NCBI GenBank assembly: GCA_026416895.1
Contig: JAOAEH010000029.1
Coordinates: 228 to 64,227 of the forward strand
Source: Elusimicrobiales bacterium
GTDB lineage: Bacteria; Elusimicrobiota; Elusimicrobia; Elusimicrobiales; UBA9959
Reading direction: 5' to 3'
Length of the DNA: 64,000 bases
Shown: piece after piece, positions 1 to 64,000 of the stretch
Position numbering within the stretch: position 1 is the stretch's first letter
Layout of the letters: every line of letters begins with the position of its first letter
Made by a program: the position numbers and the translations under genes
Notes under the pieces: model-generated
Databases searched by the model: none
Told to the model about the DNA's origin: nothing
The model's input: the letters and a program-made list of their open reading frames with translations, nothing else

Positions 1-203
1 ATCCAGAAGGGATTTTAGTAAGTTCAGAAATAAACTTAAATAATGTTGGAAGAAATATGAAGGAACTTGTAAGAAAAATAAAAGCCTTCATTCATTGTTA
101 CCAAAATCCTGGTGAGGTTTGTCCAGCTAAATGGGAACCTGGGAAGAAAACATTAAAACCATCTGAAAAAATGGTTGGCAAAGTATATGAACATATAAAA
201 TAA
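1..203 (+). CDS. 3' end of a typical 2-Cys peroxiredoxin (AhpC/TSA family), 5'-truncated by the window edge
   Basis: Frame 3 reads ...PEGILVSSEINLNNVGRNMKELVRKIKAFIHCYQNPGEVCPAKWEPGKKTLKPSEKMVGKVYEHIK, stop TAA at 201-203. The GEVCPAKWxPG..TLKPS tail with the resolving Cys is characteristic of 2-Cys peroxiredoxin C-termini. Confidence 0.75.
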   Translation, partial: PEGILVSSEINLNNVGRNMKELVRKIKAFIHCYQNPGEVCPAKWEPGKKTLKPSEKMVGKVYEHIK

Positions 204-228
204 TTATATAAAAGCGAATGAACCCCCA

Positions 229-267
229 CCTCGCTTTCTATTAACCTAGAAAGCGAGGTTTAATTTT
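229..267 (+). terminator. Rho-independent terminator of the peroxiredoxin gene
   Basis: Perfect 10-bp inverted repeat cctcgctttc (229-238) / gaaagcgagg (249-258) with a 10-nt loop, followed by tttaatttt. Confidence 0.8.
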
Positions 268-330
268 AACTTTCTATTTCTACTTATCACACAAAATTTT
301 ATATAATTTATAAGGTGGGGACATTCAATA

Positions 331-3300
331 ATGTTGGAGAGTAAGGTATCTAAATTTTTAAAGACTCTTTTAGATCAAAAAATAAATAATTTTATTTCTT
401 TATTTCAAAAAATTATAGATTTTCTTGAAAAAGAAGCTTTCTTGGACTCATATTTCATACTCAAAATTGAAAAAAATAATTTCAATAAAGTTATTAGCAA
501 AAATATTAAAAAAGATTTTGCTTATAAAATATTAAATCAAGTTAATAAACTCAAAAACAAAGATCTGATTATATTAAAAAAGAAAAACAAAATTTTTATT
601 TGTTTTAAATTTGAAACACATTATAAAGATAATTTTTTTTGCATATTTTCTTTTGCTAAAAGTACAAATATTTCTCTGATTGAAAATATATCTAATTTCA
701 TTAAAAATATACTTCCAATCTTATCCACAACAATATTTTTTAATTCTTTGAAAAATAGTTCTATTGTATCCTATGCACTTCACAAAATGATATACGATAA
801 AAACGGAAAACCTTTTGATTATGAATTTGTAGATATAAACAAATCATTTCAACTGATGACAGGTTTAAAAAGAAAAAATATAATAGGTAAAACTGTAAGG
901 GAATTAATAAAAGGAATTGAAAAAGAGAAGTTTATAGAAACATATGGTTATACACTAAAAAAACAAAAAGAGCTAGTTTTTGAAAGTTTTTCTGCTAAAT
1001 TAAACCGCCATTACTTAATCAATTTCAAACCTATTGATAAGGAATTTTTTATAACTCTATTTTATGACATAACTGAGTTTAAAAAATCACAACAACGTGA
1101 ATTAGATTTTTATAAATGGTACCAAAATACATTTGAACTAAGTAAAGCAATTAAGCTTATAATAGATCCAGAAAATGGAAAAATAGTTGATTCAAATAAA
1201 GCAGCAACAAAATTCTATGGTTACACTAAAAAAGAATTACTAAAAATGAAAATATCAGATATAAACATATTAGGAAAAGATGCTTTTAAAGATATAAAAA
1301 AAGTATTAAATGGCTATACTAGTTCTTTTGATTTTATACATCGATTAAAAAACGGAGAAATTAGAAATGTTAGAGTTTATCCAAGCATAATTGAAAAAGA
1401 AGGAAAAAAATATATTTATTCAATAATATTTGATGTCACAGATGAAACAGAATCTAAAAAGAAAATAGAAATGTTAATTTCAATAATGGATAATTCCTTA
1501 GATGAATTTTATATGCTTGATTCAGAAAGTTTTAAATTTTTACACGTCAATCAAACTGCAGCAAAAAATCTAGGATATACTAAAGATGAACTTCTTTCAA
1601 TGACTCCCTCTGATATAGCACCTGAATACAATACAAAAAAATTGAAAGAACTATTTAAACAATTTAAAGAAGATAAAATTAATTCAAAATCCATAATAAC
1701 TTTTCACAAAAGAAAGGATAGTTCAATTTATCCAGTTAAAGTTAATCTAACAAAAAATTTTTTTGAAAATAAATTATATTTCTTTGCGGTAGTTGAAGAT
1801 ATAACTGAAGAATTAAAAAAGAAAAATGAATTAGAATTAATGACAAGACTCTACTCTACACTTTCACAGGCAAATCAAATCATAGTGAAATCAAAAGATG
1901 AAAAATCACTATTAAATGGAATCACAAGAGTATTAGTGGAAAAAGGTAAATTTAGTATATCTTTTATATTAAAAAACAACAATGGTAAACCAGAAATATT
2001 TTCTTTTTATGGATGTAGAGAAAAAGATATAAAAACTTTCATAAAAGAAATTTTCATAAAAAAGGATAAAAAACTAGCTACATTTAAATCTTTTCAGTTA
2101 GGAATAACAACAATAGACAATAAATATTTTAAAAAAACAAAGGAAATAAAAATTTTTAAAAGATTTAATGTTAAAAGTGTTTTTTCCGCTCCAATTAAGC
2201 TTAATTCAAAAAAACAGTATACTATAACAATATATTCTGATAAAGAAAATTTTTTTACAAAAGAAGTAGTTAATTTACTTAAAGAATTATGTGGTGACAT
2301 AAAATATGCTTTATCAAAATTAGAATTCGAAGAAAGACTTTCCGAAAGTGAAAAAAAATACAAAGCTATATTTGAAAACTCAAGCGCTGCAATGTGTATT
2401 GACGAAGTAATATATGATAATAAAAATAATCCAATTGACTATGTAATACTAGATATAAATAAAGCATTTGAGAAGATAACAGGATTTAAGAAAAAAGACA
2501 TTATTGGTAAAACCTCTGCTGAAGTTTATAAAACAAAAAATCCACTTATAAATAAATTTTTTGATATAGTTAAAAACAAAACAACTTTTTCTCATGAATT
2601 ATACTTTTCCCCATTTTCAAAATATATAAATATAAGTGCAAGTAGTTTTGGAGATAGATTTTTTTCTACAGTTTTTACAGACGTAACTGAAAGATATAAT
2701 TATTCATATTCGTTAGAAAAAATAACAAAAATTATTTCTTCTATTAAAGATATCTCAAAAGAAAGTATAAAAAAATTGTTTGAATTGTTTAAAGATATTT
2801 TAAATACAGCCTTTTCTGGAATAATTAGTTATGATGATGGAAAATTAGAATATATATTTAAAGATGGCAATATTAATGAAGATTTTTATCAAAACAAAAT
2901 TTTAAATTTTTTAAATAAAGATAAATCAGATTTTTTCATTGATGACAAAAATAATTATCTCATAATAATATCACAAATTAATGCTACTCAAAAAACATAT
3001 ATTATATTATTTTGGAAAGAAAAACCCAAAAATATAAATCAAACAATTACTCTTACAAAAATAATAATAACCTTAATAAAAAATGAAAATGAAAGATTAG
3101 AAAACAAAAATAATCTTCTTATCACTAACCAAAAATACCAAAAACTTGTTAATAATCAGATAGATCCTGTTTGCTTATGGAAACCAAATACAGAAATAGT
3201 TATATCAAATTCTTCCTACAACAACATACATGGTTCTGATATAGTTGGGAAAAAATGGATTGATTTTGTTCCAGATGATTATAAAAGTTATGTAAGAGAA

Positions 3301-4995
3301 AAAATTGAAAAGGTTATAAAATATAAAAAACCATTAAAATATGAACATCCTACTTTAACTAATAATAATCAATTAAAATGGTTCGAATGGATAGATAATC
3401 CTATATTAGACGAAAACAACAATGTAATTTTTATTCAGTCAACAGGAAGAGATATAACTGACAAAAAAAACTATGAAGATGAACTTTTAAAACTTAAAAC
3501 AGTAGTTGAGCAAGCCCCAATTGAAATAATAATAACTGATAAAGAAGGAAATATAGAATATGTCAATCCATATTTTGAGGAAGTAACCGGATATAGTAAA
3601 GATGAAGTTATAGGCAAAAATCCAAAAATATTAAAGAGTGGAAAACACGACCAAAATTATTACGAAAAAATGTGGAATACTATAAAATCAGGTAAAACTT
3701 TTAAGGATATAATAATAAACAAAAGAAAAGATAATTCTTTGCTAACAGAATATATAATAATATCACCTCTCAAAAACAATAAAGGTGAAATAACACATTT
3801 TGTTGGAATAAAAAGAGATATTACAAAAGAAATAGAAGAAGAAAAAGCAAAAGAACATTCTCAACGCATGGAATTAATCGGTACATTAGCTGGAAGTATA
3901 GCACATGATTTTAATAACATACTTGTATCAATTATGGGAAATGCAGAGATTTTATTAAGAGAATTAAAAAAAGAAGATAAAAAAACAGAATACATCTTAG
4001 ATATACTTAACTCATCACAAAAAGCTTCTTCTTTAATTAAAAACTTGCTACATTTCTCTAAAAAACAACCTTTAGATATACAAGTTATTAATATAACTAA
4101 TTTAATAAATTCATCCAAAAATATGCTTTCAAGATTATTAGGTGAAAAATGGGAATTAAGATTTTTTTGCCCAGATTATGAATTATTAATAAAAGGAGAC
4201 ATTAATTCACTCACTCAAGTTCTAATAAATCTTGTAATAAATGCAAAGGATGCTATGCCAAATGGAGGGACAATAGAGATAGGATGCTTTAAAGAATACC
4301 TAAATAACGATAATTTCTTCGAAAATTTTAAAATAAAAAGAGGTAGTTATGCTGTTTTTTATGTAAGAGATTATGGAGTTGGAATAGATGAAAGCATAAA
4401 AGATAAAATTTTTAATCCTTTTTTTACAACAAAGGAGTTTGGAACAGGTTTAGGCTTATCAACAGTTTATTCTATTATTAAAAGACATATGGGTTATATT
4501 ACCTTCAAAAGTGAAAAAGGGAAGGGAACTGAATTTAGAGTATATTTGCCTATTTTTGAAAATTTTAATAATAATTCAAATGAAACAATTATTAACAAAA
4601 AAGATAAAACAACTGAAATTAAAAAAATAAATATAATATTTGTTGATGATGATGAAGGTGTGAGAAAGATTGCTGAAAAAATTTTTAAAATTCTAAACTT
4701 AGATGTTATTATATTCGATGACCCTTCTGCTGCAATAGAATACATAGAAAAAAATAACATAACTGTTGATTTACTAATTACCGATATTATAATGAAAACT
4801 ATGAATGGTAAAAAATTTGTAGATTATTTGATTCAAAAAGGTTTATTAAAAAAATATATATTTATATCAGGATATAGTGACGATATAATAGACAACGAAG
4901 GAATAAACAAAGTCTCAGAAAATATTATTTATAAACCATTCAAAATAAATGAAATCAAGAAAAAAATAGATGAACTTCTAAAAGATATAAAATAA
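331..4995 (+). CDS. Large multi-PAS hybrid sensor histidine kinase (PAS repeats, GAF-like segment, HisKA, HATPase_c, C-terminal receiver)
   Basis: 1554-aa ORF preceded by SD aaggtgggg (312-320). Several PAS-like blocks are present. H-box ELIGTLAGSIAHDFNNIL, N-box LINLVINAKDAMPNGG, G-boxes DYGVGID / GTGLGLS, then REC (IIFVDDDEG...LLITDIIM...YKPF). No Hpt domain. Confidence 0.9.
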   Translation: MLESKVSKFLKTLLDQKINNFISLFQKIIDFLEKEAFLDSYFILKIEKNNFNKVISKNIKKDFAYKILNQVNKLKNKDLIILKKKNKIFICFKFETHYKDNFFCIFSFAKSTNISLIENISNFIKNILPILSTTIFFNSLKNSSIVSYALHKMIYDKNGKPFDYEFVDINKSFQLMTGLKRKNIIGKTVRELIKGIEKEKFIETYGYTLKKQKELVFESFSAKLNRHYLINFKPIDKEFFITLFYDITEFKKSQQRELDFYKWYQNTFELSKAIKLIIDPENGKIVDSNKAATKFYGYTKKELLKMKISDINILGKDAFKDIKKVLNGYTSSFDFIHRLKNGEIRNVRVYPSIIEKEGKKYIYSIIFDVTDETESKKKIEMLISIMDNSLDEFYMLDSESFKFLHVNQTAAKNLGYTKDELLSMTPSDIAPEYNTKKLKELFKQFKEDKINSKSIITFHKRKDSSIYPVKVNLTKNFFENKLYFFAVVEDITEELKKKNELELMTRLYSTLSQANQIIVKSKDEKSLLNGITRVLVEKGKFSISFILKNNNGKPEIFSFYGCREKDIKTFIKEIFIKKDKKLATFKSFQLGITTIDNKYFKKTKEIKIFKRFNVKSVFSAPIKLNSKKQYTITIYSDKENFFTKEVVNLLKELCGDIKYALSKLEFEERLSESEKKYKAIFENSSAAMCIDEVIYDNKNNPIDYVILDINKAFEKITGFKKKDIIGKTSAEVYKTKNPLINKFFDIVKNKTTFSHELYFSPFSKYINISASSFGDRFFSTVFTDVTERYNYSYSLEKITKIISSIKDISKESIKKLFELFKDILNTAFSGIISYDDGKLEYIFKDGNINEDFYQNKILNFLNKDKSDFFIDDKNNYLIIISQINATQKTYIILFWKEKPKNINQTITLTKIIITLIKNENERLENKNNLLITNQKYQKLVNNQIDPVCLWKPNTEIVISNSSYNNIHGSDIVGKKWIDFVPDDYKSYVREKIEKVIKYKKPLKYEHPTLTNNNQLKWFEWIDNPILDENNNVIFIQSTGRDITDKKNYEDELLKLKTVVEQAPIEIIITDKEGNIEYVNPYFEEVTGYSKDEVIGKNPKILKSGKHDQNYYEKMWNTIKSGKTFKDIIINKRKDNSLLTEYIIISPLKNNKGEITHFVGIKRDITKEIEEEKAKEHSQRMELIGTLAGSIAHDFNNILVSIMGNAEILLRELKKEDKKTEYILDILNSSQKASSLIKNLLHFSKKQPLDIQVINITNLINSSKNMLSRLLGEKWELRFFCPDYELLIKGDINSLTQVLINLVINAKDAMPNGGTIEIGCFKEYLNNDNFFENFKIKRGSYAVFYVRDYGVGIDESIKDKIFNPFFTTKEFGTGLGLSTVYSIIKRHMGYITFKSEKGKGTEFRVYLPIFENFNNNSNETIINKKDKTTEIKKINIIFVDDDEGVRKIAEKIFKILNLDVIIFDDPSAAIEYIEKNNITVDLLITDIIMKTMNGKKFVDYLIQKGLLKKYIFISGYSDDIIDNEGINKVSENIIYKPFKINEIKKKIDELLKDIK

Positions 4996-5053
4996 AAGCT
5001 CAAAAAAAAATCAATTTTCTAAAAATTCACTTTAATATATCTGATAAATTATT

Positions 5054-6703
5054 TTGAGTATGTTTAATACTTCACTCAATTGTTATAAATGTAAAATAGA
5101 AAAATTAAATCTCTTAATTAAACTTGAAAAAGAAAATGTTGAAAAAGAAAATATATTAAAAATACTAGGAGTTTCAAAGGATTTAATAAAAACAAGCATG
5201 TCTCTTAATAAAAAAACAGAAAATAAAAAAGATAAAAATTATATAAGCGAAATAAAAATACTAAAAAAATATTTTGAAATTTATTTTTATCCTATTTGTG
5301 TATGTGACATAAATGGGAACATTATAATTTACAATAAAATGTTTAATAATGAACTTTTAAACAATAAATCCCAAAACAGCAATTTAAATATAAATGAAAT
5401 AATTCCAGAAATAAAGTTTATCACAAATAAAATTGACAGAACAATAAAATTTGAAATACAAAGAGAAATAAACAATAACAAAAAAATATTCAATGTTAAA
5501 GTTGATTCAGTATTAATAGATAATTTAATGAGAAACATATTTTTCTTTGAAGATATAACTGAAGAAAAAATAATGCAGGAAAAATATTTTCATGCTCAAA
5601 AAATGGAAGCTATCGGAAGACTAGCAAGTGGTATTGCACATGACTTTAATAATATCTTAGGTGTTATTATGGGATATTCTACATTTATTTTAGAAAACAT
5701 TGATGACAATTTCCCTTACAAACAAGATATTGAAGAAATCGTAAAAGCAGCAGAAAGAGCAGGACAACTTACTAAACACATTCTCTCTTTTTCACGTAAA
5801 CAACCTCTTGATAAAAAATTTATAAAAATATCAGAATTCATTAAGTCAGTTGAGAAGATAATAAAAAGAATAGTAGGAGAAAATATTGAAATTATTATGA
5901 ATTTGGAAGCCAAAAAGGATGAAATTTTAATGAACGATACTGAACTTGAACAAATATTATTTAATTTATTAATAAATTCCAAAGATGCAATGCCAAACGG
6001 TGGTAAGATAAAAATTTCTACTTATAATTCTAAGGTAGAAAATTGTGAATTCATAACAATTTCTATCGAGGATAATGGTAAAGGAATGGATGAGGAAACA
6101 AAGAAAAAAATTTTTAAACCTTTTTTTACAACAAAAGAAAAAGGTAAAGGGACAGGTTTAGGTTTAACCACTGTCTTTAATATAGTTAAAAAATATAAAG
6201 GGAAAATCGATTTTGAAAGTAAATTAAATAAAGGGACAAAATTTATGATTCATCTACCAATTCTTTGTGAAGAAAAAAAAGTAAAAATTATATGCTTAGA
6301 ACAATCTGCAGTTTATGAAAAAGGAAACGGTGAAAATATTCTTCTTGTTGATGATGAAATAGATCTCCTAAAAATCAATAAAAGATTTCTAGAAGAAAAT
6401 GGTTATAAAGTATTAATAGCATCAAATATAGCCCAAGCTAAGGAAATAATCACAAAAAATAAAGATATTGAAATTATAATTATAGATTTAGTTTTACCTG
6501 ATGGAAATGCAGTAGATTTTATAAATTCTTTAAATAATAATAATATAAATTTCATAATAACAAGTGGATATCTTGATTGCGAAAATCAAAAGAAAATAAT
6601 AGAAACCAATTACATTTTTCTTCCAAAACCTTATAGTGCAAAAGATTTATTTAAGTTTATAAATAACTTAATTCACCAAAAAAAGAATAGTCTTGCTAAA
6701 TGA
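5054..6703 (+). CDS. Hybrid sensor histidine kinase (PAS, HisKA, HATPase_c, receiver)
   Basis: H-box MEAIGRLASGIAHDFNNIL, NLLINSKDAMPNGG, EDNGKGMD, GTGLGL, then REC (ILLVDDEID...IIIDLVLPDGN...LPKPY). Start is TTG 5054 or ATG 5060. Confidence 0.9.
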   Translation: MSMFNTSLNCYKCKIEKLNLLIKLEKENVEKENILKILGVSKDLIKTSMSLNKKTENKKDKNYISEIKILKKYFEIYFYPICVCDINGNIIIYNKMFNNELLNNKSQNSNLNINEIIPEIKFITNKIDRTIKFEIQREINNNKKIFNVKVDSVLIDNLMRNIFFFEDITEEKIMQEKYFHAQKMEAIGRLASGIAHDFNNILGVIMGYSTFILENIDDNFPYKQDIEEIVKAAERAGQLTKHILSFSRKQPLDKKFIKISEFIKSVEKIIKRIVGENIEIIMNLEAKKDEILMNDTELEQILFNLLINSKDAMPNGGKIKISTYNSKVENCEFITISIEDNGKGMDEETKKKIFKPFFTTKEKGKGTGLGLTTVFNIVKKYKGKIDFESKLNKGTKFMIHLPILCEEKKVKIICLEQSAVYEKGNGENILLVDDEIDLLKINKRFLEENGYKVLIASNIAQAKEIITKNKDIEIIIIDLVLPDGNAVDFINSLNNNNINFIITSGYLDCENQKKIIETNYIFLPKPYSAKDLFKFINNLIHQKKNSLAK

Positions 6704-6713
6704 AGTTAGAAAA

Positions 6714-7013
6714 ATGAATAAAAATAAAACTAAAATAGTATTGTTTGAAAAAAATAATTTTTATCTATACTATATAGAAAAAATATTAAAAAAGCTTAAA
6801 TATAAAATCTTATTTAAAAAAAAATTTCCAAACAATATAAAAGGAGATATATTTATAATTTCTTCATACTTTATAGATAATATGGTTAAAAATAATTCAT
6901 ATTCAGATTATTTTTTAGTATTAAATAGAAAAAATAATAAATTTATTATAATATCTAAATTTGAAAAACCGAAAATTATATACAAAAAATTGCTAAGCAT
7001 ATGCAGGAGTTAA
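6714..7013 (+). CDS. Small hypothetical protein, possible degenerate (pseudo-)receiver fold
   Basis: The ORF track gives 6693-7013; the ATG at 6714 (MNKNKTKIVLFEKNN...) is the more likely start. It shows a beta-alpha alternation like REC and a late KP motif (FEKPKIIYKKLL), but lacks the acidic pocket and the phospho-Asp. Weak call. Confidence 0.4.
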   Translation: MNKNKTKIVLFEKNNFYLYYIEKILKKLKYKILFKKKFPNNIKGDIFIISSYFIDNMVKNNSYSDYFLVLNRKNNKFIIISKFEKPKIIYKKLLSICRS

Positions 7014-8047
7014 ATTCTTTTTCTCTCTTTATAAATTTTTGCAATTAAAACAGCAACAGCTTTATAAAAAATTGGATTTATTTCCTCTCCTACATCACAC
7101 ATTTTATATATTGCTCTTGCTAAAGGAGGCTCTCTTTTTACAGGTATTCCATTTTTATATGCAATATCTATTATTTTTAAAGCAAGCTTATCTTTACCTT
7201 TTGCAACTAATACTGGAGTTTTATCAAAAGGTGGTTTATATCTTAAAGCAACAGCAAAATGAGTAGGATTTGTAATAACAACTGATGATTCCTTTACTTG
7301 AGATATCTTGTTTCTTTTTGTAAATTCTCTCATCATTCTTCTAATTTTACCTTTTACAAGAGGATTCCCTTCCATTTCTTTATACTCTTCTTTAACTTCC
7401 TGTTTAGTCATTTTTATTCTCTTGTTGTAAACATAAAATTGATATACTAAATCTAAAAATGAAAACCCAAAAAGAATAATTAATAATTTTAGAGTTATCT
7501 CTTTTATATTTTGATTTAAAAATATTAAATTTTTATAAAAACTTCCATTTAATAAATTAAATGAAGACGAAATTTTTTCTATTAATATATGGTATATTAA
7601 AAAAAATATAAAAAAAACTTTAAGTATATTTTTAATAACTTCAAAAAGTTTACTTAAACTAAATAAATCTTTAATATTTTTCAAAGGATTAAATCTTTCA
7701 AAAGAAATTTTTGGTTTTGTTAATACTATACCAGAAGGGATTAAAAAACTAATCATTGATACTAAAACTATTCCTAAACCTATTGGTAGAAAAGAAAATA
7801 AGAATATCTTTAATATATTATTTATAAGAATATTTAGATCTAAATCTATATAACTAAATGAAAAAAAATATCTAAAACTTTCTTTTATATAATTTGTAGG
7901 ATATTTGCTAATTAAAAAAAATAAATAAAAAGACAAAAAAAAAGCTAAAGAAACACTAAAATCATAACTTCTTAATACATCACCTCTTTTTCTTAGCTCT
8001 GATAATCTTTTACCAGTAGGTTTTTCTGTTTTTTCTTGAAAACTCAT
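7010..8047 (-). CDS. flhB: Flagellar type III export apparatus switch protein FlhB
   Basis: N-terminus MSFQEKTEKPTGKRLSELRKRGDV, four TM segments, NPTH autocleavage motif (VITNPTHFAVALRY), C-terminal LARAIY. Confidence 0.95.
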   Translation of the reverse strand: MSFQEKTEKPTGKRLSELRKRGDVLRSYDFSVSLAFFLSFYLFFLISKYPTNYIKESFRYFFSFSYIDLDLNILINNILKIFLFSFLPIGLGIVLVSMISFLIPSGIVLTKPKISFERFNPLKNIKDLFSLSKLFEVIKNILKVFFIFFLIYHILIEKISSSFNLLNGSFYKNLIFLNQNIKEITLKLLIILFGFSFLDLVYQFYVYNKRIKMTKQEVKEEYKEMEGNPLVKGKIRRMMREFTKRNKISQVKESSVVITNPTHFAVALRYKPPFDKTPVLVAKGKDKLALKIIDIAYKNGIPVKREPPLARAIYKMCDVGEEINPIFYKAVAVLIAKIYKERKRI

Positions 8048-8778
8048 ATCTTTGAAAAAATATAATTTATCTGATTAGATAAGTCAAAAAACACATTTTC
8101 TGATATTTTGTAAAAAAAGCTAATAAACATAAAAACACATATCATAGCTATAATAAATCTTGAAGGCTGACCTATTATCATAAAATTCAAAGTTGGCATA
8201 ATTTTTGATAAAATTCCTATAACAATCTCACTTATTAAACTACAAAAAATTATTGGAATTGAAAATTTTATTCCAAGCATGAAAAAATAAATAAAACTTT
8301 CAATTGGAATATAAATAATATTTTCAAATGATATTTTTTGAGGTTGAATTATCTCAAAACTTTTTGCAAAAACTTTTATTAAATATAAATGTCCATCAAT
8401 GCACAAAAATATTAATATAGCAACTGTGTTAAAAAAACTTGAAAAAACTGTTGTGTGTTCAGGATTTAGTGGATCAGCAACTCTATTCATCATCATACCT
8501 GATTGAAAATCTAAAATTATTCCCAATAAAGAAAAAACATAAACCGATAATTTAACAACAAAACCCAATATCATACCTAATAAAATCTCGCATAATATAA
8601 TAGTCAACTTGAATTCATATTTAGCAATATAATTTGATAATATCAATGAAAGAGAAATCGCAAAAATCGTTTTTAATTTATAATTTTGATATGGAAAAGG
8701 TATTGGAGAAAAAAACAAAAATCCAAAAATTCTTGGAAGAGGTATCAATAATAAAGTTATATAATTTACATCCGGCAT
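8044..8778 (-). CDS. fliR: Flagellar export apparatus protein FliR
   Basis: 244-aa polytopic membrane protein between fliQ and flhB, overlapping both by 4 or more nt. Confidence 0.85.
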   Translation of the reverse strand: MPDVNYITLLLIPLPRIFGFLFFSPIPFPYQNYKLKTIFAISLSLILSNYIAKYEFKLTIILCEILLGMILGFVVKLSVYVFSLLGIILDFQSGMMMNRVADPLNPEHTTVFSSFFNTVAILIFLCIDGHLYLIKVFAKSFEIIQPQKISFENIIYIPIESFIYFFMLGIKFSIPIIFCSLISEIVIGILSKIMPTLNFMIIGQPSRFIIAMICVFMFISFFYKISENVFFDLSNQINYIFSKI

Positions 8779-9041
8779 GTTTTAGGTATAAGATAAAAAA
8801 AATCGGAAAAAAGAATAATCAATTGTTCAAGAACTATCTTTCCAAACAAAAAAACTAAAACAATCATTACAAAAATTTTGGGGACAAAAGAAACAGATGC
8901 ATCTTGAATATGTGTAACTGTTTGAAATATTCCTATAGCAAGTCCAACTAAAACTGACGTAATCAAAAAAGGCAAAGAAATTTTCATAGTAACTGTTAAT
9001 GCGTATTTTATTAATGATAAAAATGCTATTGATTCACTCAT
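8766..9041 (-). CDS. fliQ: Flagellar export apparatus protein FliQ
   Basis: Two-TM protein (MSESIAFLSLIKYALTVTMKISLPFLITSVLVGLAIGIFQTVTHIQDASVSFVPKI...). The internal ATG at 9041 overlaps the fliP stop (9038) in ATGA fashion, so I trimmed the ORF-track start (9080). Confidence 0.85.
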   Translation of the reverse strand: MSESIAFLSLIKYALTVTMKISLPFLITSVLVGLAIGIFQTVTHIQDASVSFVPKIFVMIVLVFLFGKIVLEQLIILFSDFFYLIPKTCRM

Positions 9042-10129
9042 ATAAAACTTTTGTAAACTCCCTCCAATATTAATCTCCAACCATCAACCATAACAAATAT
9101 CAAAATTTTAACTGGAACAGATATCATAGCAGGAGGTAACATAATCATCCCCATAGACATAAGTATTGAAGATATCAATAAATCTATCACAACAAAAGGT
9201 ATGTATATCATAACTCCTATTTTAAAAGCTTTTTTAATTTCACTACATACAAAAGCAGGAATTAAAACTGAAAAAGGAACGGTTTGTGAATCTTTTATTT
9301 TTGATATTTCTATAAAAGTTTTTAACTCTTTTTCACCTGTATGTTTAATTAAAAAGGGAGTTATTATTTTTTTGCTTTCTTCAATCATTTGAGAATGTCT
9401 TATTTTTCCTTCTATATATGGTTTAAATACTTTTTCTGATAATAAATCTATTTCCTCCCTCATTATAAAAAATGACATAAATATACTCAATGCTGTAATT
9501 ATCTGGTTTGATGGAACCGACGGTAATCCTATAGCATGTCTTAGTATTGAAAGGGAAATAACAATCCTGGTGAATGGAGTTAGCATCAAAATTAAAGCAG
9601 GTGAAATAGCAAGCAAACTTATCAAAATAAATATATGTAGAAAGGAAGAGTTAGATGATATACTTTGTTCAAAATTATAAGCAAAACAATTTTCTAAACT
9701 AAATACAATCAAAAATATTAAAATTAAACTTATTCCTATATACTTTGAGTTCATAATTTCTTTCAAATATTTATCTACATTGTAATTTATTATTTTGTCA
9801 TTTTTTCTTATTTTACTTTTATTTTTTTCAACTAAAAAGGAATGATTTAATGAACTAAATATCAAATATTCATTTTCTTTAAATTCAACCAAGATAAGTT
9901 TTGAATTTTTATCAATATTTAAAATTGATTTTAATTTTATCTCTTGTTTCTTCTTCAAAATATCAAGCTGGTTTTTAAAAATTTTTTTATAAATTATAAA
10001 AATCCCAATTATTAGCAAAAATATATTAAAATAAATATTAAATTCTTTTTTAAACACTACAAACTCATTCAAAAATAAGATTAAACTTATTAAAGTAAAA
10101 ATTGAAAAAAACAGAAAAACTTTTTTCAT
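9038..10129 (-). CDS. fliP: FliO-FliP fusion: FliO-like N-terminal module joined to flagellar export gate protein FliP
   Basis: The C-terminal ~240 aa is FliP (LMLTPFTRIVISLSILRHAIGLPSVPSNQIITALSIFMSFFIM...MGMIMLPPAMISVPVKILIFVMVDGW). The N-terminal ~120 aa has TM helices followed by KLILVEFKENEYLIFSS..FLVEK, the FliO-type pattern. ATG 10129 overlaps the fliN stop as ATGA. Confidence 0.85.
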   Translation of the reverse strand: MKKVFLFFSIFTLISLILFLNEFVVFKKEFNIYFNIFLLIIGIFIIYKKIFKNQLDILKKKQEIKLKSILNIDKNSKLILVEFKENEYLIFSSLNHSFLVEKNKSKIRKNDKIINYNVDKYLKEIMNSKYIGISLILIFLIVFSLENCFAYNFEQSISSNSSFLHIFILISLLAISPALILMLTPFTRIVISLSILRHAIGLPSVPSNQIITALSIFMSFFIMREEIDLLSEKVFKPYIEGKIRHSQMIEESKKIITPFLIKHTGEKELKTFIEISKIKDSQTVPFSVLIPAFVCSEIKKAFKIGVMIYIPFVVIDLLISSILMSMGMIMLPPAMISVPVKILIFVMVDGWRLILEGVYKSFI

Positions 10130-10431
10130 TTTTTTTCTTCCTTCCAAGATAAAACTCTAACTCCAATTGTATCATCTAACATCACAATTTCTCCTTTCCC
10201 AACTTCTTTTCCATTAGCATATATAGTCAATGGATCTTGAGGAGATTTGTTTAGATTTATAACAGAACCAACTTCTAAATTTAAAAGTTCTTTAAAAATT
10301 ATGTTTATTTTAGTTATTTCAATAGATATTTCAACAGGTATATCCATTATAAATGATTCGCTTATTTTTGAGTTCTTACTAGTATCAGGAGTTTTGTTGA
10401 ACTCATTTATACTATTTAACATTTCGTTCAT
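10126..10431 (-). CDS. fliN: Flagellar motor switch protein FliN (SpoA domain)
   Basis: C-terminal SpoA pattern IPVEISIEITKINIIFKELLNLEVGSVINLNK...LTIYANGKEVGKGEIVMLDDTIGVRV. Confidence 0.9.
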   Translation of the reverse strand: MNEMLNSINEFNKTPDTSKNSKISESFIMDIPVEISIEITKINIIFKELLNLEVGSVINLNKSPQDPLTIYANGKEVGKGEIVMLDDTIGVRVLSWKEEKK

Positions 10432-10440
10432 TTCGCCTCC

Positions 10441-11238
10441 TTACTCAACTTCAGTCACTTTAATAGCTAATTTATTATTATGAATTCCGATCCTTCCTTT
10501 TATACACTTTTTATTTTCAAAAAAAATCCATACTAAAGAAGGGTCTTCTTTATCTAAGATTATTAAGTCATTATTTTTAATCTTAGAATAGTCCAATAAC
10601 GATAAATATTTTTTACCTAATATTATTGAAGCTTTGGTAGTAATATTAGTGAAGTCATATTTTTCACAAATGATTTTTTTTGAAAGAATATTTGACAGAT
10701 CAACTCTAGATAAGTTATCTCTTGCAATTTGTTGTGGTATTAAAAAATCAAAGTAAAACTCCAAATTATCTAGACACAACGCATATTTTATATAACATAC
10801 CTCTATATCTTCTTCAAAAATATCCTTTATACTATCTGATGTCTTTAATAAACAATCACTTAAATTAATATATTTACCAAAGAGATCTATAAAACTTTCA
10901 AATATAGGAACAGCAAATTTATTTAAAAAAACTATTTTGTTTATTTGAGAAATGTATTCAGTTTCTTCATTTGTTATATTTTTTATCAACACTTTAATTA
11001 AATCTATATCCCAAGCAATAGCTACAAAATTATCATCTAATTTAGTATATGTTATAAACCTATCTAAATTTTGATGTATTTTATTTATCCCTACTTCTTT
11101 TAGATGAACATTTACCTTTGTTTTCAGATGCTGCGATAAAAATTTTAATATATTTTTTTGCAGTTGTACAGAGATGATTTTTGTTATTTTCAAGAATAAA
11201 TTATTGTTTTTATTCATTTTTACTACCATATAACTCAC
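10441..11238 (-). CDS. fliM: Flagellar motor switch protein FliM, short form lacking the canonical N-terminal CheY-P docking peptide
   Basis: The middle domain and C-terminal SpoA-like segment (ASIILGKKYLSLLDYSKIKNNDLIILDK...GRIGIHNNKLAIKVTEV) align by eye to FliM. Position is between flhF and fliN. Start is uncertain: GTG 11238, ATG 11229 or ATG 11217. Confidence 0.8.
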   Translation of the reverse strand: MSYMVVKMNKNNNLFLKITKIISVQLQKNILKFLSQHLKTKVNVHLKEVGINKIHQNLDRFITYTKLDDNFVAIAWDIDLIKVLIKNITNEETEYISQINKIVFLNKFAVPIFESFIDLFGKYINLSDCLLKTSDSIKDIFEEDIEVCYIKYALCLDNLEFYFDFLIPQQIARDNLSRVDLSNILSKKIICEKYDFTNITTKASIILGKKYLSLLDYSKIKNNDLIILDKEDPSLVWIFFENKKCIKGRIGIHNNKLAIKVTEVE

Positions 11239-12085
11239 TTATGAAAATATCAATATATTTTTCTTTTTGAAAACTTTCAAATATTATCTTTTTTGATTTT
11301 TTTGATGTAAATCCCAATAAAAAACCTGGAATTTTCTTAGAAGTTTCAAAAACGACTAATTTAGATAATACTTCATCGATTTTTGTTATGACTTTAATCA
11401 AATATCTTACATCAACAAATAATTTATTCCACTCATGAGATGATGGATATTTAGCTGCTTCAAAACATACTATTAACCCTAACTCATTTTCCCTTTTTAT
11501 AATCTCAATTAGTTTATATATTTCTGATAGGTTTATTGAGTTTAATTCTACAAATAGAATTTCATTGTTTTTTACCTTTGGTATAGTTAGTTTTTTTGTA
11601 GTGATATACTTTGTTTCTTTAGACTTTAAATTTGATATATAACTTTTAATAAATGCTGTTTTTCCACTGTTTTTTGGTCCTACTACATAATAGATATTCT
11701 TTTCTAGTTTTGATATCTCTAAAAAATTCCTCTCAAAATACTGAAAAATATCATTTATGTCATTAGATATTGATGCAATCTCATATGCGAAATCAACTGA
11801 TATATCTTTTTTTAAAAATTTTATTAAATCATTCTTAAGCTGATTTTTCTCTTTTAATTCTTCTATTGACTTTGATAGAATTAAAATTTTACTTTGTATC
11901 TCATTTAATATATTCAAATTTTCTTGCTTTTTCTGAGCAATTATTTGAATTTTTTCTTTTCCCAAACCTAAAAATGGTCTAACTTTCCTAGTTCCAATTA
12001 TTTTAGCGTCAGCTCCTAAAGTTTCCTTTACAAGTCTTAACGCATCAACTATATTGTATGCTTCAAAAGTACATATTTCAGACAT
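11210..12085 (-). CDS. flhF: FlhF-like flagellar biosynthesis protein (SRP-type GTPase family, reduced/degenerate G domain)
   Basis: FlhF-type N-terminus FEAYNIVDALRLVKETLGADAKIIGTRKV, P-loop-like VVGPKNSGKT, G4-like ITKIDE. Located directly after flhA. Confidence 0.75.
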   Translation of the reverse strand: MSEICTFEAYNIVDALRLVKETLGADAKIIGTRKVRPFLGLGKEKIQIIAQKKQENLNILNEIQSKILILSKSIEELKEKNQLKNDLIKFLKKDISVDFAYEIASISNDINDIFQYFERNFLEISKLEKNIYYVVGPKNSGKTAFIKSYISNLKSKETKYITTKKLTIPKVKNNEILFVELNSINLSEIYKLIEIIKRENELGLIVCFEAAKYPSSHEWNKLFVDVRYLIKVITKIDEVLSKLVVFETSKKIPGFLLGFTSKKSKKIIFESFQKEKYIDIFISELYGSKNE

Positions 12086-14114
12086 CTATTTGCTCCAAAA
12101 CCTTTATTTTAACATCAGAGCTTATTTCATCATAAGACATAAAACAAACACTAGATAAAACTTTCTCAAACATTTTTTTAACAGCATATCTTATTGATGA
12201 TGAACATGCAATAACAACAGGCTCAGGAAGTCTGTCTTTTGCTACCTCAGCTATTTTATCAGCAATTTTAGTTATCTCAGAAGGAGACAAGGAAATAAAA
12301 TATCCTTGCTCAGTTTTCTTTACATTTGAAGATATTATTTCTTCAAGTTTGGGTGAAAAGGTATATATTTCAAGAATACCTTCTGTATTTAGATTTTTTT
12401 CAGTTATATATCTAGCTAATACTTTACGTGCTGCTTCAGATAAAGATATTGGATCTTTTGAAATCTTTGACTGATCACAAAAAGCTTCTAAAATGAATCT
12501 TATATTTTTCAAAGGAATATTTTCTCTTAATAGATTTTGAAGAGCTCTATGAACTTCACCTATAGATAAAACAGATGGTATTGTATCGTCTATAGTACCT
12601 GGGTATTTCTTTTTTACTTCATCAACTATTTCAGAAACTGTTTGTCGTGTTAAAAGTTCATATGAATATTTCTTTAAAATTTCACTTAAATGTGTTATTA
12701 TTATTGACTGAGGAGAAACCACAGTGTAACCATTCTTTTCAAAAATAAATTTTTCATCTTTTTTTATCCAAATTGAAGGTAGCATAAAAACTGGATCTAA
12801 ACTATCTTCTTTTCTCCCCTCAACCATTTTAGCATTACCTGCATTTATAGCAAGAAGGGAAGATGGTTGTATTATTCCTTTTGCCAATTCAATACCAAAT
12901 ATTTTTATTGAATAGGAATTGGTAGATATCAAGTGAGACTCTTTAAGAACTATATAAGGTATTTTAAAGCCTAATTCTTTTGAAATATTTTTCCTAAGAT
13001 TTTCAATTTTTGTATATAAATTCTCTTCACCTTCATTAGCAATTCCTATTAAACCTAATCCAATTTCTAATAATATCACATCTTCTTCGAGTGGTTCAAA
13101 AATCTGATTTTTTGATTCTTTATTTTCCTCTTCTATTTCTTTATTTTTTCCTCCATTAATATACAAAGATACAAAGACCATAATTAAAGAAAAGGTAATA
13201 AGAACAATTTTAGGAGTTGATGGTATAAAAATCATGAAAAATGAAACAATAGCTGCTATCCATAAAACCTCTTTTTTTATAAAAATCTGCGAAGCAACTT
13301 CTGTTGCCAAATCAGCTCCAGAGGTTGCTCTGGTTACCAAAATACCTGCAGCAACAGATGTTAAAAGAGAAGAAATTTGTGTTAGAAGTCCAACACCTAT
13401 AGCAATGGTAGCATATTTTTCAAATGATTCATAAACTCCAAGTCCATATTTTATAACTCCAAGTAAGGTACCACCTATAAAAATTATAATTATTACGATT
13501 ATTGAAGCTATAGTATCACCTCTTACAAATTTTGAAGCACCATCCATAGAACCATAAAAATCAGCTTCTTCTTCTATTATCTTTCTTCTTCTTTTTGCTT
13601 CTTCTTCTGTTATTAAACCTGCATTTAAATCTGCATCAATCGACATTTGCTTGCCTGGCATAGCATCTAATGTAAATCTTGCGCTAACTTCAGATATCCT
13701 TGTTATACCTCCTATGATCACTAAATACTGAATTGTTATGATTATTGCAAAAACTACAATACCAATTATAGCATTATCTCCCAAAAACATATTTCCAATT
13801 GATTCAACTATTTTTCCACAACTTCCATCCATAAGAATTCTTTTTGTTGCAACTACAGTTATTATCAATCTTCCGAAAGATGAAATAAGCAAAATAGTTG
13901 GAAATGAAGAAAAATCCATCGATTGACTTATTATAAATGAAATAAAAAATACGGTTATAGAAAAAGCTATAATACTAATAAAAAGCATATCTATTATTAA
14001 ATTTGGAATTGGAATAATTAACAAGAAAACCACAAAAATTATTACAAAAGCTGTTAATAGTTCTGAAAATTTGATATTGCTAAAATTAATAATTTCTTTA
14101 ATTTTGTTTATCAT
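12078..14114 (-). CDS. flhA: Flagellar export apparatus protein FlhA
   Basis: 678 aa with an N-terminal polytopic domain carrying FHIPEP-type motifs (RISEVSARFTLDAMPGKQMSIDADLNAGLITEEEAKRRR, DFYGSMDGASKFVRGD) and a large cytoplasmic C-domain. Confidence 0.95.
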   Translation of the reverse strand: MINKIKEIINFSNIKFSELLTAFVIIFVVFLLIIPIPNLIIDMLFISIIAFSITVFFISFIISQSMDFSSFPTILLISSFGRLIITVVATKRILMDGSCGKIVESIGNMFLGDNAIIGIVVFAIIITIQYLVIIGGITRISEVSARFTLDAMPGKQMSIDADLNAGLITEEEAKRRRKIIEEEADFYGSMDGASKFVRGDTIASIIVIIIIFIGGTLLGVIKYGLGVYESFEKYATIAIGVGLLTQISSLLTSVAAGILVTRATSGADLATEVASQIFIKKEVLWIAAIVSFFMIFIPSTPKIVLITFSLIMVFVSLYINGGKNKEIEEENKESKNQIFEPLEEDVILLEIGLGLIGIANEGEENLYTKIENLRKNISKELGFKIPYIVLKESHLISTNSYSIKIFGIELAKGIIQPSSLLAINAGNAKMVEGRKEDSLDPVFMLPSIWIKKDEKFIFEKNGYTVVSPQSIIITHLSEILKKYSYELLTRQTVSEIVDEVKKKYPGTIDDTIPSVLSIGEVHRALQNLLRENIPLKNIRFILEAFCDQSKISKDPISLSEAARKVLARYITEKNLNTEGILEIYTFSPKLEEIISSNVKKTEQGYFISLSPSEITKIADKIAEVAKDRLPEPVVIACSSSIRYAVKKMFEKVLSSVCFMSYDEISSDVKIKVLEQIDV

Positions 14115-14844
14115 CTTTATTTTGTTTTTTCTCTTCTTTCAATATAATTATCTCAACCCTTCTATTTCTTCTTCTACCTTCATCTGTTTTGTTATCTGAA
14201 ACAGGGTTGGTATCCGCTAAACTACCAGATACAAATCTTTTTAAATCAATATTTTCATTAAAAATCAAAAACTCAGATGTTTTTTCAGCTCTTCTCATCC
14301 CTAAATGCCAATTTGATGGGAATAAACTATTTTTTATTGGTACATTATCAGTATGTCCTAAAATTTTTATTTTATTTTTTACTTTTTTTAAATAAGGAGA
14401 AATCTTTTTTAAAGTTTCTATACCTTCATTTTTCAATTCAGCCTTTCCTGTATCAAACAGCACTCTTTCTTCCATATCTATTATCAACCCTTCTTCACTC
14501 ATTCTAGCTGTGATACCACTACCTTTAGCCTCATTTTTCTCTATTTCCTCTCTTAATTTTTCTAGTCCTTTTTCATCACATAATTCATTTTCTTTTTCAC
14601 CAGATGATTCTTTTCCTATTATCAAACTAAATTCTTTGTTATTACCATACAATTTTTCTTCTTTATCAGGATTTAAAACTTTAACCATTGCTCTCATTGC
14701 CTTTTTAAACTTTTCAGTATCTTGTTGAGCAGTTGAATATAAAACTACAAAAAGTCCTAGTAATAATGTAATCAAATCAGCATATGTTAGAAGCCATCTT
14801 TCAGAATTTTCATGTTCCTCTTCATGATGTTTCTTTTTAATCAT
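14098..14844 (-). CDS. motB: Flagellar stator protein MotB (OmpA-like C-terminal domain)
   Basis: ERWLLTYADLITLLLGLFVVLYS plug/TM with the conserved Asp. C-terminal OmpA-like GHTDNVPI...SNWHLGMRRAEKT...NRRVEI. Confidence 0.9.
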   Translation of the reverse strand: MIKKKHHEEEHENSERWLLTYADLITLLLGLFVVLYSTAQQDTEKFKKAMRAMVKVLNPDKEEKLYGNNKEFSLIIGKESSGEKENELCDEKGLEKLREEIEKNEAKGSGITARMSEEGLIIDMEERVLFDTGKAELKNEGIETLKKISPYLKKVKNKIKILGHTDNVPIKNSLFPSNWHLGMRRAEKTSEFLIFNENIDLKRFVSGSLADTNPVSDNKTDEGRRRNRRVEIIILKEEKKQNKDDKQN

Positions 14845-15641
14845 ACTTTTAATGCCTCTTTTTTAACTGATTTTGAAGGAGAAAAATCTTGTTTTGATAT
14901 AGGTAGCATAGATGTAAGTTTTTGCCTAAGAACTCTAGGAGAAAAACCATTTTCAATTGCCATAATACCCTCAATAACTATTGAATATATCAACATTTCT
15001 TCTTGATGTTTGTTTTTAAGTTTATCTCCTATTGGTAAAAAAAATATATTAGCCATTAATACTCCCCAATATGTAGCAATAAAAGCTGCAGCAATTGAAT
15101 GGACAAGTTTTTCAGGGTCTCCTCCTGCATGTGAAAAAGTACTAATTAATCCCATTACGGTACCAATAACACCCATAGTTGGAGAATACCCACCCATTTT
15201 TGTAAAAATTCCTGCTCCAAAAGAATGTCTTTGACTCATATATTCCAACTCCATATCTGCTATTTCTTTTATAAGAGAAGGTTCTGTACCATTAATAAAC
15301 ATCTTCATGTATTTTTGTGCTATAGGCAAAGATAATTTTGAAACATCTTGTTGGAGAGATAATAATCCTTCTCTGCGAGCTTTTTCACATGCTATTACTA
15401 AATCATTTATTACTTTTTCTGGTTCAATTTTAGATTCAAAAATTGCTTTCAATGCAACCTTCCAAGCATCTAAAAACTTTTTGAAAGGGGTTCCGATCAT
15501 TGTAGCTGATATGGTTCCACCAAATATAATTAACATAGCAGGACCTTGTATAAGTGAGGAGACATTTCCACCTTCCCATAAAAAAGAACCTATTATACTA
15601 CCTATAGCAAGCACAAGACCTACTATAAGCCCAAGATCCAT
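14841..15641 (-). CDS. motA: Flagellar stator protein MotA
   Basis: MDLGLIVGLVLAIGSIIGSF..., MotA/TolQ/ExbB channel motifs (GTVMGLI, AAFIATYWGVLMANIFFLPIGDKL). Start set to ATG 15641, which has SD ggagg (15647-15651) and lies downstream of the promoter at 15658-15686. The ORF-track start 15686 would lie inside that promoter. Confidence 0.9.
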   Translation of the reverse strand: MDLGLIVGLVLAIGSIIGSFLWEGGNVSSLIQGPAMLIIFGGTISATMIGTPFKKFLDAWKVALKAIFESKIEPEKVINDLVIACEKARREGLLSLQQDVSKLSLPIAQKYMKMFINGTEPSLIKEIADMELEYMSQRHSFGAGIFTKMGGYSPTMGVIGTVMGLISTFSHAGGDPEKLVHSIAAAFIATYWGVLMANIFFLPIGDKLKNKHQEEMLIYSIVIEGIMAIENGFSPRVLRQKLTSMLPISKQDFSPSKSVKKEALKV

Positions 15642-15657
15642 TTTATCCTCCAAATAA

Positions 15658-15686
15658 AATATATAAAAATTATTAAACTTTGTCAA
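15658..15686 (-). promoter_or_regulatory. Sigma-70-type promoter of the motA...flhB operon
   Basis: Minus strand reads TTGACA (15686-15681), a 17-nt spacer aagtttaataattttta, then TATATT (15663-15658). SD GGAGG and ATG follow 16 nt downstream. Confidence 0.55.
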
Positions 15687-15714
15687 GTATTTAAAATTAT
15701 TAAAGTTATTAAAA

Positions 15715-16674
15715 TTATTTTTCTATATATCTAAAAACAAACGAAAAACCTTCCTCTTCATGGTTTATGAATTTCTCTATTAGGAATGTTTTGTTAGATT
15801 TAAGATTTTTAATCGAATTTGAAAGTTCAGCTATTGCTTCTTTTTGAGTATTAAAAATCCGTTTTGAATAATATGTATTTATTTCCGTCTTTTTGTTTGT
15901 TCTATAAATCCAGTCTATGAAAAAAGTAAAATTTCCATTCTCTTCATAAGTATCAAAATAAAAAATATCTAATCCTGCACCTTCAAATGAATTTACTGCT
16001 TTGATAGCAGCTTTGTAAGCATCAGAATATCTATCATATAAAAATCCAAAGTATCTTTTTATTTCAAATTTTTTAATCATTTTTTCATGTAAACAGACAG
16101 GATAATCTATGTAAATATATTCTTTCTCTTCATCTTCTTCTATTAAAAAATAAGGTCTGTTAGTATTAATAAATTTATTTTTAATAGATGTTTTTATTTT
16201 TTCTATTCTAAAACTATCATATATAGGCATCTTATATGTTTTGTGCTCTACATCTTTTAAGCAACCATGACCTATATATGGAAATAAATATGAGATTTTA
16301 ATTTTCTTAGAATACCTATCATTTTGCATTGTTAACAAATCTATATTTTTCAATTTTAAACTCTTCATGACATCTTTTTCTAATCTATTAGAATAATCTA
16401 TTTCATAATCTTTAATTTCAAAATACTGACATTTTTTTGATGGTTTATAATCTAATTCAAAGTAATAATTGCCATTTTCAGATTCATTAATTAGTATAGA
16501 TATCACTTTAAAATTAGAATTTTTAAAAGATTTTTCCAAGTCCATTATCTTTTTCCTTACTTCAGATATTTGACTGAAAAATTCATGAGATGTGTAAGTT
16601 TTTATATTATTAATCTTATTGCTACATTCATTTTCGTCAACTAAAAATAATATGTTTAAAATTAAAAATAACAT
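15715..16674 (-). CDS. Hypothetical exported protein with three PepSY-like (helix + beta-hairpin) repeats
   Basis: Hydrophobic N-terminus. Three modules each end in an E-x-G-x-aromatic hairpin: ...SILINESENGNYYFELDY, ...FYFDTYEENGNFTFFIDWIY, ...EKFINHEEEGFSFVFRYI. The start lies 3 nt after the porin stop. Confidence 0.35.
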   Translation of the reverse strand: MLFLILNILFLVDENECSNKINNIKTYTSHEFFSQISEVRKKIMDLEKSFKNSNFKVISILINESENGNYYFELDYKPSKKCQYFEIKDYEIDYSNRLEKDVMKSLKLKNIDLLTMQNDRYSKKIKISYLFPYIGHGCLKDVEHKTYKMPIYDSFRIEKIKTSIKNKFINTNRPYFLIEEDEEKEYIYIDYPVCLHEKMIKKFEIKRYFGFLYDRYSDAYKAAIKAVNSFEGAGLDIFYFDTYEENGNFTFFIDWIYRTNKKTEINTYYSKRIFNTQKEAIAELSNSIKNLKSNKTFLIEKFINHEEEGFSFVFRYIEK

Positions 16675-16676
16675 AT

Positions 16677-17795
16677 TTAAAATTTAAAATTTGTATCAAA
16701 GATAAAAACTTTTTCATTTTTCTGATTTTTATTGTTTGGTTTTGAGTATATATAATAAGGAATTAATGAAATATTTTTTGTTAAGTTTAGTGTTATCAAA
16801 ATTCTTGATGATTTAATACCAGTAGAACCACCATAATTTGATATATCTGGTAAAATATCTAAAAAAGAATCATTTTCAAGTTTTCTATAACTAAAAGCAA
16901 ATGATAAAAATTTAAAATCATTTTTCTTTTTAGAAAGTTCAAAACCATAGATTATAAAATCAGAATTTTTTGATATTGTTATGTTTTTGCCAATATTAGC
17001 ATAATAAATAAACGACATAAGATTTGAAATTGGTATTTCCATTTTAATATCAGTTGCTAAAATATTATAATCGTATTTATATTTTGAATTTACTTCAGAG
17101 TTAGAAAGTATATATGGACTTTGAGGCCTTGATATAAAGGTAGAAGTAGAGGTGTTTTTTATATACATAAAATCATAATATGTTAATGCAAACTTAGTAT
17201 ATTTAAAATCTAAACCAAATTGAACTATATTAAGTTTAGGATCTTTATCAGTAATAGAAAATTCTTGCATTAATAGAGGATTATATATAAACCATATATT
17301 TTTATTTTTAAGTTCAAAAGATGCTCCTTCAAATGTTATATCACTATCAATTAAAGAACTATTAGATGCCCATATATTGTTTTGAAATTTACCAATTACA
17401 AAATTGAAATTTTTTTTATTAAACATTAAATTTGCTAAACTTAAATTTATATTTTTATTAGCAAAACCTCCTGTTAAACTCTCAAAATTACTCCTTGGCT
17501 TAGACTTATCTCCAGTTGCAAAGCCAATTGTTAATTTTAAATTTTTATCTATGTTTTTTGATAGCTCAAGCTTTGTTTGAATCAAAAAAATATCTCTGTG
17601 AATTTGATAAATATTTTGTTGTCTAAAATATCTAAAAGTAAAAAGACCTTTTGTCTCTAAATCTTTTTTTTCTTCTTTATTTAAATAACTTTCATATTCA
17701 TCCTTGTTGATTATACCTTTTTCTATAAGAAAATTTTTTAAACTATCATTAGCATTTGAGTTCAAACTAATTAAAATTAAAAGTATTTTTATCAT
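16677..17795 (-). CDS. Putative outer-membrane beta-barrel porin
   Basis: Signal peptide MIKILLILISLNSNA, an N-terminal LKNFLIEKGIINKDEYESYL motif seen in putative-porin families, alternating amphipathic beta-strand pattern, and a C-terminal aromatic residue (...DTNFKF). Confidence 0.6.
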   Translation of the reverse strand: MIKILLILISLNSNANDSLKNFLIEKGIINKDEYESYLNKEEKKDLETKGLFTFRYFRQQNIYQIHRDIFLIQTKLELSKNIDKNLKLTIGFATGDKSKPRSNFESLTGGFANKNINLSLANLMFNKKNFNFVIGKFQNNIWASNSSLIDSDITFEGASFELKNKNIWFIYNPLLMQEFSITDKDPKLNIVQFGLDFKYTKFALTYYDFMYIKNTSTSTFISRPQSPYILSNSEVNSKYKYDYNILATDIKMEIPISNLMSFIYYANIGKNITISKNSDFIIYGFELSKKKNDFKFLSFAFSYRKLENDSFLDILPDISNYGGSTGIKSSRILITLNLTKNISLIPYYIYSKPNNKNQKNEKVFIFDTNFKF

Positions 17796-17804
17796 AAAAC
17801 CCCC

Positions 17805-18848
17805 TTATACTTTTGTCTCATAAACAATTTCGATTAATCGTTGTGATATTTTATATAATGGTATAATCTCATCTACTGCTCCTATTTCTATAGCTTCTTT
17901 AGGCATACCAAAAACAAGTGAAGTCTCTTCATCTTGTGCTATATTGTAAGCACCACTATTTTTCATATCTAACATTCCCTTAGCCCCATCCTTACCCATA
18001 CCTGTTAGTATCACTCCAATAGCATTTTTACCAACATTTTTAGCTACAGATCTAAAAAGGGGATCAACAGCCGGTTTCTGAAAATGCTCCATAGGTCCAT
18101 CTTTTATTTTTATATAATAATTTGCTCCACTTCTCTCAACAAGCATATGATAGCCACCAGGAGCAATAAAAGCTCTTCCCCTTACAATAAAATCACCATC
18201 CTCTGCTTCCTTTACCTCTAATTTACATATATCATTTAATCTTTTAGCAAAAGATGAGGTAAAACCTGGTGGCATATGCTGTACTATAACAATTCCTGGC
18301 ATATCAACTGGAAGTTTTGTTAAAATCTCTTCTAAGGCTAAGGTACCCCCAGTAGATGAACCTATAGCTATAATCTTTTGAGTGGTTTTAAAATCTGAAA
18401 TCTTTTTATCAGTTATTTTTTGAAAATTGTTTGTTAAATTAATCTTTTTAGTATCAAAACGAACTAATGAAGCATTTCTTATTGCAACTACCAACTTTTT
18501 GTTTATCTCCTGTGATGTAGCATAAGAAACAGGTTTGCCAATAATTTCAACTGCTCCAAGCTCTAATGCTCTTATTGCTGTCTCATTTATTTCACGTGTA
18601 AGAGAACTAAAAACTATAACTGGTTTTGGATAATATTTCATTAATTTCGATAAAAATGAAAGTCCATCCATTCTAGGCATTTCAAGATCTAAAACTATTA
18701 CATCAGGGTTTAATTCAATTATCTTATCTCTTGCAAAATATGGATCTATAGCAGTTCCCACAACTTTTATGTCACTATATTTCGAAAGCTCTTCTGTTAA
18801 TATTTTTCTGATTAATGCAGAATCATCTACAATCAAAACTTTAATCAT
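17805..18848 (-). CDS. cheB: Chemotaxis response regulator protein-glutamate methylesterase CheB
   Basis: REC (MIKVLIVDDSALIRK...VLDLEMPRMDG) plus methylesterase domain (GSSTGGTLALEEIL, VQHMPPGFT, GMGKDGA). Confidence 0.95.
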   Translation of the reverse strand: MIKVLIVDDSALIRKILTEELSKYSDIKVVGTAIDPYFARDKIIELNPDVIVLDLEMPRMDGLSFLSKLMKYYPKPVIVFSSLTREINETAIRALELGAVEIIGKPVSYATSQEINKKLVVAIRNASLVRFDTKKINLTNNFQKITDKKISDFKTTQKIIAIGSSTGGTLALEEILTKLPVDMPGIVIVQHMPPGFTSSFAKRLNDICKLEVKEAEDGDFIVRGRAFIAPGGYHMLVERSGANYYIKIKDGPMEHFQKPAVDPLFRSVAKNVGKNAIGVILTGMGKDGAKGMLDMKNSGAYNIAQDEETSLVFGMPKEAIEIGAVDEIIPLYKISQRLIEIVYETKV

Positions 18849-18854
18849 TTTTTA

Positions 18855-19268
18855 TTACTTATTTAAATTACAATATAAGTACACACTACCTTCTTCAAAA
18901 AATATTTTAGTTGAGCAAGAAAAATTGTAAGCATCTATATCAAGTTTTTCAACAAAAATAGGTGGAGATAATTTAAATCTCTTTTTATCTGTAAAAGTTT
19001 CAGAAAGTATATTACCACATATTATGTTTAATATCTCTTTTCCGCATTCTTTTATATCATTCTTATCATCACTAATAATAGAATTAATATACTCAAGTAA
19101 ATTTTTTTCTATTTTCATTATCATATAACCATTCTTCTCACCAGTGAAATCTATTTTAAAATTTAAAAATTCGTTTTCATTTTTGAGATTGTTTTCTATT
19201 GGAGTTAAAAATACTAAATTTGCAAAAACATTTGCTGCTGTTATATAAAGCTTGTCATCTTTTCCCAT
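18855..19268 (-). CDS. CheX/CheC-family-like chemotaxis protein (putative CheY-P phosphatase)
   Basis: ExxN motif in KECGKEILNIICGNIL with a Pro ~21 residues later (KLSPP), resembling the D/S-x3-E-x2-N-x22-P signature. ATG 19268 has SD GGAGGG. The ORF-track start 19340 would overlap cheY by 86 nt. Confidence 0.55.
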   Translation of the reverse strand: MGKDDKLYITAANVFANLVFLTPIENNLKNENEFLNFKIDFTGEKNGYMIMKIEKNLLEYINSIISDDKNDIKECGKEILNIICGNILSETFTDKKRFKLSPPIFVEKLDIDAYNFSCSTKIFFEEGSVYLYCNLNK

Positions 19269-19638
19269 ATATCCCTCCAGTGATTTCTGATATTTTAGAA
19301 CTAAAAAACTCTGGTGTAAATGGTTTATGAATAAAACCAACTATTTTGCCCTTTAAATATTCCATTGTATCATAGCTTTTTTCTGTTGATATAACAAGAA
19401 TAGGAATATCATTATAAACAGTATTTTTCTTTATTTCATCTATCATCTCTATACCATTCATAATAGGCATATTTATATCAGCAAGAATTAAATCGATCCA
19501 ATTCTTTTCTAATATATCTAATCCTTCTTTTCCATTACCAGCTTCAAAAAAAACACAATTATCGATATTAGACATCTCAATTGTTTTTTTAATCATTTTC
19601 CTCATAACAGGGCTATCATCAACTATGAGTATATTCAT
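19255..19638 (-). CDS. cheY: CheY-like single-domain response regulator
   Basis: MNILIVDDSPVMRKMI...LILADINMPIMNG...ISTE...IHKPF. Confidence 0.9.
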   Translation of the reverse strand: MNILIVDDSPVMRKMIKKTIEMSNIDNCVFFEAGNGKEGLDILEKNWIDLILADINMPIMNGIEMIDEIKKNTVYNDIPILVISTEKSYDTMEYLKGKIVGFIHKPFTPEFFSSKISEITGGIYGKR

Positions 19639-19647
19639 ATATAACTC

Positions 19648-20154
19648 CTATTTAAAATTATTTACAAAACTCTGGTATAAAAAAAATTCCTCTGTAGGAG
19701 TTTTTACTATCACACTTCCATCTCTAAGCGAAAGCTTCATTGTTCTTGAAGAATATCCACCGAAATGAGTTGCTTTAAATATTAAAGAATATTTCCACAT
19801 AATTTTTTTTAGCATTATTACATTTTTCATTCCTATTTGGAAAAAATCTTGTCTATCTTTTGCTATTGGACTTGCTCCACCACAAGCGCATATTATGAGA
19901 TTTTTTTTATCTGAGCCTTCTTCAATAAATTTTTTTAAAGCTAACTCCATACCTGAATTAACAAACATAAAAGGATTAGAAATACACTTTTCTTTATGAT
20001 TATCACAATCATCTAACATAGCATGTAACATACCACCTTTTTTTAAAACTGAATCAAAAAAACTAACACCTACACAGCTTCCTAAAGCATAGGTTATTAT
20101 TTCCTCATCTTGATCTGATGAAAACTTGAAATCACCAACATTTACAGTTATCAT
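19648..20154 (-). CDS. cheD: Chemoreceptor glutamine deamidase CheD
   Basis: ITYALGSCVGVSFFD (catalytic Cys context), ...GMLHAML..., size 168 aa, located between cheR and cheY. Confidence 0.85.
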   Translation of the reverse strand: MITVNVGDFKFSSDQDEEIITYALGSCVGVSFFDSVLKKGGMLHAMLDDCDNHKEKCISNPFMFVNSGMELALKKFIEEGSDKKNLIICACGGASPIAKDRQDFFQIGMKNVIMLKKIMWKYSLIFKATHFGGYSSRTMKLSLRDGSVIVKTPTEEFFLYQSFVNNFK

Positions 20155-20158
20155 TTTT

Positions 20159-20965
20159 TTATACTTTTAGATATATAGCAGGTTGAATATATTTAAAGCA
20201 ATGTTTAATAGAGTTTAGACTTTCTGAATGACCTACAAACAGATAACCACCACTTCTGAGTATATTATAAAACCTATTAACAAGTGTTTCTTGTATCTGT
20301 TGAGTAAAATAAATCATTACATTTCTACAAAAAATTATATCAAAAGGTCCATTCATAACCCATTTATCTAATAAATTTAAAACAGCAAAACTTACAAGTT
20401 TTTTTATATCATCTTTTATTTTAAATAGCTTTTTCTTTGAATCAACAATTTCAAAATATTTTTCTATTTTTTCTTTAGGAATTAGTTTAATATCTTCAAA
20501 ATTATAAATAGCGTTTTTTGCTCTTTCAATCATACGTGATGAAATATCTGTGGCAAGAATTCTTTTATTGGATTCGTTTCCAAAAAATTCTTTTATTTCT
20601 ATTGCTATAGAATATGGTTCCTTACCATCCGAACAACCAGCACTCCATATAGTAAGATTTTTATTTTTATAGTTAGGAAATATATTGTTTTTCATGAACT
20701 CAAAATGTTTTATTTCTCTAAAAAAATCAGTTTTGTTAGTTGTAAGTATATCAATCATATTATAAAGTTCTTTTGTATCTTTCTCAATAAACTTAATATA
20801 ATCAATAAAATTACTAAAACCAAGTTCCAAAATTCTTTTTGAAAGTCGTGTTTTTACTAAATCTTTTTTAGAATCGTTTAGATAAATACCAGAGATAAAA
20901 TATAAAATTTCTTTTATCTTTTTAAACTCAAATTCTCTAATGATAACATCTTTTATATCAAACAT
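20159..20965 (-). CDS. cheR: Chemotaxis protein methyltransferase CheR
   Basis: TTNKTDFFRE, IWSAGCSDGKEPYSIAI, ATDIS, IFCRNVMIYF, GGYLFVGHSE. Confidence 0.95.
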   Translation of the reverse strand: MFDIKDVIIREFEFKKIKEILYFISGIYLNDSKKDLVKTRLSKRILELGFSNFIDYIKFIEKDTKELYNMIDILTTNKTDFFREIKHFEFMKNNIFPNYKNKNLTIWSAGCSDGKEPYSIAIEIKEFFGNESNKRILATDISSRMIERAKNAIYNFEDIKLIPKEKIEKYFEIVDSKKKLFKIKDDIKKLVSFAVLNLLDKWVMNGPFDIIFCRNVMIYFTQQIQETLVNRFYNILRSGGYLFVGHSESLNSIKHCFKYIQPAIYLKV

Positions 20966-22886
20966 TTGAAGTTACAAAAACATTTTCTTTCTTAAAATTT
21001 TCTTTATAAAACTTTATTATTCCTTGTGGGTCAATTATAACTGCTACTCTACCATCTCCAAGAATGCATCCTCCAAGTATCCCAGGAAAATTTTTAATAC
21101 CAGTTAATGGTTTTGCTACAACCTGTTGTTTTCCTATTACATCATCAACCATTAATGCTATTTTTCTTTCCTTATCTTTTACTATTACAAATATACCATC
21201 AATATTTTTATTTTCCTTAGAAAATATTTTTCTCATTCTAAATACTGGAAGTACTTCACCTCTTAAATGAAAAACTTCATCCTTTGAATTAATTGAATAT
21301 AGCTTGCCTTCTTCTTTTTTTGCTAATATATTTACCGCATTTACAGGAATTACATATATATCATCATCAACTTTAACAAGCATTCCATCTGTAACAGCCA
21401 TAGTTAAAGGAAATTTCAACCTAAACAACGTAAATTTCCCTTCTTGAGTTTTTATTTCTATCTTCCCTCTTAATGCTTCAACACCCTTTTTTACAACATC
21501 CATTCCTACACCTCTACCAGAAATATCACTTATCTTTTCTGCTGTAGAAAAACCTGGCAGGAATATTAAGTCATATATGTCATTTTCATTTAATTGAATA
21601 TTAGGGTCAATTAAGTTTTTTTCTATAGCTTTTTTAAGAATCTTTTCTTTATTTAACCCTCTACCATCATCCTCAATTTCAAAAATCACATTTCCATCCG
21701 CATTGTATGCTCTTAGATTTATAGTACCTTTAGGATCTTTCCCTTTATTTATTCTTTCTTCTTTAGATTCTATACCATGATCTATTGAGTTTCTAAGCAT
21801 ATGAACAAGCATTTCCTCAACGGAATTAATCATATTTCTATCTATTTCTGTATCTTCACCACTAACTTTTAAAATAATTTCTTTATTCATCTTTCTTGAT
21901 AAATCTCTTGCAAGTCTTTGCATTTTGTTAAACATATTTTTTATTGGAACCATCCTAAGTGACATACCAAGTTCTTGGAGTTCTCTGACTATTTTTTCAA
22001 GTTGATGTGCTTTTTTTATCATCTCATGATTTTTCGATTCTTCTATTTTTTGAAAAATCATCGAAAAAGTTATTGACATTTCACCTATTGTGTCTATTAA
22101 TCTATCCAGTTTTTCTATTTTAACTCTGATTGTTTTGTCTTCTGATTGTTCATCATAATTTTTATTAAATTGATTATCATCAATTTTATTTTCATTTTGT
22201 ATTGTTTCAACTTTCTCATCTTTTATTAAATCATCAGCCTTTTTAATTTTTTCTATTATATAATCATAACCATCTGGTTTTTTAACAGTGTAGTTATTAT
22301 TTTCATCAGAAATTATTCTTTCAATATCATCTAAAAGAAACTTTACTACATCTATTGATTTCAATGATATATCCCCTAATTTTTTTGTGAAAGGAATTTT
22401 CCCTTCTCTTATTTTTGATAGAAGGTTTTCTACATGATGAGAAAATTCTGATATAAAAGAAAGACCAATAAATGATGATGTGCCTTTTATAGTATGGAAA
22501 CATCTAAAAACCTTATTTATACTTTCTTTATCATTAGGGTTTGATTCAAGTTTTATAATAGCTTCTTCTGCATTTTGAATATTTTCTCTTGATTCTATTA
22601 TAAAATCTTTTATTAGTTCTCTATCTGAATCTTTTGGTATTTCAAAAGAAATACTATATTGTTGCTCATTAGATTTTACATTATCGTTTAAACTCTGCCA
22701 ATTTAGTTCATCAATAACTCTAAACACATCCTTTATATCTAAACTCCCCTCTTTTGCTTTTATTAATGAATCTAAGATTTTATTATACTGATGATTATCC
22801 GTTGATTTAAGAATATTTATTACTTTTTCTAAATCTTGTTTTGTTTTTATATCGTTGATTAAAGCTGTTATTTCCTGTAAATCCAT
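20958..22886 (-). CDS. cheA: Chemotaxis histidine kinase CheA (P1-P3-P4-P5; no evident P2; ~85-aa N-terminal extension)
   Basis: P1 FRCFHTIKGTSSF, P3 TIRVKIEKLDRLIDTIGE, P4 HMLRNSIDHGIE / DDGRGL / GRGVGMDVV, P5 CheW-like C-terminus. Confidence 0.95.
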   Translation of the reverse strand: MDLQEITALINDIKTKQDLEKVINILKSTDNHQYNKILDSLIKAKEGSLDIKDVFRVIDELNWQSLNDNVKSNEQQYSISFEIPKDSDRELIKDFIIESRENIQNAEEAIIKLESNPNDKESINKVFRCFHTIKGTSSFIGLSFISEFSHHVENLLSKIREGKIPFTKKLGDISLKSIDVVKFLLDDIERIISDENNNYTVKKPDGYDYIIEKIKKADDLIKDEKVETIQNENKIDDNQFNKNYDEQSEDKTIRVKIEKLDRLIDTIGEMSITFSMIFQKIEESKNHEMIKKAHQLEKIVRELQELGMSLRMVPIKNMFNKMQRLARDLSRKMNKEIILKVSGEDTEIDRNMINSVEEMLVHMLRNSIDHGIESKEERINKGKDPKGTINLRAYNADGNVIFEIEDDGRGLNKEKILKKAIEKNLIDPNIQLNENDIYDLIFLPGFSTAEKISDISGRGVGMDVVKKGVEALRGKIEIKTQEGKFTLFRLKFPLTMAVTDGMLVKVDDDIYVIPVNAVNILAKKEEGKLYSINSKDEVFHLRGEVLPVFRMRKIFSKENKNIDGIFVIVKDKERKIALMVDDVIGKQQVVAKPLTGIKNFPGILGGCILGDGRVAVIIDPQGIIKFYKENFKKENVFVTSNV

Positions 22887-22903
22887 CTCAATCCCCTTAT
22901 TTT

Positions 22904-22932
22904 AAAATAGGGGGCAGGTATTGCCCCCTATT
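22904..22932 (-). terminator. Intrinsic terminator after the hemerythrin-MCP gene
   Basis: The minus strand reads TAA-tagggggca-atacc-tgcccccta-TTTT. It is a GC-rich 9-11 bp stem that includes the stop codon, with a 5-nt loop and a short U tract. The cheA SD and ATG follow, so partial read-through is plausible. Confidence 0.6.
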
Positions 22933-25480
22933 AAAATGTTTTCAATACTGCTTCATTTTCAAGTGGAATTACAGAAGAAGGATCTAATTTTTGATTTTTT
23001 TGAATATTGTTTTGAATGATTTTATTTTGTTTATTAGATTTTTGTGTTGTAGAAGTTATTGCAGATGTTTTAAATTCTGAAATCATCTTCATAAGTTCCT
23101 GAGCTTGACTTGAAAGCTCTTGACTTGCGCTTGCTGATTCTTCACTGCTTGCTGCGTTTGATTGAGTTATTTGATTTAGTTGAGTTATACCTGTATTTAT
23201 CTGCTCTACTCCTTGTTCTTGTTGTTCACTTGCCGCTGTAATTTCAGATACAATCTGTGAAACTTTAATAGCTTGATTGCTTATCTCTTCTAACTTCTTT
23301 TTTACCTCCTCATTTATCTCAACCCCCTTTTGAGCATCTCTTAATGCCTCTTCAATTATATTTGCAGTATTTTTTGCAGCTTCAGCGCTTCTCATAGCAA
23401 GATTCCTAACTTCTTCTGCAACAACAGCAAAACCTTTACCAGCTTCTCCTGCTCTTGCTGCTTCAACTGCCGCATTTAGTGCTAAAAGGTTTGTTTGGAA
23501 TGCAATTTCATCTATTGTTTTTATAATCTTTGCAGTTTCATCGGATGATTTCTTAATTTTTTCAATCGCATCAGTAAGCTGTCTCATTTTTTCCATTCCT
23601 TCTTCACTAACGGTTTTTGCTTTCTCACTCATTACTTTGCCTTCTCTTGCATTTGCTGCGTTTTGTTTAGACATAGATGCTAATTCTTGGATGCTTGAAC
23701 TTATCTCCTCAATTGAACTAGCTTGTTCACTTGCTGCTTGTGCTAATGATTGAGCTCCAGAGCTTATCTGTGAAGCAGCAGAAGAAACCTGTTCAGTTGC
23801 ATATATCACCTGTTTTATGACTTCTTCAATGTTTGATAATGATTTGTTAATTGAATCTGCAAGCTTTTTGAAATCTCCCTTATAGTCTTTGGTTATTCTT
23901 TGTGTTAAGTCTTTCTGAGCAACTTTTTCCATTACATTTGATACTTCATTTATAGGTTCAACTATAGTATTTATAAGTTTATTTATATCCTCTACAATAT
24001 TTTTGAATTTACCTTGATGTTTTGAAGTATCAGTTCTTTGAGAAAGATTTCCATCAATAGCGCTTGAAATCAAAATATTTATATCTGAGATAAGAGTATT
24101 TATAGTATCTTTTAGTCTATTTAAAGCAGGAGCAATAAGATCAGCATCATCTTTTGGTATAAAGTTCCAGTTTAAATCACCTTTTGAAGTTTTTATTAAT
24201 GCATCAATAACCTCATTTTGTAAATAATCAGCAAATTTATCCATTTTCTTTGCAAGTTCCCCAATCTCATCGTTGGTATCTAAATTCATCCTTTTATCTA
24301 AATGTCCTTTTGAAAACTCATCCATCATCTCTACACCCTTTTTAAGCGGCTCAGTTATAAGTTTAGTTAGATAGAAAGATACAAAAACTGCAAATATAAA
24401 AGAACCAATCAAAAATGCCACAAGTATCACAAATGTTTCGTTTGCTAAATCAGTATTTGTGTCCGCTATTATGTTTCCTATATCTTTTGCAATTTTAGTA
24501 ATATTATCTGATAAGTTCAAAATACTTTCAATAATTACAGCACCTTGTGAAAGTTTAGCAATTATCTCTGCATTTGATTTATTATTTTTAATTAAAAGTA
24601 TTACATCAGATATAAGTTTAGTATATTCTTTTTCATCCTCTTGGAATTTTAACAAAATATCATAAATTTCTTTTCTTTTTTCTTCTATTTTATCTATCTT
24701 AGATAATTCTATTTTTTTATTTTTATATTCTATCTTCCAATAGTTATCCGGGCTATAGATAGATATTAATTCCTTTAAGCTTACTCCAATTTTTTGATTT
24801 TTTTCATCTACTTCTTTTATGTATTTTTCTGCATTGTTTGTTCCTTTATATAAAGCTGCTTGATAAATTTTTACTCTTCTCTCAGTTATAATTCTTATTG
24901 TATTTTCAACTTGTTGAGTCGGAATCATTCCCCGCTCGTAAAGAAATGTATCATATTTGTCTATTTTTCTAATATCATATAAACCAATTAAACCAACAAC
25001 TACAGTTATTATTGTTAAAGCACCAAAGCCAATCATAAGCTTTTTGCCAACTTTTAAGTTTTTCATAAAACCTCCTTTTTTATATAGAAAATTGTTATAA
25101 AAAATCCCATATTTTTTATCTTCCACATTTATGTGATTTAATAACCATTTTTTTAGAAAAACCATAATATCTGAAGATACTCCTATTGAGCTTTTATTAA
25201 GATTGTTTTCAAACTCAGTTACTTTATCTATAAAAACTTTATGGAGTTTTTTATGATTATGATAATCATTAAATTTTATAGATTTCTGAAATATTTCCTC
25301 TTCATTAAAATGATTTTGTGTGTATTCTTTAAGTTCATTTATAATTGACACAATTTCATCATATGAATTGTTAGAACCCATGAAATCATAAAGTTTATTT
25401 ATAATTCCTATAAGTTTTTTGTGTTGTTCGTCAAACCTTTTTATACCTACAGAGAAACTATCATTCCACTCTATAAACAT
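22931..25480 (-). CDS. Methyl-accepting chemotaxis protein with N-terminal hemerythrin domain (Hr-TM-periplasmic domain-TM-HAMP-MA)
   Basis: Residues 1-~130 carry the hemerythrin ligand pattern (FDEQHKKL; NHFNEEE; HNHKKLH; [10 protein letters not shown]). TM1 is [21 protein letters not shown] and TM2 is [26 protein letters not shown] is present, and the MA domain reads [36 protein letters not shown]. Confidence 0.9.
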
Positions 25481-25483
25481 AAA

Positions 25484-25894
25484 TTACCCTATTATATTTT
25501 TAGATTTTGCAAACTCACCGTATTTTTTATCTTCAACTTGAATATGCTTAGTAAGCCATTCCTTTAAAAAATTAATTATATCTACGCTCAAACCAATCTG
25601 TCCTCTTTTAAATCTACTTTCAAAATCCCCTACTTTTATGACAAATGCTTTATGTGAATTTATATGAGATTGAGATTCATTAAAATTTATCTCTTTGAAA
25701 AAATCTTCCTCATTTTTAAAATGTGTTTGAGAATATTTTATCAACTCAGAGATAATACCTCCCAATATATCCTTTGATTTTCCTTGTGACATTGCCAAAT
25801 TTAGATGGTTTATTAAAGAAACCAATTTTTTATGTTCTTGATCAAACTTATCTATTCCTACAGAAAGAGATTCATTCCAATTTATTAAATTCAT
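25484..25894 (-). CDS. Stand-alone bacteriohemerythrin
   Basis: 136 aa with FDQEHKKL; THFKNEE; HINSHKAF; KHIQVEDKKY. Clear paralogue of the MCP N-terminal domain. Confidence 0.9.
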   Translation of the reverse strand: MNLINWNESLSVGIDKFDQEHKKLVSLINHLNLAMSQGKSKDILGGIISELIKYSQTHFKNEEDFFKEINFNESQSHINSHKAFVIKVGDFESRFKRGQIGLSVDIINFLKEWLTKHIQVEDKKYGEFAKSKNIIG

Positions 25895-26385
25895 TTTACC
25901 TCCTCAGATATTTTTTTTAGTTTTTTTTCATCATCATTTGAAATTATTTTATCTATATCAAGAATTATCCTAACCTTTCCATTATTTTTGCTTATCCCAG
26001 TTATATATTCTGAATTAATTAAAGATAAAGTTGAAGAATCTTCAATTTCATCAGATGAAATATCAACAACTTCAGACACTCTATCTATAATTATTCCAAC
26101 AGATACATTTTTTGATCTAACAACTATAAAACATGTTTCATCTGTAAATTTTGCACCTTCCATAGAAAGCTTGAGTCTTAAATCTATAACAGGAATAATC
26201 CTTCCTCTTAAATTTATAACTCCTTTAATATAGGCAGGCATTCCAGGAACAGTGGTAATTGGCATAATTCCAATTATTTCTTGAACCTTCAATATTTCTA
26301 TTCCATATTCTTCTTTATCTAAAAAAAATGTTAAGTATTTACTTATTCTTTTAGTATCTTTTTTATTTTCTTGTGTAGTTTGCAT
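25891..26385 (-). CDS. cheW: Chemotaxis coupling protein CheW
   Basis: YLTFFLDKEEYGIEILKVQEII...VPGMPAYIKGVINLRGRIIPVIDLR. Confidence 0.92.
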   Translation of the reverse strand: MQTTQENKKDTKRISKYLTFFLDKEEYGIEILKVQEIIGIMPITTVPGMPAYIKGVINLRGRIIPVIDLRLKLSMEGAKFTDETCFIVVRSKNVSVGIIIDRVSEVVDISSDEIEDSSTLSLINSEYITGISKNNGKVRIILDIDKIISNDDEKKLKKISEEVK

Positions 26386-26387
26386 AA

Positions 26388-26876
26388 TTATACCTCCTCA
26401 AAGAGTTTTATTAACATCTTTTGATTATCAAAAGATTTAAAACACATTTTAGCTATCTCTTTCATTTTTGGAGTTGAATAGGTATAACTTTTTCCTTTAA
26501 TTACCGTAGGAAGAGATAAAGATAATTCCGTTTCAGATGGAAGTTTTGATTTTATATTTCCTGCTATCATATTTGCTAATTCACCAAAAGCATCACTAAC
26601 AGCTTCAGACCATTCATTTATCTCTTCCATCAACATAGCAGATGCAACTTTAATCGCAAATTTTTCATCTGTTTCGATAACAACAGTATATTTTTTCTTC
26701 CCACCAATACCTAAAAAAACACTTACTTCTACACTACCATTAAACTCTTCCTGACAGCTTGTTATTTCATTAGCAAGCATAGTCATAAATATATCACGTA
26801 CTACTGAGTCTATTTGATACGATATATCTTTAACACTAAATGTTTCTTTCATATTACATTCCATTTTATACTCCAT
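26388..26876 (-). CDS. cheX: CheX-type CheY-P phosphatase
   Basis: D-x3-E-x2-N-x~22-P signature in SDAFGELANMIAGNIKSKLPSETELSLSLP. Size and position next to cheY fit. Start may be M4 or M9. Confidence 0.75.
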   Translation of the reverse strand: MEYKMECNMKETFSVKDISYQIDSVVRDIFMTMLANEITSCQEEFNGSVEVSVFLGIGGKKKYTVVIETDEKFAIKVASAMLMEEINEWSEAVSDAFGELANMIAGNIKSKLPSETELSLSLPTVIKGKSYTYSTPKMKEIAKMCFKSFDNQKMLIKLFEEV

Positions 26877-27234
26877 TTATTAGTTTTGTTATTTTTTCTT
26901 GAATTGTTTCTTTTTTAAAAGGTTTTGTTATGAAATCAGACGCTCCAGCATTAATCGCTTTTTGTACATTTGAAATTTCATTTTCTGTTGTCAGCATTAT
27001 TATTGGAATTTTCTTCAAATTATCATCTGATTTTATATTTAATACCATATCATAACCATTCATCTCAGGCATATTCCAATCAGCCATTACAAGTGAATAC
27101 GAAGAGTCTGATTTTAATATATCTATTGCCTCTCTACCATTTGAAGCCTCTCCTACTTCATACCCAAGCTCCTTCATTATCCTTGAAACTATTACCCTCA
27201 TTGTTTTTGAATCATCAACAACAAGGATTTTCAT
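26866..27234 (-). CDS. cheY: CheY chemotaxis response regulator
   Basis: MKILVVDDSKTMRVIVSRIMKELGY...VMADWNMPEMNG...LTTE...ITKPF. Confidence 0.92.
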   Translation of the reverse strand: MKILVVDDSKTMRVIVSRIMKELGYEVGEASNGREAIDILKSDSSYSLVMADWNMPEMNGYDMVLNIKSDDNLKKIPIIMLTTENEISNVQKAINAGASDFITKPFKKETIQEKITKLINGV

Positions 27235-27248
27235 TTCTCCTCCTTAAC

Positions 27249-27632
27249 TTAAATACTTTCAATAATCTGTATTAGTTTTAATTCACTTTCTTTAAAATCT
27301 TTATCTTCCAATCCTTCATTTTTTATCTTCTCAAAGCTTATCTTTATATTTGAAATACACTCTTCTATAATTGGTATTTTATTTGAAGGTATATTTTTAT
27401 TTAAATTTTTAAGCTTTGTAAATAAATTTTCAATTTCCTTTAAAATCTTTGCTGTATTATCAAATCCCATCTGCATAAACATACCTTTCAATGTGTGCGT
27501 AGATATTCTTATTGCTTCTTGTGCAGAATAATCTCCTTTTTTTAAAGCCTCCATAGCTTGTTCAATATCTTTTATCCTTAATTGAGCCTCTTCCAAAAAT
27601 ATTGATAAAAATTCATTTGTTGCTTCCATCAT
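27249..27632 (-). CDS. Stand-alone Hpt phosphotransfer protein resembling the CheA P1 domain
   Basis: 127 aa with EFLSIFLEEAQLRIKDIE...IRISTHTLKGMFMQMGF...ENLF, i.e. the HTLKG phospho-His context and four-helix layout of CheA P1. Confidence 0.8.
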   Translation of the reverse strand: MMEATNEFLSIFLEEAQLRIKDIEQAMEALKKGDYSAQEAIRISTHTLKGMFMQMGFDNTAKILKEIENLFTKLKNLNKNIPSNKIPIIEECISNIKISFEKIKNEGLEDKDFKESELKLIQIIESI

Positions 27633-28021
27633 TCCTCCATATTAAGAGTTTTTTTAATTTTTTTGAGAAGAGAATCTTTATTTATTGGTTTTGTTATATA
27701 CCCTTGAGCTCCAGCTAAAAAAGCTCTATCTAATGAGTTTACATCATCAACCGCAGTACACATAAGAACAGGGATGTTTGATGTTTTCTTATTGTTTTTT
27801 AATTCAATTAAAGTCTCCCAACCATCTTTGTTTGGCATATTTGCATCTAAAAGAATCAAAGATGGCTCTTCTTTTTCTGCTATTTTTAATCCTTCTTCTC
27901 CGTCTTTTGCCATAAGTATTTCAAAGTTATCCTTAGGAATATGACTGGCTATGACAGCTCTTATAAAGCCGTCATCATCAACTATTAATATTTTTGGTTT
28001 CTTTTTGAATAGTCCAAACAT
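27629..28021 (-). CDS. Single-domain response regulator (receiver only)
   Basis: KILIVDDDGFIRAVI...ILLDANMPNKDG...MCTA...ITKPI. No SD is visible before ATG 28021. Confidence 0.88.
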   Translation of the reverse strand: MFGLFKKKPKILIVDDDGFIRAVIASHIPKDNFEILMAKDGEEGLKIAEKEEPSLILLDANMPNKDGWETLIELKNNKKTSNIPVLMCTAVDDVNSLDRAFLAGAQGYITKPINKDSLLKKIKKTLNMEE

Positions 28022-28135
28022 AAGTATTTTTTAAACTATTTTTTATAATCTTTTTTGCTTTATTTATCATTTTAAATCTACCTTTATAATTTATTTTGTT
28101 TAATAATAATATTTTTAGAATATTCATCAATAATA

Positions 28136-28162
28136 ATATCCAAATATTTTTAAAAAACTTTA
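28136..28162 (-). promoter_or_regulatory. Sigma-28 (FliA)-like promoter upstream of the REC-Hpt-cheY-cheX-cheW-hemerythrin-MCP operon
   Basis: Minus strand reads TAAA (28162-28159, overlapping the TAA stop of the 157-aa gene), a 15-nt spacer gttttttaaaaatat, then TTGGATAT (28143-28136). It shares TAAAGTT with the flgM and 62573 promoters. The -10 element is weaker. Confidence 0.4.
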
Positions 28163-28633
28163 ACTCATTTTTTCTACAACCCTCAAAAATAATCCATTTT
28201 TAGTAATATCATCATGAAAATTTCTTACAAAGTTTGCAGTTTTTTCCCCTAAAGCTTTTGTTATCTCTTTTATATTAATTTTATTTTTGTTGCTATTACA
28301 ACTTAATGAAATACCATATATCATATATTTTTTGGCTAAAAAAATTATATTTTTTAGTATTTCTGAATCTGTTTCAATATCTATTTTCCATAATACTTTT
28401 ATCTTTTTATTTTTTAACATAGATATTATCCCAAACATTTCAGTATTTTTTATAAAATTACTTAAATAAATGAATCTAAAATTTCTTTTTGCAAAAATCT
28501 CTTCTATAGGTTTTAGATATATTTCTATCTCATTATATTCACAAAAATTTATAATCTCGCTTATTTTTAAGGGTTTTAATAAAACTTTAGCATCTAGTTC
28601 AATCTTGCTCATACCTATTTTATATATCAGCAT
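28160..28633 (-). CDS. Hypothetical protein (157 aa)
   Basis: Long ORF in the operon orientation with no motif I can assign. Start may be M8. Confidence 0.4.
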   Translation of the reverse strand: MLIYKIGMSKIELDAKVLLKPLKISEIINFCEYNEIEIYLKPIEEIFAKRNFRFIYLSNFIKNTEMFGIISMLKNKKIKVLWKIDIETDSEILKNIIFLAKKYMIYGISLSCNSNKNKINIKEITKALGEKTANFVRNFHDDITKNGLFLRVVEKMS

Positions 28634-28687
28634 ATTAAAGTTGGAACAAATTTTTTTGAGGATAATTTGATAGAGATTTGAAAATAA

Positions 28688-30766
28688 TTATTCATTTAAG
28701 GCCTCTGAATATTTTAAATTGAATAAATTAATATTTGAAAGCATCTTCATTTCAATATCTTTTATTTTAATTGGATTCCCTTCAAAATAATTTTTTTCTA
28801 ACTCTATTAAATCTATATTTTGAGGGATATTCTCTCTTGAATTCAATTTATATTTTTTAATGATAAAATTTTTAAACTCATCAGCAGAATTTTCAAATTT
28901 TAAAAAATATTGAGGTAGATAATGATATTTATCAAGAGAATGACCGTAGATAAAATCATAATTTATTTTTTCATTTAATAATAAAAGATTTGTAAAATAT
29001 GAAAATTTATTTTTAGGTATTATTTGAAAAGAAGTCATTATTCTGCCTTTTTGATCATATAAACAAGAAAAAACATTCGTATTTTTAGCCCATAAAGCAA
29101 TTCTATTGCTAAATATAAAAGAATTACTAGATAAATAAATTGCTTTTTCATATCCCATTACATCTGCAACTGATATTCCAATTAAATATCCCCTCCAAAA
29201 ATCAGCAACTATATTAGAAGAATTAGTAATTATTTTTTCTTTAAATGAAAGAAGTGAAATTTCTTTTTCTTTCAATATACATGGGAATACATAACCTTTT
29301 TCATCTAAAGATATTTTTTCTACATGGGATAAAGGATATACTTGTTTAAAATATGACAAAAAAACATGTTCTGATGTATTATCTAATATAACTAAATTAT
29401 CAAAAAAATCTATTTCTTTATTGATTTTTAAATGCCAATCTACCCATAAAACTAAAGCTTCATAATCTTCTACTGTTTTAATCTCTGATAAAGAAAAAAG
29501 TAGAGTTTTTTTCTTGGGTTTATCTACTTTTTTATTTATACCAAGAGTTCTAAAAAGAAAGTTTTTAGCTGAATATAAGTCATCCTGCGTTAAAACATCA
29601 ATAGAATTTTCAGTTGTGCCTCTACAATTTGGAGTTAAATGAGAAGTTTCTTGTATTCTTGGAACTTTTAAAACTTCAGCTAAAGCATACGGAGATGATT
29701 GATTACCTATAAATACTTTACACCCTTTTATTACTGAAGCAAGCTCTAAGAAATTGGATGTTGGATAATAAAATACTCTACTACGAAGAGGATAAATCTT
29801 TACAAATCTTTCATATTCTTCTTTGGTTCCTACAAAACATACTTTTATATCTTCATCTAATCCGTCAATTAAGTACCTATAATCAAATATTGTATTTCTA
29901 TATCTTTCTGTTCGGGATATAACAACTTCCGCAACGTCTAGAGGCTCTACATCTAATTCTAAATTTGATATATTTGGTTTTATAAAAATTTTTTCAAAAT
30001 TTGTTATAGATAAATGATTATTTTCCATATCTCTAACTCCTTCTCTAAAAAAATCTAAAAATATATCTGCATCATCTATATCTATATTTTTCTTTACTTC
30101 TACATAAAAACCTTGTTTTTCTAAAAAAGGTTTTAATGATAATGCAGTTTTTTCACTCATTTTTGTTTCATAAAATCCGTGCGGTTTTAATATTATTTTT
30201 TTTAACCCAAGTTCCTTAAATCCTGCAATTGAGTATATAATATCTCCTAAATCACCTCCATGAACTACAGAGGAGGGTGGCAATTCACTAAATAATGATT
30301 TATATATAGTTTTAAATAAAAATTCTCTCAATTCTTTAGAAATATTTGAAATATTAGATAAAAATATTTTCTGAGGTCCTGTATATTGGAAAACTTCACA
30401 AGAAGAAAAATCATATGACAAAAAAGGTAGATTTTTTTGACTTAAAGCTTTTATATAATCCTTCAAGGTTTTTAAATTTATTAATCCCTTAAAGATCTCA
30501 CATGTCAAATGATTTTTCGTTATATATATTAAATCATCAAATACACCGAATGAGGTTTTAAATAAAACAATATCATTTTGAATTCTATTAAAAGCTCCTC
30601 CACAACATACCCAATCATCTGAAAGTATTAGCAAATTATCTTCTTTTGATTTTTCTAATATAAAGTTATCTTCAAATCTAATTTTAAAACTATATATATC
30701 TGAGGCTCTTTCCCAAATTTTTCTGTAGTATTGATTTGGATTTGAATTAAGAATAACTATTTCCAT
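28688..30766 (-). CDS. Large cytoplasmic multidomain protein with a central GT9 (heptosyltransferase)-like glycosyltransferase domain
   Basis: VVHGGDLGDIIYSIAGFKELG... and ...TSNFLELASVIKGCKVFIGNQSSPYALAEVLKVPRI match the GT9 pattern (lGDvi...; tsl.el.ali..a.l.vgnDSGpmHlAaAlg.P). The N-terminal (~160 aa) and C-terminal (~290 aa) regions are unassigned. No TM segment. Confidence 0.5.
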   Translation of the reverse strand: MEIVILNSNPNQYYRKIWERASDIYSFKIRFEDNFILEKSKEDNLLILSDDWVCCGGAFNRIQNDIVLFKTSFGVFDDLIYITKNHLTCEIFKGLINLKTLKDYIKALSQKNLPFLSYDFSSCEVFQYTGPQKIFLSNISNISKELREFLFKTIYKSLFSELPPSSVVHGGDLGDIIYSIAGFKELGLKKIILKPHGFYETKMSEKTALSLKPFLEKQGFYVEVKKNIDIDDADIFLDFFREGVRDMENNHLSITNFEKIFIKPNISNLELDVEPLDVAEVVISRTERYRNTIFDYRYLIDGLDEDIKVCFVGTKEEYERFVKIYPLRSRVFYYPTSNFLELASVIKGCKVFIGNQSSPYALAEVLKVPRIQETSHLTPNCRGTTENSIDVLTQDDLYSAKNFLFRTLGINKKVDKPKKKTLLFSLSEIKTVEDYEALVLWVDWHLKINKEIDFFDNLVILDNTSEHVFLSYFKQVYPLSHVEKISLDEKGYVFPCILKEKEISLLSFKEKIITNSSNIVADFWRGYLIGISVADVMGYEKAIYLSSNSFIFSNRIALWAKNTNVFSCLYDQKGRIMTSFQIIPKNKFSYFTNLLLLNEKINYDFIYGHSLDKYHYLPQYFLKFENSADEFKNFIIKKYKLNSRENIPQNIDLIELEKNYFEGNPIKIKDIEMKMLSNINLFNLKYSEALNE

Positions 30767-31128
30767 TAGTTAACTAACTCCTTTTGTTGTTTTTTTAAAA
30801 TAGAAGTAAGTTGTGAATATGGTATATTAAGCATAAAAGATATTTCTTTAAGTTTTAAGCCACTTTTTCTCATTTTATCTAAAATTTCATAATTCAACCT
30901 CAATTGATTTACATTCGGTGTATTATTAATCTCCTCAAGTTTTTTATTTAATTTTTTTATTTCGCTTTCAATAACTTCAATCTTAGATAATATTTGCTTG
31001 TTATCTTCTTCAAATATCATATGGTCTATAAAATTTTTAAGTCCTTTTTTTCCAGTTTTTTTCTCGAAATATTTATATAAAATAAAAATAATACCTATTC
31101 CTAACGATAACATTATTCCACTTATCAT
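30766..31128 (-). CDS. Membrane-anchored small protein with coiled coil and C-terminal HTH-like segment
   Basis: N-terminal TM ISGIMLSLGIGIIFILY, a coiled-coil centre, and a C-terminal GLKLKEISFMLNIPYSQLTSILKKQ resembling sigma region 4 / LuxR-type HTH. The start overlaps the fliA stop by 4 nt. Confidence 0.45.
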   Translation of the reverse strand: MISGIMLSLGIGIIFILYKYFEKKTGKKGLKNFIDHMIFEEDNKQILSKIEVIESEIKKLNKKLEEINNTPNVNQLRLNYEILDKMRKSGLKLKEISFMLNIPYSQLTSILKKQQKELVN

Positions 31129-31835
31129 ATTTTACTCCTTAAATATGCTTTAATTTTGTTTATAGCTGATGATAAAATTTGTGAAATTCTTGATTCAGTG
31201 AGTTCTAATATGTTTCCAATTTCTTTAAGATTTAGATCTTCATAAAAATATAAACTAACAACAATTTTTTCTTTTTCTGGTAATTTTTCTAATGCTTCTG
31301 AAACAAGTTTTATTTTTAATTCTCTCTCTACATTTTCTTCAGGCGTATAAAAATCAAGTCTGTTTACTATTTCAAAATCTTCATTTAATTCATCAATAGG
31401 TATAAAGTATATAGGAGATGAATTTTTAAGATGCTCATAGTATTCCTCTATACTCCACCCAAGCTCTTTTGTTATTTCTGCATCCGATGGTATTTCTCCA
31501 TTTTTTGAGGTAAGATTTTCAGTAACTTTTTCAACAATTTTAGCTTTTTCTTTTACACTTCTTGGTATCCAATTCATACTCTGTAGAAAATTTAGTATTG
31601 AACCCCTAATTCTATATCTTGCATATGCTTCAAACTTAGTATTTCGACTTTCATCAAATCGTGAGATTGCTTCATATAATCCTACCATTCCAACTGAAAC
31701 TAAATCTTCATAATCAACACCTGGTGGTAGATTATATGATAACTTTGAAGCTATATTTTTAACGAGCGGAATGTATTTTTTCAACTTTTCATCCGCTTGA
31801 TTATATTTTTTATCAACTTCTCTTTGTGTTATCAT
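31125..31835 (-). CDS. fliA: Flagellar sigma factor FliA (sigma-28)
   Basis: Region 2 DLVSVGMVGLYEAISRFDESRNTKFEAYARYRIRGSILNFL, region 4 EDLNLKEIGNILELTESRISQILSSAINKIK. 236 aa. Confidence 0.92.
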   Translation of the reverse strand: MITQREVDKKYNQADEKLKKYIPLVKNIASKLSYNLPPGVDYEDLVSVGMVGLYEAISRFDESRNTKFEAYARYRIRGSILNFLQSMNWIPRSVKEKAKIVEKVTENLTSKNGEIPSDAEITKELGWSIEEYYEHLKNSSPIYFIPIDELNEDFEIVNRLDFYTPEENVERELKIKLVSEALEKLPEKEKIVVSLYFYEDLNLKEIGNILELTESRISQILSSAINKIKAYLRSKI

Positions 31836-32459
31836 TTAACCTCCTTTAATTATATATCCAAAAGTTCTTTGATAACTATATATAAACCTAGCTAGATTAG
31901 CATCTGAAACATCATCTATTGAGATAAAAGATATTCTTGCTATCTTTATTTGTTTTTTTTCATTTAAATCACATACCCACCCTAAAGCCTCTGATTTATT
32001 ATTATCAATTGTAATTTTAATTAACAACATATCTCCTTTATTTATATTAACTTCTTGTTCTAAATAAATACTTATACCACCTATACTAATATCACAAGTT
32101 TTAGTACTTATTTCTTGTGATGATGAGTTTATACCATCTAATGTTTTTGAAATTGTTACATCAAGATTTACTGGAATACGAATCCAGTTTTTTCTATTCT
32201 CTAATCTTTTTATTTCTGACTGTATTTTGCATACAACTTTTGAATCTGAGAAGTCAATTTTTTCTATCAAACATGAAAATTCTTTTAATGAGTCATCATC
32301 ATATCTTATTATTAGATTTACTTCTTCATTTATATTTAAAATGTTTGTATGATCAATAGGAAGCAAAAACTCTATTTTATCTTCTTCATTTTTTTCTACA
32401 TAACTCCACATAACTACATTTCTATTTTTTGGTTTTATCTCAACTATTGGTTTTCTCAT
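31836..32459 (-). CDS. PilZ-domain protein, YcgR/MotI-like putative flagellar brake
   Basis: The C-terminal PilZ has RKNWIR (an RKxxxR variant of RRxxxR) and DISIGG (DxSxxG). An N-terminal beta-barrel-like domain is present. The gene sits between flgE and fliA. Confidence 0.7.
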   Translation of the reverse strand: MRKPIVEIKPKNRNVVMWSYVEKNEEDKIEFLLPIDHTNILNINEEVNLIIRYDDDSLKEFSCLIEKIDFSDSKVVCKIQSEIKRLENRKNWIRIPVNLDVTISKTLDGINSSSQEISTKTCDISIGGISIYLEQEVNINKGDMLLIKITIDNNKSEALGWVCDLNEKKQIKIARISFISIDDVSDANLARFIYSYQRTFGYIIKGG

Positions 32460-32460
32460 A

Positions 32461-34035
32461 TTATCTCTTTATATTTATCAGTTCATTCAATATCTCATCT
32501 GATGTAGAAATTAACCTAGCATTTGCCTGATAGCCTCTCTGAGTAGTTATTAAATCTGTAAATTCTTTACTTAAATCGACATTTGAGGTTTCAAGATTTC
32601 CACTTATTAGTTTTCCTCTTCCGTCAGTAGCTGCTGCACCTATATATGGAATTCCTGAATTGTTTGATTGACTAAAAAGAGAGCCTTGGGCTTTGGTTAA
32701 GCCTGATGGGTTAGCAAAATTAGCTAAAGCAATCTGACCAATCTTCATTATAACACCATTTGAGAATATTCCATTTATACAACCGAAAGCATCAATTGAA
32801 AAGTTTTGTAAAGCTCCAGATGAATAGCCGTTTTGGCTTGTTGCTAAAATTGAACTTGGAGAGGAAAATTGTGTCGTTTTACTAAAATCGATTGAAATCT
32901 CAGAAAATCCCATTCCAGATCCATAGTTTACAGTCAGTTTGTTATTAGTTACTGATGAAAAATTTCCTGTATTTGCATCATATTCTAATATACCACTACC
33001 ACTAACATTTATAGAATCATCTAGTGAAGAAGCAGTCCATCTCCAAGTATTATCTGCTATTTTGGAAAAAGTAAGTTTAATATTATGAACTCCACCAAGT
33101 TTGTCATGTATTTGTATTGTATTTTCAAAATCAAATGCTTTTGAATAAACTCCTTTTATCTCAACATCTGAAACAGCTGGGCTTTGAACTTCAAACTTAC
33201 CTCCGCTTAAACTACCAATTAAAGGTGGTTTTATAGTAACAGTTGCGCCAGAACTGAAATTTATAACTATATCATTTCCAGTAGATAAAACTCTACCATT
33301 TTCATCTAACTCAATTACTCCTGTTTTATTTGTAATAGAAGATATAGAAGAACCTTCAATTCCTAAAGCATCTACTACATACTCCCATTTATTAAAACCT
33401 CCTGAAGGTTTAATTGATATAGATATTTGTGCTTTTTCAGAAGTAGGAGATGTAATTGTACAAGATGATGGAATATAAGATAAACTACCATTTAATCTTG
33501 AGTCTAAATTTTGTTCAAATTTAATGAGACTTGTTTCTTTGGCTGGTATAGTTTTACCAATTGGTATATTTATTGATGTAATTGGTGTATTTACATTTAT
33601 ATTACCATTATCATCAGCAATCCAACCTTGTAATATCATACCACTAGAGCTATGAACCAAATTACCAGAGGAATCTAATGCGAAATTTCCACATCTTGTA
33701 TAATATTTAGTTGAACCGTCTGCAACTATGAAAAATCCATTACCTTCAATGGCAATATCTGTATTCGAACCTGTGTATTGTAAGTTACCTTGAGTAAACT
33801 GAGTAGTTATTGAACCTACCTTCACACCAAGTCCTATTTGAATTGGATTTTTCCCGCCTAATTTTGAAGATGGTGAAGATGCTCCAGAGATTGTTTGATT
33901 TAATAGCTCTTCAAAATTTACATCACTTCTTTTATATCCCGTTGTATTTACATTTGCTATATTATTACCAATTACATCAAGCTTTACTTGATGTGCTTGT
34001 ATGGCTGATACTCCTGAATATAATGATTTTAACAT
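32461..34035 (-). CDS. flgE: Flagellar hook protein FlgE
   Basis: MLKSLYSGVSAIQAHQVKLDVIGNNIANVNTTGYK... and the C-terminal SNVDLSKEFTDLITTQRGYQANARLISTSDEILNELINI. Confidence 0.95.
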   Translation of the reverse strand: MLKSLYSGVSAIQAHQVKLDVIGNNIANVNTTGYKRSDVNFEELLNQTISGASSPSSKLGGKNPIQIGLGVKVGSITTQFTQGNLQYTGSNTDIAIEGNGFFIVADGSTKYYTRCGNFALDSSGNLVHSSSGMILQGWIADDNGNINVNTPITSINIPIGKTIPAKETSLIKFEQNLDSRLNGSLSYIPSSCTITSPTSEKAQISISIKPSGGFNKWEYVVDALGIEGSSISSITNKTGVIELDENGRVLSTGNDIVINFSSGATVTIKPPLIGSLSGGKFEVQSPAVSDVEIKGVYSKAFDFENTIQIHDKLGGVHNIKLTFSKIADNTWRWTASSLDDSINVSGSGILEYDANTGNFSSVTNNKLTVNYGSGMGFSEISIDFSKTTQFSSPSSILATSQNGYSSGALQNFSIDAFGCINGIFSNGVIMKIGQIALANFANPSGLTKAQGSLFSQSNNSGIPYIGAAATDGRGKLISGNLETSNVDLSKEFTDLITTQRGYQANARLISTSDEILNELINIKR

Positions 34036-34048
34036 AATTACCTCCTTA

Positions 34049-34408
34049 TTAATTTTTTTCTATCTTACTTATGTTTGTTATATGTATAGAACCTTTATTT
34101 GTATTAAACAAAGGTCCATCTGACGTTTGTGTTATGCTTATAATATTTCCTTCAACAGTGTTTCCATAATTATCCTTTCCTGTTATTTTAAAACCTATTA
34201 AAAATGAAGAAAACAAATTCAATATTTCTGAATTATTTTTCCTTATTTCTTCAAGTCGTTCAAGCTCAGCTAATTGAGCAAGTTGTGATGTAAAATCAGA
34301 ATTGTTAATTGGATTAATTGGATCCTGATTTTTTACTTGTGTTATAAATAACTTTAAAAAATTATCTCTTATATTTTTAGTTGATAGTGTAGAGTTATTT
34401 ATTTCCAT
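34049..34408 (-). CDS. flgD: Flagellar hook assembly/capping protein FlgD (short form)
   Basis: FLKLFITQVKNQDPINPINNSDFTSQLAQLAELE. Only 119 aa. Confidence 0.85.
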   Translation of the reverse strand: MEINNSTLSTKNIRDNFLKLFITQVKNQDPINPINNSDFTSQLAQLAELERLEEIRKNNSEILNLFSSFLIGFKITGKDNYGNTVEGNIISITQTSDGPLFNTNKGSIHITNISKIEKN

Positions 34409-34421
34409 ATATGTAACCTCC

Positions 34422-35525
34422 TTAATTTAATAATTCGAACTTATTTTTATTTCGTTTCTTTTTACCCTTTTTATTAAATTCAAAATTATTTCTATTCCCA
34501 TCATTTTTGTCCTCATCCAATTCTACTTTAATATCTGTTTTTTGAATTTCTGAATTTTTCATTATTTCTTCCGATAATTCATTCTTTGAATTATCTATTT
34601 GTCTTGCTATTTCTTTATCTTGGCTTATTATTTTTATATCCATTTCCTTTGTGTTTGTATTAAGTAATATTTTTATCTTCCCAATTTTATCATCACTGAA
34701 CTCAAAATTTTTATTACTATTTTTAACTTGAAAATCTTTTAAATAAACTTTCATAGTTTCATTTAAATTTTTTTCTAAGTTAGTTTCTTTGATGTGATTT
34801 TGTTTATTATTTGTTGGTAGAAAATCAAAACTTTCCATTTCTTTTTTGTATTCTTTTTTATAGATTTGCAAAAAATCTTTTTGAGTTTCTTGCTGAGATT
34901 TTTGAATATGGTTATCTAATTTTAAACTTTTAATATCAAAATCATTTGATTTACTTGAATTGGTATTATTAATATATTCTTGTTTTACATGTTCTGTTTT
35001 TGTTTTATCAAAATTATCAAATAATTTTTTATCAACCTCGTTTTTTAAAACTGTAAGGATTCCTTTACTTTCTTTTTTCTCAACATTTAAAGAGAAATTT
35101 CCATTATTAGTGTTTCCAATTGTTTTTCTGTCGTTAATATTCGTCTCTTGTTCTTTCAAAACTTCATTTAATAAAGTTGTTTGTTGATTGATGCTTGTTT
35201 GATTAAAATTTTCTTGTTTTTCATTTTCGTTATTTGAACTAACTAGAGAAATGTCTTTATTAAAATAATTTTTACCAACATAATTTAAACTCTGAAATTC
35301 AAACTCACTATATATTTCATTTTCTACCATATATTTTTGAGATGAATTTGTTTGTATTAAGTCTGTTTTTTCCATTTCCCCCTTTTTTGGTTCAGCAATT
35401 TTATTTATAATATTGTCAATTATCATTATAAAATCAAAAATTTGAAGATTGTTTTTATTTTCTTTATTTTCTTTCGTATCTATAAAATCAACTATATTAA
35501 GTTGAGTATTTAAATCTATTTCCAT
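34422..35525 (-). CDS. fliK: Flagellar hook-length control protein FliK
   Basis: N/K/E-rich low-complexity protein between fliJ and flgD with a C-terminal FliK-like block (DDKIGKIKILLNTNTKEMDIKIISQDKEIARQI). Strong SD AGGAGGAAGA precedes ATG 35525. Confidence 0.7.
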   Translation of the reverse strand: MEIDLNTQLNIVDFIDTKENKENKNNLQIFDFIMIIDNIINKIAEPKKGEMEKTDLIQTNSSQKYMVENEIYSEFEFQSLNYVGKNYFNKDISLVSSNNENEKQENFNQTSINQQTTLLNEVLKEQETNINDRKTIGNTNNGNFSLNVEKKESKGILTVLKNEVDKKLFDNFDKTKTEHVKQEYINNTNSSKSNDFDIKSLKLDNHIQKSQQETQKDFLQIYKKEYKKEMESFDFLPTNNKQNHIKETNLEKNLNETMKVYLKDFQVKNSNKNFEFSDDKIGKIKILLNTNTKEMDIKIISQDKEIARQIDNSKNELSEEIMKNSEIQKTDIKVELDEDKNDGNRNNFEFNKKGKKKRNKNKFELLN

Positions 35526-35949
35526 TCTTCCTCCTACTATAAGACATCACTGCTACTTCCTCTATAAACATATTAAAAGCTTTATTAATTTTTTCTTCTT
35601 CTTTTTTTTCTAAAATATTTTTAAACTCTTCTATTTTTTTTCTATCTTTCATTTTTTCAAAAACTATATTTTTTTGATTTTCAAATTCTTCCTTTAATTT
35701 TAAAGTTTCATTATTTATCTTGTTTATCTCATCTCTTATTTGTTCTATAAAAACTAAAGAGTTACTAATTATTTGAGCATCAGTTTGATTTTTCAATTCA
35801 TTTGCTATAGTTTCCCTTATATTTTTCTTTATTTCTTTTAAACTTAACAAAATTTCTATCTCACTCTTAATTCGATTTAATTTTTGAACTTCTATATTCT
35901 CTTGATTTTTTTTCACTTTTAATAGAACTGCAATTTTATTTTTTTTCAT
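35497..35949 (-). CDS. fliJ: Flagellar export chaperone/stalk protein FliJ
   Basis: 150-aa coiled-coil protein directly after fliI. Confidence 0.75.
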   Translation of the reverse strand: MKKNKIAVLLKVKKNQENIEVQKLNRIKSEIEILLSLKEIKKNIRETIANELKNQTDAQIISNSLVFIEQIRDEINKINNETLKLKEEFENQKNIVFEKMKDRKKIEEFKNILEKKEEEKINKAFNMFIEEVAVMSYSRRKNGNRFKYST

Positions 35950-37250
35950 TTGAAAATATTCTCCATTAAAGATATTGTTTCTTCCATTTTAAATGATTCA
36001 TTTATTTTTTGCTTTATGAAATTTATAATCTTTTCATTTTTTTCTATTGCATAGTCAATTTCTTTGTTTGAACCAATATTATATGCTCCTATTTTTATCA
36101 TATCCTCATAACTTCTATAAACTGCCATAACATCCCTTATTTTATTGGCTAAACTAAGATGATGTTGTGTCACTATATCTGGCATAAGCCTACTTAAACT
36201 AAACAAAATATCAACTGCTGGATATTGATTTTTATGTGCTAGTTCTCTTGATAAAACTATATGTCCATCTAAAATTCCCCTAACAGCATCTGAGATTGGT
36301 TCATTATGATCATCCCCATCTACAAGGACTGTATATATAGCTGTTATCGAACCTTTATCACTTTGACCAGCTCGTTCAAGTAATCGAGGTAGCATTGCAA
36401 ATACAGAAGGAGTATATCCTTTTGCTGTTGGAGGTTCACCTAAAGAAAGACCAATTTCTCTTTGAGCCATAGCAAATCTTGTTAAAGAATCCATTATCAA
36501 CATTACCTTCATTGATTTATCTCTAAAATACTCTGCTATAGCTGTTGCAGAAAATGCAGCCTTTATCCTTAACATTGGAGATTGATCTGAAGTAGCAACA
36601 ACTATTACAGATTTCTTTAACCCATCTTCTCCTAAGTCTTTTTCTATAAACTCTCTAACTTCTCTACCCCTTTCACCTATTAGAGCAACTACATTAACAT
36701 CGGCCTTTGAATTTCTAGCAATCATACTCATAAGTGTGCTTTTACCAACTCCACTTCCAGCAAACAATCCAATTCTTTGACCTTGCCCAATAGTTGTAAG
36801 ACCATCTATTACTTTTATTCCTGTTTCCAATGGTTCAGTTATTCTTTTTCTTGTCATAGGTTTAGGAGGAGAGGTATATAAAGGATATGACTCTGAATTA
36901 ACAATGACACCTTTATCATCAATAGGATTGCCTAAAGCATCAATAACTCTTCCTATAAGATTTTTTCCAACTTTTACTGAAGCTCTTTTTGACGTAGTAT
37001 ATACTCTAGCTCCTGGTTTAAGATCATATAAATCATTTAAAGGCATAAGAAAAGTTTTGTCTTCAGAAAATCCTACAACTTCTGATAGAAAAATTCCTTT
37101 TTCTGTCTCAATCTTACATATCTCTCCTATGGCAGCAATTATTCCTTTAACTTCTATCACAAGTCCAATAACTTTATTTATATTTCCAACATAGGGACAT
37201 GTTTCAATTTTTTCAATTTCTTTAATTATCTCTTTTTCTAAATCTATCAT
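35946..37250 (-). CDS. fliI: Flagellum-specific ATPase FliI
   Basis: Walker A GLFAGSGVGKST, Walker B VMLIMDSLTR, and TAIYTVLVDGDDHNEPISD. Confidence 0.97.
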   Translation of the reverse strand: MIDLEKEIIKEIEKIETCPYVGNINKVIGLVIEVKGIIAAIGEICKIETEKGIFLSEVVGFSEDKTFLMPLNDLYDLKPGARVYTTSKRASVKVGKNLIGRVIDALGNPIDDKGVIVNSESYPLYTSPPKPMTRKRITEPLETGIKVIDGLTTIGQGQRIGLFAGSGVGKSTLMSMIARNSKADVNVVALIGERGREVREFIEKDLGEDGLKKSVIVVATSDQSPMLRIKAAFSATAIAEYFRDKSMKVMLIMDSLTRFAMAQREIGLSLGEPPTAKGYTPSVFAMLPRLLERAGQSDKGSITAIYTVLVDGDDHNEPISDAVRGILDGHIVLSRELAHKNQYPAVDILFSLSRLMPDIVTQHHLSLANKIRDVMAVYRSYEDMIKIGAYNIGSNKEIDYAIEKNEKIINFIKQKINESFKMEETISLMENIFK

Positions 37251-37798
37251 TTTAAAAACTGCTCCTTTAATATTTCTAATTGTTTTAAAATATCTATTTG
37301 TTTAAGTAAACCATCTGTTTTTATATAAATACCATCTTCAAATTCACCAGAAAATTCTATTCTTTCTTTAAAATTAGTAAGTTTTTCTTTTTCTATAATT
37401 TCAATAATTAATTCTTTAAACTTTAAAGGGAAAACTATTTTAGAATTATTTGTTCCGACTTGTTTAAGATGAGAATTGATAAAATTTATATATTTATCCT
37501 TTTCTATTTCATATTTCAATATTTTTTCGGCTATTGCAAAAGAAACTTCTAAAACTTTTGAGGTGAATTCGTTTTGAAGCTTTTTGTATTCATTATCAAA
37601 TTTGGATAAACTATCAGATAATAATTTAATATAATATGAAAGTTTAGAATATCCTTCTTCATAACCTCTTTTAAAACCATCTTCAATTGCTTTTTCTAAT
37701 TCTTCGTTTTTAAGTTCTTTATTTTTAATTTTGAATATTACTTTTTTTAAATCCTCTAATTCAACTGAAGAGAATCTATTTATACTTATATTGTTCAT
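37247..37798 (-). CDS. fliH: Flagellar assembly protein FliH
   Basis: 183 aa between fliG and fliI with a coiled-coil N-half (GFKRGYEEGY) typical of FliH. Confidence 0.75.
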   Translation of the reverse strand: MNNISINRFSSVELEDLKKVIFKIKNKELKNEELEKAIEDGFKRGYEEGYSKLSYYIKLLSDSLSKFDNEYKKLQNEFTSKVLEVSFAIAEKILKYEIEKDKYINFINSHLKQVGTNNSKIVFPLKFKELIIEIIEKEKLTNFKERIEFSGEFEDGIYIKTDGLLKQIDILKQLEILKEQFLK

Positions 37799-38760
37799 TA
37801 AGAAACTCCTTGCTCTAATAAGATTTTCTTAATTATTTTTGCTATTTTTTTTCTTGCATCATCTATATTCTTTTCTGAAATGTTTCCTAAACTTTCCATA
37901 TCTTCAGTAATTGCTGAAGCTGCTTCTTCAGTCATATTTTTAAAAATCTTTTCTGTAATTTTTTGCTCCGCATTTTTTAAAGCTATAACTAAAGTTTTTT
38001 GGTCAACGGATCTTAAAATTTTTTGAACTAATCTATCATCTAATTCAACAATTTTTTCAAAAGTAATCATCTTTTTCTCAACTTCATTATAAAAAGTTGG
38101 ATCTTCTTCTTTTAAAAATGACAAAATCTTTTGAGTTTCTTCCCTATTCATAAAACTTACTATTTCAGCAACTGTAACTGAAAAATTATCATTTTTATTT
38201 ATTTCTTTGGTATTCTCTATAAGTTCTTTTATTGCATTGCCTATCTGATTTATAGTTTCTTCATCTATTTCTTTAACCTTTTTCATATTAGAAAATATCT
38301 TTTTCTTTTTCTCATCATCAAACATAGAAATAAGTTCAACTGCTTTTTCTGTTTCTAAATTAACAACAACAACCGCTATTATTATTGGAGTTTCATTTTT
38401 AATAACAGAATATAATTTCTCTATGCTTGTATTTCTTATTACCTCAAAAGGATTTTTTTTGAAAATCGATTTTATTATACCTAATGCCTTTTTTTCACCT
38501 ATAGATAAAGATAATAGTTTTTTAATATTATCAATATCAAAATTGATTTTCTTATCTGAATGTGCTATTTTCTCATAAAATTCAGATATTATTTTTTCTG
38601 CATCTTCTTCTTTTATACTTTTCAAGTCATACATAATAGATACAATATCTGTTATAGTTTTCTCATCAAAACCTTGAATTATTTTAGAAGAAATATCTGC
38701 AGGAAGAACTGCAAGTAAAATTGCAATCTTTTCAATAGGGCTCATATTTTCAACTGGCAT
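37798..38760 (-). CDS. fliG: Flagellar motor switch protein FliG
   Basis: MSPIEKIAILLAVLPADISSKIIQ..., ...DDRLVQKILRSVDQKTLVIALK...EKIFKNMTEEAASAITEDME. Confidence 0.95.
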   Translation of the reverse strand: MPVENMSPIEKIAILLAVLPADISSKIIQGFDEKTITDIVSIMYDLKSIKEEDAEKIISEFYEKIAHSDKKINFDIDNIKKLLSLSIGEKKALGIIKSIFKKNPFEVIRNTSIEKLYSVIKNETPIIIAVVVVNLETEKAVELISMFDDEKKKKIFSNMKKVKEIDEETINQIGNAIKELIENTKEINKNDNFSVTVAEIVSFMNREETQKILSFLKEEDPTFYNEVEKKMITFEKIVELDDRLVQKILRSVDQKTLVIALKNAEQKITEKIFKNMTEEAASAITEDMESLGNISEKNIDDARKKIAKIIKKILLEQGVS

Positions 38761-40210
38761 TCACAACCTCTCTGTTTTTAGGTTGATTCAAATATTCTTT
38801 TAAAACTTCACTTACAACCTCAGGATTTTTAGAAGCTTTCTCTATAAATTCTTTTTTAAGATCAATTTTTTGTGTTTGCTGTAATTGATTTTTTTCTTCT
38901 ACTAGTGGTGATGTATTATTTTTTGTAGTTAAGAATGGTTGAGTGACTGTTTCTTTTTCTTGAGATTTAGACAAAAATTTTACTGCTAAAAAAACAAAAA
39001 AACCAAAAATTAACCACCCTAATGAAATTATTGAATATTTTATAATTTCTCTTATAGTTTTTTGTTTTTCTATATCTTTTTGAAATTTTAAATATTCTTC
39101 ATCAGAAATATTATCTTTTTTGTTATCTTCTTCTATAAAAGGCACCATTTTAACACTTATAGTATCACCTCTTTTTAAATCAATCCCTGCTGCTGTTGAT
39201 GCTATTTCTCTTATATTTTCCAAATCTGTTACTACTTTTGTGCTTACTACTACTGATAATGATATTTTCTTTATTGTTCCACTTTTTTTTATGTACTTCT
39301 CTATAGTTTTATCCATTTCATATTTCGTATCTGAAGATGTTTTTTTAGTTTTTGTATCTTGAGAGCTTATTTCTTCTGAGATATTTTGAGAACTCCTTAT
39401 TACTGGGTTTGGATTATATATTTCTTTTATAGTTTCTAAAACATCTAAATCTAAAACTACATCTGCTGTAACTACAAAATTATTACTTCCTGCTATCTTT
39501 TCTAAAGCAATTTTTACCTTTTCTTCTATATTTTTCTCTATACTTTTTTTAATATCAGAATTAAATTCAGTATTGTCTTCTCCATTTGATTTTATCAATC
39601 TCCCATTTCCATCAGTAATAGATATGTTTTGAGGATTAAGACCTTCTACTGCACCAGCAACAAGATTTACTATTCCTTTAATTTGAGATTCTGACAAATT
39701 AAAACCATTTGATAAATGTATTATTATTGAAGCAGAAGCAGCTTTTGTTTTTGTTGTAAATATATCTGGTTCTGGGAGAGCTATATGTACCTTGGCAAAT
39801 TTAATACCATTTATCGAAGAAATAGTTCTAGAAAGTTCACCTTCTAAAGCTCTTCTATAGTTTATTCTTTCAACAAACCCAGATAATCCTAATTTTGTTT
39901 TATCAAAAAGTTCAAAACCAGTCTCGGATTTTGATGGTAATCCTTGCGAAGCTAACATTAACCTTGTTTCTAAAACTTTTGAAGAATCTACTAATATTGT
40001 TTTTCCATTATTTCTAAGCTCATACTTTATTGACATTTCTTTTAGTTTTTCTACAATTTTGGCAGCATCTTCTTCGCTTAAATTATAATATAGAGGTTCC
40101 ATTTGAGAAAAAGATAAAATATAAAATCCTGCTGTAAGTGCTATAGTAATAAATATTGTTATCACAAATATGGACAATATTTTTTTATTTTTAAATATAT
40201 CGATATTCAT
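38750..40210 (-). CDS. fliF: Flagellar MS-ring protein FliF
   Basis: N-terminal TM, LMLASQGLPS, ERINYRRALEGELSRTI, VHIALPE. 486 aa. Confidence 0.93.
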   Translation of the reverse strand: MNIDIFKNKKILSIFVITIFITIALTAGFYILSFSQMEPLYYNLSEEDAAKIVEKLKEMSIKYELRNNGKTILVDSSKVLETRLMLASQGLPSKSETGFELFDKTKLGLSGFVERINYRRALEGELSRTISSINGIKFAKVHIALPEPDIFTTKTKAASASIIIHLSNGFNLSESQIKGIVNLVAGAVEGLNPQNISITDGNGRLIKSNGEDNTEFNSDIKKSIEKNIEEKVKIALEKIAGSNNFVVTADVVLDLDVLETIKEIYNPNPVIRSSQNISEEISSQDTKTKKTSSDTKYEMDKTIEKYIKKSGTIKKISLSVVVSTKVVTDLENIREIASTAAGIDLKRGDTISVKMVPFIEEDNKKDNISDEEYLKFQKDIEKQKTIREIIKYSIISLGWLIFGFFVFLAVKFLSKSQEKETVTQPFLTTKNNTSPLVEEKNQLQQTQKIDLKKEFIEKASKNPEVVSEVLKEYLNQPKNREVVNAS

Positions 40211-40498
40211 TTATCCAACCGTTCTTGTTAATTCATTATAAGATTCAATTATTTTATTTCTAATTTCCGACAAAAGCGTAACTGATAATTTTGCTTGTTC
40301 TAAGGATATAATTATATTGTGAATAGGTACATCTTTGCCATTAACATAATCAGTTATTAATTTATCAGAATAATCAATCTTATCTTGTATTTCATCCAAA
40401 ACTTTTGAAAATTCTATATTATCTTTTTTACTAACTTGATTATAATTAGCTAAATCATTTTTGTTGAAATCAATCTCCAAGTATTTTTTAATCTCCAT
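40211..40498 (-). CDS. fliE: Flagellar hook-basal body complex protein FliE
   Basis: 95 aa with IHNIIISLEQAKLSVTLLSEIRNKIIESYNELTR, located between flgC and fliF. Confidence 0.85.
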   Translation of the reverse strand: MEIKKYLEIDFNKNDLANYNQVSKKDNIEFSKVLDEIQDKIDYSDKLITDYVNGKDVPIHNIIISLEQAKLSVTLLSEIRNKIIESYNELTRTVG

Positions 40499-40500
40499 AA

Positions 40501-40887
40501 TTACCTTCCTATATTTAAAGCATTTGCATTCATAGACCTTGTAGCTTCAATAACCGCTAAATTTGCTTCATAATATCTTGATATCTCTATCAAATTAATC
40601 ATATCTTCAACAGGATTTATTATAGGTTCTTTTACAAATCCATTTTCATCTGCTTGAGGATTTTGGGGGTCAAATCTTAATACATATTCAGTATCCTTTT
40701 CTTTTACAGAAACAATTTCAGGATATGAAATTTTATTTAATACATCGTCAAAGCTATCCCTTTTAGATAAAATAACCTCTTTTCTTTTGTAATTTGGATT
40801 TTCTGAGTTAGCTATATTTTCTGCTAATACATTTAGCTTATGTCTTGCTACTTCGAGAGCTTTCATACTTATATCTAAAGAATTCAT
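40501..40887 (-). CDS. flgC: Flagellar basal-body rod protein FlgC
   Basis: LNVLAENIANSENPNYKRKEV...NPVEDMINLIEISRYYEANLAVIEATRSM. Confidence 0.92.
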   Translation of the reverse strand: MNSLDISMKALEVARHKLNVLAENIANSENPNYKRKEVILSKRDSFDDVLNKISYPEIVSVKEKDTEYVLRFDPQNPQADENGFVKEPIINPVEDMINLIEISRYYEANLAVIEATRSMNANALNIGR

Positions 40888-40888
40888 A

Positions 40889-41140
40889 TTACCTCCCCTT
40901 TATTGAGGTTTCATATATTTTGCTTCTTATGCTTATAAGTCTTGTTGCAGCGTTATACTTAGATGAATTTTTAATTAACTCAGCCATATAGGTTTCAAGA
41001 GTTTTATTTTCATTCACATTAATATCTTGCTTTTGAGATTTTTCTATTAAATTTGCAATATTAGAAGATATTTCTTTTTGCTTTTGATAATTAGTATTAA
41101 GAAGCTTAGTAAGAAGCAAATCTGTTTTCCCTATAATCAT
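40889..41140 (-). CDS. flgB: Flagellar basal-body rod protein FlgB (very short form)
   Basis: ...QKQKEISSNIANL... and the C-terminal LETYMAELIKNSSKYNAATRLISIRSKIY. ATG 41140 is preferred over TTG 41158 (1 nt after the upstream stop). Confidence 0.7.
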   Translation of the reverse strand: MIIGKTDLLLTKLLNTNYQKQKEISSNIANLIEKSQKQDINVNENKTLETYMAELIKNSSKYNAATRLISIRSKIYETSIKGR

Positions 41141-41141
41141 A

Positions 41142-41396
41142 CTAACATACCATTGCAAAGTTTAGATTTCCATTCCCTGATAAGTTCTGAGAATCTTTTT
41201 TAACTATTGCTGATATAAAAAAATTTCTTTTTAAATTATTGTTTTTTTCAGATAGTTGTATTTTTATTTTATCTCCTTTTTTAAAAGCTAAATCAGAAAT
41301 AAAAGTTATTTCATTTAAATTAATATTAGTTACACAACATCCACAAGCATAATCTTCATTAATTACCACACCTGTCATATTTTTGTATTTTTTCAT
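41142..41396 (-). CDS. Small hypothetical protein, first gene of the flgB operon (possible degenerate PilZ-like beta-barrel)
   Basis: 84 aa with strong SD AAAGGAGG. The GVVINEDYACGCCVTNINLNEITFISDLAFKKGDKIKIQL pattern is loosely PilZ-like but has no RxxxR motif. Confidence 0.35.
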   Translation of the reverse strand: MKKYKNMTGVVINEDYACGCCVTNINLNEITFISDLAFKKGDKIKIQLSEKNNNLKRNFFISAIVKKDSQNLSGNGNLNFAMVC

Positions 41397-41410
41397 TTTT
41401 TGCCTCCTTT

Positions 41411-41428
41411 ACTAATTTTACTAATTTT
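41411..41428 (-). repeat. Tandem 9-bp direct repeat in the flgB-operon leader
   Basis: Plus strand has actaatttt twice (41411-41419, 41420-41428). On the mRNA this reads AAAATTAGT AAAATTAGT immediately 5' of the SD AAAGGAGG. Confidence 0.6.
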
Positions 41429-41441
41429 TATTTATATAAAA

Positions 41442-41470
41442 ATTTTACTTATTTTAATAATTAATGTCAA
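41442..41470 (-). promoter_or_regulatory. Sigma-70-type promoter of the flgB...fliA operon
   Basis: Minus strand reads TTGACA (41470-41465), a 17-nt spacer ttaattattaaaataag, then TAAAAT (41447-41442). Confidence 0.6.
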
Positions 41471-41547
41471 GTTTTTCTAAAATTTAAATCAATTTATTAT
41501 AAATTCTATTATTAACATCTTTTAGGAAATTTAGAAATGATAACAGA

Positions 41548-43065
41548 CTATTCTAAAAGGATTGCTCTTACAAGTTCTTCAATAGTGAAAGGTTTTTTTA
41601 TACACATTAAATTATTTTTTTCAAAGAAAGAAAAAAGATTAGTATCCAATATATCAGCGGTAACAAAAATAAATTTAGTTTTATTTTTATACTTTAAATA
41701 CAAATCTATACCATTACCATCTGGTAAAACAACATCACAGATAACTAAATCATAAGATTGAATATTATAATTTTCTATTTCCACAATTCTTTTTGTTATA
41801 TCAACTTTGTTCTCTTTTGAAAAAAATTTTAATAAAAACTCTGTAAAATTCTCATCATCATCAACAATTAATATATTTTTATTTCTAATTTTTGATTCTA
41901 TTTTTTTATTAATATTGGTAGTTACTTTAGTTATGACATCTTGAGTAGTTGGTAAAGAAATTATAAAACGTGCTCCTTTTTTTTCTTGCTTGTCAACCAT
42001 AATCTCCCCATCATGCTCTTTAATTATTTTTTTTGCTATATATAAACCCAAACCCGTTCCACCATTCTTTTTTGTTGAAAAAAATGGTTCAAATATCTTG
42101 TCTACAATCTGAGGTTCTATAACCCTTCCAGTATTAAATATTTCAATAATAATATTCTTTTTATTAGAATAACATTTAATTTCTAAATATCTGTCTTTAG
42201 GTGGTATTTGTATAAGTTCATCTATAGAATTTATTATTATATTGTAAAAAACTTGTTGTAATTCACTAAAGTAACCTAACACTGTAAGATTTTCTCCTTG
42301 AAAACTTATGTTTATTTTTTCTATATTATTTTTTCTAAAGTGATAGTTAAGGAATAATAAAACACTTTCTATTAACTCTTTTATTTCTATATATTCTTTT
42401 TCCATATTTTTCTTTCTAACAAATTTAAGCAAATTTTCAGTTATATTTTTACACTGTTGAGCTGCTTTAGTTACTATTTTAAGATCTTGTCTAATATCAT
42501 CTTCTAGCGTCTCATCTTCTATCAAAATATTTGCAATTCCATATATACTTGCTAAAGGATTATTTAAATCATGAGCAATTCCGGATATGAGTTTGCCCAA
42601 AACATCTAACCTTTGATAATGAATTAAATCCTTTTCTTTTGACATTATAAGTTTTTTCTGTTCCTCTATTTTTGATATATCTTCAATCACTAATATATTG
42701 ATTTTGTCACCATTTAAATGATAAGGTATTAAGGTATATTTGCAATGTATTTCAACTCTATTAGATCTAACATTTCTAAAAACAACAGAATTTGTAAAAA
42801 AAGATTTTGCAGATGTTTCAAGAAATTTCTTAAACTCTTTATATGAAAATATATCACCAAATATAATTTTAAATCCACTCTTTATAACATCATTTCTTTC
42901 AAATCCAAAAACTTCATTAAAAGAATCATAATCTATATAAATAATATCCAGATCATCATCTAATATTACTAAGACTTTGTTTAATGAGCCAATCACAACT
43001 TTGGCTAAATCAAATTTTTCATCAATAAACCTTTTCTCTAAAAATGCTTTATTCTTTTTATTCAT
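41548..43065 (-). CDS. Hybrid sensor histidine kinase (PAS, HisKA, HATPase_c, receiver)
   Basis: LDVLGKLISGIAHDLNNPL, YNIIINSIDEL, GGTGLGL, then REC (ILIVDDDENF...LVICDVVLPDGNG...IKKPF). Confidence 0.9.
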   Translation of the reverse strand: MNKKNKAFLEKRFIDEKFDLAKVVIGSLNKVLVILDDDLDIIYIDYDSFNEVFGFERNDVIKSGFKIIFGDIFSYKEFKKFLETSAKSFFTNSVVFRNVRSNRVEIHCKYTLIPYHLNGDKINILVIEDISKIEEQKKLIMSKEKDLIHYQRLDVLGKLISGIAHDLNNPLASIYGIANILIEDETLEDDIRQDLKIVTKAAQQCKNITENLLKFVRKKNMEKEYIEIKELIESVLLFLNYHFRKNNIEKINISFQGENLTVLGYFSELQQVFYNIIINSIDELIQIPPKDRYLEIKCYSNKKNIIIEIFNTGRVIEPQIVDKIFEPFFSTKKNGGTGLGLYIAKKIIKEHDGEIMVDKQEKKGARFIISLPTTQDVITKVTTNINKKIESKIRNKNILIVDDDENFTEFLLKFFSKENKVDITKRIVEIENYNIQSYDLVICDVVLPDGNGIDLYLKYKNKTKFIFVTADILDTNLFSFFEKNNLMCIKKPFTIEELVRAILLE

Positions 43066-43071
43066 AATAAA

Positions 43072-43102
43072 AAACCTTTATATCAGAAGGTTTACCTCTG
43101 AT
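43072..43102 (-). promoter_or_regulatory. Two mutually exclusive hairpins in the kinase leader, one sequestering the SD
   Basis: Read as mRNA, hairpin B is atcagagg-taaa-cc(t)tctgat (43102-43082) and hairpin A is aaacctt-ctgatata-aaggttt (43093-43072). The 3' arm of A contains the only SD-like AAGG, 9-12 nt before ATG 43065. Confidence 0.3.
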
Positions 43103-43111
43103 CATATTTAT

Positions 43112-43139
43112 ATATTATCAGAAAAATTTATTTTTTCAA
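43112..43139 (-). promoter_or_regulatory. Candidate sigma-70-type promoter for the 505-aa hybrid kinase
   Basis: Minus strand reads TTGAAA (43139-43134), a 16-nt spacer, then TAATAT (43117-43112). The AT-rich context makes false positives likely. Confidence 0.3.
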
Positions 43140-43156
43140 GTCCCTTTTAATTATTA

Positions 43157-43723
43157 TTACTTAAACAAATTACAAACAAATTCGATTATCTTATTAAATT
43201 CGACAGGTTTTCTAAAATATCCATCTATTAATCTTTTAATCTCTTTTATATCCTCGCCATCTGCTTCCCCAGTAATTACTATAAACCTTATTGATGATAA
43301 ATTTTTATCTTCTTTAACTTTTTTTATAAGAGTAATACCATCTATTTTTGGCATTACTATATCTATCAACATTAAATCTGGTTTATTATTACCTAAAGCT
43401 ATCAAAGCACTGTAACCATCTTCATAATCGTAAATCTCAAATATATTATTTTTTTTAGAAAAAGCTTTAACCAAAGATTTTCTAAACACCTCATCATCAT
43501 CAACTATAAATATTTTTTTCTTTTCAGCAACTAATTCTTGAGGAATTGGGAAATTATATTCTTTTAAAAAATCTAATAAATCTTGCTTAGTTACTCTGTG
43601 ATGTCCTCCAGGAGTAACATAAGACTTAAGTTTTCCTTGATTAATCCAATTAATTACTGTTGAAGGATATACTCCACATATTTTACTTATTTCAAAAGTA
43701 GAAAAACCTTTCTTTTTAAACAT
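43157..43723 (-). CDS. Response regulator with N-terminal excisionase/MerR-type HTH and C-terminal receiver
   Basis: FSTFEISKICGVYPSTVINWINQGKLKSYVTPGGHHRV (HTH_17-like), then REC (KIFIVDDDEVFRK...LMLIDIVMPKIDG...VITGE...FRKPV). Confidence 0.8.
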   Translation of the reverse strand: MFKKKGFSTFEISKICGVYPSTVINWINQGKLKSYVTPGGHHRVTKQDLLDFLKEYNFPIPQELVAEKKKIFIVDDDEVFRKSLVKAFSKKNNIFEIYDYEDGYSALIALGNNKPDLMLIDIVMPKIDGITLIKKVKEDKNLSSIRFIVITGEADGEDIKEIKRLIDGYFRKPVEFNKIIEFVCNLFK

Positions 43724-43731
43724 ATATTTAA

Positions 43732-44256
43732 TTATACATTATTGTCTTTAAAGATAAAAATAACTAATTTTGAAATAATTATTGAGTTTATTTCAAATTC
43801 TACCACACTTTTTCTTAAATACAACAAATCACCTTCTAATAACTCATATGTTTTCCTTAAAGCTTTAAAAAAAATTTTTCCATATATTACATAACAAATA
43901 AAAGAATAATTTAAAGTTTTCTTTAGTAAAATCTTTTTGTTTTCATTTTCATTCAAAGTAATTTTATAAAAATATATAGGTATACCATCTGAAGGAGATA
44001 ATAATTCATTTATAAACTCCCCATTATTAGACTTTTTCACTAAAAGCTCATTTGGTCTTTCCTCCTCTAAAAAATATGAAGGTTTAACACCAAATATTTC
44101 AGAAAGAGACAAAATAGTAGATATTGAAGGCATTATAATATTTCTCTCTAATTGTGAAATCATACTTACAGAAAGTCCAGTCGCTTTTGCTAAATCTGAC
44201 AATTTCATTCCATTTTTCTGTCTCAAGTTTTTTATTTTTATACCTATATTTAACAT
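43732..44256 (-). CDS. XRE-family HTH transcriptional regulator with C-terminal cupin-like domain
   Basis: IGIKIKNLRQKNGMKLSDLAKATGLSVSMISQLERN followed by a beta-rich C-half. Confidence 0.75.
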   Translation of the reverse strand: MLNIGIKIKNLRQKNGMKLSDLAKATGLSVSMISQLERNIIMPSISTILSLSEIFGVKPSYFLEEERPNELLVKKSNNGEFINELLSPSDGIPIYFYKITLNENENKKILLKKTLNYSFICYVIYGKIFFKALRKTYELLEGDLLYLRKSVVEFEINSIIISKLVIFIFKDNNV

Positions 44257-44285
44257 ATTCCAATATTATTCTACTAATAAATTTA

Positions 44286-45278
44286 TTAAAAACAAAGTAA
44301 ATCCCTTTCATCTACTATTCCCAACAATTTATTATTTTCATCTACTACAGGTATATTGTCAAAACCGAATTTTTGCATTTTCATTATTATATCTTCAACT
44401 TTCATAAATTTTTTTGCTGTAATTGGGTGAAATGTCATTAACTTATTAATCGGCATTTTCAAATCAATATCATTCTGAAATAGGGTTCTTCTTAAATCTC
44501 CGTCTGTAAAAAAACCTTTTAGAATTAATTCTTTATCTACTATACAAACAGCACCTATTTTAAAAGATGTCATCTTTTCTATTGCCTCTGCTAAATTAGA
44601 ATCTTCATATATAAAAGGGGTTTCAGATAGAGGCCTCATTATTTCTTCTATATTTTTATTTTTAAAACCAAGGAAACCTATAGGATGATTATAAGAAAAA
44701 TCTTTTGGAGTTATACCTTTTATTTTTGCTACAGAAAACCCTATAATATCTCCCAAACAAATCATTGCAACAACTGAAGAAGATGGAGCAAGTCCCATAA
44801 AACATGCTTCTTTTACATACTTTACTTCCAATGGTATCGTTGAGTTCTTAAATATGAATGAATTACTATCTGATGTAATAGATATCACTAGGATTTCTCT
44901 TTTATTTGCCTCTATTAAAAGCTCAACAAGTTCTTTTGTTTTCCCTGAATAAGAAAAAAGGAATAATATATCATCTTTAGATAAAGAACCTATATCTCCA
45001 TGAAAAGCATCAAGAGGGTCCAAAAAAAATGATGGAATTGATAATGATGAGAATGTAGCAGATACTTTCAAAGCTACATATCTTGATTTTCCTACCCCAC
45101 TAAATACTATCTTACCTTTAGCATTAGCAATCAACAAAACTGCTTTGATGAAATTTTCATTTATTGCTTTGTGTTGCAAAAATATAGCATTTGCTTCGCT
45201 GTCTATTACCTGTGCAGCTATATTTATAATTTCATTTCTTGTTATTGAATAAATTTGCTTATTTTTTTCATTTTCCAT
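44286..45278 (-). CDS. kpsF: KpsF/GutQ-family sugar-phosphate isomerase (SIS + tandem CBS), arabinose-5-phosphate isomerase-like
   Basis: SIS motifs VFSGVGKSRYVALKVSATFSSLSIPSFFLDPLDAFHGDIG and FSYSGKTKE. CBS pair with GFFTDGDLRR. Confidence 0.7.
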   Translation of the reverse strand: MENEKNKQIYSITRNEIINIAAQVIDSEANAIFLQHKAINENFIKAVLLIANAKGKIVFSGVGKSRYVALKVSATFSSLSIPSFFLDPLDAFHGDIGSLSKDDILFLFSYSGKTKELVELLIEANKREILVISITSDSNSFIFKNSTIPLEVKYVKEACFMGLAPSSSVVAMICLGDIIGFSVAKIKGITPKDFSYNHPIGFLGFKNKNIEEIMRPLSETPFIYEDSNLAEAIEKMTSFKIGAVCIVDKELILKGFFTDGDLRRTLFQNDIDLKMPINKLMTFHPITAKKFMKVEDIIMKMQKFGFDNIPVVDENNKLLGIVDERDLLCF

Positions 45279-45565
45279 ATTTCGCTACATATTAATTTTT
45301 TTGAATTTAACACAATATCTAAATTATTCTTATTTTTTTCTATTATATTTTTAAGTAAGTAAATTATTTTTTCTTTATCTTCCCTATCAAAATATTTATC
45401 TTCAAAAAAATCAGCTAAAATATTTATATATTTATTTTTTAATCTTTCTATCCTTAAAATTGAATATAAATGCTTTTCTTCTATTGCCATCTTTTCAAGA
45501 CTTAATATTCTTTCCAAATCAGTTAAAAAATCTATTATCGTTTTTTTATAGGCTAATTTAAACAT
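45242..45565 (-). CDS. Hypothetical helical protein (107 aa)
   Basis: ORF in operon orientation overlapping both neighbours. All-helical heptad-like composition. No assignable motif. Confidence 0.35.
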   Translation of the reverse strand: MFKLAYKKTIIDFLTDLERILSLEKMAIEEKHLYSILRIERLKNKYINILADFFEDKYFDREDKEKIIYLLKNIIEKNKNNLDIVLNSKKLICSEIWKMKKISKFIQ

Positions 45566-46674
45566 ATATTTATTATCTCTTTTACTCTATTAACATAAGT
45601 ATTTCTTACATTTTTTTCTAATATTTTTTTTTGTGCATCTTCTCTTAATTTTGAATTATTTATCCAGTATCTTATCTTAAAAATTAGCTCGTCAGCATTA
45701 GAAAAAGAATCAATCTCTCTGCCTTTTTCAAAAAAACTGAAACATCCTCTTCTCTCTTCATTTACTATAGAAAAAGCTCCACATGCAGAAGATTCAAATA
45801 ATCTTGGATTTGGAGAAATACCTTCAACACGATTCACATTACTACCTAAACTGCTAGAAGAATATGACATTCTATGATGATTTAAAACAATTTTAGCATT
45901 ACTGTAATATTTTGAAGCAATATTAGGAGGGACAAATTTATGTTCAACTAATTTTCTAAGCGAACTATCTTTATTAAATTCCCAATTTCCTACTATCCTT
46001 ATTTTTAAATCTTTAATATAAGGATAAATTTTTTCTAACACATTAACTCTTTCAGGGAAAGCACTTCCAATTATACATATATCACTTTCATATCTATCAT
46101 CTTTTTGAGGATAAAATATTTCGTCATCATAACCAGGAGGTAAATAATATACTTTATTATTTTTCCTTAAATGTATAGGTACTGCATTTTTTTCTATTGT
46201 AAAAACGTAATCATAATAATGTGAATACTTTTTTGACTGATCTATCTCATGAGGATCATCTAATAACCAAACAGCAGTTTTTATTCCATTAAATTTTAAT
46301 TTCTTTATGAATAATATAGGAATATTAGCTCCATGAATAAAAAGTACTAGTTTTAGTTTATTTTGATTTATTTTAGAAAAAATATTTTCAAAAATATGAT
46401 ATGTAGTATATTTTCGATTGAACTTTACATAAAGGAATTTTTCCGATAATTTTTTTTCCTCTTCAAATTTTTCAGCATCATCTATTGGTTTAAAACTTAA
46501 TATCTCTATGCCATTCCTTATGAAAGCATTCTCAACTGATTTTGCTATATCCCAACTAGACCATCTTATAAGAGGATATATCTTAGATAATGCAAAATCT
46601 TCTGATTCAAAACATAATTTTGAGTCAACATTAACATTCCATAAATAAAACGGATATATCAAACCTATTTTCAT
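45553..46674 (-). CDS. CgeB-like / DUF3880-type glycosyltransferase
   Basis: C-terminal pattern SPNPRLFESSACGAFSIVNEERRG...FSNADELIFKIRYWINNSKLREDAQKKILEKNVRNTYVNRV, typical of CgeB-family GT1-like proteins found in flagellin-glycosylation loci. Confidence 0.6.
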   Translation of the reverse strand: MKIGLIYPFYLWNVNVDSKLCFESEDFALSKIYPLIRWSSWDIAKSVENAFIRNGIEILSFKPIDDAEKFEEEKKLSEKFLYVKFNRKYTTYHIFENIFSKINQNKLKLVLFIHGANIPILFIKKLKFNGIKTAVWLLDDPHEIDQSKKYSHYYDYVFTIEKNAVPIHLRKNNKVYYLPPGYDDEIFYPQKDDRYESDICIIGSAFPERVNVLEKIYPYIKDLKIRIVGNWEFNKDSSLRKLVEHKFVPPNIASKYYSNAKIVLNHHRMSYSSSSLGSNVNRVEGISPNPRLFESSACGAFSIVNEERRGCFSFFEKGREIDSFSNADELIFKIRYWINNSKLREDAQKKILEKNVRNTYVNRVKEIINICLN

Positions 46675-46677
46675 AGT

Positions 46678-48474
46678 TTAAAAAAAGTAACTATCAACTT
46701 TTGTTAACATTTTCTCATTTGTTTTCTTATAAATTATATTTTTCTTTATTTTTAAAAGAAAATTTCTAAGTTCATAAGAATGTTTAAATAACTTATCGAA
46801 TAAGAGTCTTTCTTTCAACATTTCTGTAAGTATTTCATGATTATAATTTTTAAATTCTTCATCTATTTTTAAATAATTTATAAAATAATCTAAATCAAAA
46901 TACAATATATTAGAAATTTCTGGATCCTCATTTATCCATTCATAAATATTTTTAATTTCAGAGATTTTATTAATTTTTTTAGAATCTTTTTCAGCTATAC
47001 CATCTATAACTATATTTAATAGTTTTTTAGCCTTTAAAGATAAATATATAACTCTAGATAACCTAGGAATAAAAAAACTAAGTTCATTTAAAAAAGATTC
47101 ATAATCAAAAAAAGATTCTTTTAATGAAAGTTGTTCTATTGTTTTAGACGGATAAAAATAATATTTACAGTAATACTCAACAAAATCAAAAAAAGGTAAA
47201 TTTTTGGCATTTTTAATAATTGCACCACCTTCAGTTGAGTTAAATATTGTAATGTTTTTATAACTTTCTATTATTCTTTCAAAATCTTTCAATATAGTAA
47301 AAAGTGAACTAGAAGTTTTTACTTTTCCACCATAATATCCATCTACATCTACAAGATTAGTAAAATCTTTTATAACTTCATTAGTAGCAACTCCTTCACA
47401 ATGAGTTTGATTATTAATATAAGATAGATCTTGACCTATAAGAGTTATAGGATTACATCCCATCCTTACACAAAGATGTAAAGCAGCATGAGAAGTTGAA
47501 CCACCTAAAGGTAATTCTCCTTTAAATAAAGTAAATTTAGATATAAACTCTGATAGAGGATGTGTGTTAAAAACTCTAAAATATTTCCCTCCAAATTTAT
47601 AATGATGTTTAACACAATTAGGATATACTTGAAAATCAAACACAAATACTAATTGAGAAGTATCAATTCCTTCAAAATGTTTATAATTTTTAGAAGTAAA
47701 ATCTATAGAAACAACAATATCAGGTCTAATTTTCTCATCTAATAAAACTCTTAAAGCAGTATCAACACATACAATCACAGCCTTATCTTTTGCTTTTTTT
47801 AAAATAGGCAGTTGTTTTTTCAAAGAAGGGCCTGCAGAAGTAATTATAGCTGGTTTATCTTTAAAAACTCCAAAAAGATTCGAAACATCACTGGACTCAA
47901 CAAGATATTGAAAGTTTTCTGTTATATTTTTTGTTATATTTGCTGCTATCATCTTTCTTGTTTCATAAATACATTTTTCTACTTCTATAACCTTTTCAAT
48001 TTCCTCTTTAACTTTTAAGATGAAATTTGAAAAAAATATCTTGTAAGCTGGGTTTTCTATTATAACTGGGTTAGAAAATAATATTTCTTTTCTAAAAGAT
48101 TCAAAATACTTTTTAAAATCATCTAAATTTTCCAAAGAATATATTTTGGAGACATTTTTTTCTAAAATTTCTTCTAAGTTTCTTATTTTAACAATTTTAT
48201 TTAATATTCCAATATCTGGTTCAAATATTATCAAATCACTGTCTGGTTTTTTGATTTTAACTATTTCTTCAAATTCATATCCTGCACCAAATCCTATAAG
48301 TAATATTAACTTTGATGATGAAATTGGATAATTTGATATTATATCTTTTGCTTTTAAGTATGGTTCCTTAAATGAGTTTAATGATATTTTTCTTACTCCA
48401 TCTGATAATTTAAAAACCTTTACTTGTTTTTCTTCTAAAATTTCTAAAAAAATATTTTTAGTTAATAATTCCAT
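46678..48474 (-). CDS. maf: Motility-associated factor (Maf) family flagellin glycosyltransferase (MptE-like/DUF115 core)
   Basis: KPAIITSAGPSLKKQLPILKKAKDKAVIVCVDTALRVLLDEKIRPDIVVSIDF...GGSTSHAALHLCVRMGCNPITLIGQDLSY. Confidence 0.75.
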   Translation of the reverse strand: MELLTKNIFLEILEEKQVKVFKLSDGVRKISLNSFKEPYLKAKDIISNYPISSSKLILLIGFGAGYEFEEIVKIKKPDSDLIIFEPDIGILNKIVKIRNLEEILEKNVSKIYSLENLDDFKKYFESFRKEILFSNPVIIENPAYKIFFSNFILKVKEEIEKVIEVEKCIYETRKMIAANITKNITENFQYLVESSDVSNLFGVFKDKPAIITSAGPSLKKQLPILKKAKDKAVIVCVDTALRVLLDEKIRPDIVVSIDFTSKNYKHFEGIDTSQLVFVFDFQVYPNCVKHHYKFGGKYFRVFNTHPLSEFISKFTLFKGELPLGGSTSHAALHLCVRMGCNPITLIGQDLSYINNQTHCEGVATNEVIKDFTNLVDVDGYYGGKVKTSSSLFTILKDFERIIESYKNITIFNSTEGGAIIKNAKNLPFFDFVEYYCKYYFYPSKTIEQLSLKESFFDYESFLNELSFFIPRLSRVIYLSLKAKKLLNIVIDGIAEKDSKKINKISEIKNIYEWINEDPEISNILYFDLDYFINYLKIDEEFKNYNHEILTEMLKERLLFDKLFKHSYELRNFLLKIKKNIIYKKTNEKMLTKVDSYFF

Positions 48475-48904
48475 TATTTTCTTTTTTTAAATTAAAAAGT
48501 TTTTTTAATAGTTTAATTTGATTATCAATCCCGTTAGGAAAATCTTCTTTTATAATCTCGCAAGCTTTAATTATATCTTGTTGAGATGATGCTTCCTTTA
48601 ATTCAATTAATTTTGAGAGCCATTCTTTTTCAATATCTTTAACTTTTTTTTCATCTATTGTTATTCTAGACAAATCTAATTCACAAGAAAGTTTTTTTTC
48701 AATTAGATCAATTAATTGACTTAGATATAAAAGAGTCTTAAATATAGAATCTATTATTAAACGAGCTTCTTCAAATTTAGAATTATTAACCGAGTTATTT
48801 AGAGAAACTATTAGACTTTTTATAATTGGAGAAGTACTTTCTATATCATTTATAGCATCCTGAATTGCATCATAATCTACAAAATCACTCTTTATTTGAG
48901 ACAT
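48458..48904 (-). CDS. Hypothetical helical protein downstream of fliS (148 aa)
   Basis: Acidic, all-helical composition, overlapping fliS and maf. Possibly a flagellar chaperone-type protein, but no motif evidence. Confidence 0.35.
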   Translation of the reverse strand: MSQIKSDFVDYDAIQDAINDIESTSPIIKSLIVSLNNSVNNSKFEEARLIIDSIFKTLLYLSQLIDLIEKKLSCELDLSRITIDEKKVKDIEKEWLSKLIELKEASSQQDIIKACEIIKEDFPNGIDNQIKLLKKLFNLKKENNGIIN

Positions 48905-49289
48905 TTTCTTGACCTCCTATTTTTTGTTTTGAAATTTCTTCCCAAGATTTTTTCAAATCCATCATATGCTTTAAAACTTCTTCTATGTGATTTACATTTC
49001 TTTCTAAATTTGCGGAAATTAACTTTTTTATAAAATACGAATATAAATTAGATAATCTATGAGATATTTCACCTGCCTCCATATTTAAAGACATTTTTAA
49101 TTCCGTTATAATATTTTGTGCTCTTATGTTCGCTATAGTAGCATCAGTAAATTTCTTAGCTTCCATAAGATTTTTTGCTAAATTTAAAAAAGTAATAGCA
49201 CCTTCATATGCCAACACAACTCTTTCAAGTGGAGTTGCTGTTTCTATTTGATTTTTTAAATATATTTGAGATACATGAGTAGTTTTCAT
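48885..49289 (-). CDS. fliS: Flagellin-specific chaperone FliS
   Basis: YLKNQIETATPLERVVLAYEGAITFL...A...I..AQNIITEL..SLN...GEIS..L..LY.Y. 134 aa. Confidence 0.9.
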   Translation of the reverse strand: MKTTHVSQIYLKNQIETATPLERVVLAYEGAITFLNLAKNLMEAKKFTDATIANIRAQNIITELKMSLNMEAGEISHRLSNLYSYFIKKLISANLERNVNHIEEVLKHMMDLKKSWEEISKQKIGGQENVSNKE

Positions 49290-49306
49290 AACTTCTCCTT
49301 ATTTAT

Positions 49307-49333
49307 ATATCCGAATTTTTCTAAAAAAGTTTA
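49307..49333 (-). promoter_or_regulatory. Sigma-28 (FliA)-type promoter of the fliS-maf operon
   Basis: Minus strand reads TAAA (49333-49330, inside the last codons of fliD), a 15-nt spacer cttttttagaaaaat, then TCGGATAT (49314-49307). SD AGGAG and ATG 49289 follow. Confidence 0.55.
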
Positions 49334-50739
49334 GTACTAAATACGTTTGATAATATTGAAATTAATTTAGAACCTTCTTCCTTAAGAGAGGAAGCTCTAT
49401 TTGACAAAGTAGAATAAAGAGCTTGATAATATGAAATTTTTTGATTTATTAATTTTTGTGAATTCGAAATTTTCTTATTAAAATTTTCTATTGATTTTTG
49501 AGTAGTTGTTAAATAGGATTCTAATAGTCCTTTATTAGAAAGAGAATCGTTTAAAAAAGTGTATAGTTTAGTGAAAATACCATTATTGGAAACTAACAAT
49601 TCTTTTAATTCTAACTTATTATTTTTTAAAAAACTAATAAATTTTTCTTCATTAAACTCTATATTAAAATTTTCTTCTTTTGAATAATTCTTTGAATCAC
49701 AATATTTAAAACCCAAATCAACTAATGAAAAATTCCCAATTTTATTAGAAATTATTTCTTTTAATTTCATTCTCATAATTTTAAATGAAGGATCAGAATA
49801 TAAAACACCTTTTGAGTTATTTGTTTGGTTTTTTTCCTCATATATATATTTTCCTATCGCAGTTTGAAGTTTATTATAACTTGTTACAAATTCCTTTAAT
49901 TTTGCAACTAATTCATTACTATCCTCAAAAACTTTTATATTTACTTTTCCAGTTTTTTTGATATCAAAAGTTATTCCTTCTATAATATCTTCCACAATAT
50001 TTTTTTCTCTTACAACTTCAACTCCATAAATTCTTAATAATAAATTTTCAGGTTCCTGTAAATTTTTCATTATGTTTAGATTAGAATCAGTTATTCCTAA
50101 AGCAGAAAGTAAAGAAGAATCTCCTTCAAATCTTATTCTGTTATTTATTCCAGTTTTTTTAGATTCTATGATAAGAACATAGGTATTATTTCCTTTGTTT
50201 ATTATTGAAGAAGTTAGATATTTTGATATTTTTTCATCTGTGTTTATTATTTTGTTTATCTTTTGTAATATTTCGTAATCAGAATTATTTTCATTTAATT
50301 CTACTGATAAATTTAAAAGAGTGTCATTTATTCTTACTGAAAAATTTTTCACTCCACTTCCAATTGATGAAACAATAATATTTGACGAGTCTGTAAAATC
50401 TGACGAAGATATTATATGTTTATTTGCAAGAGATAATACTTCAATTTCAAATTCGCTTTCAACAGCTTTTGATGTTACTTTAGCCTCCAAAACATCATTT
50501 CTTGACAACAAAACCTTTTTAGATTCAAATATATCAAAGTTGTAAACAAATTGACTGATTATAGATTTTAAAGAAGAAGTTAAATTTTTTATGTTATTTA
50601 TTACATTAATTTTTGAATCTAACTCCTTTTTTTTATTCTCTAAATTTTCTATTAACTTTTTATCATTTTTAATTGCTATATTTACTAAATTAGATATTTT
50701 AGAAGATTGATTTGTTATGTTGTCTATTGAAATTGCCAT
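49321..50739 (-). CDS. fliD: Flagellar filament cap protein FliD
   Basis: 472 aa with coiled-coil termini (N-terminal MAISIDNIT...; C-terminal ...KISYYQALYSTLSNRASSLKEEGSKLISIL), located between fliC and fliS. Confidence 0.85.
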   Translation of the reverse strand: MAISIDNITNQSSKISNLVNIAIKNDKKLIENLENKKKELDSKINVINNIKNLTSSLKSIISQFVYNFDIFESKKVLLSRNDVLEAKVTSKAVESEFEIEVLSLANKHIISSSDFTDSSNIIVSSIGSGVKNFSVRINDTLLNLSVELNENNSDYEILQKINKIINTDEKISKYLTSSIINKGNNTYVLIIESKKTGINNRIRFEGDSSLLSALGITDSNLNIMKNLQEPENLLLRIYGVEVVREKNIVEDIIEGITFDIKKTGKVNIKVFEDSNELVAKLKEFVTSYNKLQTAIGKYIYEEKNQTNNSKGVLYSDPSFKIMRMKLKEIISNKIGNFSLVDLGFKYCDSKNYSKEENFNIEFNEEKFISFLKNNKLELKELLVSNNGIFTKLYTFLNDSLSNKGLLESYLTTTQKSIENFNKKISNSQKLINQKISYYQALYSTLSNRASSLKEEGSKLISILSNVFSTKLF

Positions 50740-50750
50740 ATATCTAAGTT

Positions 50751-50779
50751 ATTGGGAGGGCACATAGCGCCCTCCCAAT
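50751..50779 (-). terminator. GC-rich stem-loop between fliC and fliD (fliC 3' hairpin; the U tract is on the opposite strand)
   Basis: 11-bp perfect stem attgggagggc (50751-50761) / gccctcccaat (50769-50779) with a 7-nt loop. The T-run ttttgttttt (50779-50788) follows it only on the plus strand. Confidence 0.45.
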
Positions 50780-50786
50780 TTTGTTT

Positions 50787-51620
50787 TTATCTTGGTAGAA
50801 GCTGTAACAACGATTGAGGTGCCATGTTTGCTTGAGAAAGCATTGCAAGTGTTGCAGATTGTAATATCTGATACTTAACTAGATTTACCTCTTCCTGAGC
50901 AAGATCAGCATCAAGATATAAAGATCTTGCAGATTGAGTATTCAAAATATCTATACTTAAGCTTTCAAGTTTTTGAGACAATCTTGACATTCTAGCACCT
51001 ATATTCTCTCTTCTTATCGTAAGAGCTGACAATGCTTTAGTTATTGCACTTAATGCTGCCGAAGCTGCACTTCTTGTAGTTGCCGATATATTATGTAAAC
51101 CAAGAGAGCTAAGTCCAACTCCACTTATAACAGCGGTAAGAACATCTTTTCCAGTTTCACCCACTTGTATAACAAAATTAATTGATGCTGCACTTAGAAG
51201 TTTTACACCATTGAATTTTGTAGTTGTAGCTATATCCTTTATTTCTGAAAGATATTGTTGGAGTTTTGTATTTATTACATCCCTCTCAGTTGAACCAATA
51301 GTGCTTGACATTGCTCTCTGCAAATCAGCTGCTACATCAAGCAATAGGTCTTGAACTCTTCCCTGCTGAGATTCTGCTACTTGAAGCATTGAATAGGCTT
51401 CTCGTATGTTATTTTGAGCTGCCTGCTCAAATGCAATTTTTATAGTTTGTTTTTTCCCTAAAGCAAAAGCAGCTGGATCATCAGCTGCTCTATTTACTTT
51501 TTGTCCAGTTGTTATTCTTTCCATTGTGACGCTAAGCTTCTGATTAATAGAATTTAGCGTCAAGAGTGTTGACATTGAATTTATGTTTGTTGCTATTCTT
51601 CCTAATTCTCCTGTTGGCAT
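50787..51620 (-). CDS. fliC: Flagellin (short, D0/D1-only size)
   Basis: RIATNINSMSTLLTLNSINQKLSVTMERITTGQKVNRAADDPAAFALG... and the C-terminal DADLAQEEVNLVKYQILQSATLAMLSQANMAPQSLLQLLPR. ATG 51620 is preceded by AAGGAGG. The ORF-track start 51680 lies in the leader. Confidence 0.93.
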   Translation of the reverse strand: MPTGELGRIATNINSMSTLLTLNSINQKLSVTMERITTGQKVNRAADDPAAFALGKKQTIKIAFEQAAQNNIREAYSMLQVAESQQGRVQDLLLDVAADLQRAMSSTIGSTERDVINTKLQQYLSEIKDIATTTKFNGVKLLSAASINFVIQVGETGKDVLTAVISGVGLSSLGLHNISATTRSAASAALSAITKALSALTIRRENIGARMSRLSQKLESLSIDILNTQSARSLYLDADLAQEEVNLVKYQILQSATLAMLSQANMAPQSLLQLLPR

Positions 51621-51625
51621 ATAAT

Positions 51626-51664
51626 CCTCCTTGATTATTATTTCAAAGGACTTCCCTGTCCTTT
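51626..51664 (-). promoter_or_regulatory. fliC 5' leader with two CsrA-type GGA sites (hairpin-loop site plus SD-overlapping site)
   Basis: The mRNA reads aaaggac-AGGGAA-gtccttt (51664-51645; 7-bp stem, GGA in the loop), then gaaataataatcAAGGAGGattatATG (SD at 51630-51626). Confidence 0.6.
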
Positions 51665-51673
51665 CATCTTTAT

Positions 51674-51699
51674 ATATCAATATAAATTTAAATTATTTA
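51674..51699 (-). promoter_or_regulatory. Weak sigma-28-like promoter candidate for fliC
   Basis: Minus strand reads TAAA (51699-51696, in the last codons of csrA), a 14-nt spacer, then ATTGATAT (51681-51674). Only the GATAT core matches the local nCGGATAw -10, and the spacer is 1 nt short. Confidence 0.3.
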
Positions 51700-51926
51700 A
51701 AATATTTGAGCTCTTTTTGAATGTCATTTAGAATTAAAGGATTAGTTTGAGATGAATATTTATTAATTTTTGATAAATCTTCAATTAACTCTTTTCTAAC
51801 TATCTTTATTGTTTTTGGTGCATTTATTCCTAATTTAACCTTATTTTTGTCTAAATCAATTATAGTTAATTCTATATTATCAAGTATTATTAGTTTTTCT
51901 CCTCTTTTTCTTGTAAGCACCAACAT
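51693..51926 (-). CDS. csrA: Carbon storage regulator / flagellin translational repressor CsrA
   Basis: MLVLTRKRGEKLIILDNIELTIIDLDKNKVKLGINAPKTIKIVRKEL. Confidence 0.95.
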   Translation of the reverse strand: MLVLTRKRGEKLIILDNIELTIIDLDKNKVKLGINAPKTIKIVRKELIEDLSKINKYSSQTNPLILNDIQKELKYFK

Positions 51927-51927
51927 A

Positions 51928-52362
51928 TTATACTTTCAATATATTTGTTTTTAATTTTTCTAACACATTTACCGTTAGATTTTGATTTAAATCGTTTACA
52001 ACAACCTGCATACCTATAGAATTTTCATTATCAATTAAAAAAGGAGCTCCTATACTTGCAAAAATTTTTCTGTCTTTTAAGTATGTAGATATAAAAACCG
52101 AATACCTTTCAGGATTTATTTTAAATTGAATCAAATTATTTTTTAATATTGTTTCATATTCAGGCATAAACCAAAATGGCTGTGTGATTAACAAGGAAAC
52201 ATCAGAGTTTGTAATACTTTGCAACCAAGAAAAATTTTCATGACCAAAGTTTAAAATTACAAATTTTTTTTCTTCTTCAAACCCATAAATACCTAAAGGG
52301 AAATAGATAATCTTTTTTTCATCAAATTCTACATCACCAAATTTGGATGTTTTTAATATCAT
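51928..52362 (-). CDS. fliW: Flagellar assembly factor FliW (CsrA antagonist)
   Basis: TSKFGDVEFDEKKIIYFPLGIYGFEEEKKFVIL. 144 aa, adjacent to csrA. Confidence 0.9.
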   Translation of the reverse strand: MILKTSKFGDVEFDEKKIIYFPLGIYGFEEEKKFVILNFGHENFSWLQSITNSDVSLLITQPFWFMPEYETILKNNLIQFKINPERYSVFISTYLKDRKIFASIGAPFLIDNENSIGMQVVVNDLNQNLTVNVLEKLKTNILKV

Positions 52363-53264
52363 AAATAATTAGATATATTGTTGTTTTGCATGTTTTCAAT
52401 TAATCTCATAATAATTTCGTATCTATTTTTGATGGATGTGTATTTTACTATTTCTTGTGAATAATCTATATCCTCAATATCTGATATAGAACTCTGTGTA
52501 TTTAGAATTTCTTTTTTTATTAATTCTATCTTTAAGTTTAAATTATTTATTCTAGAACCATTATTTACTATTATTTTATTTAGATGATTAAAATATTCAT
52601 TTAGTTTGTCTTGATAAACACTTATATCATAGCCTCTCATTAAATCTTCTCTTAAATTTATCAAAATATCAAATATATTTCCATAGTTATAGTTAACAAT
52701 CTCATTACCTGTAAAGCCAAAAATTTCATATTCATTATCAGAAATGTGTATTTTATTCTTTAAATTATTACCTTTATATTCAACTGATACTATTTTTTGT
52801 GAACCATCTGATTGAGTTTCTGTAACTATTTCAAAAGGTTTTTTTAATCCATCTGTACCACTAAATATATAAGAAGTTGAGTCTCTTCTATTTAATGTAA
52901 AAACAATATTTTTTATTGTCAAATTTATCTCTTCAACTAAATTATTTTTTATTTCTGAAGAATTAGAAGCACCAGATCTAGATATTTTTTCCTTTATATT
53001 AGCTATTTCATTATAAATAGAGTCTATACATGAGTCGTAAAGTTCGTATCTAGAGATAATATATTCTATGTTTTTTATAAATTGATTTAATGATTTTTCA
53101 TTTAGTTTATAATCACAAATAATTTGTGTTTCTGATGGAGAATCCGAAGGAGTCTGAAGTTTTTTGCCAGAAGATAACTTATTAGAAGATATATATAAAT
53201 CCCTCATTGTATTATTTAAAGAATTTAAGAAACTTCTAGTTAATATACTTTCAGTTATTCTCAC
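52359..53264 (-). CDS. flgL: Flagellar hook-filament junction protein FlgL
   Basis: MRITESILTRSFLNSLNNTMRDLYISSNKLSSGKKLQTPSDSP, flagellin-like termini, after flgK. Confidence 0.88.
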   Translation of the reverse strand: MRITESILTRSFLNSLNNTMRDLYISSNKLSSGKKLQTPSDSPSETQIICDYKLNEKSLNQFIKNIEYIISRYELYDSCIDSIYNEIANIKEKISRSGASNSSEIKNNLVEEINLTIKNIVFTLNRRDSTSYIFSGTDGLKKPFEIVTETQSDGSQKIVSVEYKGNNLKNKIHISDNEYEIFGFTGNEIVNYNYGNIFDILINLREDLMRGYDISVYQDKLNEYFNHLNKIIVNNGSRINNLNLKIELIKKEILNTQSSISDIEDIDYSQEIVKYTSIKNRYEIIMRLIENMQNNNISNYL

Positions 53265-54631
53265 TTTAATATCCTTATCATTTCCTCAAGAATTTCATTT
53301 GAAATAGTTACATATTTTGCAACAACTGAATAATATTTCTGAATTTCTAAAAGTTTTAACATTTCTTCATCTATTGAAACCCCAGATATCATATCCCTCT
53401 TGCTTAAGTTTGAATTCTTTATGTTATTAGAAATTTCTAATAAATTATTATAATTTTGTGATAAATATCCTGTTGCTGATGATATTTCTGAAATAAAATT
53501 AAATATTGAAGAATTATTAAAATTAGATGATTTTAAAAAACTTGCTAATTCAGAAGCATTGGTCCCATCTGAAATATACGGAGTTTTAGATGCTGCAAAC
53601 AATCCTGGTTCAGCTTCTATTAATGGATTTACCGTTATTCCACCAGTTTCATCTATAACAAAAAAATCTTTATTAGATAAATTACCATAAATATCATATC
53701 CATTTTTATGCAAATAATTAAAAGTGTTAACATTATTTGAAGTTAAAAAATATATAGCTTGTTTTATTTTAAGATTTATATTTTCTATATCATTTAATGC
53801 TCTATTATAAGCTGAAAATTTCCCCGAAGAAATATCAACATTTACTCCATATTCTTTTAAAAAAAAATCTATATTTTTAGTTCCATTTTCTTCATAAACT
53901 TTTGATTCTAACGAAAAATAATTATTACCATTCACTAAAACAATGCCATTAATAACCAGTTTGTATTCTTCATCTTTTTCACTTACCTCTATGTTTATAT
54001 ACTTCGAAACCTCATCAACAATAGAATCTCTTATATCTTTTAATGAATTTGCATCATTACCTAACAAAATAGCAGATTTTATCTCTTGATTTAGCTCAGC
54101 AATTTCTTTTAATTTATTATTTACTTCTTTAATCTCTACATTAAGTTTTTTAATTATTTTACTTTCAATGAAATAATTTTTGTTTAAAGTTGAATTAATT
54201 TTTTGAGTAAAATCTTTTGCTTTAGATACAACCTCTCTTCTAAGAGTAATATCTTGCGAATTTTTAGATACCTCTTCCAAAGACTTCCAAAAATCTGTAA
54301 GTTTATCTAAAATAGATCCTTCCCCTAAAGCACTTAAATTTTCTTCCACTTCTGATATTATAGAACTTAATATCTTATGTTTTTCATAATCCGAAATAGA
54401 TGTTCTTACTTCACTTTCTATAAAATAATCTACTATCCTTTTAATAGATGATAGTTTAACTCCTCCATACAAATTATCTGGGCCTCTTATTGGTTCTATT
54501 ATAGCTTCTCTTCTCTTATAATTCTCATTAGAAACATTGGTTATATTGTTACCTAATATTTCTTGATATTGTTTAAAAGTTCTTAGGGCTGTCAAACCTA
54601 TATTTAATGATGTAAAATTTCCCATAAACAT
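53261..54631 (-). CDS. flgK: Flagellar hook-filament junction protein FlgK
   Basis: SLNIGLTALRTFKQYQEILGNNITNVSNENYKRRE... and the C-terminal ISGVSIDEEMLKLLEIQKYYSVVAKYVT. Confidence 0.92.
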   Translation of the reverse strand: MFMGNFTSLNIGLTALRTFKQYQEILGNNITNVSNENYKRREAIIEPIRGPDNLYGGVKLSSIKRIVDYFIESEVRTSISDYEKHKILSSIISEVEENLSALGEGSILDKLTDFWKSLEEVSKNSQDITLRREVVSKAKDFTQKINSTLNKNYFIESKIIKKLNVEIKEVNNKLKEIAELNQEIKSAILLGNDANSLKDIRDSIVDEVSKYINIEVSEKDEEYKLVINGIVLVNGNNYFSLESKVYEENGTKNIDFFLKEYGVNVDISSGKFSAYNRALNDIENINLKIKQAIYFLTSNNVNTFNYLHKNGYDIYGNLSNKDFFVIDETGGITVNPLIEAEPGLFAASKTPYISDGTNASELASFLKSSNFNNSSIFNFISEISSATGYLSQNYNNLLEISNNIKNSNLSKRDMISGVSIDEEMLKLLEIQKYYSVVAKYVTISNEILEEMIRILK

Positions 54632-54966
54632 TAATTAACTACTTTTTGCTTTATTATCTCAGAATATGTATTATTTCCTCTTAATCTTTTTATTATTTTA
54701 TTAGTTGTATTAATTTGATAATTTATAAGTTCTTGATTTATTTCAATTATTTTTTTAAGCTTTAGTATTTTTTTAGATATATATTCATCTATTTCTATGT
54801 TATTTATTTCATTAAGCTTTTCTTTTGCCAAACTCAACAATTTATATATTTCTTCAATTTCTTTTAAAGTGTTTGGAGTTATTCCATTAATTATATCTTC
54901 TCTTGCTTTTAAACTCAGTTCAATTAAATTATCTATTAAATTATTTATAATCTGAGACATTATCAA
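54631..54966 (-). CDS. flgN: FlgN-like flagellar chaperone
   Basis: 111-aa helical protein between flgM and flgK, overlapping both. Confidence 0.6.
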   Translation of the reverse strand: MIMSQIINNLIDNLIELSLKAREDIINGITPNTLKEIEEIYKLLSLAKEKLNEINNIEIDEYISKKILKLKKIIEINQELINYQINTTNKIIKRLRGNNTYSEIIKQKVVN

Positions 54967-55187
54967 TAACCAAGAATTTCTTTTGCTAGTTTATAGTAAT
55001 CTATTTTGTAGCTACCTGATTTAATCTGATTTTTTATCTCTAATATCCTTTCATCCTTCAAATTTTCCTTTATATTATTTTCCAATTGACGATTTGATAC
55101 CTTTTCTTTTTCATTTAAAGAAGTCTTTCTATTTATAATTAAATCCTTAAAGAGTTTAATATGCGGATCTATATTGTTAAGATACAT
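54963..55187 (-). CDS. flgM: Anti-sigma-28 factor FlgM
   Basis: 74 aa with C-terminal RILEIKNQIKSGSYKIDYYKLAKEILG, typical of FlgM. SD GAGGAGG. Confidence 0.85.
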   Translation of the reverse strand: MYLNNIDPHIKLFKDLIINRKTSLNEKEKVSNRQLENNIKENLKDERILEIKNQIKSGSYKIDYYKLAKEILGY

Positions 55188-55206
55188 TCTTCCTCCTCAT
55201 ATTAAA

Positions 55207-55233
55207 TTATCCGCAAAAAAATATAAAACTTTA
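55207..55233 (-). promoter_or_regulatory. Sigma-28 (FliA)-type promoter of flgM-flgN-flgK-flgL-fliW-csrA
   Basis: Minus strand reads TAAA (55233-55230, sharing TAA with the flgJ stop codon), a 15-nt spacer gttttatattttttt, then GCGGATAA (55214-55207). That is 7/8 to the classical GCCGATAA with correct spacing. Confidence 0.7.
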
Positions 55234-55476
55234 ATCCTTATTATTTCTATTAATAATCAGTTTAAAAATGTAATCTCCTAAACCAATACCATTTTTTGCT
55301 ATTTCTTTTGAAAAAAAATCACATAATATGTCATTATATATGTTATTTTCTTTTAAAAAACCAGAATTTTTTAAAATATTTTTCAAAAACAAAACTTCAA
55401 AAGTAGATGAAGCTTCCTTTATTTTTTTGATATCCTTATTATTTGAAAAATTATAAATTTTATCCTCAATTCTCAT
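55231..55476 (-). CDS. flgJ: Rod-binding protein (FlgJ N-terminal-domain type, no muramidase domain)
   Basis: 81 aa with ASSTFEVLFLKNILKN, the rod-binding pattern, directly after flgI. Confidence 0.7.
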   Translation of the reverse strand: MRIEDKIYNFSNNKDIKKIKEASSTFEVLFLKNILKNSGFLKENNIYNDILCDFFSKEIAKNGIGLGDYIFKLIINRNNKD

Positions 55477-56450
55477 ATTATCTCTAATTCCCCATTTATA
55501 AATCCCGCTGAGTGAAGAGTTTTTATTATATCAACTATTTGATAAGATTTAACTTTTATTTGGTTTAAAGCTTTAATAAGTTCCATGATATTTTTACTTT
55601 TCACTTTTAAACTCTTTGAATTATATTCTTCTTTTTCTGAATTTATTTCAATATCGATATCCCCCACTGATATAGAACATTCTGCTATTTCTACCCTCCC
55701 ATGAATTATAATATCACCGGTTGCTGAATTTATAATAATTTTAGCAACTGTATCACTTTCAATTTCTAGTTCACCTATTAATGAAATTAATTCAACTTTC
55801 TTATATATAGAACTAGAAAATGAAACTTCTATTGTAGATGAGTTAATAGCAGTTGCTTTAACTTCTTTTATATTTGAATTTATATGTTTTTCGATTCTTA
55901 ACGCCGTTAAATATTCAGGTTTTCTAAGAAATATTTTTATTTTATCATCTTGATTATTTTCATTATAATTTAAAACATTATAGATCTCTCCACCATTTGG
56001 TATAAAACCAGTTGTTTTTTTACTTTTAGATGTAATAACCCCTTGTGCAAAAGCAACAAGATTCCCATATTTGTCGTATAAGGCAGTTCTTATTAAAGAT
56101 CCTCCATCAATACTTGTCGCATCACCTATAGATGATACTTCAACATCTATCTTTTGTCCTTTATGGAAAATACCTTTAACCTTAGATGTTACAATAACAC
56201 TTGCTGAGTTTCTTGTTTTTAGTTGTTGAGGTGGAATACTTATACCAAGATTTGTCATCATATTCCCAATAGCCTGTTGAGTAAGATATAAATTTCTATC
56301 TCCAGTTGAATTAAGTCCTGTTACAATACCATATCCTGTCAAAAATATTTCTTCCGTTTCATCAAAATTAGCCACATCTTTTATTTTTGCAGAATAAAGA
56401 TGTGGAAAATATAATAAAAACAAAAAAACTTTAATAACTAAGTATTTCAT
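55473..56450 (-). CDS. flgI: Flagellar P-ring protein FlgI
   Basis: Signal peptide, then KIKDVANF...LTGYGIVTGLNSTGD..., ...SASVIVTS... Confidence 0.93.
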   Translation of the reverse strand: MKYLVIKVFLFLLYFPHLYSAKIKDVANFDETEEIFLTGYGIVTGLNSTGDRNLYLTQQAIGNMMTNLGISIPPQQLKTRNSASVIVTSKVKGIFHKGQKIDVEVSSIGDATSIDGGSLIRTALYDKYGNLVAFAQGVITSKSKKTTGFIPNGGEIYNVLNYNENNQDDKIKIFLRKPEYLTALRIEKHINSNIKEVKATAINSSTIEVSFSSSIYKKVELISLIGELEIESDTVAKIIINSATGDIIIHGRVEIAECSISVGDIDIEINSEKEEYNSKSLKVKSKNIMELIKALNQIKVKSYQIVDIIKTLHSAGFINGELEII

Positions 56451-56451
56451 A

Positions 56452-56988
56452 TTAAAATAGCCATCCTAACAATAAATTTAAAATACTTCTTTTTTGTCTT
56501 TTTTTGATAACTCCTTTCGATTCATAATTTATTTTTAAATCATATATATTACTTGAAAAAACAGTATTATTACTTGATATATCTTTTGGAGACACTATAC
56601 CAGTAAGATTTATCATTTTTTCTTCGCCATCAATATTTATTAATTGTTTAGCTGATATTTTTAGATTACCTTCCTTTGTTAACTCTTCAACAATTGCTGT
56701 TAATTTACCAACAAATACTGACGCACTTTCAATTGTCCCACCACCTTTCGAACTAACACTGCCTTTTTGTTCTAAAGAATATGATGGATTGAAACTTATA
56801 ATATTTGCTGAGACAGAACCTTTTATATCTGACATCGAGGATGATGCAGCTTGGCTTTGATGTGATGCTTTTATATTTTCTACTATTATTACATTAACAG
56901 TATCTCCTACCTTTTTTGCTTTTAAATCTGAAAAAAGATTTAGATCTTGAGTATATGTAGATAAAATCAATAAAAATAAATATTTCAT
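56452..56988 (-). CDS. flgH: Flagellar L-ring protein FlgH (short form)
   Basis: LFSDLKAKKVGDTVNVIIVENIKASHQ..., ...GNLKISAKQLINIDGEEKMINLTGIVSPKDIS.NNTV.S..I. Confidence 0.88.
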   Translation of the reverse strand: MKYLFLLILSTYTQDLNLFSDLKAKKVGDTVNVIIVENIKASHQSQAASSSMSDIKGSVSANIISFNPSYSLEQKGSVSSKGGGTIESASVFVGKLTAIVEELTKEGNLKISAKQLINIDGEEKMINLTGIVSPKDISSNNTVFSSNIYDLKINYESKGVIKKRQKRSILNLLLGWLF

Positions 56989-56996
56989 TTAACCTC

Positions 56997-57383
56997 CTAA
57001 TTTATATTTATTTCTACCTCTCTATTTTCATTCAAAACACCTTCAAAAACTTTACCAGAATCTTTATTAAAAACTCTTATTCTGTTTCCTATTTTAGTAT
57101 TATTTAAAGAAATAACTTTTAATCCTATTTTTATATTTCCAAATTTTAAATAAGCCTTTAAGTTTTCACCCACTCTTACATCATACTTTTCATATAAAAC
57201 TGTTTCAGTTATACATTCTCCTTTATTTATAAATCTTTTGGCTTTTCTACCTAAAAATTTGTAGTAATATGTAGTGTTTTCTATTAAATCAATTGTAATT
57301 TCTTTGTTAAAAGGTATATTTTTAGTTGCCATAACACATTCTGAATTTAACATTAAAGAAAAAATTAAAATTTTTATTATCAT
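56997..57383 (-). CDS. flgA: Flagellar P-ring assembly chaperone FlgA (short form)
   Basis: 128 aa with signal peptide and a C-terminal VRVGENLKAYLKFGNIKIGLKVISLNNTKIGNRIRVFNKDSGKVFEGVL pattern. Confidence 0.75.
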   Translation of the reverse strand: MIIKILIFSLMLNSECVMATKNIPFNKEITIDLIENTTYYYKFLGRKAKRFINKGECITETVLYEKYDVRVGENLKAYLKFGNIKIGLKVISLNNTKIGNRIRVFNKDSGKVFEGVLNENREVEININ

Positions 57384-58147
57384 GGCTTTAAATTATTTAC
57401 TATTTTTAACATTTCATCTGCAGTTTCCATTGCTTTAGAATTTATTTCAAATGCTCTTTGAGCTGAAAGCATTCTTACCATTTCATCAACTATATCTACA
57501 TTTGACGATTCAAGAAAACCTTGCTTTATAATACCAGCACCATTTTCTGAAGGAAATGCTAAAATACTTTCTCCACTTGCATTAGTTTCTTCATACAAGT
57601 TTCCTCCAATAGACTTAAGTCCACTAGGATTTGGAAAAATTGTAAGTTCAATTCTACCTATTTCAGTAGGTTTTGATTCCCCATTTAAAACCACACTTAT
57701 AACACCGTTTTCTGATATACTTATTTCTTTTGAATTCTGTGGTATTAATATTTCAGGTTCTAATATTCTTCCAGAAGAAGTTATAAGTCTACCTTCAGAA
57801 TCAATTCTTAAAGATCCATCTCTTGTGTATTTTATACTACCATCAAAATCTCTAACTTTTAAAAAGCCATTTCCTTCTATAGCTATATCTAAAGAATTAG
57901 AAGTTTGTAATAAAGAACCCTGAAAAAATAATTTTTTTGTAGAAGAAAGTTCAACTCCTATTCCTATCTCTAGCTGTTTGGATTGAGATGTCAGTGAATT
58001 TGAATCAATATATCCTAAATCTTTAAACTCAGCTCTTGATTTTTTAAAAGAGGTAGTATTTACATTTGCTAAATTATTAGCTATTATATCTAAGTTAGTC
58101 TGTTGAGCCTTTAAACCACTTGAAGCAGTTAAAAGTGCTCTTATCAT
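57380..58147 (-). CDS. flgG: Flagellar distal rod protein FlgG
   Basis: MIRALLTASSGLKAQQTNLDIIANNLANVNTTSFK... and LESSNVDIVDEMVRMLSAQRAFEINSKAM. Confidence 0.93.
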   Translation of the reverse strand: MIRALLTASSGLKAQQTNLDIIANNLANVNTTSFKKSRAEFKDLGYIDSNSLTSQSKQLEIGIGVELSSTKKLFFQGSLLQTSNSLDIAIEGNGFLKVRDFDGSIKYTRDGSLRIDSEGRLITSSGRILEPEILIPQNSKEISISENGVISVVLNGESKPTEIGRIELTIFPNPSGLKSIGGNLYEETNASGESILAFPSENGAGIIKQGFLESSNVDIVDEMVRMLSAQRAFEINSKAMETADEMLKIVNNLKP

Positions 58148-58158
58148 AAAAACCTCCT

Positions 58159-58830
58159 CTAAAACTTAGATGAAGTAGAAATTAATTTTTTTGTTAAATC
58201 TATTTCAGTATTTATTGTTTTTTGAACAAATTCTGTATTTCTCAATATTTTTATTAATGATGTCATTTCTTCTATAGGATTAACATTAGAAGATTCAATA
58301 TATCCCTTCAATATATCAGGAGTCACATCTTCCAATTTAGAATCGGTATAGTAAATACTATTACCATAAGAAATCAAATCAAATTTTCCTTTCAATGCTA
58401 CAACTCTTATGTTATCTATTTTTCTTGATTTTTGAATAATATCTCCATTTCTTTCTATATAAAAAGGGGTTCCTTTTTCTAATTTAATTTTTTCATTATT
58501 TCTATTAACAAGATAAAAATTACCGATTTTAATGTATCCTTCTTCATCTAAATATAAATTACCTTTGCGAGTAATAAAATATTTTTCACCGTCTGTTACA
58601 ACAAAAAAAGCATCATTTTGATTTGCTATATCATAATCAGAATCTGTTTTGATCAAATTTCCTCTAGAAACATCTACATATTTTTCTATATTTAAATTAT
58701 TTTCAACACTTAATTTTGAAACTTCTCTCATATATCCGTCAGTAGAAGAATTTGCAATATTTTTCGAAGTGCTATCTATCTTTTTAAAAAGTCCTTCTAA
58801 AATACTTGATGATATCCTTAAAAAATCCAT
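58159..58830 (-). CDS. flgF: Flagellar proximal rod protein FlgF
   Basis: KNIANSSTDGYMRE... and the C-terminal IESSNVNPIEEMTSLIKILRNTEFVQK. Confidence 0.85.
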   Translation of the reverse strand: MDFLRISSSILEGLFKKIDSTSKNIANSSTDGYMREVSKLSVENNLNIEKYVDVSRGNLIKTDSDYDIANQNDAFFVVTDGEKYFITRKGNLYLDEEGYIKIGNFYLVNRNNEKIKLEKGTPFYIERNGDIIQKSRKIDNIRVVALKGKFDLISYGNSIYYTDSKLEDVTPDILKGYIESSNVNPIEEMTSLIKILRNTEFVQKTINTEIDLTKKLISTSSKF

Positions 58831-58847
58831 AAATCCTCTTTTAAAAT

Positions 58848-58876
58848 ATTTTACATATTTTAATTTATAATGTCAA
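58848..58876 (-). promoter_or_regulatory. Sigma-70-type promoter of flgF-flgG-flgA-flgH-flgI-flgJ
   Basis: Minus strand reads TTGACA (58876-58871), a 17-nt spacer ttataaattaaaatatg, then TAAAAT (58853-58848). SD AGAGGA and ATG 58830 follow. Confidence 0.6.
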
Positions 58877-58898
58877 TATTTTAATTATAAATGAAAAA

Positions 58899-59588
58899 TT
58901 AATCTTCGAATTTATATCCAAATCCAACTATGTTTTTTATACAATCTTTAGCTTGTTTTAGCTTTTTTCTCAAATTTGATATATGAACTTCAACAGTATG
59001 TTTATCACTTTCAGTAAGAGAATTATAGTTCCATATTCTTTCTAACAAATAGTTTACGCTAAATACTTTACCTGGATTTTTTACAAGAAGGGTCAAAATT
59101 TCGTATTCTTTTTTTGTTAATTTTATCCTTTCATTTTGAACAAAAACTTCTTTTTTTTCTTCATCTATTTTAATTATTCCTCTTTCTAAAACTTCATAAG
59201 AGAAATTTCTTCCGGCATTTGCATTTATAATTTTTCTAATTTTAGCCTCTAATATCCTATATGAGAAAGGTTTCACTAAAAAATCATCTATACCTTTCTC
59301 ATAACCTTTAATCTGAATATTTTCATCAAAAATTTCTCCAGACATCAAGATAAAAGGAATATTTTTTGTTTCTTTACACATTCTAATTATTGAAAAAATA
59401 GTTATTCCATCTATAGATGGCATTTTAACATCAGAAACTATTACTGAAGGAGATAATTCTTTTGCCATTGCTATACCTATAGACGAATCAAGTGCATAAT
59501 AAGAATAAAAATCTCTTTTTCTTAAAAATTCAGCAAGAGATTTTGCAAAATCTTTATCATCATCAATTATTAATACTTTCTCTTTCAT
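58899..59588 (-). CDS. OmpR/PhoB-family response regulator (REC + winged helix)
   Basis: KVLIIDDDKDFAKSL...VIVSDVKMPSIDG...LVKPF; winged helix LTKKEYEILTLLVKNPGKVFS...HISNLRKKL...VGFGYKF. ATG 59588 has SD GGAGGTG. Confidence 0.9.
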   Translation of the reverse strand: MKEKVLIIDDDKDFAKSLAEFLRKRDFYSYYALDSSIGIAMAKELSPSVIVSDVKMPSIDGITIFSIIRMCKETKNIPFILMSGEIFDENIQIKGYEKGIDDFLVKPFSYRILEAKIRKIINANAGRNFSYEVLERGIIKIDEEKKEVFVQNERIKLTKKEYEILTLLVKNPGKVFSVNYLLERIWNYNSLTESDKHTVEVHISNLRKKLKQAKDCIKNIVGFGYKFED

Positions 59589-60756
59589 TTTCACCTCCAA
59601 TAGATTTAATTTTAATAAGAAGATATTCAAATTTTTTAATTGTTTTGCTCCACGAAAATCTTTGCGCAGTTTTTATTCCATTCTTTACTATTGGTATATA
59701 ATTTTTTCTATTAACTACAAAACTTAAAATTTCTTTAACAATATCTTGATAATTCTTTTGTCTAATTACTACTGCATTATACCTATCTCTTACATAATCA
59801 GAATTTCCTACATTTGTAGTTAAACATAAAGTTCCACAAGCCATAGCTTCTATAACAGTTAAAGGAAAAGAATCTTCAATAGAAGTATTTATAAAAACAT
59901 CAGAATTTGAATATATATTCGCTAAGTTTTCATCGAAAACTTTACCATAATAACGAAAAATATTTGTATCATTATTAATTATTTTTTTTATATAATCATC
60001 TCCAAATAAATGTATTTTAAAAGGAATTGTCGGAATTTTTTTCAATTCTTCTATAAATTTAAAAAAATATAAGGAACCCTTTAAAGGATTTTTAGAAAAA
60101 TAATAACATATATCTAAGTGTTTTTTTGTAATATTATATTTTATCTCCGGATCTATTTTCGGCTTAAAAACACAAGTATCTACTCCTGGATATATAATCA
60201 GACTTTTTCTTTTGTACATTTTATATATTCTCTTACTTAATTCTTTTGAATTAGAAATAATAATTAATGGCAATTGGTAAGTTAATCTAGCTGTTTTTTT
60301 TATCAAATCATTTGTATAAAACTTTTCTTCAAATCCTTGAATAAAATATATTGGTATAGCATTATTCTTATTATAATAAGCTGCATATGCAGTAATATTA
60401 TGAGTTGCTATTATAAAATCAGACTGAGGTAACTTATCTAAAAAAGAATCAGTTATCTTTCCTATTACAAAAAAATAAAATGGTAAATTACTATTTAATG
60501 AACTATCTAATGATAAAAACTCATTTGAAAAATCTCTAACTATAGAATCAATATCAATTGCACTAAAAGCTTTTAGCTGAGTATTTTGAAATTCTTTTCT
60601 AATTAAATTTTTCAAACCTACATCCCATTTTATTACCGTTGAAGGAGTTACAAGATATATTTCATGCCCACGTTGAGATAATCTATCCATTATTTCATAT
60701 ATTACTTGACTGCCACCAGTATAACCTATATCTGGTAATAAAAATGAAATTTTCAT
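59563..60756 (-). CDS. GT4-family (group 1) glycosyltransferase
   Basis: MKISFLLPDIGYTGGSQVIYEIMDRLSQRGHEIYLV..., ...SIEDSFPLTVIEAMACGTLCLTTNVGNSDYV. Confidence 0.85.
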   Translation of the reverse strand: MKISFLLPDIGYTGGSQVIYEIMDRLSQRGHEIYLVTPSTVIKWDVGLKNLIRKEFQNTQLKAFSAIDIDSIVRDFSNEFLSLDSSLNSNLPFYFFVIGKITDSFLDKLPQSDFIIATHNITAYAAYYNKNNAIPIYFIQGFEEKFYTNDLIKKTARLTYQLPLIIISNSKELSKRIYKMYKRKSLIIYPGVDTCVFKPKIDPEIKYNITKKHLDICYYFSKNPLKGSLYFFKFIEELKKIPTIPFKIHLFGDDYIKKIINNDTNIFRYYGKVFDENLANIYSNSDVFINTSIEDSFPLTVIEAMACGTLCLTTNVGNSDYVRDRYNAVVIRQKNYQDIVKEILSFVVNRKNYIPIVKNGIKTAQRFSWSKTIKKFEYLLIKIKSIGGENERESINN

Positions 60757-62541
60757 TTAATTATTCAATTCTTCTTCAATAGTATTTATTAATTCTCTTA
60801 TAGTATAGGGTTTCTGAATAAATTTAAATCCTTTTTTTTCAATTTCATACCATCTAGATTTACTATCAACATAACCACTATTAAAAATTATCTTTATTTG
60901 GGGATAACTCATCTTTATTCGATTTATTAAATCAAAAGAATTTCCATCTTCCAATTCAATATCAGTAAATATTAAATCAATATTTTCATTTTTTAATATA
61001 TTAATCATTTCATTAATCTTTGAACAGGAAACCACTAAATAACCATTTTCTTTTAATATTCTCTCCACAAATCTTCTCAAGCCTTCATCATCCTCACATA
61101 TCAAAATCTTTTTTACTTTGTGAGATAATACTTTTTGATATTGTATTCTTTCTACTAAACTTTTTTCAACATCATAAAGTGGAATTTTAAATTCAAAAAA
61201 TAAAAAATCTTCTAACTTGTCTATTTTCAACCACCCACCAAGTTTTTCAATATTCTTTTCTATAGATTGAAAAGAAAAGTAACTATATATTTTCTCAGTA
61301 TCAGTATTATTTATAATAAAATACAAATCCTTTAAATTTTTTAAATCATACGAATTACATCTACCAGCTATATTTATAACAGCAAAATTTCTTGCTGATG
61401 TTTCAAGATTTGAAACCGAAGATATAATAATTTTCTCTTCTCTTCTTAATGAAATTATTAATTCTCCACCATCTATTATAAACTCAGATAAATATGCACA
61501 CAAACCATATATTATTTGCTGAAGAATTATTGGATCAGCTTCAACAAAAAGATTTTTCTCATCTATCCTAATTATACCTTTTATATCCTTTCTTATAACT
61601 AACCTTATAACCTCTTTCACATAATCTATAAGTTCTGATATATTTATTTTTTCTTTTTTGAAAATAATTCTATTAGAAAACATAGTATATCTGTTAACTA
61701 CTTCAATTAACTTTTTAATAGAATTATTCAATTCATTAAACTCATTAGAAATTTCGGGATATTTATTTATTTTTTTGTCTATTACTTCTAAATATCCTAT
61801 AATTGATGACAAAAAATTATTTATCTGATGAGTAGTTACACTTAAAAATTCATGCAAAAAATCCATCTTAAGATTTATTGTTTGTTTATCTATTGTCTTT
61901 TTAATATTATCTATATTTATTAATAATCCCGCAGTTTTGCTTAAACTAGGAATATAAATCTCTTTACTTAAAAACCATACTAATTTTCCTTCATAATCTT
62001 GTATTTGAAACATAAATTCACATTTGGAATCAGAAAGTAAAAACATTTTTCTTTTTTTAACCCTTTCAATATGCTGAGGATTAATTCTAGTTTTCCACAA
62101 ATAAGGATCATCTCTAAAATTTTTAAATGGAATATTTAATATTTTTTCAATTGTTCTGTTTTTTAAATACCATGGCCAGTCAATTTCGAGATTTGAACTA
62201 TAAAAAACTATTTCTGGGAAAAACTTTTTAGCATCTATATTTTGCAATATTTTAATATATCCAACTAGATTATATATATTTTCTACTCTAAACTTTATAT
62301 TTTCATTTTTTATATATATAACATTAGTTTCTGAATTGATAGAAACAACTAAGCTGGAAAATTCTTCATATTCTTTAATAAAACTTTCACTACCAAAAAT
62401 GATCAATATATCATAATCTAATTTTAATAAATCTTTTGGAGTTGTCTCATTTACTTCAAAATTGTTTACTAAATCCCTTTTCAAATTTTCTAAAAAATCA
62501 GATACATCTTTTTTTTCCTTTAAAATTAATACCTTTTCCAT
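60757..62541 (-). CDS. Histidine-kinase-like hybrid protein with intact H-box and receiver but degenerate ATP-binding domain (pseudo-kinase)
   Basis: The H-box LSVTTHQINNFLSSIIGYLE retains His. In place of the N, G1 and G2 boxes it reads ILQQIIYGLCAYLSEFIIDGGELIIS, INIAGRCNS and FIINNTDTEKIYSYFSF (compare NLLINSKDAMPNGG, EDNGKGMD and GTGLGL in the 549-aa kinase). The C-terminal REC is intact (ILICEDDEG...LIFTDIELEDGN...IQKPY). The N-terminus resembles a receiver without the acidic pocket. Confidence 0.7.
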   Translation of the reverse strand: MEKVLILKEKKDVSDFLENLKRDLVNNFEVNETTPKDLLKLDYDILIIFGSESFIKEYEEFSSLVVSINSETNVIYIKNENIKFRVENIYNLVGYIKILQNIDAKKFFPEIVFYSSNLEIDWPWYLKNRTIEKILNIPFKNFRDDPYLWKTRINPQHIERVKKRKMFLLSDSKCEFMFQIQDYEGKLVWFLSKEIYIPSLSKTAGLLINIDNIKKTIDKQTINLKMDFLHEFLSVTTHQINNFLSSIIGYLEVIDKKINKYPEISNEFNELNNSIKKLIEVVNRYTMFSNRIIFKKEKINISELIDYVKEVIRLVIRKDIKGIIRIDEKNLFVEADPIILQQIIYGLCAYLSEFIIDGGELIISLRREEKIIISSVSNLETSARNFAVINIAGRCNSYDLKNLKDLYFIINNTDTEKIYSYFSFQSIEKNIEKLGGWLKIDKLEDFLFFEFKIPLYDVEKSLVERIQYQKVLSHKVKKILICEDDEGLRRFVERILKENGYLVVSCSKINEMINILKNENIDLIFTDIELEDGNSFDLINRIKMSYPQIKIIFNSGYVDSKSRWYEIEKKGFKFIQKPYTIRELINTIEEELNN

Positions 62542-62572
62542 AATAAAACCAAATATTACATTCTATTAATTA

Positions 62573-62599
62573 TTATCCGTAATATATGATTGAACTTTA
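62573..62599 (-). promoter_or_regulatory. Sigma-28 (FliA)-type promoter of the pseudo-kinase/GT4/OmpR operon
   Basis: Minus strand reads TAAA (62599-62596, sharing TAA with the upstream gene's stop codon), a 15-nt spacer gttcaatcatatatt, then ACGGATAA (62580-62573). It has the same TAAAGTT...CGGATAA layout as the flgM promoter. Confidence 0.6.
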
Positions 62600-63463
62600 A
62601 TTTTTTCTTCTATCAAAAAGAATCATATTATATTTTCTAGGAACAAATGATTTTAGATATTTCTTAATCTCAGAAGAAATACTAATTATTTGGCCATAAT
62701 TTGTTATTTTTCTATATTTATTTGATACGCATGAAATTGATAATGTTATATTACTTCTTATTTTAGATTTTAAAACCTTATAAAAATTAAAATAAAAAAG
62801 TTTTGATATTTCATTTGCGATTTTGTTCCATTCTTCCCACCTACATATAACACTAAAATTATTACCGTTTATATGTGCTGCTAAAGAATATTTATAATCT
62901 TTTATAATTTCTTCTAAGTTCAATGAAAATTTTTTCAAAACAAAATCTCCAAATTCGTAACCCATTATTTCGTTTATTTTTCTAAAACTATCTATATCTA
63001 AATCCATATAAACAAAAACTTCTTTATTTTCTATCAAATTCCTTATATACTTTTCTAAAAATATTGAAGATGGTAAATCCGTTAAAGGACTAATACCTTT
63101 AAAATATTTATCTCTTTCAATAAAATTTTTAACTCTTGCTATTAATTCTTGCCACAAAATTGGTTTTTTAATAAAATAATCTGCTCCAAATTTATAGCAT
63201 TCAAATTCATCAATTTCTAAACCGCTTATCATTATAATATTAATGTCTTTATCCTTTAATCTTAATAACTTAAGAATATCAATACCATTAAAATCTCTAA
63301 GCTCAACATCTATTATAGCTAAGTTAACTTTATTTCTTTTAACAAAATCTAAAAATTTGACTCCTTCATTAAAATAAAAAAGATTTAAATTATTTTTTAA
63401 AAAAATTTTATTAGAAAGTTCTACTAATTTTATATCATCATCAACAAATGCAATTTTATACAT
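62597..63463 (-). CDS. Response regulator with degenerate GGDEF domain (REC-GGDEF*, motif NGNNF)
   Basis: REC KIAFVDDDIKLVE...LAIIDVELRDFNG...IKKPI. The GGDEF-like part reads TDLPSSIF...YMDLDIDSFRKINEIMGYEFGDFVLKKF...AAHINGNNFSVIC, with NGNNF in place of GGDEF. ATG 63463 has SD GGAG. Confidence 0.8.
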   Translation of the reverse strand: MYKIAFVDDDIKLVELSNKIFLKNNLNLFYFNEGVKFLDFVKRNKVNLAIIDVELRDFNGIDILKLLRLKDKDINIIMISGLEIDEFECYKFGADYFIKKPILWQELIARVKNFIERDKYFKGISPLTDLPSSIFLEKYIRNLIENKEVFVYMDLDIDSFRKINEIMGYEFGDFVLKKFSLNLEEIIKDYKYSLAAHINGNNFSVICRWEEWNKIANEISKLFYFNFYKVLKSKIRSNITLSISCVSNKYRKITNYGQIISISSEIKKYLKSFVPRKYNMILFDRRKN

Positions 63464-63464
63464 T

Positions 63465-64000
63465 TTATCTCCAACCACATTGGTTAAATACTTCTTCTTC
63501 TTTTGATATTATTTCATTTATTTTCTTTATTTCCATATCAGAAAGAACAATATCATTATTCCAATATTTTTTCAAAATTAAGAAAAATTTTTCTTTACTT
63601 TCTTCATCTATTAATTCACTACCTGGATTTCTTCTAATCTCATTCAAAAAATTAGAGTTTTGTTTAAATTTCCATACTATATAACGAGCTTTTAAATCAA
63701 TATTTTGTTTTTGAATTTCTGAAATATTTTTAATAAGGACTTGACAATCATCCGATATAGAGTATCTAAAATTTATTTCTTCTAAAAACATATTATTGAA
63801 ATTTTGTAACTCCTGAAAGTCTATCTTAAATAGTTCTTCTTCAAAAACTACTTTAGGAAAATTAGATTTTAAAACTTTGATAATACTTTTGCTTTTTGGT
63901 TCAATAAGTTTTATAAATAATTCAAATTCATCAAATTTTTTATATAAATCTCCAGCTATTATTAAATCTATATCTGTAGCATTTTCATTGTAAGCTATAG
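63465..64000 (-). CDS. 3' part of a hypothetical protein, 5'-truncated by the window edge (possible nucleotidyltransferase-fold fragment)
   Basis: The frame of the 63465-63791 ORF stays open to position 64000 (...IAYNENATDIDLIIAGDLYKKFDEFELFIKLIEPKSK...NNMFLEEINF...). DIDLII is reminiscent of NTase motifs, but this is weak evidence. Confidence 0.4.
   Translation of the reverse strand, partial: IAYNENATDIDLIIAGDLYKKFDEFELFIKLIEPKSKSIIKVLKSNFPKVVFEEELFKIDFQELQNFNNMFLEEINFRYSISDDCQVLIKNISEIQKQNIDLKARYIVWKFKQNSNFLNEIRRNPGSELIDEESKEKFFLILKKYWNNDIVLSDMEIKKINEIISKEEEVFNQCGWR

Follow-up and report, generated by a model that had tools for sequence, protein, structure and literature searches.

A FliM without the N-terminal CheY-P docking peptide in the flagellar and chemotaxis cluster of a divergent Elusimicrobiales lineage

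In this study, we describe a short FliM that lacks the N-terminal docking peptide for CheY-P and FlhG (LSQxEIDxLL, 'EIDAL'), and relate it to the flagellar and chemotaxis genes among which it is encoded. Textbooks give this peptide as the point at which the chemotaxis signal enters the flagellar motor. The short FliM is the orthologue carried by a small, deeply divergent lineage that NCBI labels Elusimicrobiales, and it seems to be a naturally occurring example of a motor running without a CheY tether. As to how such a motor would be controlled, we tentatively favour, at slightly less than an even chance, the reading that CheY-P acts untethered at the sites remaining in the C-ring.

The gene lies in a 64-kb stretch of DNA, all of which was analysed (hereafter the window). 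The window is AT-rich (21-30% GC), and from about 7 kb to 64 kb almost all genes are on the minus strand and form a single large flagellar and chemotaxis cluster; the fli, flh, che, receiver and PilZ genes whose coordinates are given below lie on that strand. In order of transcription, motA, motB, flhA, flhF, fliM, fliN, a fused fliO/fliP, fliQ, fliR and flhB follow one another. The window thus appears to hold a near-complete flagellar and chemotaxis regulon in a single cluster, with two SpoA proteins only.

The longest open reading frame at fliM (10441-11238) opens with a GTG at 11238 and encodes 265 amino acids. A stop codon lies in frame immediately 5' of this GTG and many further stops are found upstream in the same frame, so that an N-terminal extension of the frame is impossible. 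The other open frame upstream is the 3' end of flhF, and the initial annotation had read the upstream region correctly in this respect. The start codon is probably the ATG at 11217 (MNKNNN..., 258 amino acids plus stop), which is favoured because it overlaps the stop codon of flhF (ATGAATAA), because the same start is used in the NCBI protein MCX7905409.1 ('MAG: FliM/FliN family flagellar motor C-terminal domain-containing protein [Elusimicrobiales bacterium]'), encoded on a contig of 64,919 bp, and because it agrees with the start of the closest relative (P0002). From the open reading frame, hhalign, Foldseek and this NCBI entry, we delimit an N-terminally minimal fliM at 10441-11217.

The frame at 10441-11238 very probably encodes FliM, as had been proposed for it, and profile alignment, predicted fold and gene position agree on this. 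Its C-terminal SpoA (FliMN_C) domain (10447-10644, residues 192-257) is recognised by PF01052 (E 5e-9), with PDB profile matches to a FliM::FliN fusion (4yxb) and to T. maritima FliN (1o6a). The CheC-like middle domain (10708-11199, residues ~7-170) was delimited by AlphaFold2, Foldseek and hhalign. In Pfam, the single protein has no match to PF02154 even at E <= 1, a model that does match one of its relatives at E 0.0037; the TIGR01397 FliM model matches the C-terminus alone and below threshold. That the FliM models of Pfam and NCBIfam fail over residues 1-190, and that a phmmer search of the single protein against all PDB sequences came back empty, could be taken to favour an artefact, in which the gene would be a truncated, pseudogenised or mis-assembled fliM, or would encode a FliY/CheC-like SpoA protein instead. 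We consider this highly improbable, and the results that follow have largely refuted it already.

Profile-profile comparison of a six-sequence family alignment with seven FliMs from fliP-neighbouring loci matched the short protein to canonical FliM with an hhalign probability of 98.4% (E 7.8e-15), residues 11-257 lying opposite residues 56-324 of a 334-aa FliM. With the SpoA domains left out, the same register was recovered over 158 columns (E 2.2e-4, probability 45%). An AlphaFold2 model built from the family alignment has a mean pLDDT of 69.5, with residues 10-170 mostly at ~75-90 (blocks 66-91), and predicts for the middle domain a pseudo-symmetric fold of helix, three strands and helix, then helix, strands and helix. 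When the model was compared with the PDB by Foldseek, Salmonella FliM in the C-ring cryo-EM structures 8wiw and 8umd ranked first (E ~1e-9), followed by the FliM-middle crystals 2hp7, 4fhr, 3soh, 4gc8 and 7dm9 (target-normalised TM-score 0.70-0.78; rmsd to 2hp7 2.8 A). The best FliM chains and the FliM-middle crystals together span E 5e-10 to 8e-8, and the best matches are to FliM of Salmonella, T. maritima, H. pylori and Vibrio. CheC and FliY gave weaker matches (TM-score 0.53-0.63) and CheX ranked behind these, so that FliM structures outrank all three of these families.

FliY of the Bacillus and Thermotoga type shares the layout of a CheC-like followed by a SpoA domain, but has an N-terminal EIDAL and CheC-type phosphatase motifs, neither of which the short FliM possesses; its structure 4hyn reaches a Foldseek TM-score of 0.55-0.57, against 0.70-0.78 for FliM. 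A regular expression for the CheC/FliY phosphatase motif, [DS]xxxExxN(x22)P, found it in none of the six family members, which also argues against a mislabelled CheC or FliY. The gene lies between flhF and fliN-fliOP-fliQ-fliR-flhB both here and at the four relatives' loci that were fetched, a position typical of FliM, and the overlap of its start with the flhF stop is as translational coupling would predict, a further point against a decayed gene. Because Pfam misses the middle domain and the hhalign probability there is 45%, the identification leans on predicted fold and gene order, the sequence signal of the middle domain alone being weak.

The absence of the docking peptide from this FliM is confirmed. 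The protein had been estimated by eye to begin at about residue 45-50 of canonical FliM, and the hhalign register puts its start at residue ~46, in the region where the crystallised middle domains start (7dm9, for example, covers residues 51-229). In comparison, EIDAL is conserved in most FliM sequences in a survey of 12 bacteria (PMC6946799). Canonical FliM (T. maritima 2HP7/4FHR, Salmonella 8UMD/8WIW) has the same core of CheC-like middle and C-terminal SpoA domains, is likewise encoded immediately before fliN and the export-gate genes, and has an S/T-x-I-E segment after helix 2 that is also conserved in the short FliM. The short FliM differs from it in lacking residues ~1-45, with LSQxEIDxLL, and the GGXG loop, and in having diverged too far to be recognised by the FliM models of Pfam and TIGR.

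The peptide was also sought beyond the fliM gene itself. The regular expression [LIVM][ST]Q.[ED][IVL][DE].[LIVMF][LIVMF] had zero matches in the six frames of the 64-kb window, and looser patterns hit only internal segments of CheW, CheA, Hpt and a histidine kinase, or tiny spurious reading frames, in the same window; neither these patterns nor the alignment revealed a divergent EIDAL-type motif in FliM. An HMM of canonical FliM, run against the six-frame translation, found FliN and the short fliM frame only, each significant through the SpoA domain alone, with one weak middle-domain stretch (domain E 33), and its N-terminal positions went unmatched in all six frames of the 64-kb window. The original statement that FliM, the FliN N-terminus and the upstream frames are free of the LSQxEIDxLL motif is therefore borne out by both the regular expression and the HMM across the window. 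FliN (10126-10431, 101 aa; PF01052 9e-20, TIGR02480 1e-22) has no docking motif in its N-terminus (MNEMLNSINEFNK...), and we rejected this tail as a substitute docking site, as it is not conserved among the relatives. Similarly, 'KYIDIFISELY' at the C-terminus of FlhF was set aside as a candidate motif, since it appears to be FlhF's own C-terminal helix.

The short form is not peculiar to one assembly. An exhaustive phmmer search of 1.84 billion representative proteins returned five true relatives (P0002-P0006) and no others; these match over their full length and, when the family is aligned, share 23-45% identity with the query. All five are short (257-291 aa), none has the docking motif by regular expression, and their N-terminal tails, of 5-35 residues, are rich in lysine and glutamate and mutually different. 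For four of the five we fetched the surrounding loci (NCBI GCA_029267355.1, two Logan read-set assemblies and one ENA assembly), and all four share the gene order (cheA)-cheR-cheD-receiver-cheX-cheB-porin-unknown-motA-motB-flhA-flhF-short fliM-fliN-fliOP-fliQ-fliR-flhB, with fliM abutting or overlapping flhF in each. Since the relatives are all short and motif-free, and the gene order recurs in independent assemblies, the peptide-less FliM is an old, maintained trait of the clade and not an artefact of sequencing or assembly.

Other searches did not enlarge the family, which is AT-rich: neither the single protein nor the family profile drew anything but the protein itself and P0006 from a word-indexed homologue search, and a metagenome scan with the short FliM protein gave no match. 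Scanning a genome collection with FliP, we found best full-length matches of 46-48% identity; the sole 67% match (L027) ends at a contig edge before fliM. The closest FliP homologue (P0010) is likewise cut at FliP by the end of its contig, and no outgroup locus with fliM intact came out of these scans.

Loss of the peptide is accompanied by further changes in the switch. In the middle domain of FliM, the GGXG loop contacts FliG. A motif scan found this loop in none of the six family members; at its position the FliM of the window has 'IKNITN--EE' and the relatives 'KFxxGxxxxK', while GGXG is present in six of seven reference FliMs, the seventh (L004) having GGAD. In FliG, the rotor partner of FliM (37798-38760; TIGR00207 3.6e-54), the EHPQ(R/T) motif reads ETPII in our alignment, where Aquifex and Salmonella have EHPQT/EHPQI. 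The torque helix of this FliG is MTEEAASAITEDME (NMTEEAASAITEDME), compared with NMSKRAA..EDME and NMSQRAA..DDL in Aquifex and Salmonella, and the residue at the position equivalent to E. coli R281 is a glutamate. MotA is well conserved, with ARREGLLSLQQ here against ARREGVLALEQ in others; the position of E. coli E98, which partners that FliG arginine, is a glutamine. As the changes affect GGXG, FliG EHPQR and, in part, the charge pairing of FliG with MotA, the switch may work differently overall or be unidirectional.

Changes are also seen in the FlhF/FlhG pair. flhF (11210-12085) directly abuts fliM and is divergent: its N-terminal B-domain, which matches the FlhF model and PDB 9en1, is alone recognisable. 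No flhG follows it, no MinD/FlhG P-loop was found in any frame of the window, and the loci of two relatives (L029, L030) are likewise without a P-loop of the MinD/FlhG type. This matters because FlhG, too, docks on the N-terminal peptide of FliM while the C-ring is being assembled (PMC12826062); the initial annotation had considered neither this second role nor the lack of flhG in the cluster. That the peptide is gone agrees with a loss of FlhG, the other protein that it serves.

Chemotaxis genes are encoded as well. The initial annotation had listed CheY, receiver and CheX proteins as present alongside this FliM; we find two CheY-like proteins, a single-domain receiver and two CheX proteins in the window. 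A cheY of the E. coli type (26866-27234; NF007901 CheY 2e-31) is accompanied by a cheX phosphatase gene (26388-26876; PF13690 1e-21, NF041094 1e-10). A second CheY-like single-domain receiver (19255-19638), whose counterparts in the relatives adjoin cheD and cheX in the same order, is found with a second cheX (18855-19268; PF13690 5e-10). A further single-domain receiver (27629-28021) adjoins a stand-alone Hpt protein (27249-27632). cheA (20958-22886) was identified from its translation and has Pfam-annotated orthologues in two of the relatives' loci (L030, L032); CheA, CheW, CheR, CheB, CheD and an MCP with a hemerythrin domain were all recognised from their translations by reading alone.

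Is this chemotaxis system directed at the motor? When the translation of the CheY at 26866-27234 is compared with the key residues listed in PMC9321776, W58 (in DWNMP), T87, F106, K109, K119 and K122 are seen to be kept, and position 91 has E instead of K. This pattern would fit a motor-directed CheY, and is not proof of one. CheA and the phosphatases bind to this face of CheY as well, so that the signature is not diagnostic of a motor target. In addition, a block of cheA, cheR, cheD and cheB is linked to motAB-flhAF-fliMN in all relatives examined, and the che genes are kept in the cluster while FliM identity drops to 23-45% across the clade. A chemotaxis link to the motor is thus plausible, because the che genes stay clustered and because one CheY keeps W58, T87, the aromatic residue at 106 and K119.

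The residues by which CheY grips the FliM peptide (W58, K119, K122 and the aromatic at 106) are also what one would expect to see retained if the docking peptide were supplied in trans, by a second FliM, a FliY/CheC-type protein or a new adaptor encoded outside the window. Such a protein would join the C-ring or bridge CheY-P to it, as CheF does for the archaellum. We regard this as unlikely. The genome does extend beyond the 64-kb window, where a second fliM, a fliY, a cheC, an adaptor or a flhG may be encoded, and scattered FliN and FliY proteins of other bacteria do carry EIDAL (PMC6946799). Nevertheless, the window already holds a near-complete regulon whose two SpoA proteins, like every other frame, are free of an EIDAL-like motif; conservation of a CheY surface that is shared with CheA and the phosphatases does not point to a FliM-type peptide in particular; and none of the four relatives' loci fetched has a conserved cytoplasmic unknown gene beside fliM.

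Motif-less FliMs are already known in nature. The FliMs of Grimontia and Photobacterium (L010, L013) are 298-301 aa long, adjoin fliN-fliP and lack the motif, and their loci we take to be lateral flagellar clusters. They resemble the short FliM as natural FliMs of ~300 aa or less without EIDAL, and FliM2 of Shewanella putrefaciens is reportedly another FliM without the motif. In Pseudoalteromonas, the polar FliM binds CheY and the lateral one does not (PMC10304486). By analogy with such lateral proteins, the motor studied here could be blind to CheY, either unidirectional or modulated only in speed, for example through a PilZ protein or the stator, with the che genes driving another output or reaching the motor outside the C-ring. 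The altered switch-interface motifs described above would suit this reading, as would the PilZ-domain protein encoded within the cluster, between flgE and fliA (31836-32459; PF07238 1.2e-8).

Even so, we judge a CheY-blind motor to be fairly unlikely. Across a deeply diverged clade the cheA-R-D-Y-X-B block remains joined to motAB-flhAF-fliMN, which speaks for a functional link, and a pair of CheX phosphatases alongside a complete adaptation set is what flagellar chemotaxis systems typically have. The putative lateral FliMs, moreover, keep GGXG and the short FliM family does not, so that the latter is not simply of the lateral type. The genomic setting differs as well: described lateral systems coexist with a primary, CheY-responsive flagellum whose own cluster holds the che genes (PMC10304486), whereas here the che genes share the cluster of the short fliM and there is no other fliM within the window. 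What looks distinctive of the present case is that the short fliM sits in the apparent main flagellar cluster; the presence of che genes in that cluster and the changes in GGXG, FliG EHPQR and one FliG-MotA charge pair are further differences.

A closer parallel to the untethered control that we favour is provided by engineered E. coli FliM-deltaN, likewise a C-ring without FliM_N (Afanzar et al. 2021, PMC7957414). In motors of this kind CheY still binds and produces clockwise rotation through sites on FliN and the FliM middle domain, and switching is kept at approximately ten-fold higher CheY (PMC7957414). Since FliM-deltaN does so in E. coli, an untethered motor could here, too, use the secondary sites for CheY that FliN and the FliM middle domain offer. 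The initial annotation had held that the switch input 'must' be wired differently, a statement that proves too strong given that E. coli FliM-deltaN still binds CheY and switches. The two systems differ in that FliM-deltaN is a laboratory deletion, whereas the short FliM is a natural, long-maintained state in which partner motifs have diverged too.

From these observations a mechanism can be proposed. FliM of this lineage would have been reduced to its CheC-like middle and C-terminal SpoA domains, with loss of the ~45-residue N-terminal segment bearing LSQxEIDxLL and of the GGXG loop. Of the two jobs usually done by the peptide, the docking of the MinD-like ATPase FlhG during C-ring assembly would have been dropped as a checkpoint, a step suggested by the missing flhG after flhF and the degenerate GTPase domain of FlhF. 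The other job, tethering and priming CheY-P, would be replaced by direct, untethered binding, with CheY-P steering the motor from lower-affinity sites on the FliM middle domain, on FliN or on both. The PilZ protein would act separately, as a possible parallel c-di-GMP input to the motor. Both that CheY acts on this C-ring and where it would bind are points that we infer by analogy with the E. coli motor.

A more far-reaching version, in which CheY-P is coupled to the rotor without any FliM_N-type peptide through a surface of the remodelled FliM-middle/FliN/FliG assembly that has gained high affinity, or through an unrecognised adaptor, and in which the FlhG checkpoint is lost, seems possible but somewhat unlikely. 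If true, this would be a different way, evolved in nature, of building the input to the bacterial flagellar switch.

The finding also has practical application. Automated annotation names the short FliM only as a 'FliM/FliN C-terminal domain protein', and because the Pfam and TIGR FliM models miss the family, fliM would be wrongly recorded as absent from these organisms in genome surveys.

In conclusion, this lineage has long been without the FliM peptide and yet keeps a full chemotaxis set joined to its motor genes, which makes it a natural counterpart of E. coli FliM-deltaN. As such, it could show how far switching depends on the tether as opposed to secondary CheY sites, and whether the CheY- and FlhG-binding roles of the peptide disappear together.

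In an alignment to the FliGs of Aquifex and Salmonella, the window FliG (37798-38760) carries 'NETPIII' at the position of 'EHPQT/EHPQI', so that the motif through which FliG contacts FliM is altered. The torque helix, read from the same alignment, is 'NMTEEAASAITEDMESLGNIS', placing E and S at the equivalents of E. coli R281 and R297, respectively. In MotA (14841-15641) the corresponding segment is 'ARREGLLSLQQ', which gives Q at the equivalent of E. coli E98, the residue that pairs with FliG R281. Judged from sequence, FliG and MotA seem to have changed in concert at one rotor-stator charge pair.

For the FliM side, a useful natural set for comparison is provided by the FliMs of Grimontia (L010, 8623-9516) and Photobacterium (L013, 8611-9513), whose loci we take to be lateral flagellar clusters. 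These proteins, of 298-301 aa and with the N-terminus 'M(V)MTK(R/K)SKII..', have kept the GGXG loop that contacts FliG and are without the LSQxEIDxLL motif.

The recognizable part of FlhF (11210-12085) is the N-terminal B-domain only, and its GTPase motifs appear degenerate by eye, with 'GPKNSGKT' as G1, 'ELNS' at the DTAG position of G3 and 'TKID' retained as G4. No flhG/MinD-type gene was found in the 64-kb window or in L029 and L030, two loci of relatives with a short FliM. FliO and FliP are encoded by a single ORF (9038-10147; 369 aa), whose N-terminal part is transmembrane/FliO-like and whose FliP domain starts at residue 175; relatives carry this fusion as well, at 362-380 aa, with Pfam matches to FliO in two to three of them. 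Across the window, 21-30% of the bases are G or C. The GC skew is slightly positive in the first 6 kb, where two histidine-kinase genes lie on the plus strand, and negative throughout from about 6 kb on, where every gene is on the minus strand.

Between cheB and motA (15715-17795), a Porin_5-like outer-membrane protein of 372 aa is accompanied by another protein, conserved and about 320-345 aa long, an arrangement that the window shares with each of the four relatives' loci (L029-L032). The latter protein has a hydrophobic N-terminus and no family match, and both could be accessory proteins of the envelope or motor that are specific to this lineage. Three genes in a row, lying between the che block and fliA (28160-31128), encode products of 157, 692 and 120 aa with no significant family match, the last having an N-terminal hydrophobic segment.

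As to input, the chemoreceptor (22931-25480) begins with a hemerythrin-like segment, its gene is followed by a stand-alone hemerythrin-like gene (25484-25894; 136 aa), and the che block of L029 also contains a hemerythrin gene by Pfam, which together suggests that chemotaxis responds to oxygen or redox state. A PilZ-domain protein between flgE and fliA (31836-32459), a receiver-plus-GGDEF-like protein recognized by eye at the cluster end (62597-63478), and a receiver-GGDEF gene near the flagellar cluster of L031 as well hint that the motor is under c-di-GMP control.

Follow-up and report, generated by a model that had tools for sequence, protein, structure and literature searches.

A free CheA-P1-type Hpt encoded between two receivers in a flagellar chemotaxis operon of Elusimicrobiota

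The chemotaxis operon described here encodes a small, stand-alone Hpt protein between two single-domain receivers, and the question raised by this locus is which kinase would phosphorylate that protein and which receivers it would serve. It is not yet well understood why some chemosensory kinases carry several Hpts together with a receiver (PMC12632253, PMC10782961), and in this Elusimicrobiota lineage the same parts list is found split within a flagellar pathway, as a complete CheA, an extra P1 and an extra receiver. Because the parts are separately encoded, each step could be reconstituted and mutated alone. The features of the locus within the window (i.e., the whole stretch of 64,000 nucleotides that was analyzed) are as follows.

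17805-18848, minus strand: CheB (Pfam)
18855-19340 as listed, minus strand: CheX2, the true start of which is probably later (Pfam, gene spacing)
19255-19638, minus strand: REC127, the third single receiver (Pfam)
19648-20154, minus strand: CheD (Pfam)
20159-20965, minus strand: CheR (Pfam)
20958-22886, minus strand: CheA, 642 aa (Pfam, sequence, N-terminus alignment)
22931-25480, minus strand: hemerythrin-4HB-HAMP-MCP chemoreceptor (Pfam)
25484-25894, minus strand: hemerythrin (Pfam)
25891-26385, minus strand: CheW (Pfam, E 2e-41)
26388-26876, minus strand: CheX phosphatase 1 (Pfam CheX, E 1e-21; synteny in all loci)
26866-27234, minus strand: CheY122, CheY-type receiver, 122 aa (Pfam, E 8e-31; NCBIfam)
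27249-27632, minus strand: stand-alone Hpt of the CheA-P1 type (Pfam PF01627, AF2, Foldseek, 22-member family)
27629-28021, minus strand: REC130, single-domain receiver, 130 aa (PF00072, E 7e-27; alignments)
28160-28633, minus strand: orf157, upstream of REC130 (orthologues at the same place in other loci)

The coordinates, the common strand and the Pfam assignments bear out the preliminary description in that the Hpt lies between a receiver-only protein (REC130) and CheY, with cheX and cheW downstream. The active site of REC130 is complete (DDD14-16, Asp59, Thr89 and Lys111), and its gene ends in a stop codon that overlaps the start of the Hpt gene as TGATG, a layout from which the two genes are judged to be translationally coupled. 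Counted from the first ATG, the Hpt measures 127 aa; the second ATG at 27629, giving 126 aa, is probably the actual start because of the GGAGG just 5' of it and the overlap with the REC130 stop codon, and the Shine-Dalgarno sequence of the Hpt is located within rec130. CheY122 has a strong Shine-Dalgarno sequence of its own, 14 bp after the Hpt stop codon, and the end of its gene overlaps by 11 bp with the CheX gene at 26388-26876, the fourth member of a conserved REC-Hpt-CheY-CheX block. The top NCBIfam match of CheY122 was CheY (PRK10610; E 2e-31), at 108.8 bits under the equivalog cut-off of 189. Its residues and motifs comprise DD, Asp52 in DWNMP, Thr82, TTE and the Lys in DFITKPF, as aligned with E. 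coli and T. maritima CheY. By its single receiver domain, the DD/D/T/K residues, the CheY motifs, the che context and the cheX gene directly after it, the predicted product of 26866-27234 is classified as CheY.

Regarding the Hpt itself, the proposal that 27249-27632 encodes a detached CheA-P1-type domain with a genuine STHTLKG site holds: the Pfam match (PF01627, E 8e-10) scored 39.2 bits and thus above the threshold of 24.6, sequence and fold matches point to CheA P1, and the predicted phosphorylation site is intact. The predicted phospho-accepting residue is His46 in the motif STHTLKGM (HxxKG: His46-Thr-Leu-Lys49-Gly50). The most similar solved structures by sequence were those of the T. 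maritima CheA P1 domain (2ld6, E 3e-8; 1tqg), and the top NCBIfam match was the N-terminus of CheA. The AF2 model (pLDDT 94) is a helical bundle of five helices. In a Foldseek search, ranks 1-7 and 9-11 were CheA P1 domains, rank 8 being a redesigned four-helix bundle, and the best TM values (0.79-0.83) were those of the P1 domains of Thermotoga, Salmonella and R. sphaeroides CheA3, versus 0.52 for HptB and values within 0.45-0.6 for Ypd1/AHP and the Shewanella Hpt. By predicted fold and by sequence, the protein is therefore of the kinase-substrate (P1) type and not of the LuxU/BarA/HptB relay type.

The family comprises about 22 orthologues, which were recovered by exhaustive and profile searches, whereas a single-sequence word-index search returned only the query itself; every labelled orthologue is from Elusimicrobiota, and the host organisms of the module are uncultured. 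The 22 sequences (26-56% identity) share the invariant residues E7, F12, E15, R19, R42, H46, T47, G50, M51, Q54, M55, G56, K65 and E68, which are concentrated on the His face; of the residues forming that face, Gly50, Lys65 and Glu68 do not vary, and position 49 (His+3) is Lys or Arg. Glu68 is at His+22, and we take it to correspond to Glu70 of E. coli and Glu67 of T. maritima. In CheA P1 this Glu reportedly hydrogen-bonds the His and is required for phosphorylation from ATP.

The likeness to CheA P1 (T. maritima 2ld6 and 1tqg; Salmonella 1i5n) thus extends from the five-helix bundle to the motif HT(L/I)(K/R)GM...MG(F/Y), with Lys at His+3, Gly at His+4 and Glu at His+22. The Hpt differs from CheA P1 in that position His+19 is an invariant Lys instead of His, and in being a separate protein of 126-127 aa that coexists with a P1-bearing CheA, whereas CheA P1 forms the N-terminus of the kinase. 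Neither the 150 listed matches of the exhaustive search nor the loci showed a fusion, the gene being a separate ORF of 126-127 aa in every locus. Its most frequent distant matches were multi-Hpt, ChpA-like proteins.

The CheA of the same operon (20958-22886) consists of a variable N-terminal extension of about 85 aa, P1, P3, P4 and P5, and has no P2; Pfam detected one Hpt and no receiver domain in it. Its P1 is intact and canonical (His131, Lys134, Gly135, His150 and Glu153), and the N-terminus alignment shows that P1 is also intact and highly conserved in the CheA orthologues. The N-terminal extension was considered as a conserved docking domain and discarded, being poorly conserved and of variable length. 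Since the operon encodes a complete CheA with a canonical P1, the Hpt is better called extra than orphan, the term used previously. It shares only 23% identity with the P1 of the CheA in its own operon, and the profile of the Hpt family scored 24-37 bits on the P1 domains of its own operons versus 60-79 bits on P1 domains of the Thermotoga/Firmicutes type (with P1 sequences of T. maritima and E. coli as references, the former being partly confirmed by the PDB match). On the low identity and the lower profile scores, the idea that the Hpt is a recent duplicate of the cognate P1 was rejected.

Eight distinct loci were examined, the window included, and in all of them REC130, Hpt, CheY and CheX occur in one orientation together with a complete CheA. 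The block is kept despite rearrangement of the operon (L002, L007 and L012) or missing flagellar genes (L010). In five of the loci, here called type A (the window, L001, L004, L006 and L010), no kinase other than that of the Che system was found within 10 kb of the module. In the other three (type B: L002, L007 and L012), sensor kinases and a REC-GGDEF protein are encoded directly upstream on the same strand; these kinases either are orthodox or have a receiver at the N-terminus, and they differ in family (HisKA_2 in L007, HisKA in L002 and L012). Since related genomes retain the three-gene unit, it is most likely part of chemotaxis signaling itself and not a relay shared by distant hybrid kinases. 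A literature search on an Elusimicrobiota REC130-Hpt-CheY module found nothing.

REC130 is the most highly conserved protein of the operon. Its identity across loci was 89, 83, 84, 71 and 72%; at the same distances at which REC130 showed 83-84%, CheY showed 67-68% and the Hpt 33-36%. Being more conserved than CheY itself, REC130, rather than the Hpt, is suggested by the sequence comparison to be the functionally central addition. Identity within the REC130 family falls steeply outside the clade (at least 69% inside, at most 56% beyond), and distant homologues (at most 41% identity) had no adjoining Hpt. REC130 clusters with generic receivers (PleD, RpaA, YycF and Spo0F) and not with CheY, and its α1 region reads DDDGF(I/M)R versus DDSxxMR or DDSxxIR in CheY122, REC127 and CheB. 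In the CheA3P1-CheY6 complex, specificity for the Hpt depends on the α1 region (PMC2817712), and the differing α1 of REC130 is consistent with two sets of clients.

We tentatively favor, at somewhat less than even probability, the reading that the Hpt is a free second P1 of the flagellar chemotaxis pathway, forming a node with REC130 and CheY122/CheX and being phosphorylated by CheA in trans, for which the CheA at 20958-22886 is the candidate kinase. Every phosphotransfer step of this node, and its direction, is what we infer as follows. The P4 domain of CheA would act in trans on His46 of the free Hpt, which would compete with the tethered P1 for phosphorylation, and Hpt~P would supply a set of receivers other than that of the tethered P1. 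REC130 would be the dedicated client of Hpt~P, and reversible phosphoryl exchange between Hpt and CheY122 would be possible, so that one kinase would gain a second output or a buffer branch. Functionally, the node would amount to an 'unbundled' CheA that bears several Hpt domains and a receiver.

The P1-type fold, the intact His face, the constant association with CheA and the coupling to REC130 count in favor of the second-P1 reading, as do the distinct α1 region of REC130, the published precedents and the lack of P2 in CheA, on account of which receivers must dock directly on a P1. Among the precedents, P1 retains its function when liberated, and che operons may encode the Hpt by a gene of its own (PMC10782961); P1 of CheA3 is phosphorylated in trans by CheA4, the isolated P1 being sufficient for specific transfer (PMC2817712). 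The arrangement resembles CheA3/CheA4 of R. (Cereibacter) sphaeroides, for which it has been shown that phosphorylation occurs in trans and that P1 determines receiver specificity (PMC2817712), and the che operons with a separate Hpt, in that P1 is encoded apart from the kinase core but in the same operon (PMC2817712; PMC10782961). The analogy to this split CheA, drawn previously, fails in the strict sense, since CheA retains a P1 in this operon, whereas the core there has none; in addition, the extra P1 comes with a dedicated extra receiver. With the multi-Hpt, receiver-bearing CheA proteins (P. aeruginosa ChpA; Tfp, ACF and F4 systems; PMC10782961, PMC12632253), more than 90% of the multi-Hpt ones also bearing a CheY-like receiver (PMC10782961), the locus shares more than one Hpt per kinase and an additional receiver. 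The resemblance is functional only, as the extra Hpt and the extra receiver are encoded here as small proteins apart from CheA and not fused, and unlike the Tfp and ACF systems the one described here is flagellar (cheY, cheX, cheB, cheR and cheD beside flagellar genes).

Several observations count against the second-P1 reading. CheA retains a highly conserved P1 of its own, so that a second substrate is unnecessary for signaling, and the 23% identity and the low profile scores on the operons' own P1 domains make the compatibility of the Hpt with this P4 less certain. The orthodox sensor kinases upstream of the type-B modules and a locus with an Hpt but no CheA on the contig (L015, in which a P1-like Hpt and two receivers occur in a Tad-pilus locus) also speak against it. 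A relay in the style of Spo0F/Spo0B/Spo0A would account equally well for the REC-Hpt-REC order and for the hub-like conservation that REC130 shows.

In such a relay, which we consider unlikely, one or more non-Che kinases (perhaps also CheA) would pass the phosphoryl group to REC130 as a Spo0F-like hub, and from there via the Hpt to CheY122, in parallel with CheA, so that signals from outside the chemoreceptors would set the level of CheY~P by a P1-derived His-Asp-His-Asp relay in motor control. Gene order and translational coupling agree with it, as does the grouping of REC130 with Spo0F and the other generic receivers and its conservation at the level of a receiver with many partners (83-84% versus 67-68% for CheY); the kinases and REC-GGDEF proteins directly upstream in three of three type-B loci, and the CheA-less L015, would fit as well. 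On the other side, no kinase is found near the module in the five type-A loci, the window among them, and the type-B kinases are of different families from locus to locus, which looks like a variable neighborhood and not like a conserved partner. The Hpt also retains the P1-specific catalytic Glu, and four steps would be slow for flagellar chemotaxis. Compared with the Bacillus relay, the REC-His-phosphotransferase-REC logic and gene order and the highly conserved potential hub receiver are alike, whereas Spo0B is dimeric and DHp-like, the Hpt is a predicted monomeric P1 bundle, and the output would be CheY and not a transcription factor. The general idea that kinases outside the Che system feed the node may hold, given the sensor kinases upstream in type-B loci.

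Quite improbable, in our judgment, is a role of the Hpt purely as a phosphate sink or buffer, by which CheY122~P would pass its phosphoryl group via the free Hpt to REC130, terminating the signal more quickly and leaving the P1 of CheA free. The position of the Hpt between two receivers and the absence of a CheX gene belonging to REC130, whereas CheY122 and REC127 each precede one, are compatible with it. Transfer between P1 and CheY is reversible, sinks have been described where a chemotaxis system has several CheY proteins, and receiver domains serve as sinks when fused to CheA (PMC10782961; PMC4214558). However, the operon already has two CheX phosphatases, which makes a sink look redundant, and it would be surprising for a mere sink to show the highest conservation in the operon, as REC130 does.

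The remaining explanation is that of the preliminary description, by which the receivers of four hybrid kinases would pass phosphoryl groups to the free Hpt and on to CheY-like receivers. These kinases and the regulators adjoining two of them are the following.

331-4995, plus strand: hybrid histidine kinase, multi-PAS-HisKA-HATPase-REC (Pfam)
5054-6703, plus strand: hybrid histidine kinase, HisKA-HATPase-REC (Pfam)
41548-43065, minus strand: hybrid kinase, PAS-HisKA-HATPase-REC (Pfam)
43157-43723: HTH_17-REC regulator adjoining the hybrid kinase at 41548-43065
60757-62541, minus strand: pseudo-kinase, HisKA-degenerate ATPase-REC, 594 aa (Pfam, sequence inspection)
62597-63478: REC-GGDEF protein adjoining the pseudo-kinase

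By Pfam, all four end in a receiver, and neither Pfam nor a scan with the P1 profile detected an Hpt domain in them; the pseudo-kinase assignment of 60757-62541 is likewise correct, the HisKA His being present and the N-box Asn and DxGxG missing from the ATPase domain. Pfam scans (run on every ORF of at least 110 aa except three), a six-frame profile scan and a motif scan of the 64-kb window found no Hpt other than the free one and the CheA P1, and the four kinases share one large flagellar/chemotaxis contig with the free Hpt. The nearest of them is 13.5 kb away from the Hpt, beyond flagellar genes, which gives no linkage. No hybrid kinase was found within 10 kb of the module in L001, L004, L006 and L010; the only one in the type-B loci is a protein of 651 aa about 5 kb upstream in L002. 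The comparison of the window's hybrid kinases with the kinases adjoining the module in L002, L007 and L012 yielded generic PAS/HisKA similarity only and no convincing orthologues.

In principle, the Hpt could accept a phosphoryl group from a receiver, as do the relay Hpts (P. aeruginosa HptB, Vibrio LuxU, BarA/ArcB and Ypd1), which are small helical proteins as well, but it differs from them in TM (only 0.45-0.6), in its P1 sequence signatures and in lacking conserved linkage to hybrid kinases. An association with hybrid kinases such as characterizes HptB/LuxU-type Hpts was not found in the loci examined; instead, each of the eight has the module next to a complete CheA, and five have no non-Che kinase within 10 kb. 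Known relays of hybrid kinases use Hpts of the LuxU, BarA, HptB or Ypd1 type and not of the P1 type, and the related locus L007 also encodes a separate LuxU/BarA-like Hpt of 98 aa, the genome of the window having been viewed over 64 kb only. Many hybrid kinases function without any Hpt. The link to the four hybrid kinases is thus very improbable, and the evidence is explained no less well by the alternatives named in the same description, a substrate of CheA in trans or a phosphate sink.

What the module would mean depends on these readings. If the relay reading were true, swimming would integrate signals from PAS/redox kinases in parallel with the chemoreceptor array, and if non-Che kinases feed the node, it would provide a defined route of two-component signals into motor control. 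If the Hpt is merely a second P1 channel or a sink, the module amounts to a modest elaboration, specific to this lineage, of a pathway that is well known.

Two further genes were inspected. The extra receiver of the type-B loci, REC-a, was considered as the detached receiver of a hybrid kinase and rejected; at 39-44% identity it is paralogous to REC130, and its acidic pocket is degenerate. Regarding orf157, no Pfam or PDB match was obtained and the single-sequence structure model was unusable (pLDDT 36), and a scan for promoters and terminators between 26.8 and 31.2 kb gave 30 promoter-like sites versus 32 expected in this AT-rich DNA. Orthologues of orf157 precede REC130 in L001, L004, L006, L010 and L011, and the operon may begin with orf157.

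A Pfam scan, which took in all but three of the window ORFs of at least 110 aa, showed that the contig is made up of a single large flagellar and chemotaxis locus (G+C of the window about 25%). The flagellar genes encode FlhB/FliR/FliP/FlhA, MotAB, FlgE/FlgD, FliI/FliH, FliA, flagellins, FliD/FliS/FliW, FlgK/FlgI/FlgH and rod proteins. The che operon is close-packed on the minus strand, with intergenic gaps of -11 to +44 bp; the exception is the cheX2 ORF, which as mechanically listed overlaps rec127 by 86 bp. The operon genes are, in order:

27629-28021, minus strand, REC130 (130-aa receiver-only protein)
27249-27632, minus strand, Hpt (stand-alone CheA-P1-like protein, the free Hpt)
26866-27234, minus strand, CheY122 (122-aa CheY-type receiver)
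26388-26876, minus strand, CheX
genes 5-7, minus strand, CheW, hemerythrin and hemerythrin-MCP
20958-22886, minus strand, CheA
genes 9-13, minus strand, CheR, CheD, REC127 (third single receiver), CheX2 and CheB

The position of the Hpt between a receiver-only protein and CheY, upstream of cheX-cheW, is thus as given in the preliminary description, and the Hpt itself scores above the Pfam threshold (E 8e-10). It is translationally coupled to the hyper-conserved REC130; its translation most likely begins at the second ATG, because a GGAGG lies within the 3' end of rec130, whose stop codon runs into the Hpt start (TGATG). The operon contains two CheY-like receiver/CheX pairs, CheY122-CheX (26388-27234, minus strand) and REC127-CheX2 (18855-19638, minus strand), of which CheX2 is far less conserved (33-38% identity at greater distances).

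The sequences nearest to the free Hpt are the P1 domain of T. maritima CheA (2ld6, E 3e-8; 1tqg) and the CheA N-terminus in NCBIfam. An AF2 model built from 22 orthologues (pLDDT 94, pTM 0.87) has five helices and matches the CheA P1 structures of T. maritima (2ld6, TM-score 0.83), Salmonella (1i5n, 0.83) and R. sphaeroides CheA3 (3kyj/3kyi, 0.79), whereas the relay-type Hpts fit clearly worse (HptB, 0.52; Shewanella Hpt, 0.56; Ypd1/AHPs, 0.45-0.6 with large rmsd). The earlier view of the protein as a detached CheA P1 domain is borne out by these sequence matches and by the TM-scores of 0.79-0.83. Residues E7, F12, E15, R19, R42, H46, T47, G50, M51, Q54, M55, G56, K65, E68 and F71 are invariant among the orthologues (26-56% identity) and sit around the His, on the helix A/B/C face. 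Glu68 occupies position His+22, where P1 domains have their catalytic Glu (Glu70 in E. coli, Glu67 in T. maritima). Because of the P1 sequence and fold matches and the conserved His face with Glu68, the free Hpt is, as judged from sequence and model, a functional-looking stand-alone P1 domain; it belongs to both the Hpt family and the P1 structural subtype, yet it is not a kinase domain.

An exhaustive search with the Hpt yielded 401 matches at E <=1e-3, mostly multi-Hpt ChpA-like kinases with few stand-alone orthologues, and a profile search recovered stand-alone proteins, about 22 in number and 126-134 aa long. All originate from metagenomes or MAGs, and every labelled member is from the Elusimicrobiota. 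The family profile scores show a wide gap between members (156-205 bits) and all else, namely P1 of Thermotoga/Firmicutes-type CheA (60-79 bits) and P1 of CheA from the same operons (24-37 bits). Sequences from T. maritima and E. coli served as references in the receiver alignment and the P1 scoring; that of T. maritima P1 is partly verified by a PDB match.

Gene context was examined at eight separate loci, namely the window, L001, L002, L004 (= L005 = L011), L006, L007, L010 and L012. REC130-Hpt-CheY-CheX in constant order and orientation, plus a complete CheA, was found in 8/8. Type-A loci (window, L001, L004, L006, L010) are ordered REC-Hpt-CheY-CheX-CheW-(hemerythrin)-MCP-CheA-CheR-CheD-REC-CheX-CheB, except that in L001 the hemerythrin gene follows CheX2, and their CheA is the sole HATPase match within 10 kb. 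The genes upstream of the module in L010 are non-flagellar, so it is the che operon that the module accompanies, rather than the flagellar cluster. Type-B loci (L002, labelled Elusimicrobiaceae, L007 and L012) are ordered REC-a, REC130, Hpt, CheY, CheX, CheA, CheW, MCP. Directly upstream, on the same strand, all three carry orthodox sensor kinases (L002 170-8257; L007 2756-8952; L012 26-2566) whose families differ from locus to locus (PAS-HK, REC-PAS-HisKA_2, Tll0287-HisKA); a REC-GGDEF protein is similarly placed in L002 and L012, and a single hybrid kinase lies some 5 kb upstream in L002.

REC-a, encoded directly upstream of REC130 (L002 8271-8684; L007 9156-9554; L012 2603-3034), is a tandem paralogue of it (39-44% identity). 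In REC-a the acidic Mg2+ pocket is degenerate (DDD to NSD, NNN or NGS), some copies also lack the conserved Thr or Lys, and it is likely a pseudo-receiver. The DD/D/T(S)/K active site is complete in all three single-domain receivers of the operon, and CheY122 shows the CheY-type motifs DWNMP and DFITKPF. An unexpected result was that REC130 tops conservation in the operon in a comparison with CheY, CheB, CheA and FlgE across Elusimicrobiota loci, reaching 83-84% where CheY is at about 67%; Hpt is among the least conserved operon proteins.

Percent identity between each window protein and its orthologues
REC130: L006 89, L004 83, L001 84, L007 71, L002 72
CheY122: L006 89, L004 67, L001 68, L007 64, L002 64
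CheB: L006 88, L004 72, L001 65; L007 and L002, no figure
FlgE: L006 91, L004 65, L001 66; L007 and L002, no figure
CheA: L006 74, L004 54, L001 57, L007 45, L002 44
Hpt: L006 55, L004 36, L001 33; L007 and L002, no figure

The REC130 family is tight (at least 69% identity, then a drop to <=56%), and none of the distant homologues examined has an adjacent Hpt. REC130 carries a conserved N-terminal extension, MFGLFKKKPK, and clusters by sequence with generic receivers (PleD, RpaA, YycF, Spo0F), not with CheY. In alpha1 its sequence is DDDGF(I/M)R, as against DDSxxMR or DDSxxIR in CheY122, REC127 and CheB; in the CheA3P1-CheY6 complex it is the alpha1 region that sets P1 specificity (PMC2817712).

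CheA has its own canonical P1 (FHTIKG, His131, Glu153 at His+22) but no room for P2, P1 and P3 being just about 35 residues apart. This P1 is strongly conserved among the P2-less orthologues, unlike the extension preceding it (residues 1-85; about 85 to 186 aa among orthologues). When the 64-kb window was scanned in six frames, both with the profile of the Hpt family and for the motif H[STA][LIVMF][KR][GS], the free Hpt and CheA P1 were the only ones to turn up. L007, from a related genome, encodes a second small Hpt (1314-1610, 98 aa), which is not P1-like and shows weak likeness to LuxU (E 0.011) and BarA (E 0.45); its gene is some 8 kb upstream of the REC-Hpt-CheY block.

The module as demonstrated thus consists of a free P1 whose active face is conserved and which is coupled to REC130 and adjacent to CheY/CheX, with a complete P2-less CheA always present; every phosphotransfer step and its direction we infer. 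On these features and the published frame (PMC10782961, PMC2817712, PMC12632253), our leading, still tentative reading is that the free Hpt may be a chemotaxis-intrinsic second P1 channel. Liberated P1 domains are functional in trans, and some che operons have a gene of its own for Hpt (PMC10782961). A CheY-like receiver occurs in >90% of multi-Hpt CheAs and can be a sink or supply other Hpts with phosphoryl groups (PMC10782961). CheA3-P1 is phosphorylated in trans by CheA4, the isolated P1 being enough for specific transfer (PMC2817712), and the role of the multiple Hpts of ChpA remains unclear (PMC12632253). The P4 domain of CheA would donate phosphoryl groups to the free Hpt, which would pass them to REC130 and could exchange phosphate with CheY122; such a second P1 channel would amount to an unbundled multi-Hpt and receiver CheA.

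A relay from a kinase through REC130 and Hpt to CheY is rather unlikely. It is favoured by the REC-Hpt-REC gene order, by a conservation of REC130 like that of a hub, by the kinases adjoining the module in type-B loci and by an Hpt+REC+REC module without CheA in the Tad-pilus locus L015. In that locus, from an unrelated lineage (SDBU01017202.1, 805-5955), Flp/Tad-pilus-like genes (REC-ParA/TadZ-like, TPR and two proteins with Flp pilin domains) are followed by a P1-like stand-alone Hpt (129 aa) and two single-domain receivers; no CheA is present on the 7.6-kb contig. Less probable again is a sink draining CheY~P through Hpt to REC130, which looks redundant because the operon already has two CheX phosphatases. 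The preliminary description had routed the four hybrid kinases of the window, which by Pfam do end in a receiver and have no Hpt, through the free Hpt, a proposal that we consider highly improbable given the absence of linkage and co-occurrence in the examined loci, the P1 type of the Hpt and the LuxU/BarA-like Hpt in L007.

The module is not a split CheA, because the kinase keeps its own P1, and not a ChpA-like kinase, because Hpt and receiver are unfused. We see it as a lineage-specific variation on the multi-Hpt/receiver chemosensory architectures already known, and a literature search found no paper describing the Elusimicrobiota REC130-Hpt-CheY module. Its layout is uncommon, with cleanly separable components, and REC130 shows an intriguing degree of conservation, yet all parts are familiar.

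Among the hybrid kinases, the 594-aa protein (60757-62541, minus strand) keeps the HisKA His and ends in a REC domain, and its ATPase domain is degenerate, with neither the N-box Asn nor the G1/G2 boxes. Its gene directly follows that of a REC-GGDEF protein (62597-63478, minus strand) and precedes those of a glycosyltransferase and an OmpR-type regulator (58899-59630). A PAS-HisKA-HATPase-REC kinase paired with an HTH_17-REC regulator (41548-43723, minus strand) lies amid flagellar gene blocks and may form a two-component system regulating flagellar genes.

The free hemerythrin and the MCP with an N-terminal hemerythrin domain, both inside the che operon (22931-25894, minus strand), suggest O2/redox or iron sensing; the pair is kept in L006, and L010 and L001 have the free hemerythrin only. 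Directly upstream of REC130 in all type-A loci, L010 included, lies orf157 (28160-28633, minus strand), which has no Pfam or PDB matches and may stand at the head of the che operon; its single-sequence AF2 model (pLDDT 36) is unusable. Between fliA and the che operon (28688-31128, minus strand) are genes for a 692-aa and a 120-aa protein without Pfam matches, the former with orthologues in L001, L004 and L006 (about 40-63% identity), the latter in L006 (61%) and L001 (28%) only.

Follow-up and report, generated by a model that had tools for sequence, protein, structure and literature searches.

A sensor that resembles a histidine kinase, has lost its ATP-binding motifs and is encoded beside flagellar rod genes behind a sigma-28-type promoter motif raises the question of what such a protein does with phosphoryl groups and how its gene is read. 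The sensor gene lies in a window (the whole stretch of DNA that was analysed, 64 kb in length) with a GC content of 25%. It heads a module of three close-packed genes on the minus strand (62541-58899), in the order 594-aa sensor (termed pHK), GT4 glycosyltransferase and OmpR-family regulator. The module and its borders are as follows:

62597..63478, minus strand: upstream neighbour, a receiver with a degenerate GGDEF domain (NGNNF replacing GGDEF)
62573..62599, minus strand: sigma-28 (FliA)-type promoter candidate, TAAAGTTc-N11-aCGGATAA
60757..62541, minus strand: pHK, 594-aa hybrid sensor, predicted to be kinase-dead (pseudo-receiver, PAS, DHp, degenerate CA, receiver)
59563..60756, minus strand: GT4-family glycosyltransferase, 397 aa (Pfam and AF2/Foldseek)
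58899..59588, minus strand: OmpR/PhoB-family response regulator, 229 aa (Pfam and NCBIfam)
58848..58876, minus strand: sigma-70-type promoter of the flgF-flgG-flgA-flgH-flgI operon, TTGACA-17-TAAAAT (11/12 matches)

The TAA of pHK immediately abuts the ATG of the GT4 gene, and the likeliest start of the regulator is the ATG at 59588, preceded by the Shine-Dalgarno sequence GGAGGTG. The regulator thus overlaps the 3' end of the GT4 gene by 26 nt, instead of starting at the GT4 stop as the initial annotation had it. The three-gene operon proposed there stands as far as the tight coupling of the genes is concerned, but no terminator-like sites were found in 58000-64000, so the three genes are not necessarily one closed transcription unit. 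Since the module has no terminator toward the REC-GGDEF gene or flgF, other promoters may contribute. The 3' boundary of the module is the TTGACA-17-TAAAAT site upstream of flgF, the best sigma-70-type match in the region; it is kept in 7 lineages and is of the type used by rod and basal-body operons, unlike the site in front of pHK. In lineage L001, too, the REC-GGDEF gene is upstream of pHK, and in L007 it lies close to the module.

The assignments of the second and third gene were confirmed by Pfam (GT4: PF00534, 67 bits, and PF13692, 66.7 bits; regulator: PF00072, 67 bits, and PF00486, 84.1 bits). The glycosyltransferase belongs to a GT-B fold, retaining class, and its AF2 model (pLDDT 80) gave BshA, MshA, sucrose-phosphate synthase and PglA as top Foldseek matches (TM about 0.68). 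The NCBIfam matches of the regulator were all below the equivalog cut-offs, the best being RpaB (149 bits) and PhoB (147 bits). A separate Maf/PseD-like flagellin-modification island is present in the window.

Both the sigma factor and its anti-sigma factor are encoded in the window, and the flgM promoter served as a reference:

31125..31835, minus strand: fliA (sigma-28) gene (TIGR02479 FliA/WhiG, 234.9 bits, cut-off 189.6)
55207..55233, minus strand: sigma-28-type promoter of flgM, TAAAGTTT-N11-GCGGATAA

The 27-mer upstream of pHK, TAAAGTTCAATCATATATTACGGATAA (62599-62573), had 0 expected matches in shuffled sequences. The more general motif AAAG-N15/16-CGGATAA occurred at 2 sites per 64-kb window against 0.05 expected (0/100 shuffles reached 2), and the second site directly precedes flgM; the strong sigma-28-type promoter noted earlier is therefore one of just two such sites. 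From the end of its -10 element to the pHK ATG (62541) there are 32 nt. The motif is common to the sensor loci of four more Elusimicrobia lineages, two of them with about 60% GC; it is found at the matching position before pHK in L001, L006 and L007 and one gene farther upstream in L005, and stray matches numbered just 5 among 77 unrelated loci. A weaker variant (TGGATAT) is present in L002, and no sigma-28-type site was found upstream of the L003 sensor. The bipartite layout and spacing are those of enterobacterial class 3 (FliA-dependent) promoters, TAAAGTTT-N11-GCCGATAA; the pHK site agrees with this consensus, which is an enterobacterial one, at 13/16 positions (PMC4183435). The likeness extends to flgM, an anti-sigma gene bearing the same site type, and to the presence of fliA. 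The consensus of the Elusimicrobia lineages, GCGGATAA, has a G at the third -10 position where the enterobacterial class 3 has a C; in pHK the -10 element reads CGGATAA versus the canonical CCGATAA.

We regard it as rather unlikely that this site is not a working promoter, i.e. that transcription reaches the module from the upstream REC-GGDEF gene or starts at sigma-70-type sites, and that the module encodes a general regulator lying beside flagellar genes by chance. The REC-GGDEF gene and pHK have no terminator between them and lie only 55 nt apart, and the -35 element shares bases with the stop codon of the former (the TAA within the 27-mer). In E. coli 30/52 FliA-bound sites are intragenic, and most of these give no detectable transcript (PMC4183435); the absent site in L003 and the weak one in L002 point the same way. 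Against this, the place of the motif is kept across sensors of 25-65% identity and genomes of 25% to 61% GC, its form is identical to that of the flgM promoters in five lineages (TAAAGTx-N12-GCGGATAA in the window, L001, L002, L005 and L085), few such sites are expected by chance, and 8/9 loci lie inside flagellar clusters. Transcription of the pHK module by FliA is thus most likely, judged from the sequence; motif and context further suggest that the module may be tied to FlgM export and hook-basal-body completion.

The architecture of pHK was resolved into five domains:

62227..62541, minus strand: pseudo-receiver, residues 1-105 (hhalign against a receiver profile, probability 91%, E 1e-6)
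61897..62214, minus strand: PAS domain (PAS_3 type), residues about 110-215 (PF08447 in orthologs)
61666..61869, minus strand: DHp, residues 225-292, H-box T-H238-Q-I-N-N242 (His codon 61830-61828)
61177..61656, minus strand: degenerate catalytic (CA-like) domain, residues 296-455 (alignment with the window's genuine kinases)
60760..61116, minus strand: C-terminal receiver, residues 476-594 (PF00072, 67.6 bits, placed by Pfam at residues 479-588; Asp527 codon 60963-60961)

The domains and motif losses given in the initial annotation, including the N-terminal receiver without an acidic pocket, were recovered, but the PAS domain between pseudo-receiver and DHp had been overlooked. Pfam finds PF08447 in the orthologs L006 (52.1 bits) and L005 (33.7 bits, cut-off 25.6), just under threshold in P0019 (25.2) and weakly in P0003; W124, W149 and R164 are invariant. 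Conservation is highest in the C-terminal receiver (mean identity 0.52, with 31 invariant columns) and lowest in the pseudo-receiver (mean pairwise identity 0.18, AF2 pLDDT <50); the latter lacks the acceptor Asp, which is still present in L006 and L007. The AF2 model of pHK matched PAS-DHp-CA kinases in Foldseek, including the RetS and GacS DHp-CA structures; its quality is mediocre (pLDDT 60), so the geometry of the pocket cannot be judged from it.

A search of 1.84 billion representative proteins showed that the pHK family is confined to six 50%-identity clusters. Sensor, GT4 and regulator occur together in 7/9 lineages, and the sensor-regulator pair is adjacent or near-adjacent in 8/9; in L087 the sensor lies directly beside the regulator and the GT4 gene is absent, and in L003 the sensor is alone, without an adjacent regulator. 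The flgF operon is next to the module in 8/9 loci, and in 8/9 the module is embedded in a flagellar cluster. Conservation of the gene set thus holds in most lineages, but since GT4 is dispensable in one of them, a trio overstates the core, which consists of sensor and regulator. Candidate phosphoryl partners are encoded in the same window:

5054..6703, plus strand: genuine PAS-HisKA-HATPase-REC hybrid kinase, 549 aa, candidate phosphodonor
41548..43065, minus strand: second genuine hybrid kinase, 505 aa, candidate phosphodonor
27249..27632, minus strand: stand-alone Hpt protein, possible relay partner (PF01627, 39.2 bits), its gene flanked by two single-domain receivers

Rather than on the co-encoded regulator, pHK could act mainly on another sensor kinase, as RetS does. 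Its DHp would form heterodimers with a genuine hybrid kinase of the AHDFNN subfamily in the window, and would block autophosphorylation, drain phosphoryl groups onto Asp527 or dephosphorylate the partner's receiver. RetS blocks another kinase, dephosphorylates it and takes phosphoryl groups from it, and applies exactly these three mechanisms to GacS (PMC5992135). The three genuine hybrid kinases of the window have the same H-box type as pHK, the module has the ortholog of the 549-aa kinase as its immediate neighbour in L002 (divergently transcribed) and another kinase beside it in L007; the Foldseek matches to RetS and GacS and the solitary sensor of L003 are also in keeping with this possibility. 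We nevertheless consider it unlikely as the main role, because a regulator beside the sensor, as in eight of the nine lineages, usually marks a cognate pair, whereas a genuine kinase is a neighbour in only 2/9 loci. An action of this kind would be compatible with our best explanation.

The loss of the ATP-binding site was assessed by aligning pHK with the three genuine hybrid kinases. As proposed earlier for N, G1 and G2, and here also for the F box, the boxes are all replaced: the N box reads YGLCAYLSEF, G1 (DxGxG) AGRCNS and G2 (GxGxG) SYFSFQ, and the F box is lost. The G1 Asp, which contacts adenine in GHKL ATPases, the first Asn of the N box and the glycines of G2 are replaced in 8/8 orthologs. 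The orthologs with the same losses include genomes of 57-61% GC, so drift toward AT is not their cause. Pfam HATPase_c does not match pHK but still recognises the L006 ortholog (45.3 bits), showing that the family descends from a real CA domain, and HisKA matches pHK weakly (25.9 bits, under the cut-off of 26.9). In contrast to the ATP-binding boxes, the phospho-handling residues are kept, consistent with the phospho-accepting His context and intact receiver described initially: all 8 orthologs have His238 and Asn242 (H+4), and the receiver of pHK has D484, D485, D527, S555 and K577 in place, of which all but D485 are invariant in the orthologs as well. In HisKA kinases an acidic residue at H+1 is required for kinase activity alone and a Thr/Asn at H+4 for phosphatase activity alone (PMC3510030); H+1 is Gln in the window's pHK and in L001, and Glu or Asp in the other orthologs. 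Since every ATP-binding signature is lost, pHK would be unable to autophosphorylate, and it probably transfers or removes phosphate rather than acting as a kinase.

That pHK is still a kinase, with His238 phosphorylated from ATP through a non-canonical CA site or by a partner's CA domain in trans and feeding an ordinary hybrid-kinase phosphorelay, appears distinctly improbable. The CA-like domain is full length, has a predicted alpha/beta fold (pLDDT mostly about 60-89, one block near 42) and is as conserved as the DHp (mean identity 0.33, 7 invariant columns). Moreover, HATPase_c scores above its Pfam threshold in L006 and L007, where the F box, part of G1 (SGTG) and the second Asn of the N box have survived, so some members may have residual nucleotide binding. 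However, the replacements common to all eight orthologs and the Gln at the autokinase-required H+1 position (PMC3510030) argue against it, and ChpT is an example of a conserved CA-like domain without ATP binding (PMC3433190). That pHK is a hybrid kinase decayed to a functionless, pseudogene-like state in AT-rich reduced genomes, for which the low GC of the window, the poorly conserved N-terminus and the sub-threshold HisKA score might speak, is close to refuted by the pattern of conservation, with intact frames of about 590-635 aa in all complete copies (two more are cut by contig ends), 53 invariant columns covering every phospho-handling residue, and the same motif losses in genomes of about 60% GC.

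Our best explanation, to which we assign a probability of roughly 0.55, is a clade-specific, FliA-class two-component module of flagellated Elusimicrobiota with a sensor that works as phosphotransferase/phosphatase and not as kinase. The module lies at the front of the flgF rod/ring operon, and FliA most likely reads it. The sensor derives from an ordinary PAS-HisKA-HATPase-REC hybrid kinase and has since lost its ATP-binding signatures, retaining for phosphoryl handling His238, the phosphatase-specific Asn at H+4 and the highly conserved C-terminal receiver. The PAS-regulated DHp would exchange phosphoryl groups between Asp527 of its own receiver and the co-encoded OmpR-type regulator, and pHK would set the phosphorylation state of the regulator, acting as a relay of the ChpT/Spo0B kind or as a phosphatase combined with a phosphate sink. 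The phosphoryl donor could be a genuine hybrid kinase, the Hpt protein encoded in the same flagellar-chemotaxis supercluster, or acetyl phosphate, and the regulator would then control transcription of its target genes. GT4, probably co-translated with the regulator in most lineages, is a frequent yet dispensable accessory.

The arrangement was not found as a described system within the searches made, in agreement with the initial annotation, but the mechanism class, in which a histidine-kinase-like protein unable to use ATP transfers phosphoryl groups or takes them off, is well known (ChpT, Spo0B, RetS); Spo0B is a member of the Bacillus sporulation phosphorelay. Like pHK by analogy, ChpT and Spo0B combine a dimeric DHp-type hairpin bearing a phosphorylatable His with a non-ATP-binding, Bergerat-like alpha/beta domain, and both move phosphoryl groups between receiver domains (PMC3433190 and general knowledge). 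ChpT, with its kinase-like DHp and Bergerat-fold domain, binds no ATP and shuttles phosphate (PMC3433190); in the Caulobacter CckA-ChpT-CtrA/CpdR relay the terminal CtrA is of the OmpR family and controls flagellar genes (PMC3433190 and general knowledge). Pfam detected no similarity of pHK to the ChpT or Spo0B families (PF10090, Spo0B), and a relay role is for this reason an analogy. Unlike these proteins, pHK clearly stems from the AHDFNN hybrid-kinase family and adds a PAS domain, a pseudo-receiver and an intact receiver of its own.

RetS of Pseudomonas aeruginosa, which is part of the GacS multikinase network and governs the choice between motile and sessile lifestyles, likewise combines DHp, CA and receiver domains in a hybrid sensor, and has a role independent of phosphorylating a regulator of its own (PMC5992135), as envisaged for pHK. 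It differs in being a membrane protein with a periplasmic sensor, two receivers and no co-encoded regulator, whereas no membrane segment is predicted in the examined parts of pHK, which has a PAS domain and a paired OmpR-type regulator; homology between the two is limited to the shared kinase fold. In a profile search the nearest non-orthologous relatives of pHK were ordinary hybrid kinases (239 bits and below). Such PAS-HisKA-HATPase_c-REC kinases (the 549-aa and 505-aa proteins of the window, CckA) share the PAS-to-receiver order and H-box type, but pHK has lost N, G1, F and G2, and in the window also the H+1 acid, and has gained the N-terminal pseudo-receiver. For the glycosyltransferase, a precedent in flagellar regulation is GmaR of Listeria monocytogenes, a flagellin glycosyltransferase that is also the MogR anti-repressor and is wired into flagellar gene regulation together with the response regulator DegU. 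GmaR comes from another glycosyltransferase family and has flagellin and a repressor as its targets; for the GT4 of the module, action on flagellar proteins or binding to the regulator would be speculation by analogy. Overall, a small group of flagellated Elusimicrobia carries a conserved signalling operon beside flagellar rod genes, with a sensor that lacks an ATP site; the kind of system is not new, but a variant of two-component signalling.

The window, with a GC content of about 25%, is filled nearly entirely by one flagellar and chemotaxis supercluster on the minus strand, at whose upstream end the module is located. The parts of the supercluster and the genes of the module are as follows.

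Minus strand, flhB-fliR-fliQ-fliOP-fliN-flhF-flhA-motBA
Minus strand, che operon with a stand-alone Hpt protein between two single-domain receivers
Minus strand, fliA
Minus strand, flgE through flgB
Minus strand, flagellin-modification island
Minus strand, fliD, fliS, flagellin, csrA-fliW, flgL, flgK, flgM, flgI, flgH, flgA, flgG, flgF
62541-60757, minus strand, gene of the 594-aa sensor
60756-59563, minus strand, gene of the 397-aa GT4 glycosyltransferase
59588-58899, minus strand, gene of the OmpR-type regulator

An NCBI entry from an Elusimicrobiales metagenome-assembled genome, labelled only "response regulator", has the same sequence as the 594-aa protein (100% identity). The ATG of the GT4 gene directly abuts the TAA of the sensor gene. 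The initial annotation had let the GT4 stop overlap the regulator start; the two genes do overlap, and the likely ATG of the regulator (59588, with the Shine-Dalgarno sequence GGAGGTG) is found 26 nt within the GT4 gene. The TTG at 59630, taken as the start by the ORF finder, is probably not the real one. The corresponding overlap in the orthologs is 29-35 nt. No terminator-like structures were found in 58000-64000, and the interval from the regulator gene to flgF holds an almost perfect sigma-70-type promoter (TTGACA-17-TAAAAT, 58876-58848).

Elsewhere in the cluster, FliO and FliP are apparently fused in one 369-aa ORF (9038-10147, minus strand), and Pfam likewise reports both on one product in the related locus L002. 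The flagellin 5' leader (51621-51692, minus strand), directly downstream of fliW-csrA, contains a hairpin that exposes AGGGAAG, with a second GGA located in the Shine-Dalgarno sequence AAGGAGG, a layout that is that of the FliW-CsrA-flagellin partner switch; as the flagellin start, ATG 51620 is a better fit than the probably incorrect TTG 51680 of the ORF finder. A chemoreceptor with an N-terminal hemerythrin-like domain (22931-25480, minus strand) is preceded by a separate hemerythrin gene (25484-25894, minus strand), and in L002 a hemerythrin gene (13618-14010) stands between the regulator gene and flgF, a hint that oxygen or iron may be sensed in connection with motility.

The domain composition of the sensor was assessed by Pfam searches and by an alignment of the protein with seven orthologs, the three genuine hybrid kinases of the window and one kinase of L002. 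Pfam reports the C-terminal receiver (PF00072, residues 479-588, 67.6 bits), with HisKA (residues 230-289) at 25.9 bits, just under the cut-off of 26.9, and no match to HATPase_c at E < 0.01. The state of each kinase motif is listed below.

Kinase motifs in the 594-aa protein and its orthologs
H box: AHDFNN in genuine kinases, THQINN (H238) in the 594-aa protein; the His and the H+4 Asn invariant in 8 orthologs
H+1 residue: Gln239 in the 594-aa protein and Gln in the L001 ortholog; Glu or Asp in the other orthologs
N box: FNLLINSKDAM replaced by YGLCAYLSEFI (NLxxN to GLxxY); first Asn is Gly or Ala in all orthologs, second Asn only in L006 and L007
G1 box: EDNGKGMD replaced by AGRCNSYD (DxGxG to GxCxS); Asp missing from all orthologs
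F box: IFKPFF replaced by LYFIIN (FxPFF to YFIIN); kept in L006 and L007
G2 box: GKGTGLGL replaced by IYSYFSFQ (GxGxG to SYFSF); glycines missing from all orthologs

The protein thus possesses two features of class I hybrid kinases, a DHp domain with the phospho-accepting His and a C-terminal receiver, and lacks the ATP-binding N, G1, F and G2 boxes and the acidic H+1 residue. The receiver is complete, with the acidic pocket D484/D485, the acceptor D527, S555 and K577; the residues invariant across the orthologs include H238, N242, D484, D527, S555 and K577. These results bear out the initial annotation, which had described the loss of the N, G1 and G2 boxes next to an intact His context and receiver. 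It had also seen a receiver-like N-terminus without an acidic pocket, and indeed hhalign aligns residues 1-105 to a receiver profile (probability 91%, E 1e-6); these residues are devoid of the acidic pair and the acceptor Asp, both of which are still present in L006 and L007. Residues 110-215 form a PAS_3 domain, which clears the Pfam threshold in the orthologs of L005 and L006, narrowly misses it in the ortholog P0019 (25.2 versus 25.6) and is weak in the ortholog P0003. Mean pairwise identity per domain was 0.52 for the receiver, 0.37 for PAS, 0.33 for DHp, 0.33 for the CA-like domain and 0.18 for the N-terminus.

The L006 ortholog passes HATPase_c at 45.3 bits, and the CA-like domain is therefore a degenerate offspring of a real catalytic domain, its decay not being a matter of AT bias. 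AT drift or pseudogene formation as the cause of the motif loss was ruled out, since the key losses are common to orthologs from genomes of 57-61% GC; the orthologs P0019, P0020 and P0021 show the same losses. In the AlphaFold model helices (210-288) are predicted to be followed by an alpha/beta domain (297-454). This model was built on four sequences and has a pLDDT of 60 overall (in the CA-like region mostly ~60-89, dropping to around 42 in one block), and it is used here for no claim about the pocket. Foldseek searches with the model yielded the PAS/LOV-DHp-CA kinases YF1 (4gcz), CckA (5idj), ShkA, RetS and GacS. Sequence criteria exclude the sensor from the canonical ATP-using kinases, and it retains, under strong constraint, everything that accepting and passing on phosphoryl groups would need.

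Upstream of the sensor gene a 27-mer at 62599-62573 has the layout TAAAGTTc-N11-aCGGATAA, and its -10 element ends 32 nt ahead of the ATG. It agrees at 13/16 positions with the enterobacterial FliA consensus TAAAGTTT-N11-GCCGATAA, which is listed among the mapped E. coli FliA promoters (PMC4183435); the third position of the -10 element is G where the consensus has C, a deviation that recurs at the flgM sites of this lineage. The window itself encodes a FliA/WhiG sigma factor (31125-31835, 234.9 bits against a cut-off of 189.6). The pattern AAAG-N15/16-CGGATAA occurs at two sites in the window versus 0.05 expected, and 0/100 shuffles reached two; the second site is found 20 nt upstream of flgM. 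The rod/basal-body operons (flgB, flgF) and motA bear TTGACA-17-TAAAAT or TATATT instead, and therefore two promoter classes are present in the window. A third, weaker sigma-28-like site, TTAAAGTT-N12-tTGGATAT (28136-28161, minus strand), shares bases with the stop codon of the gene before it and stands ahead of the REC-Hpt-REC-cheX-cheW chemotaxis operon; its TGGATAT variant is shared with the sensor gene of L002.

Conservation of the promoter in relatives was compared for L001, L002, L003, L005, L006 and L007; the contigs of L085 and L087 end there. The motif is found upstream of the sensor gene in L001 and in L006 and L007 (57-61% GC), where chance sites are estimated at ~0.01 per locus. 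In L005 it precedes an extra 329-aa gene (6657-7646, plus strand) that abuts the sensor gene; this gene is found in this lineage only and has no Pfam or PDB relative. The sensor gene of L002 has only a weaker variant upstream, AAAG-N16-TGGATAT, and that of L003 has no sigma-28-type site. The motif is also present ahead of flgM in the window, L001, L002, L005 and L085, and ahead of flagellin in L002, and only 5 stray matches were obtained among 77 unrelated loci that served as negative controls (the remainder of the 80 genome-scan loci after removal of the orthologous L005-L007). The predicted sigma-28 dependence of the sensor promoter is well supported by this comparison.

A profile search of 1.84 billion representative proteins yielded six clusters of at least 285 bits, with ordinary hybrid kinases from 239 bits down. 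The metagenome scan gave one true ortholog (L087), the other 25 matches being unrelated kinases or receivers, and the genome scan gave three orthologous loci (L005-L007) among 80.

Gene order at the loci with sensor orthologs
Window and L001: receiver with degenerate GGDEF (REC-psiGGDEF), sensor, GT4, regulator, flgF operon
L085: sensor (cut by the contig end), GT4, regulator, flgF operon
L002: divergent genuine kinase and receiver; sensor, GT4, regulator, hemerythrin, flgF
L005: 329-aa gene, sensor, GT4, regulator, flgF
L006: sensor, GT4, regulator, one inserted gene, flgF
L007: sensor, GT4, regulator, then kinases and a REC-psiGGDEF gene
L087: sensor, regulator, flgF; GT4 absent
L003/L004: sensor, flgF; GT4 and regulator both absent

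The conserved core is therefore the sensor and the regulator beside the rod operon, and the sensor is genetically paired with the OmpR-type regulator. The complete trio holds for the window, L001, L002, L005, L006, L007 and L085; it does not hold for L087, where GT4 is missing, or for L003/L004, where the sensor stands alone. GT4 is a frequent accessory of the module. The REC-GGDEF neighbour (window 62597-63478, minus strand; L001 9086-9961; L007 13460-14425) is found near the module in three lineages. Its active-site motif is degenerate, reading NGNNF in the window and GCDDF in L007 for GGDEF; it has no RxxD inhibitory site, and is probably not a cyclase.

The regulator belongs to the OmpR/PhoB family and is complete, having both an intact receiver (PF00072, 67 bits) and a Trans_reg_C winged helix (PF00486, 84.1 bits), matching MtrA, RegX3, DrrD and RpaA in the PDB at ~1e-27. 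Its identification as CtrA, PhoB or RpaB was rejected, as all NCBIfam scores were far under the equivalog cut-offs (CtrA 108 versus 350). The GT4 protein (PF00534, 67 bits) has the C-terminal Glycos_transf_1 domain and the two-Rossmann GT-B fold, which is also predicted by its AF2 model (pLDDT 80); the nearest structures by Foldseek were BshA, MshA, sucrose-phosphate synthase and PglA (TM ~0.68, E ~1e-15). NCBIfam scores for named equivalogs of the BshA, MshA or PimA type were far below the cut-offs (best BshA, 51.7 versus 273.7), and sequence and fold searches for an acceptor returned generic GT4 relatives only. GT4 orthologs seem restricted to this same group of Elusimicrobia: matches that were named or traced came from Elusimicrobia or lay within the same flagellar gene order. 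The flagellin-modification island (44286-48474, minus strand), which adjoins fliS and fliD, encodes a sugar-phosphate isomerase of the KpsF-like SIS-CBS type, a glycosyltransferase resembling WaaS/CpsH (28.9 bits) and a Maf/PseD-like protein (107 bits, under the cut-off). Since this separate Maf/PseD-like island exists, flagellin glycosylation does not need the GT4 of the module.

Published work on HisKA kinases shows that kinase activity alone depends on the acidic residue at H+1, and phosphatase activity alone on the Thr/Asn at H+4 (PMC3510030). ChpT provides a precedent: it has the shape of a kinase and a Bergerat domain that is closed, and it is a dedicated His phosphotransferase (PMC3433190). 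Because the ATP signatures are lost and the phospho-handling residues kept, with Gln at H+1, an invariant Asn at H+4 and the pairing with an OmpR-type protein, we infer that the sensor would be under PAS control and would act on the co-encoded regulator in relay mode as a phosphotransferase, as a phosphatase, or as both. The sensor's own receiver would be the entry point or sink of phosphoryl groups, which could be donated by a genuine hybrid kinase encoded in the window, by the Hpt protein or by acetyl phosphate. The main rival is a RetS-like action of the sensor on another kinase (PMC5992135), which may coexist with the phosphotransferase/phosphatase reading. Residual kinase activity is unlikely. 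A dead relic is ruled out by the conservation pattern.

Three genuine AHDFNN hybrid kinases flank or interrupt the flagellar cluster (331-4995, plus strand; 5054-6703, plus strand; 41548-43065, minus strand), one of them a protein of 1554 aa with many PAS-like repeats. The 549-aa kinase (5054-6703) and the small gene beside it adjoin the module in L002; in the window the small gene's place is taken by a 106-aa ORF (6693-7013, plus strand) that has no Pfam match, and in L002 by a 121-aa receiver gene. An HTH_17-receiver protein is encoded at 43157-43723 (minus strand).

The flgF promoter region, TTTCATTTATAATTAAAATATTGACATTTAAAATTAAATTTTG-TATAAT, is unusually conserved across lineages and is located at the following positions.

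Window 58848-58915, minus strand
L001 13612-13700
L085 2782-2870
L002 14041-14129
L005 11316-11404
L087 2861-2949

A tandem repeat of ~21 nt, CATTTAWAATTAAAWT, extends across the -35 element and spacer. It is conserved in every lineage with the regulator next door; in L003, which has no adjacent OmpR-type regulator, it has diverged and the upstream copy is lost. From this cross-lineage conservation, and from it only, the repeat may be a candidate binding site of the regulator; the AT-rich window shows no enrichment of its 16-mer (10 occurrences versus 12 expected). A hypothetical tie of the module to hook-basal-body completion, as proposed in the initial annotation, would follow solely from the promoter class. 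The degenerate CA domain might have turned into a ligand-binding switch, e.g. for a nucleotide second messenger. c-di-GMP acts on the CA domain of CckA, and the recurrent degenerate GGDEF neighbour would fit a second-messenger switch. Taken together, an extra, phylum-specific flagellar tier can be imagined, to which we give only a slim chance: freed FliA would switch on sensor, regulator and GT4, the regulator would feed back on the downstream rod/ring promoter, modification by GT4 of some component of the envelope or flagellum would keep pace with assembly, and the degenerate CA domain would serve as a ligand switch.

Nothing on flagellar gene regulation in Elusimicrobiota was found in the literature searched, and this locus provides a specific and conserved candidate for a regulator that stands between the FliA tier and the rod/ring genes. 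The orthologs form a natural series of stepwise loss of ATP binding in a hybrid kinase, with the histidine, the phosphatase residue and the receiver kept: the high-GC orthologs still have the F box and parts of the N box and the G1 box, and the AT-rich orthologs have lost all. The series is useful for asking how kinases become phosphotransferases or phosphatases, as ChpT and Spo0B once must have. As these organisms are uncultured, the locus is of modest practical value.

In agreement with the initial claim of an undescribed arrangement, no description was found in the literature searched of a sensor composed of pseudo-receiver, PAS, DHp, degenerate CA and receiver domains in combination with GT4 and an OmpR-type regulator whose translation is coupled, downstream of a FliA-type promoter and placed at the head of the rod operon; the literature searched on flagellar regulation in Elusimicrobia likewise yielded nothing on the module. 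By descent the sensor belongs with the hybrid HisKA kinases, but it lacks the motifs that define their catalytic domain. The 594-aa protein has no Pfam or NCBIfam match that would place it in the ChpT (PF10090, HPTransfase) or Spo0B families. Its predicted architecture, a kinase-like, His-bearing helical hairpin with a Bergerat-like domain without nucleotide-binding motifs, resembles that of ChpT and Spo0B, and the sensor would at most work like ChpT, Spo0B or RetS while being a member of none of these families.
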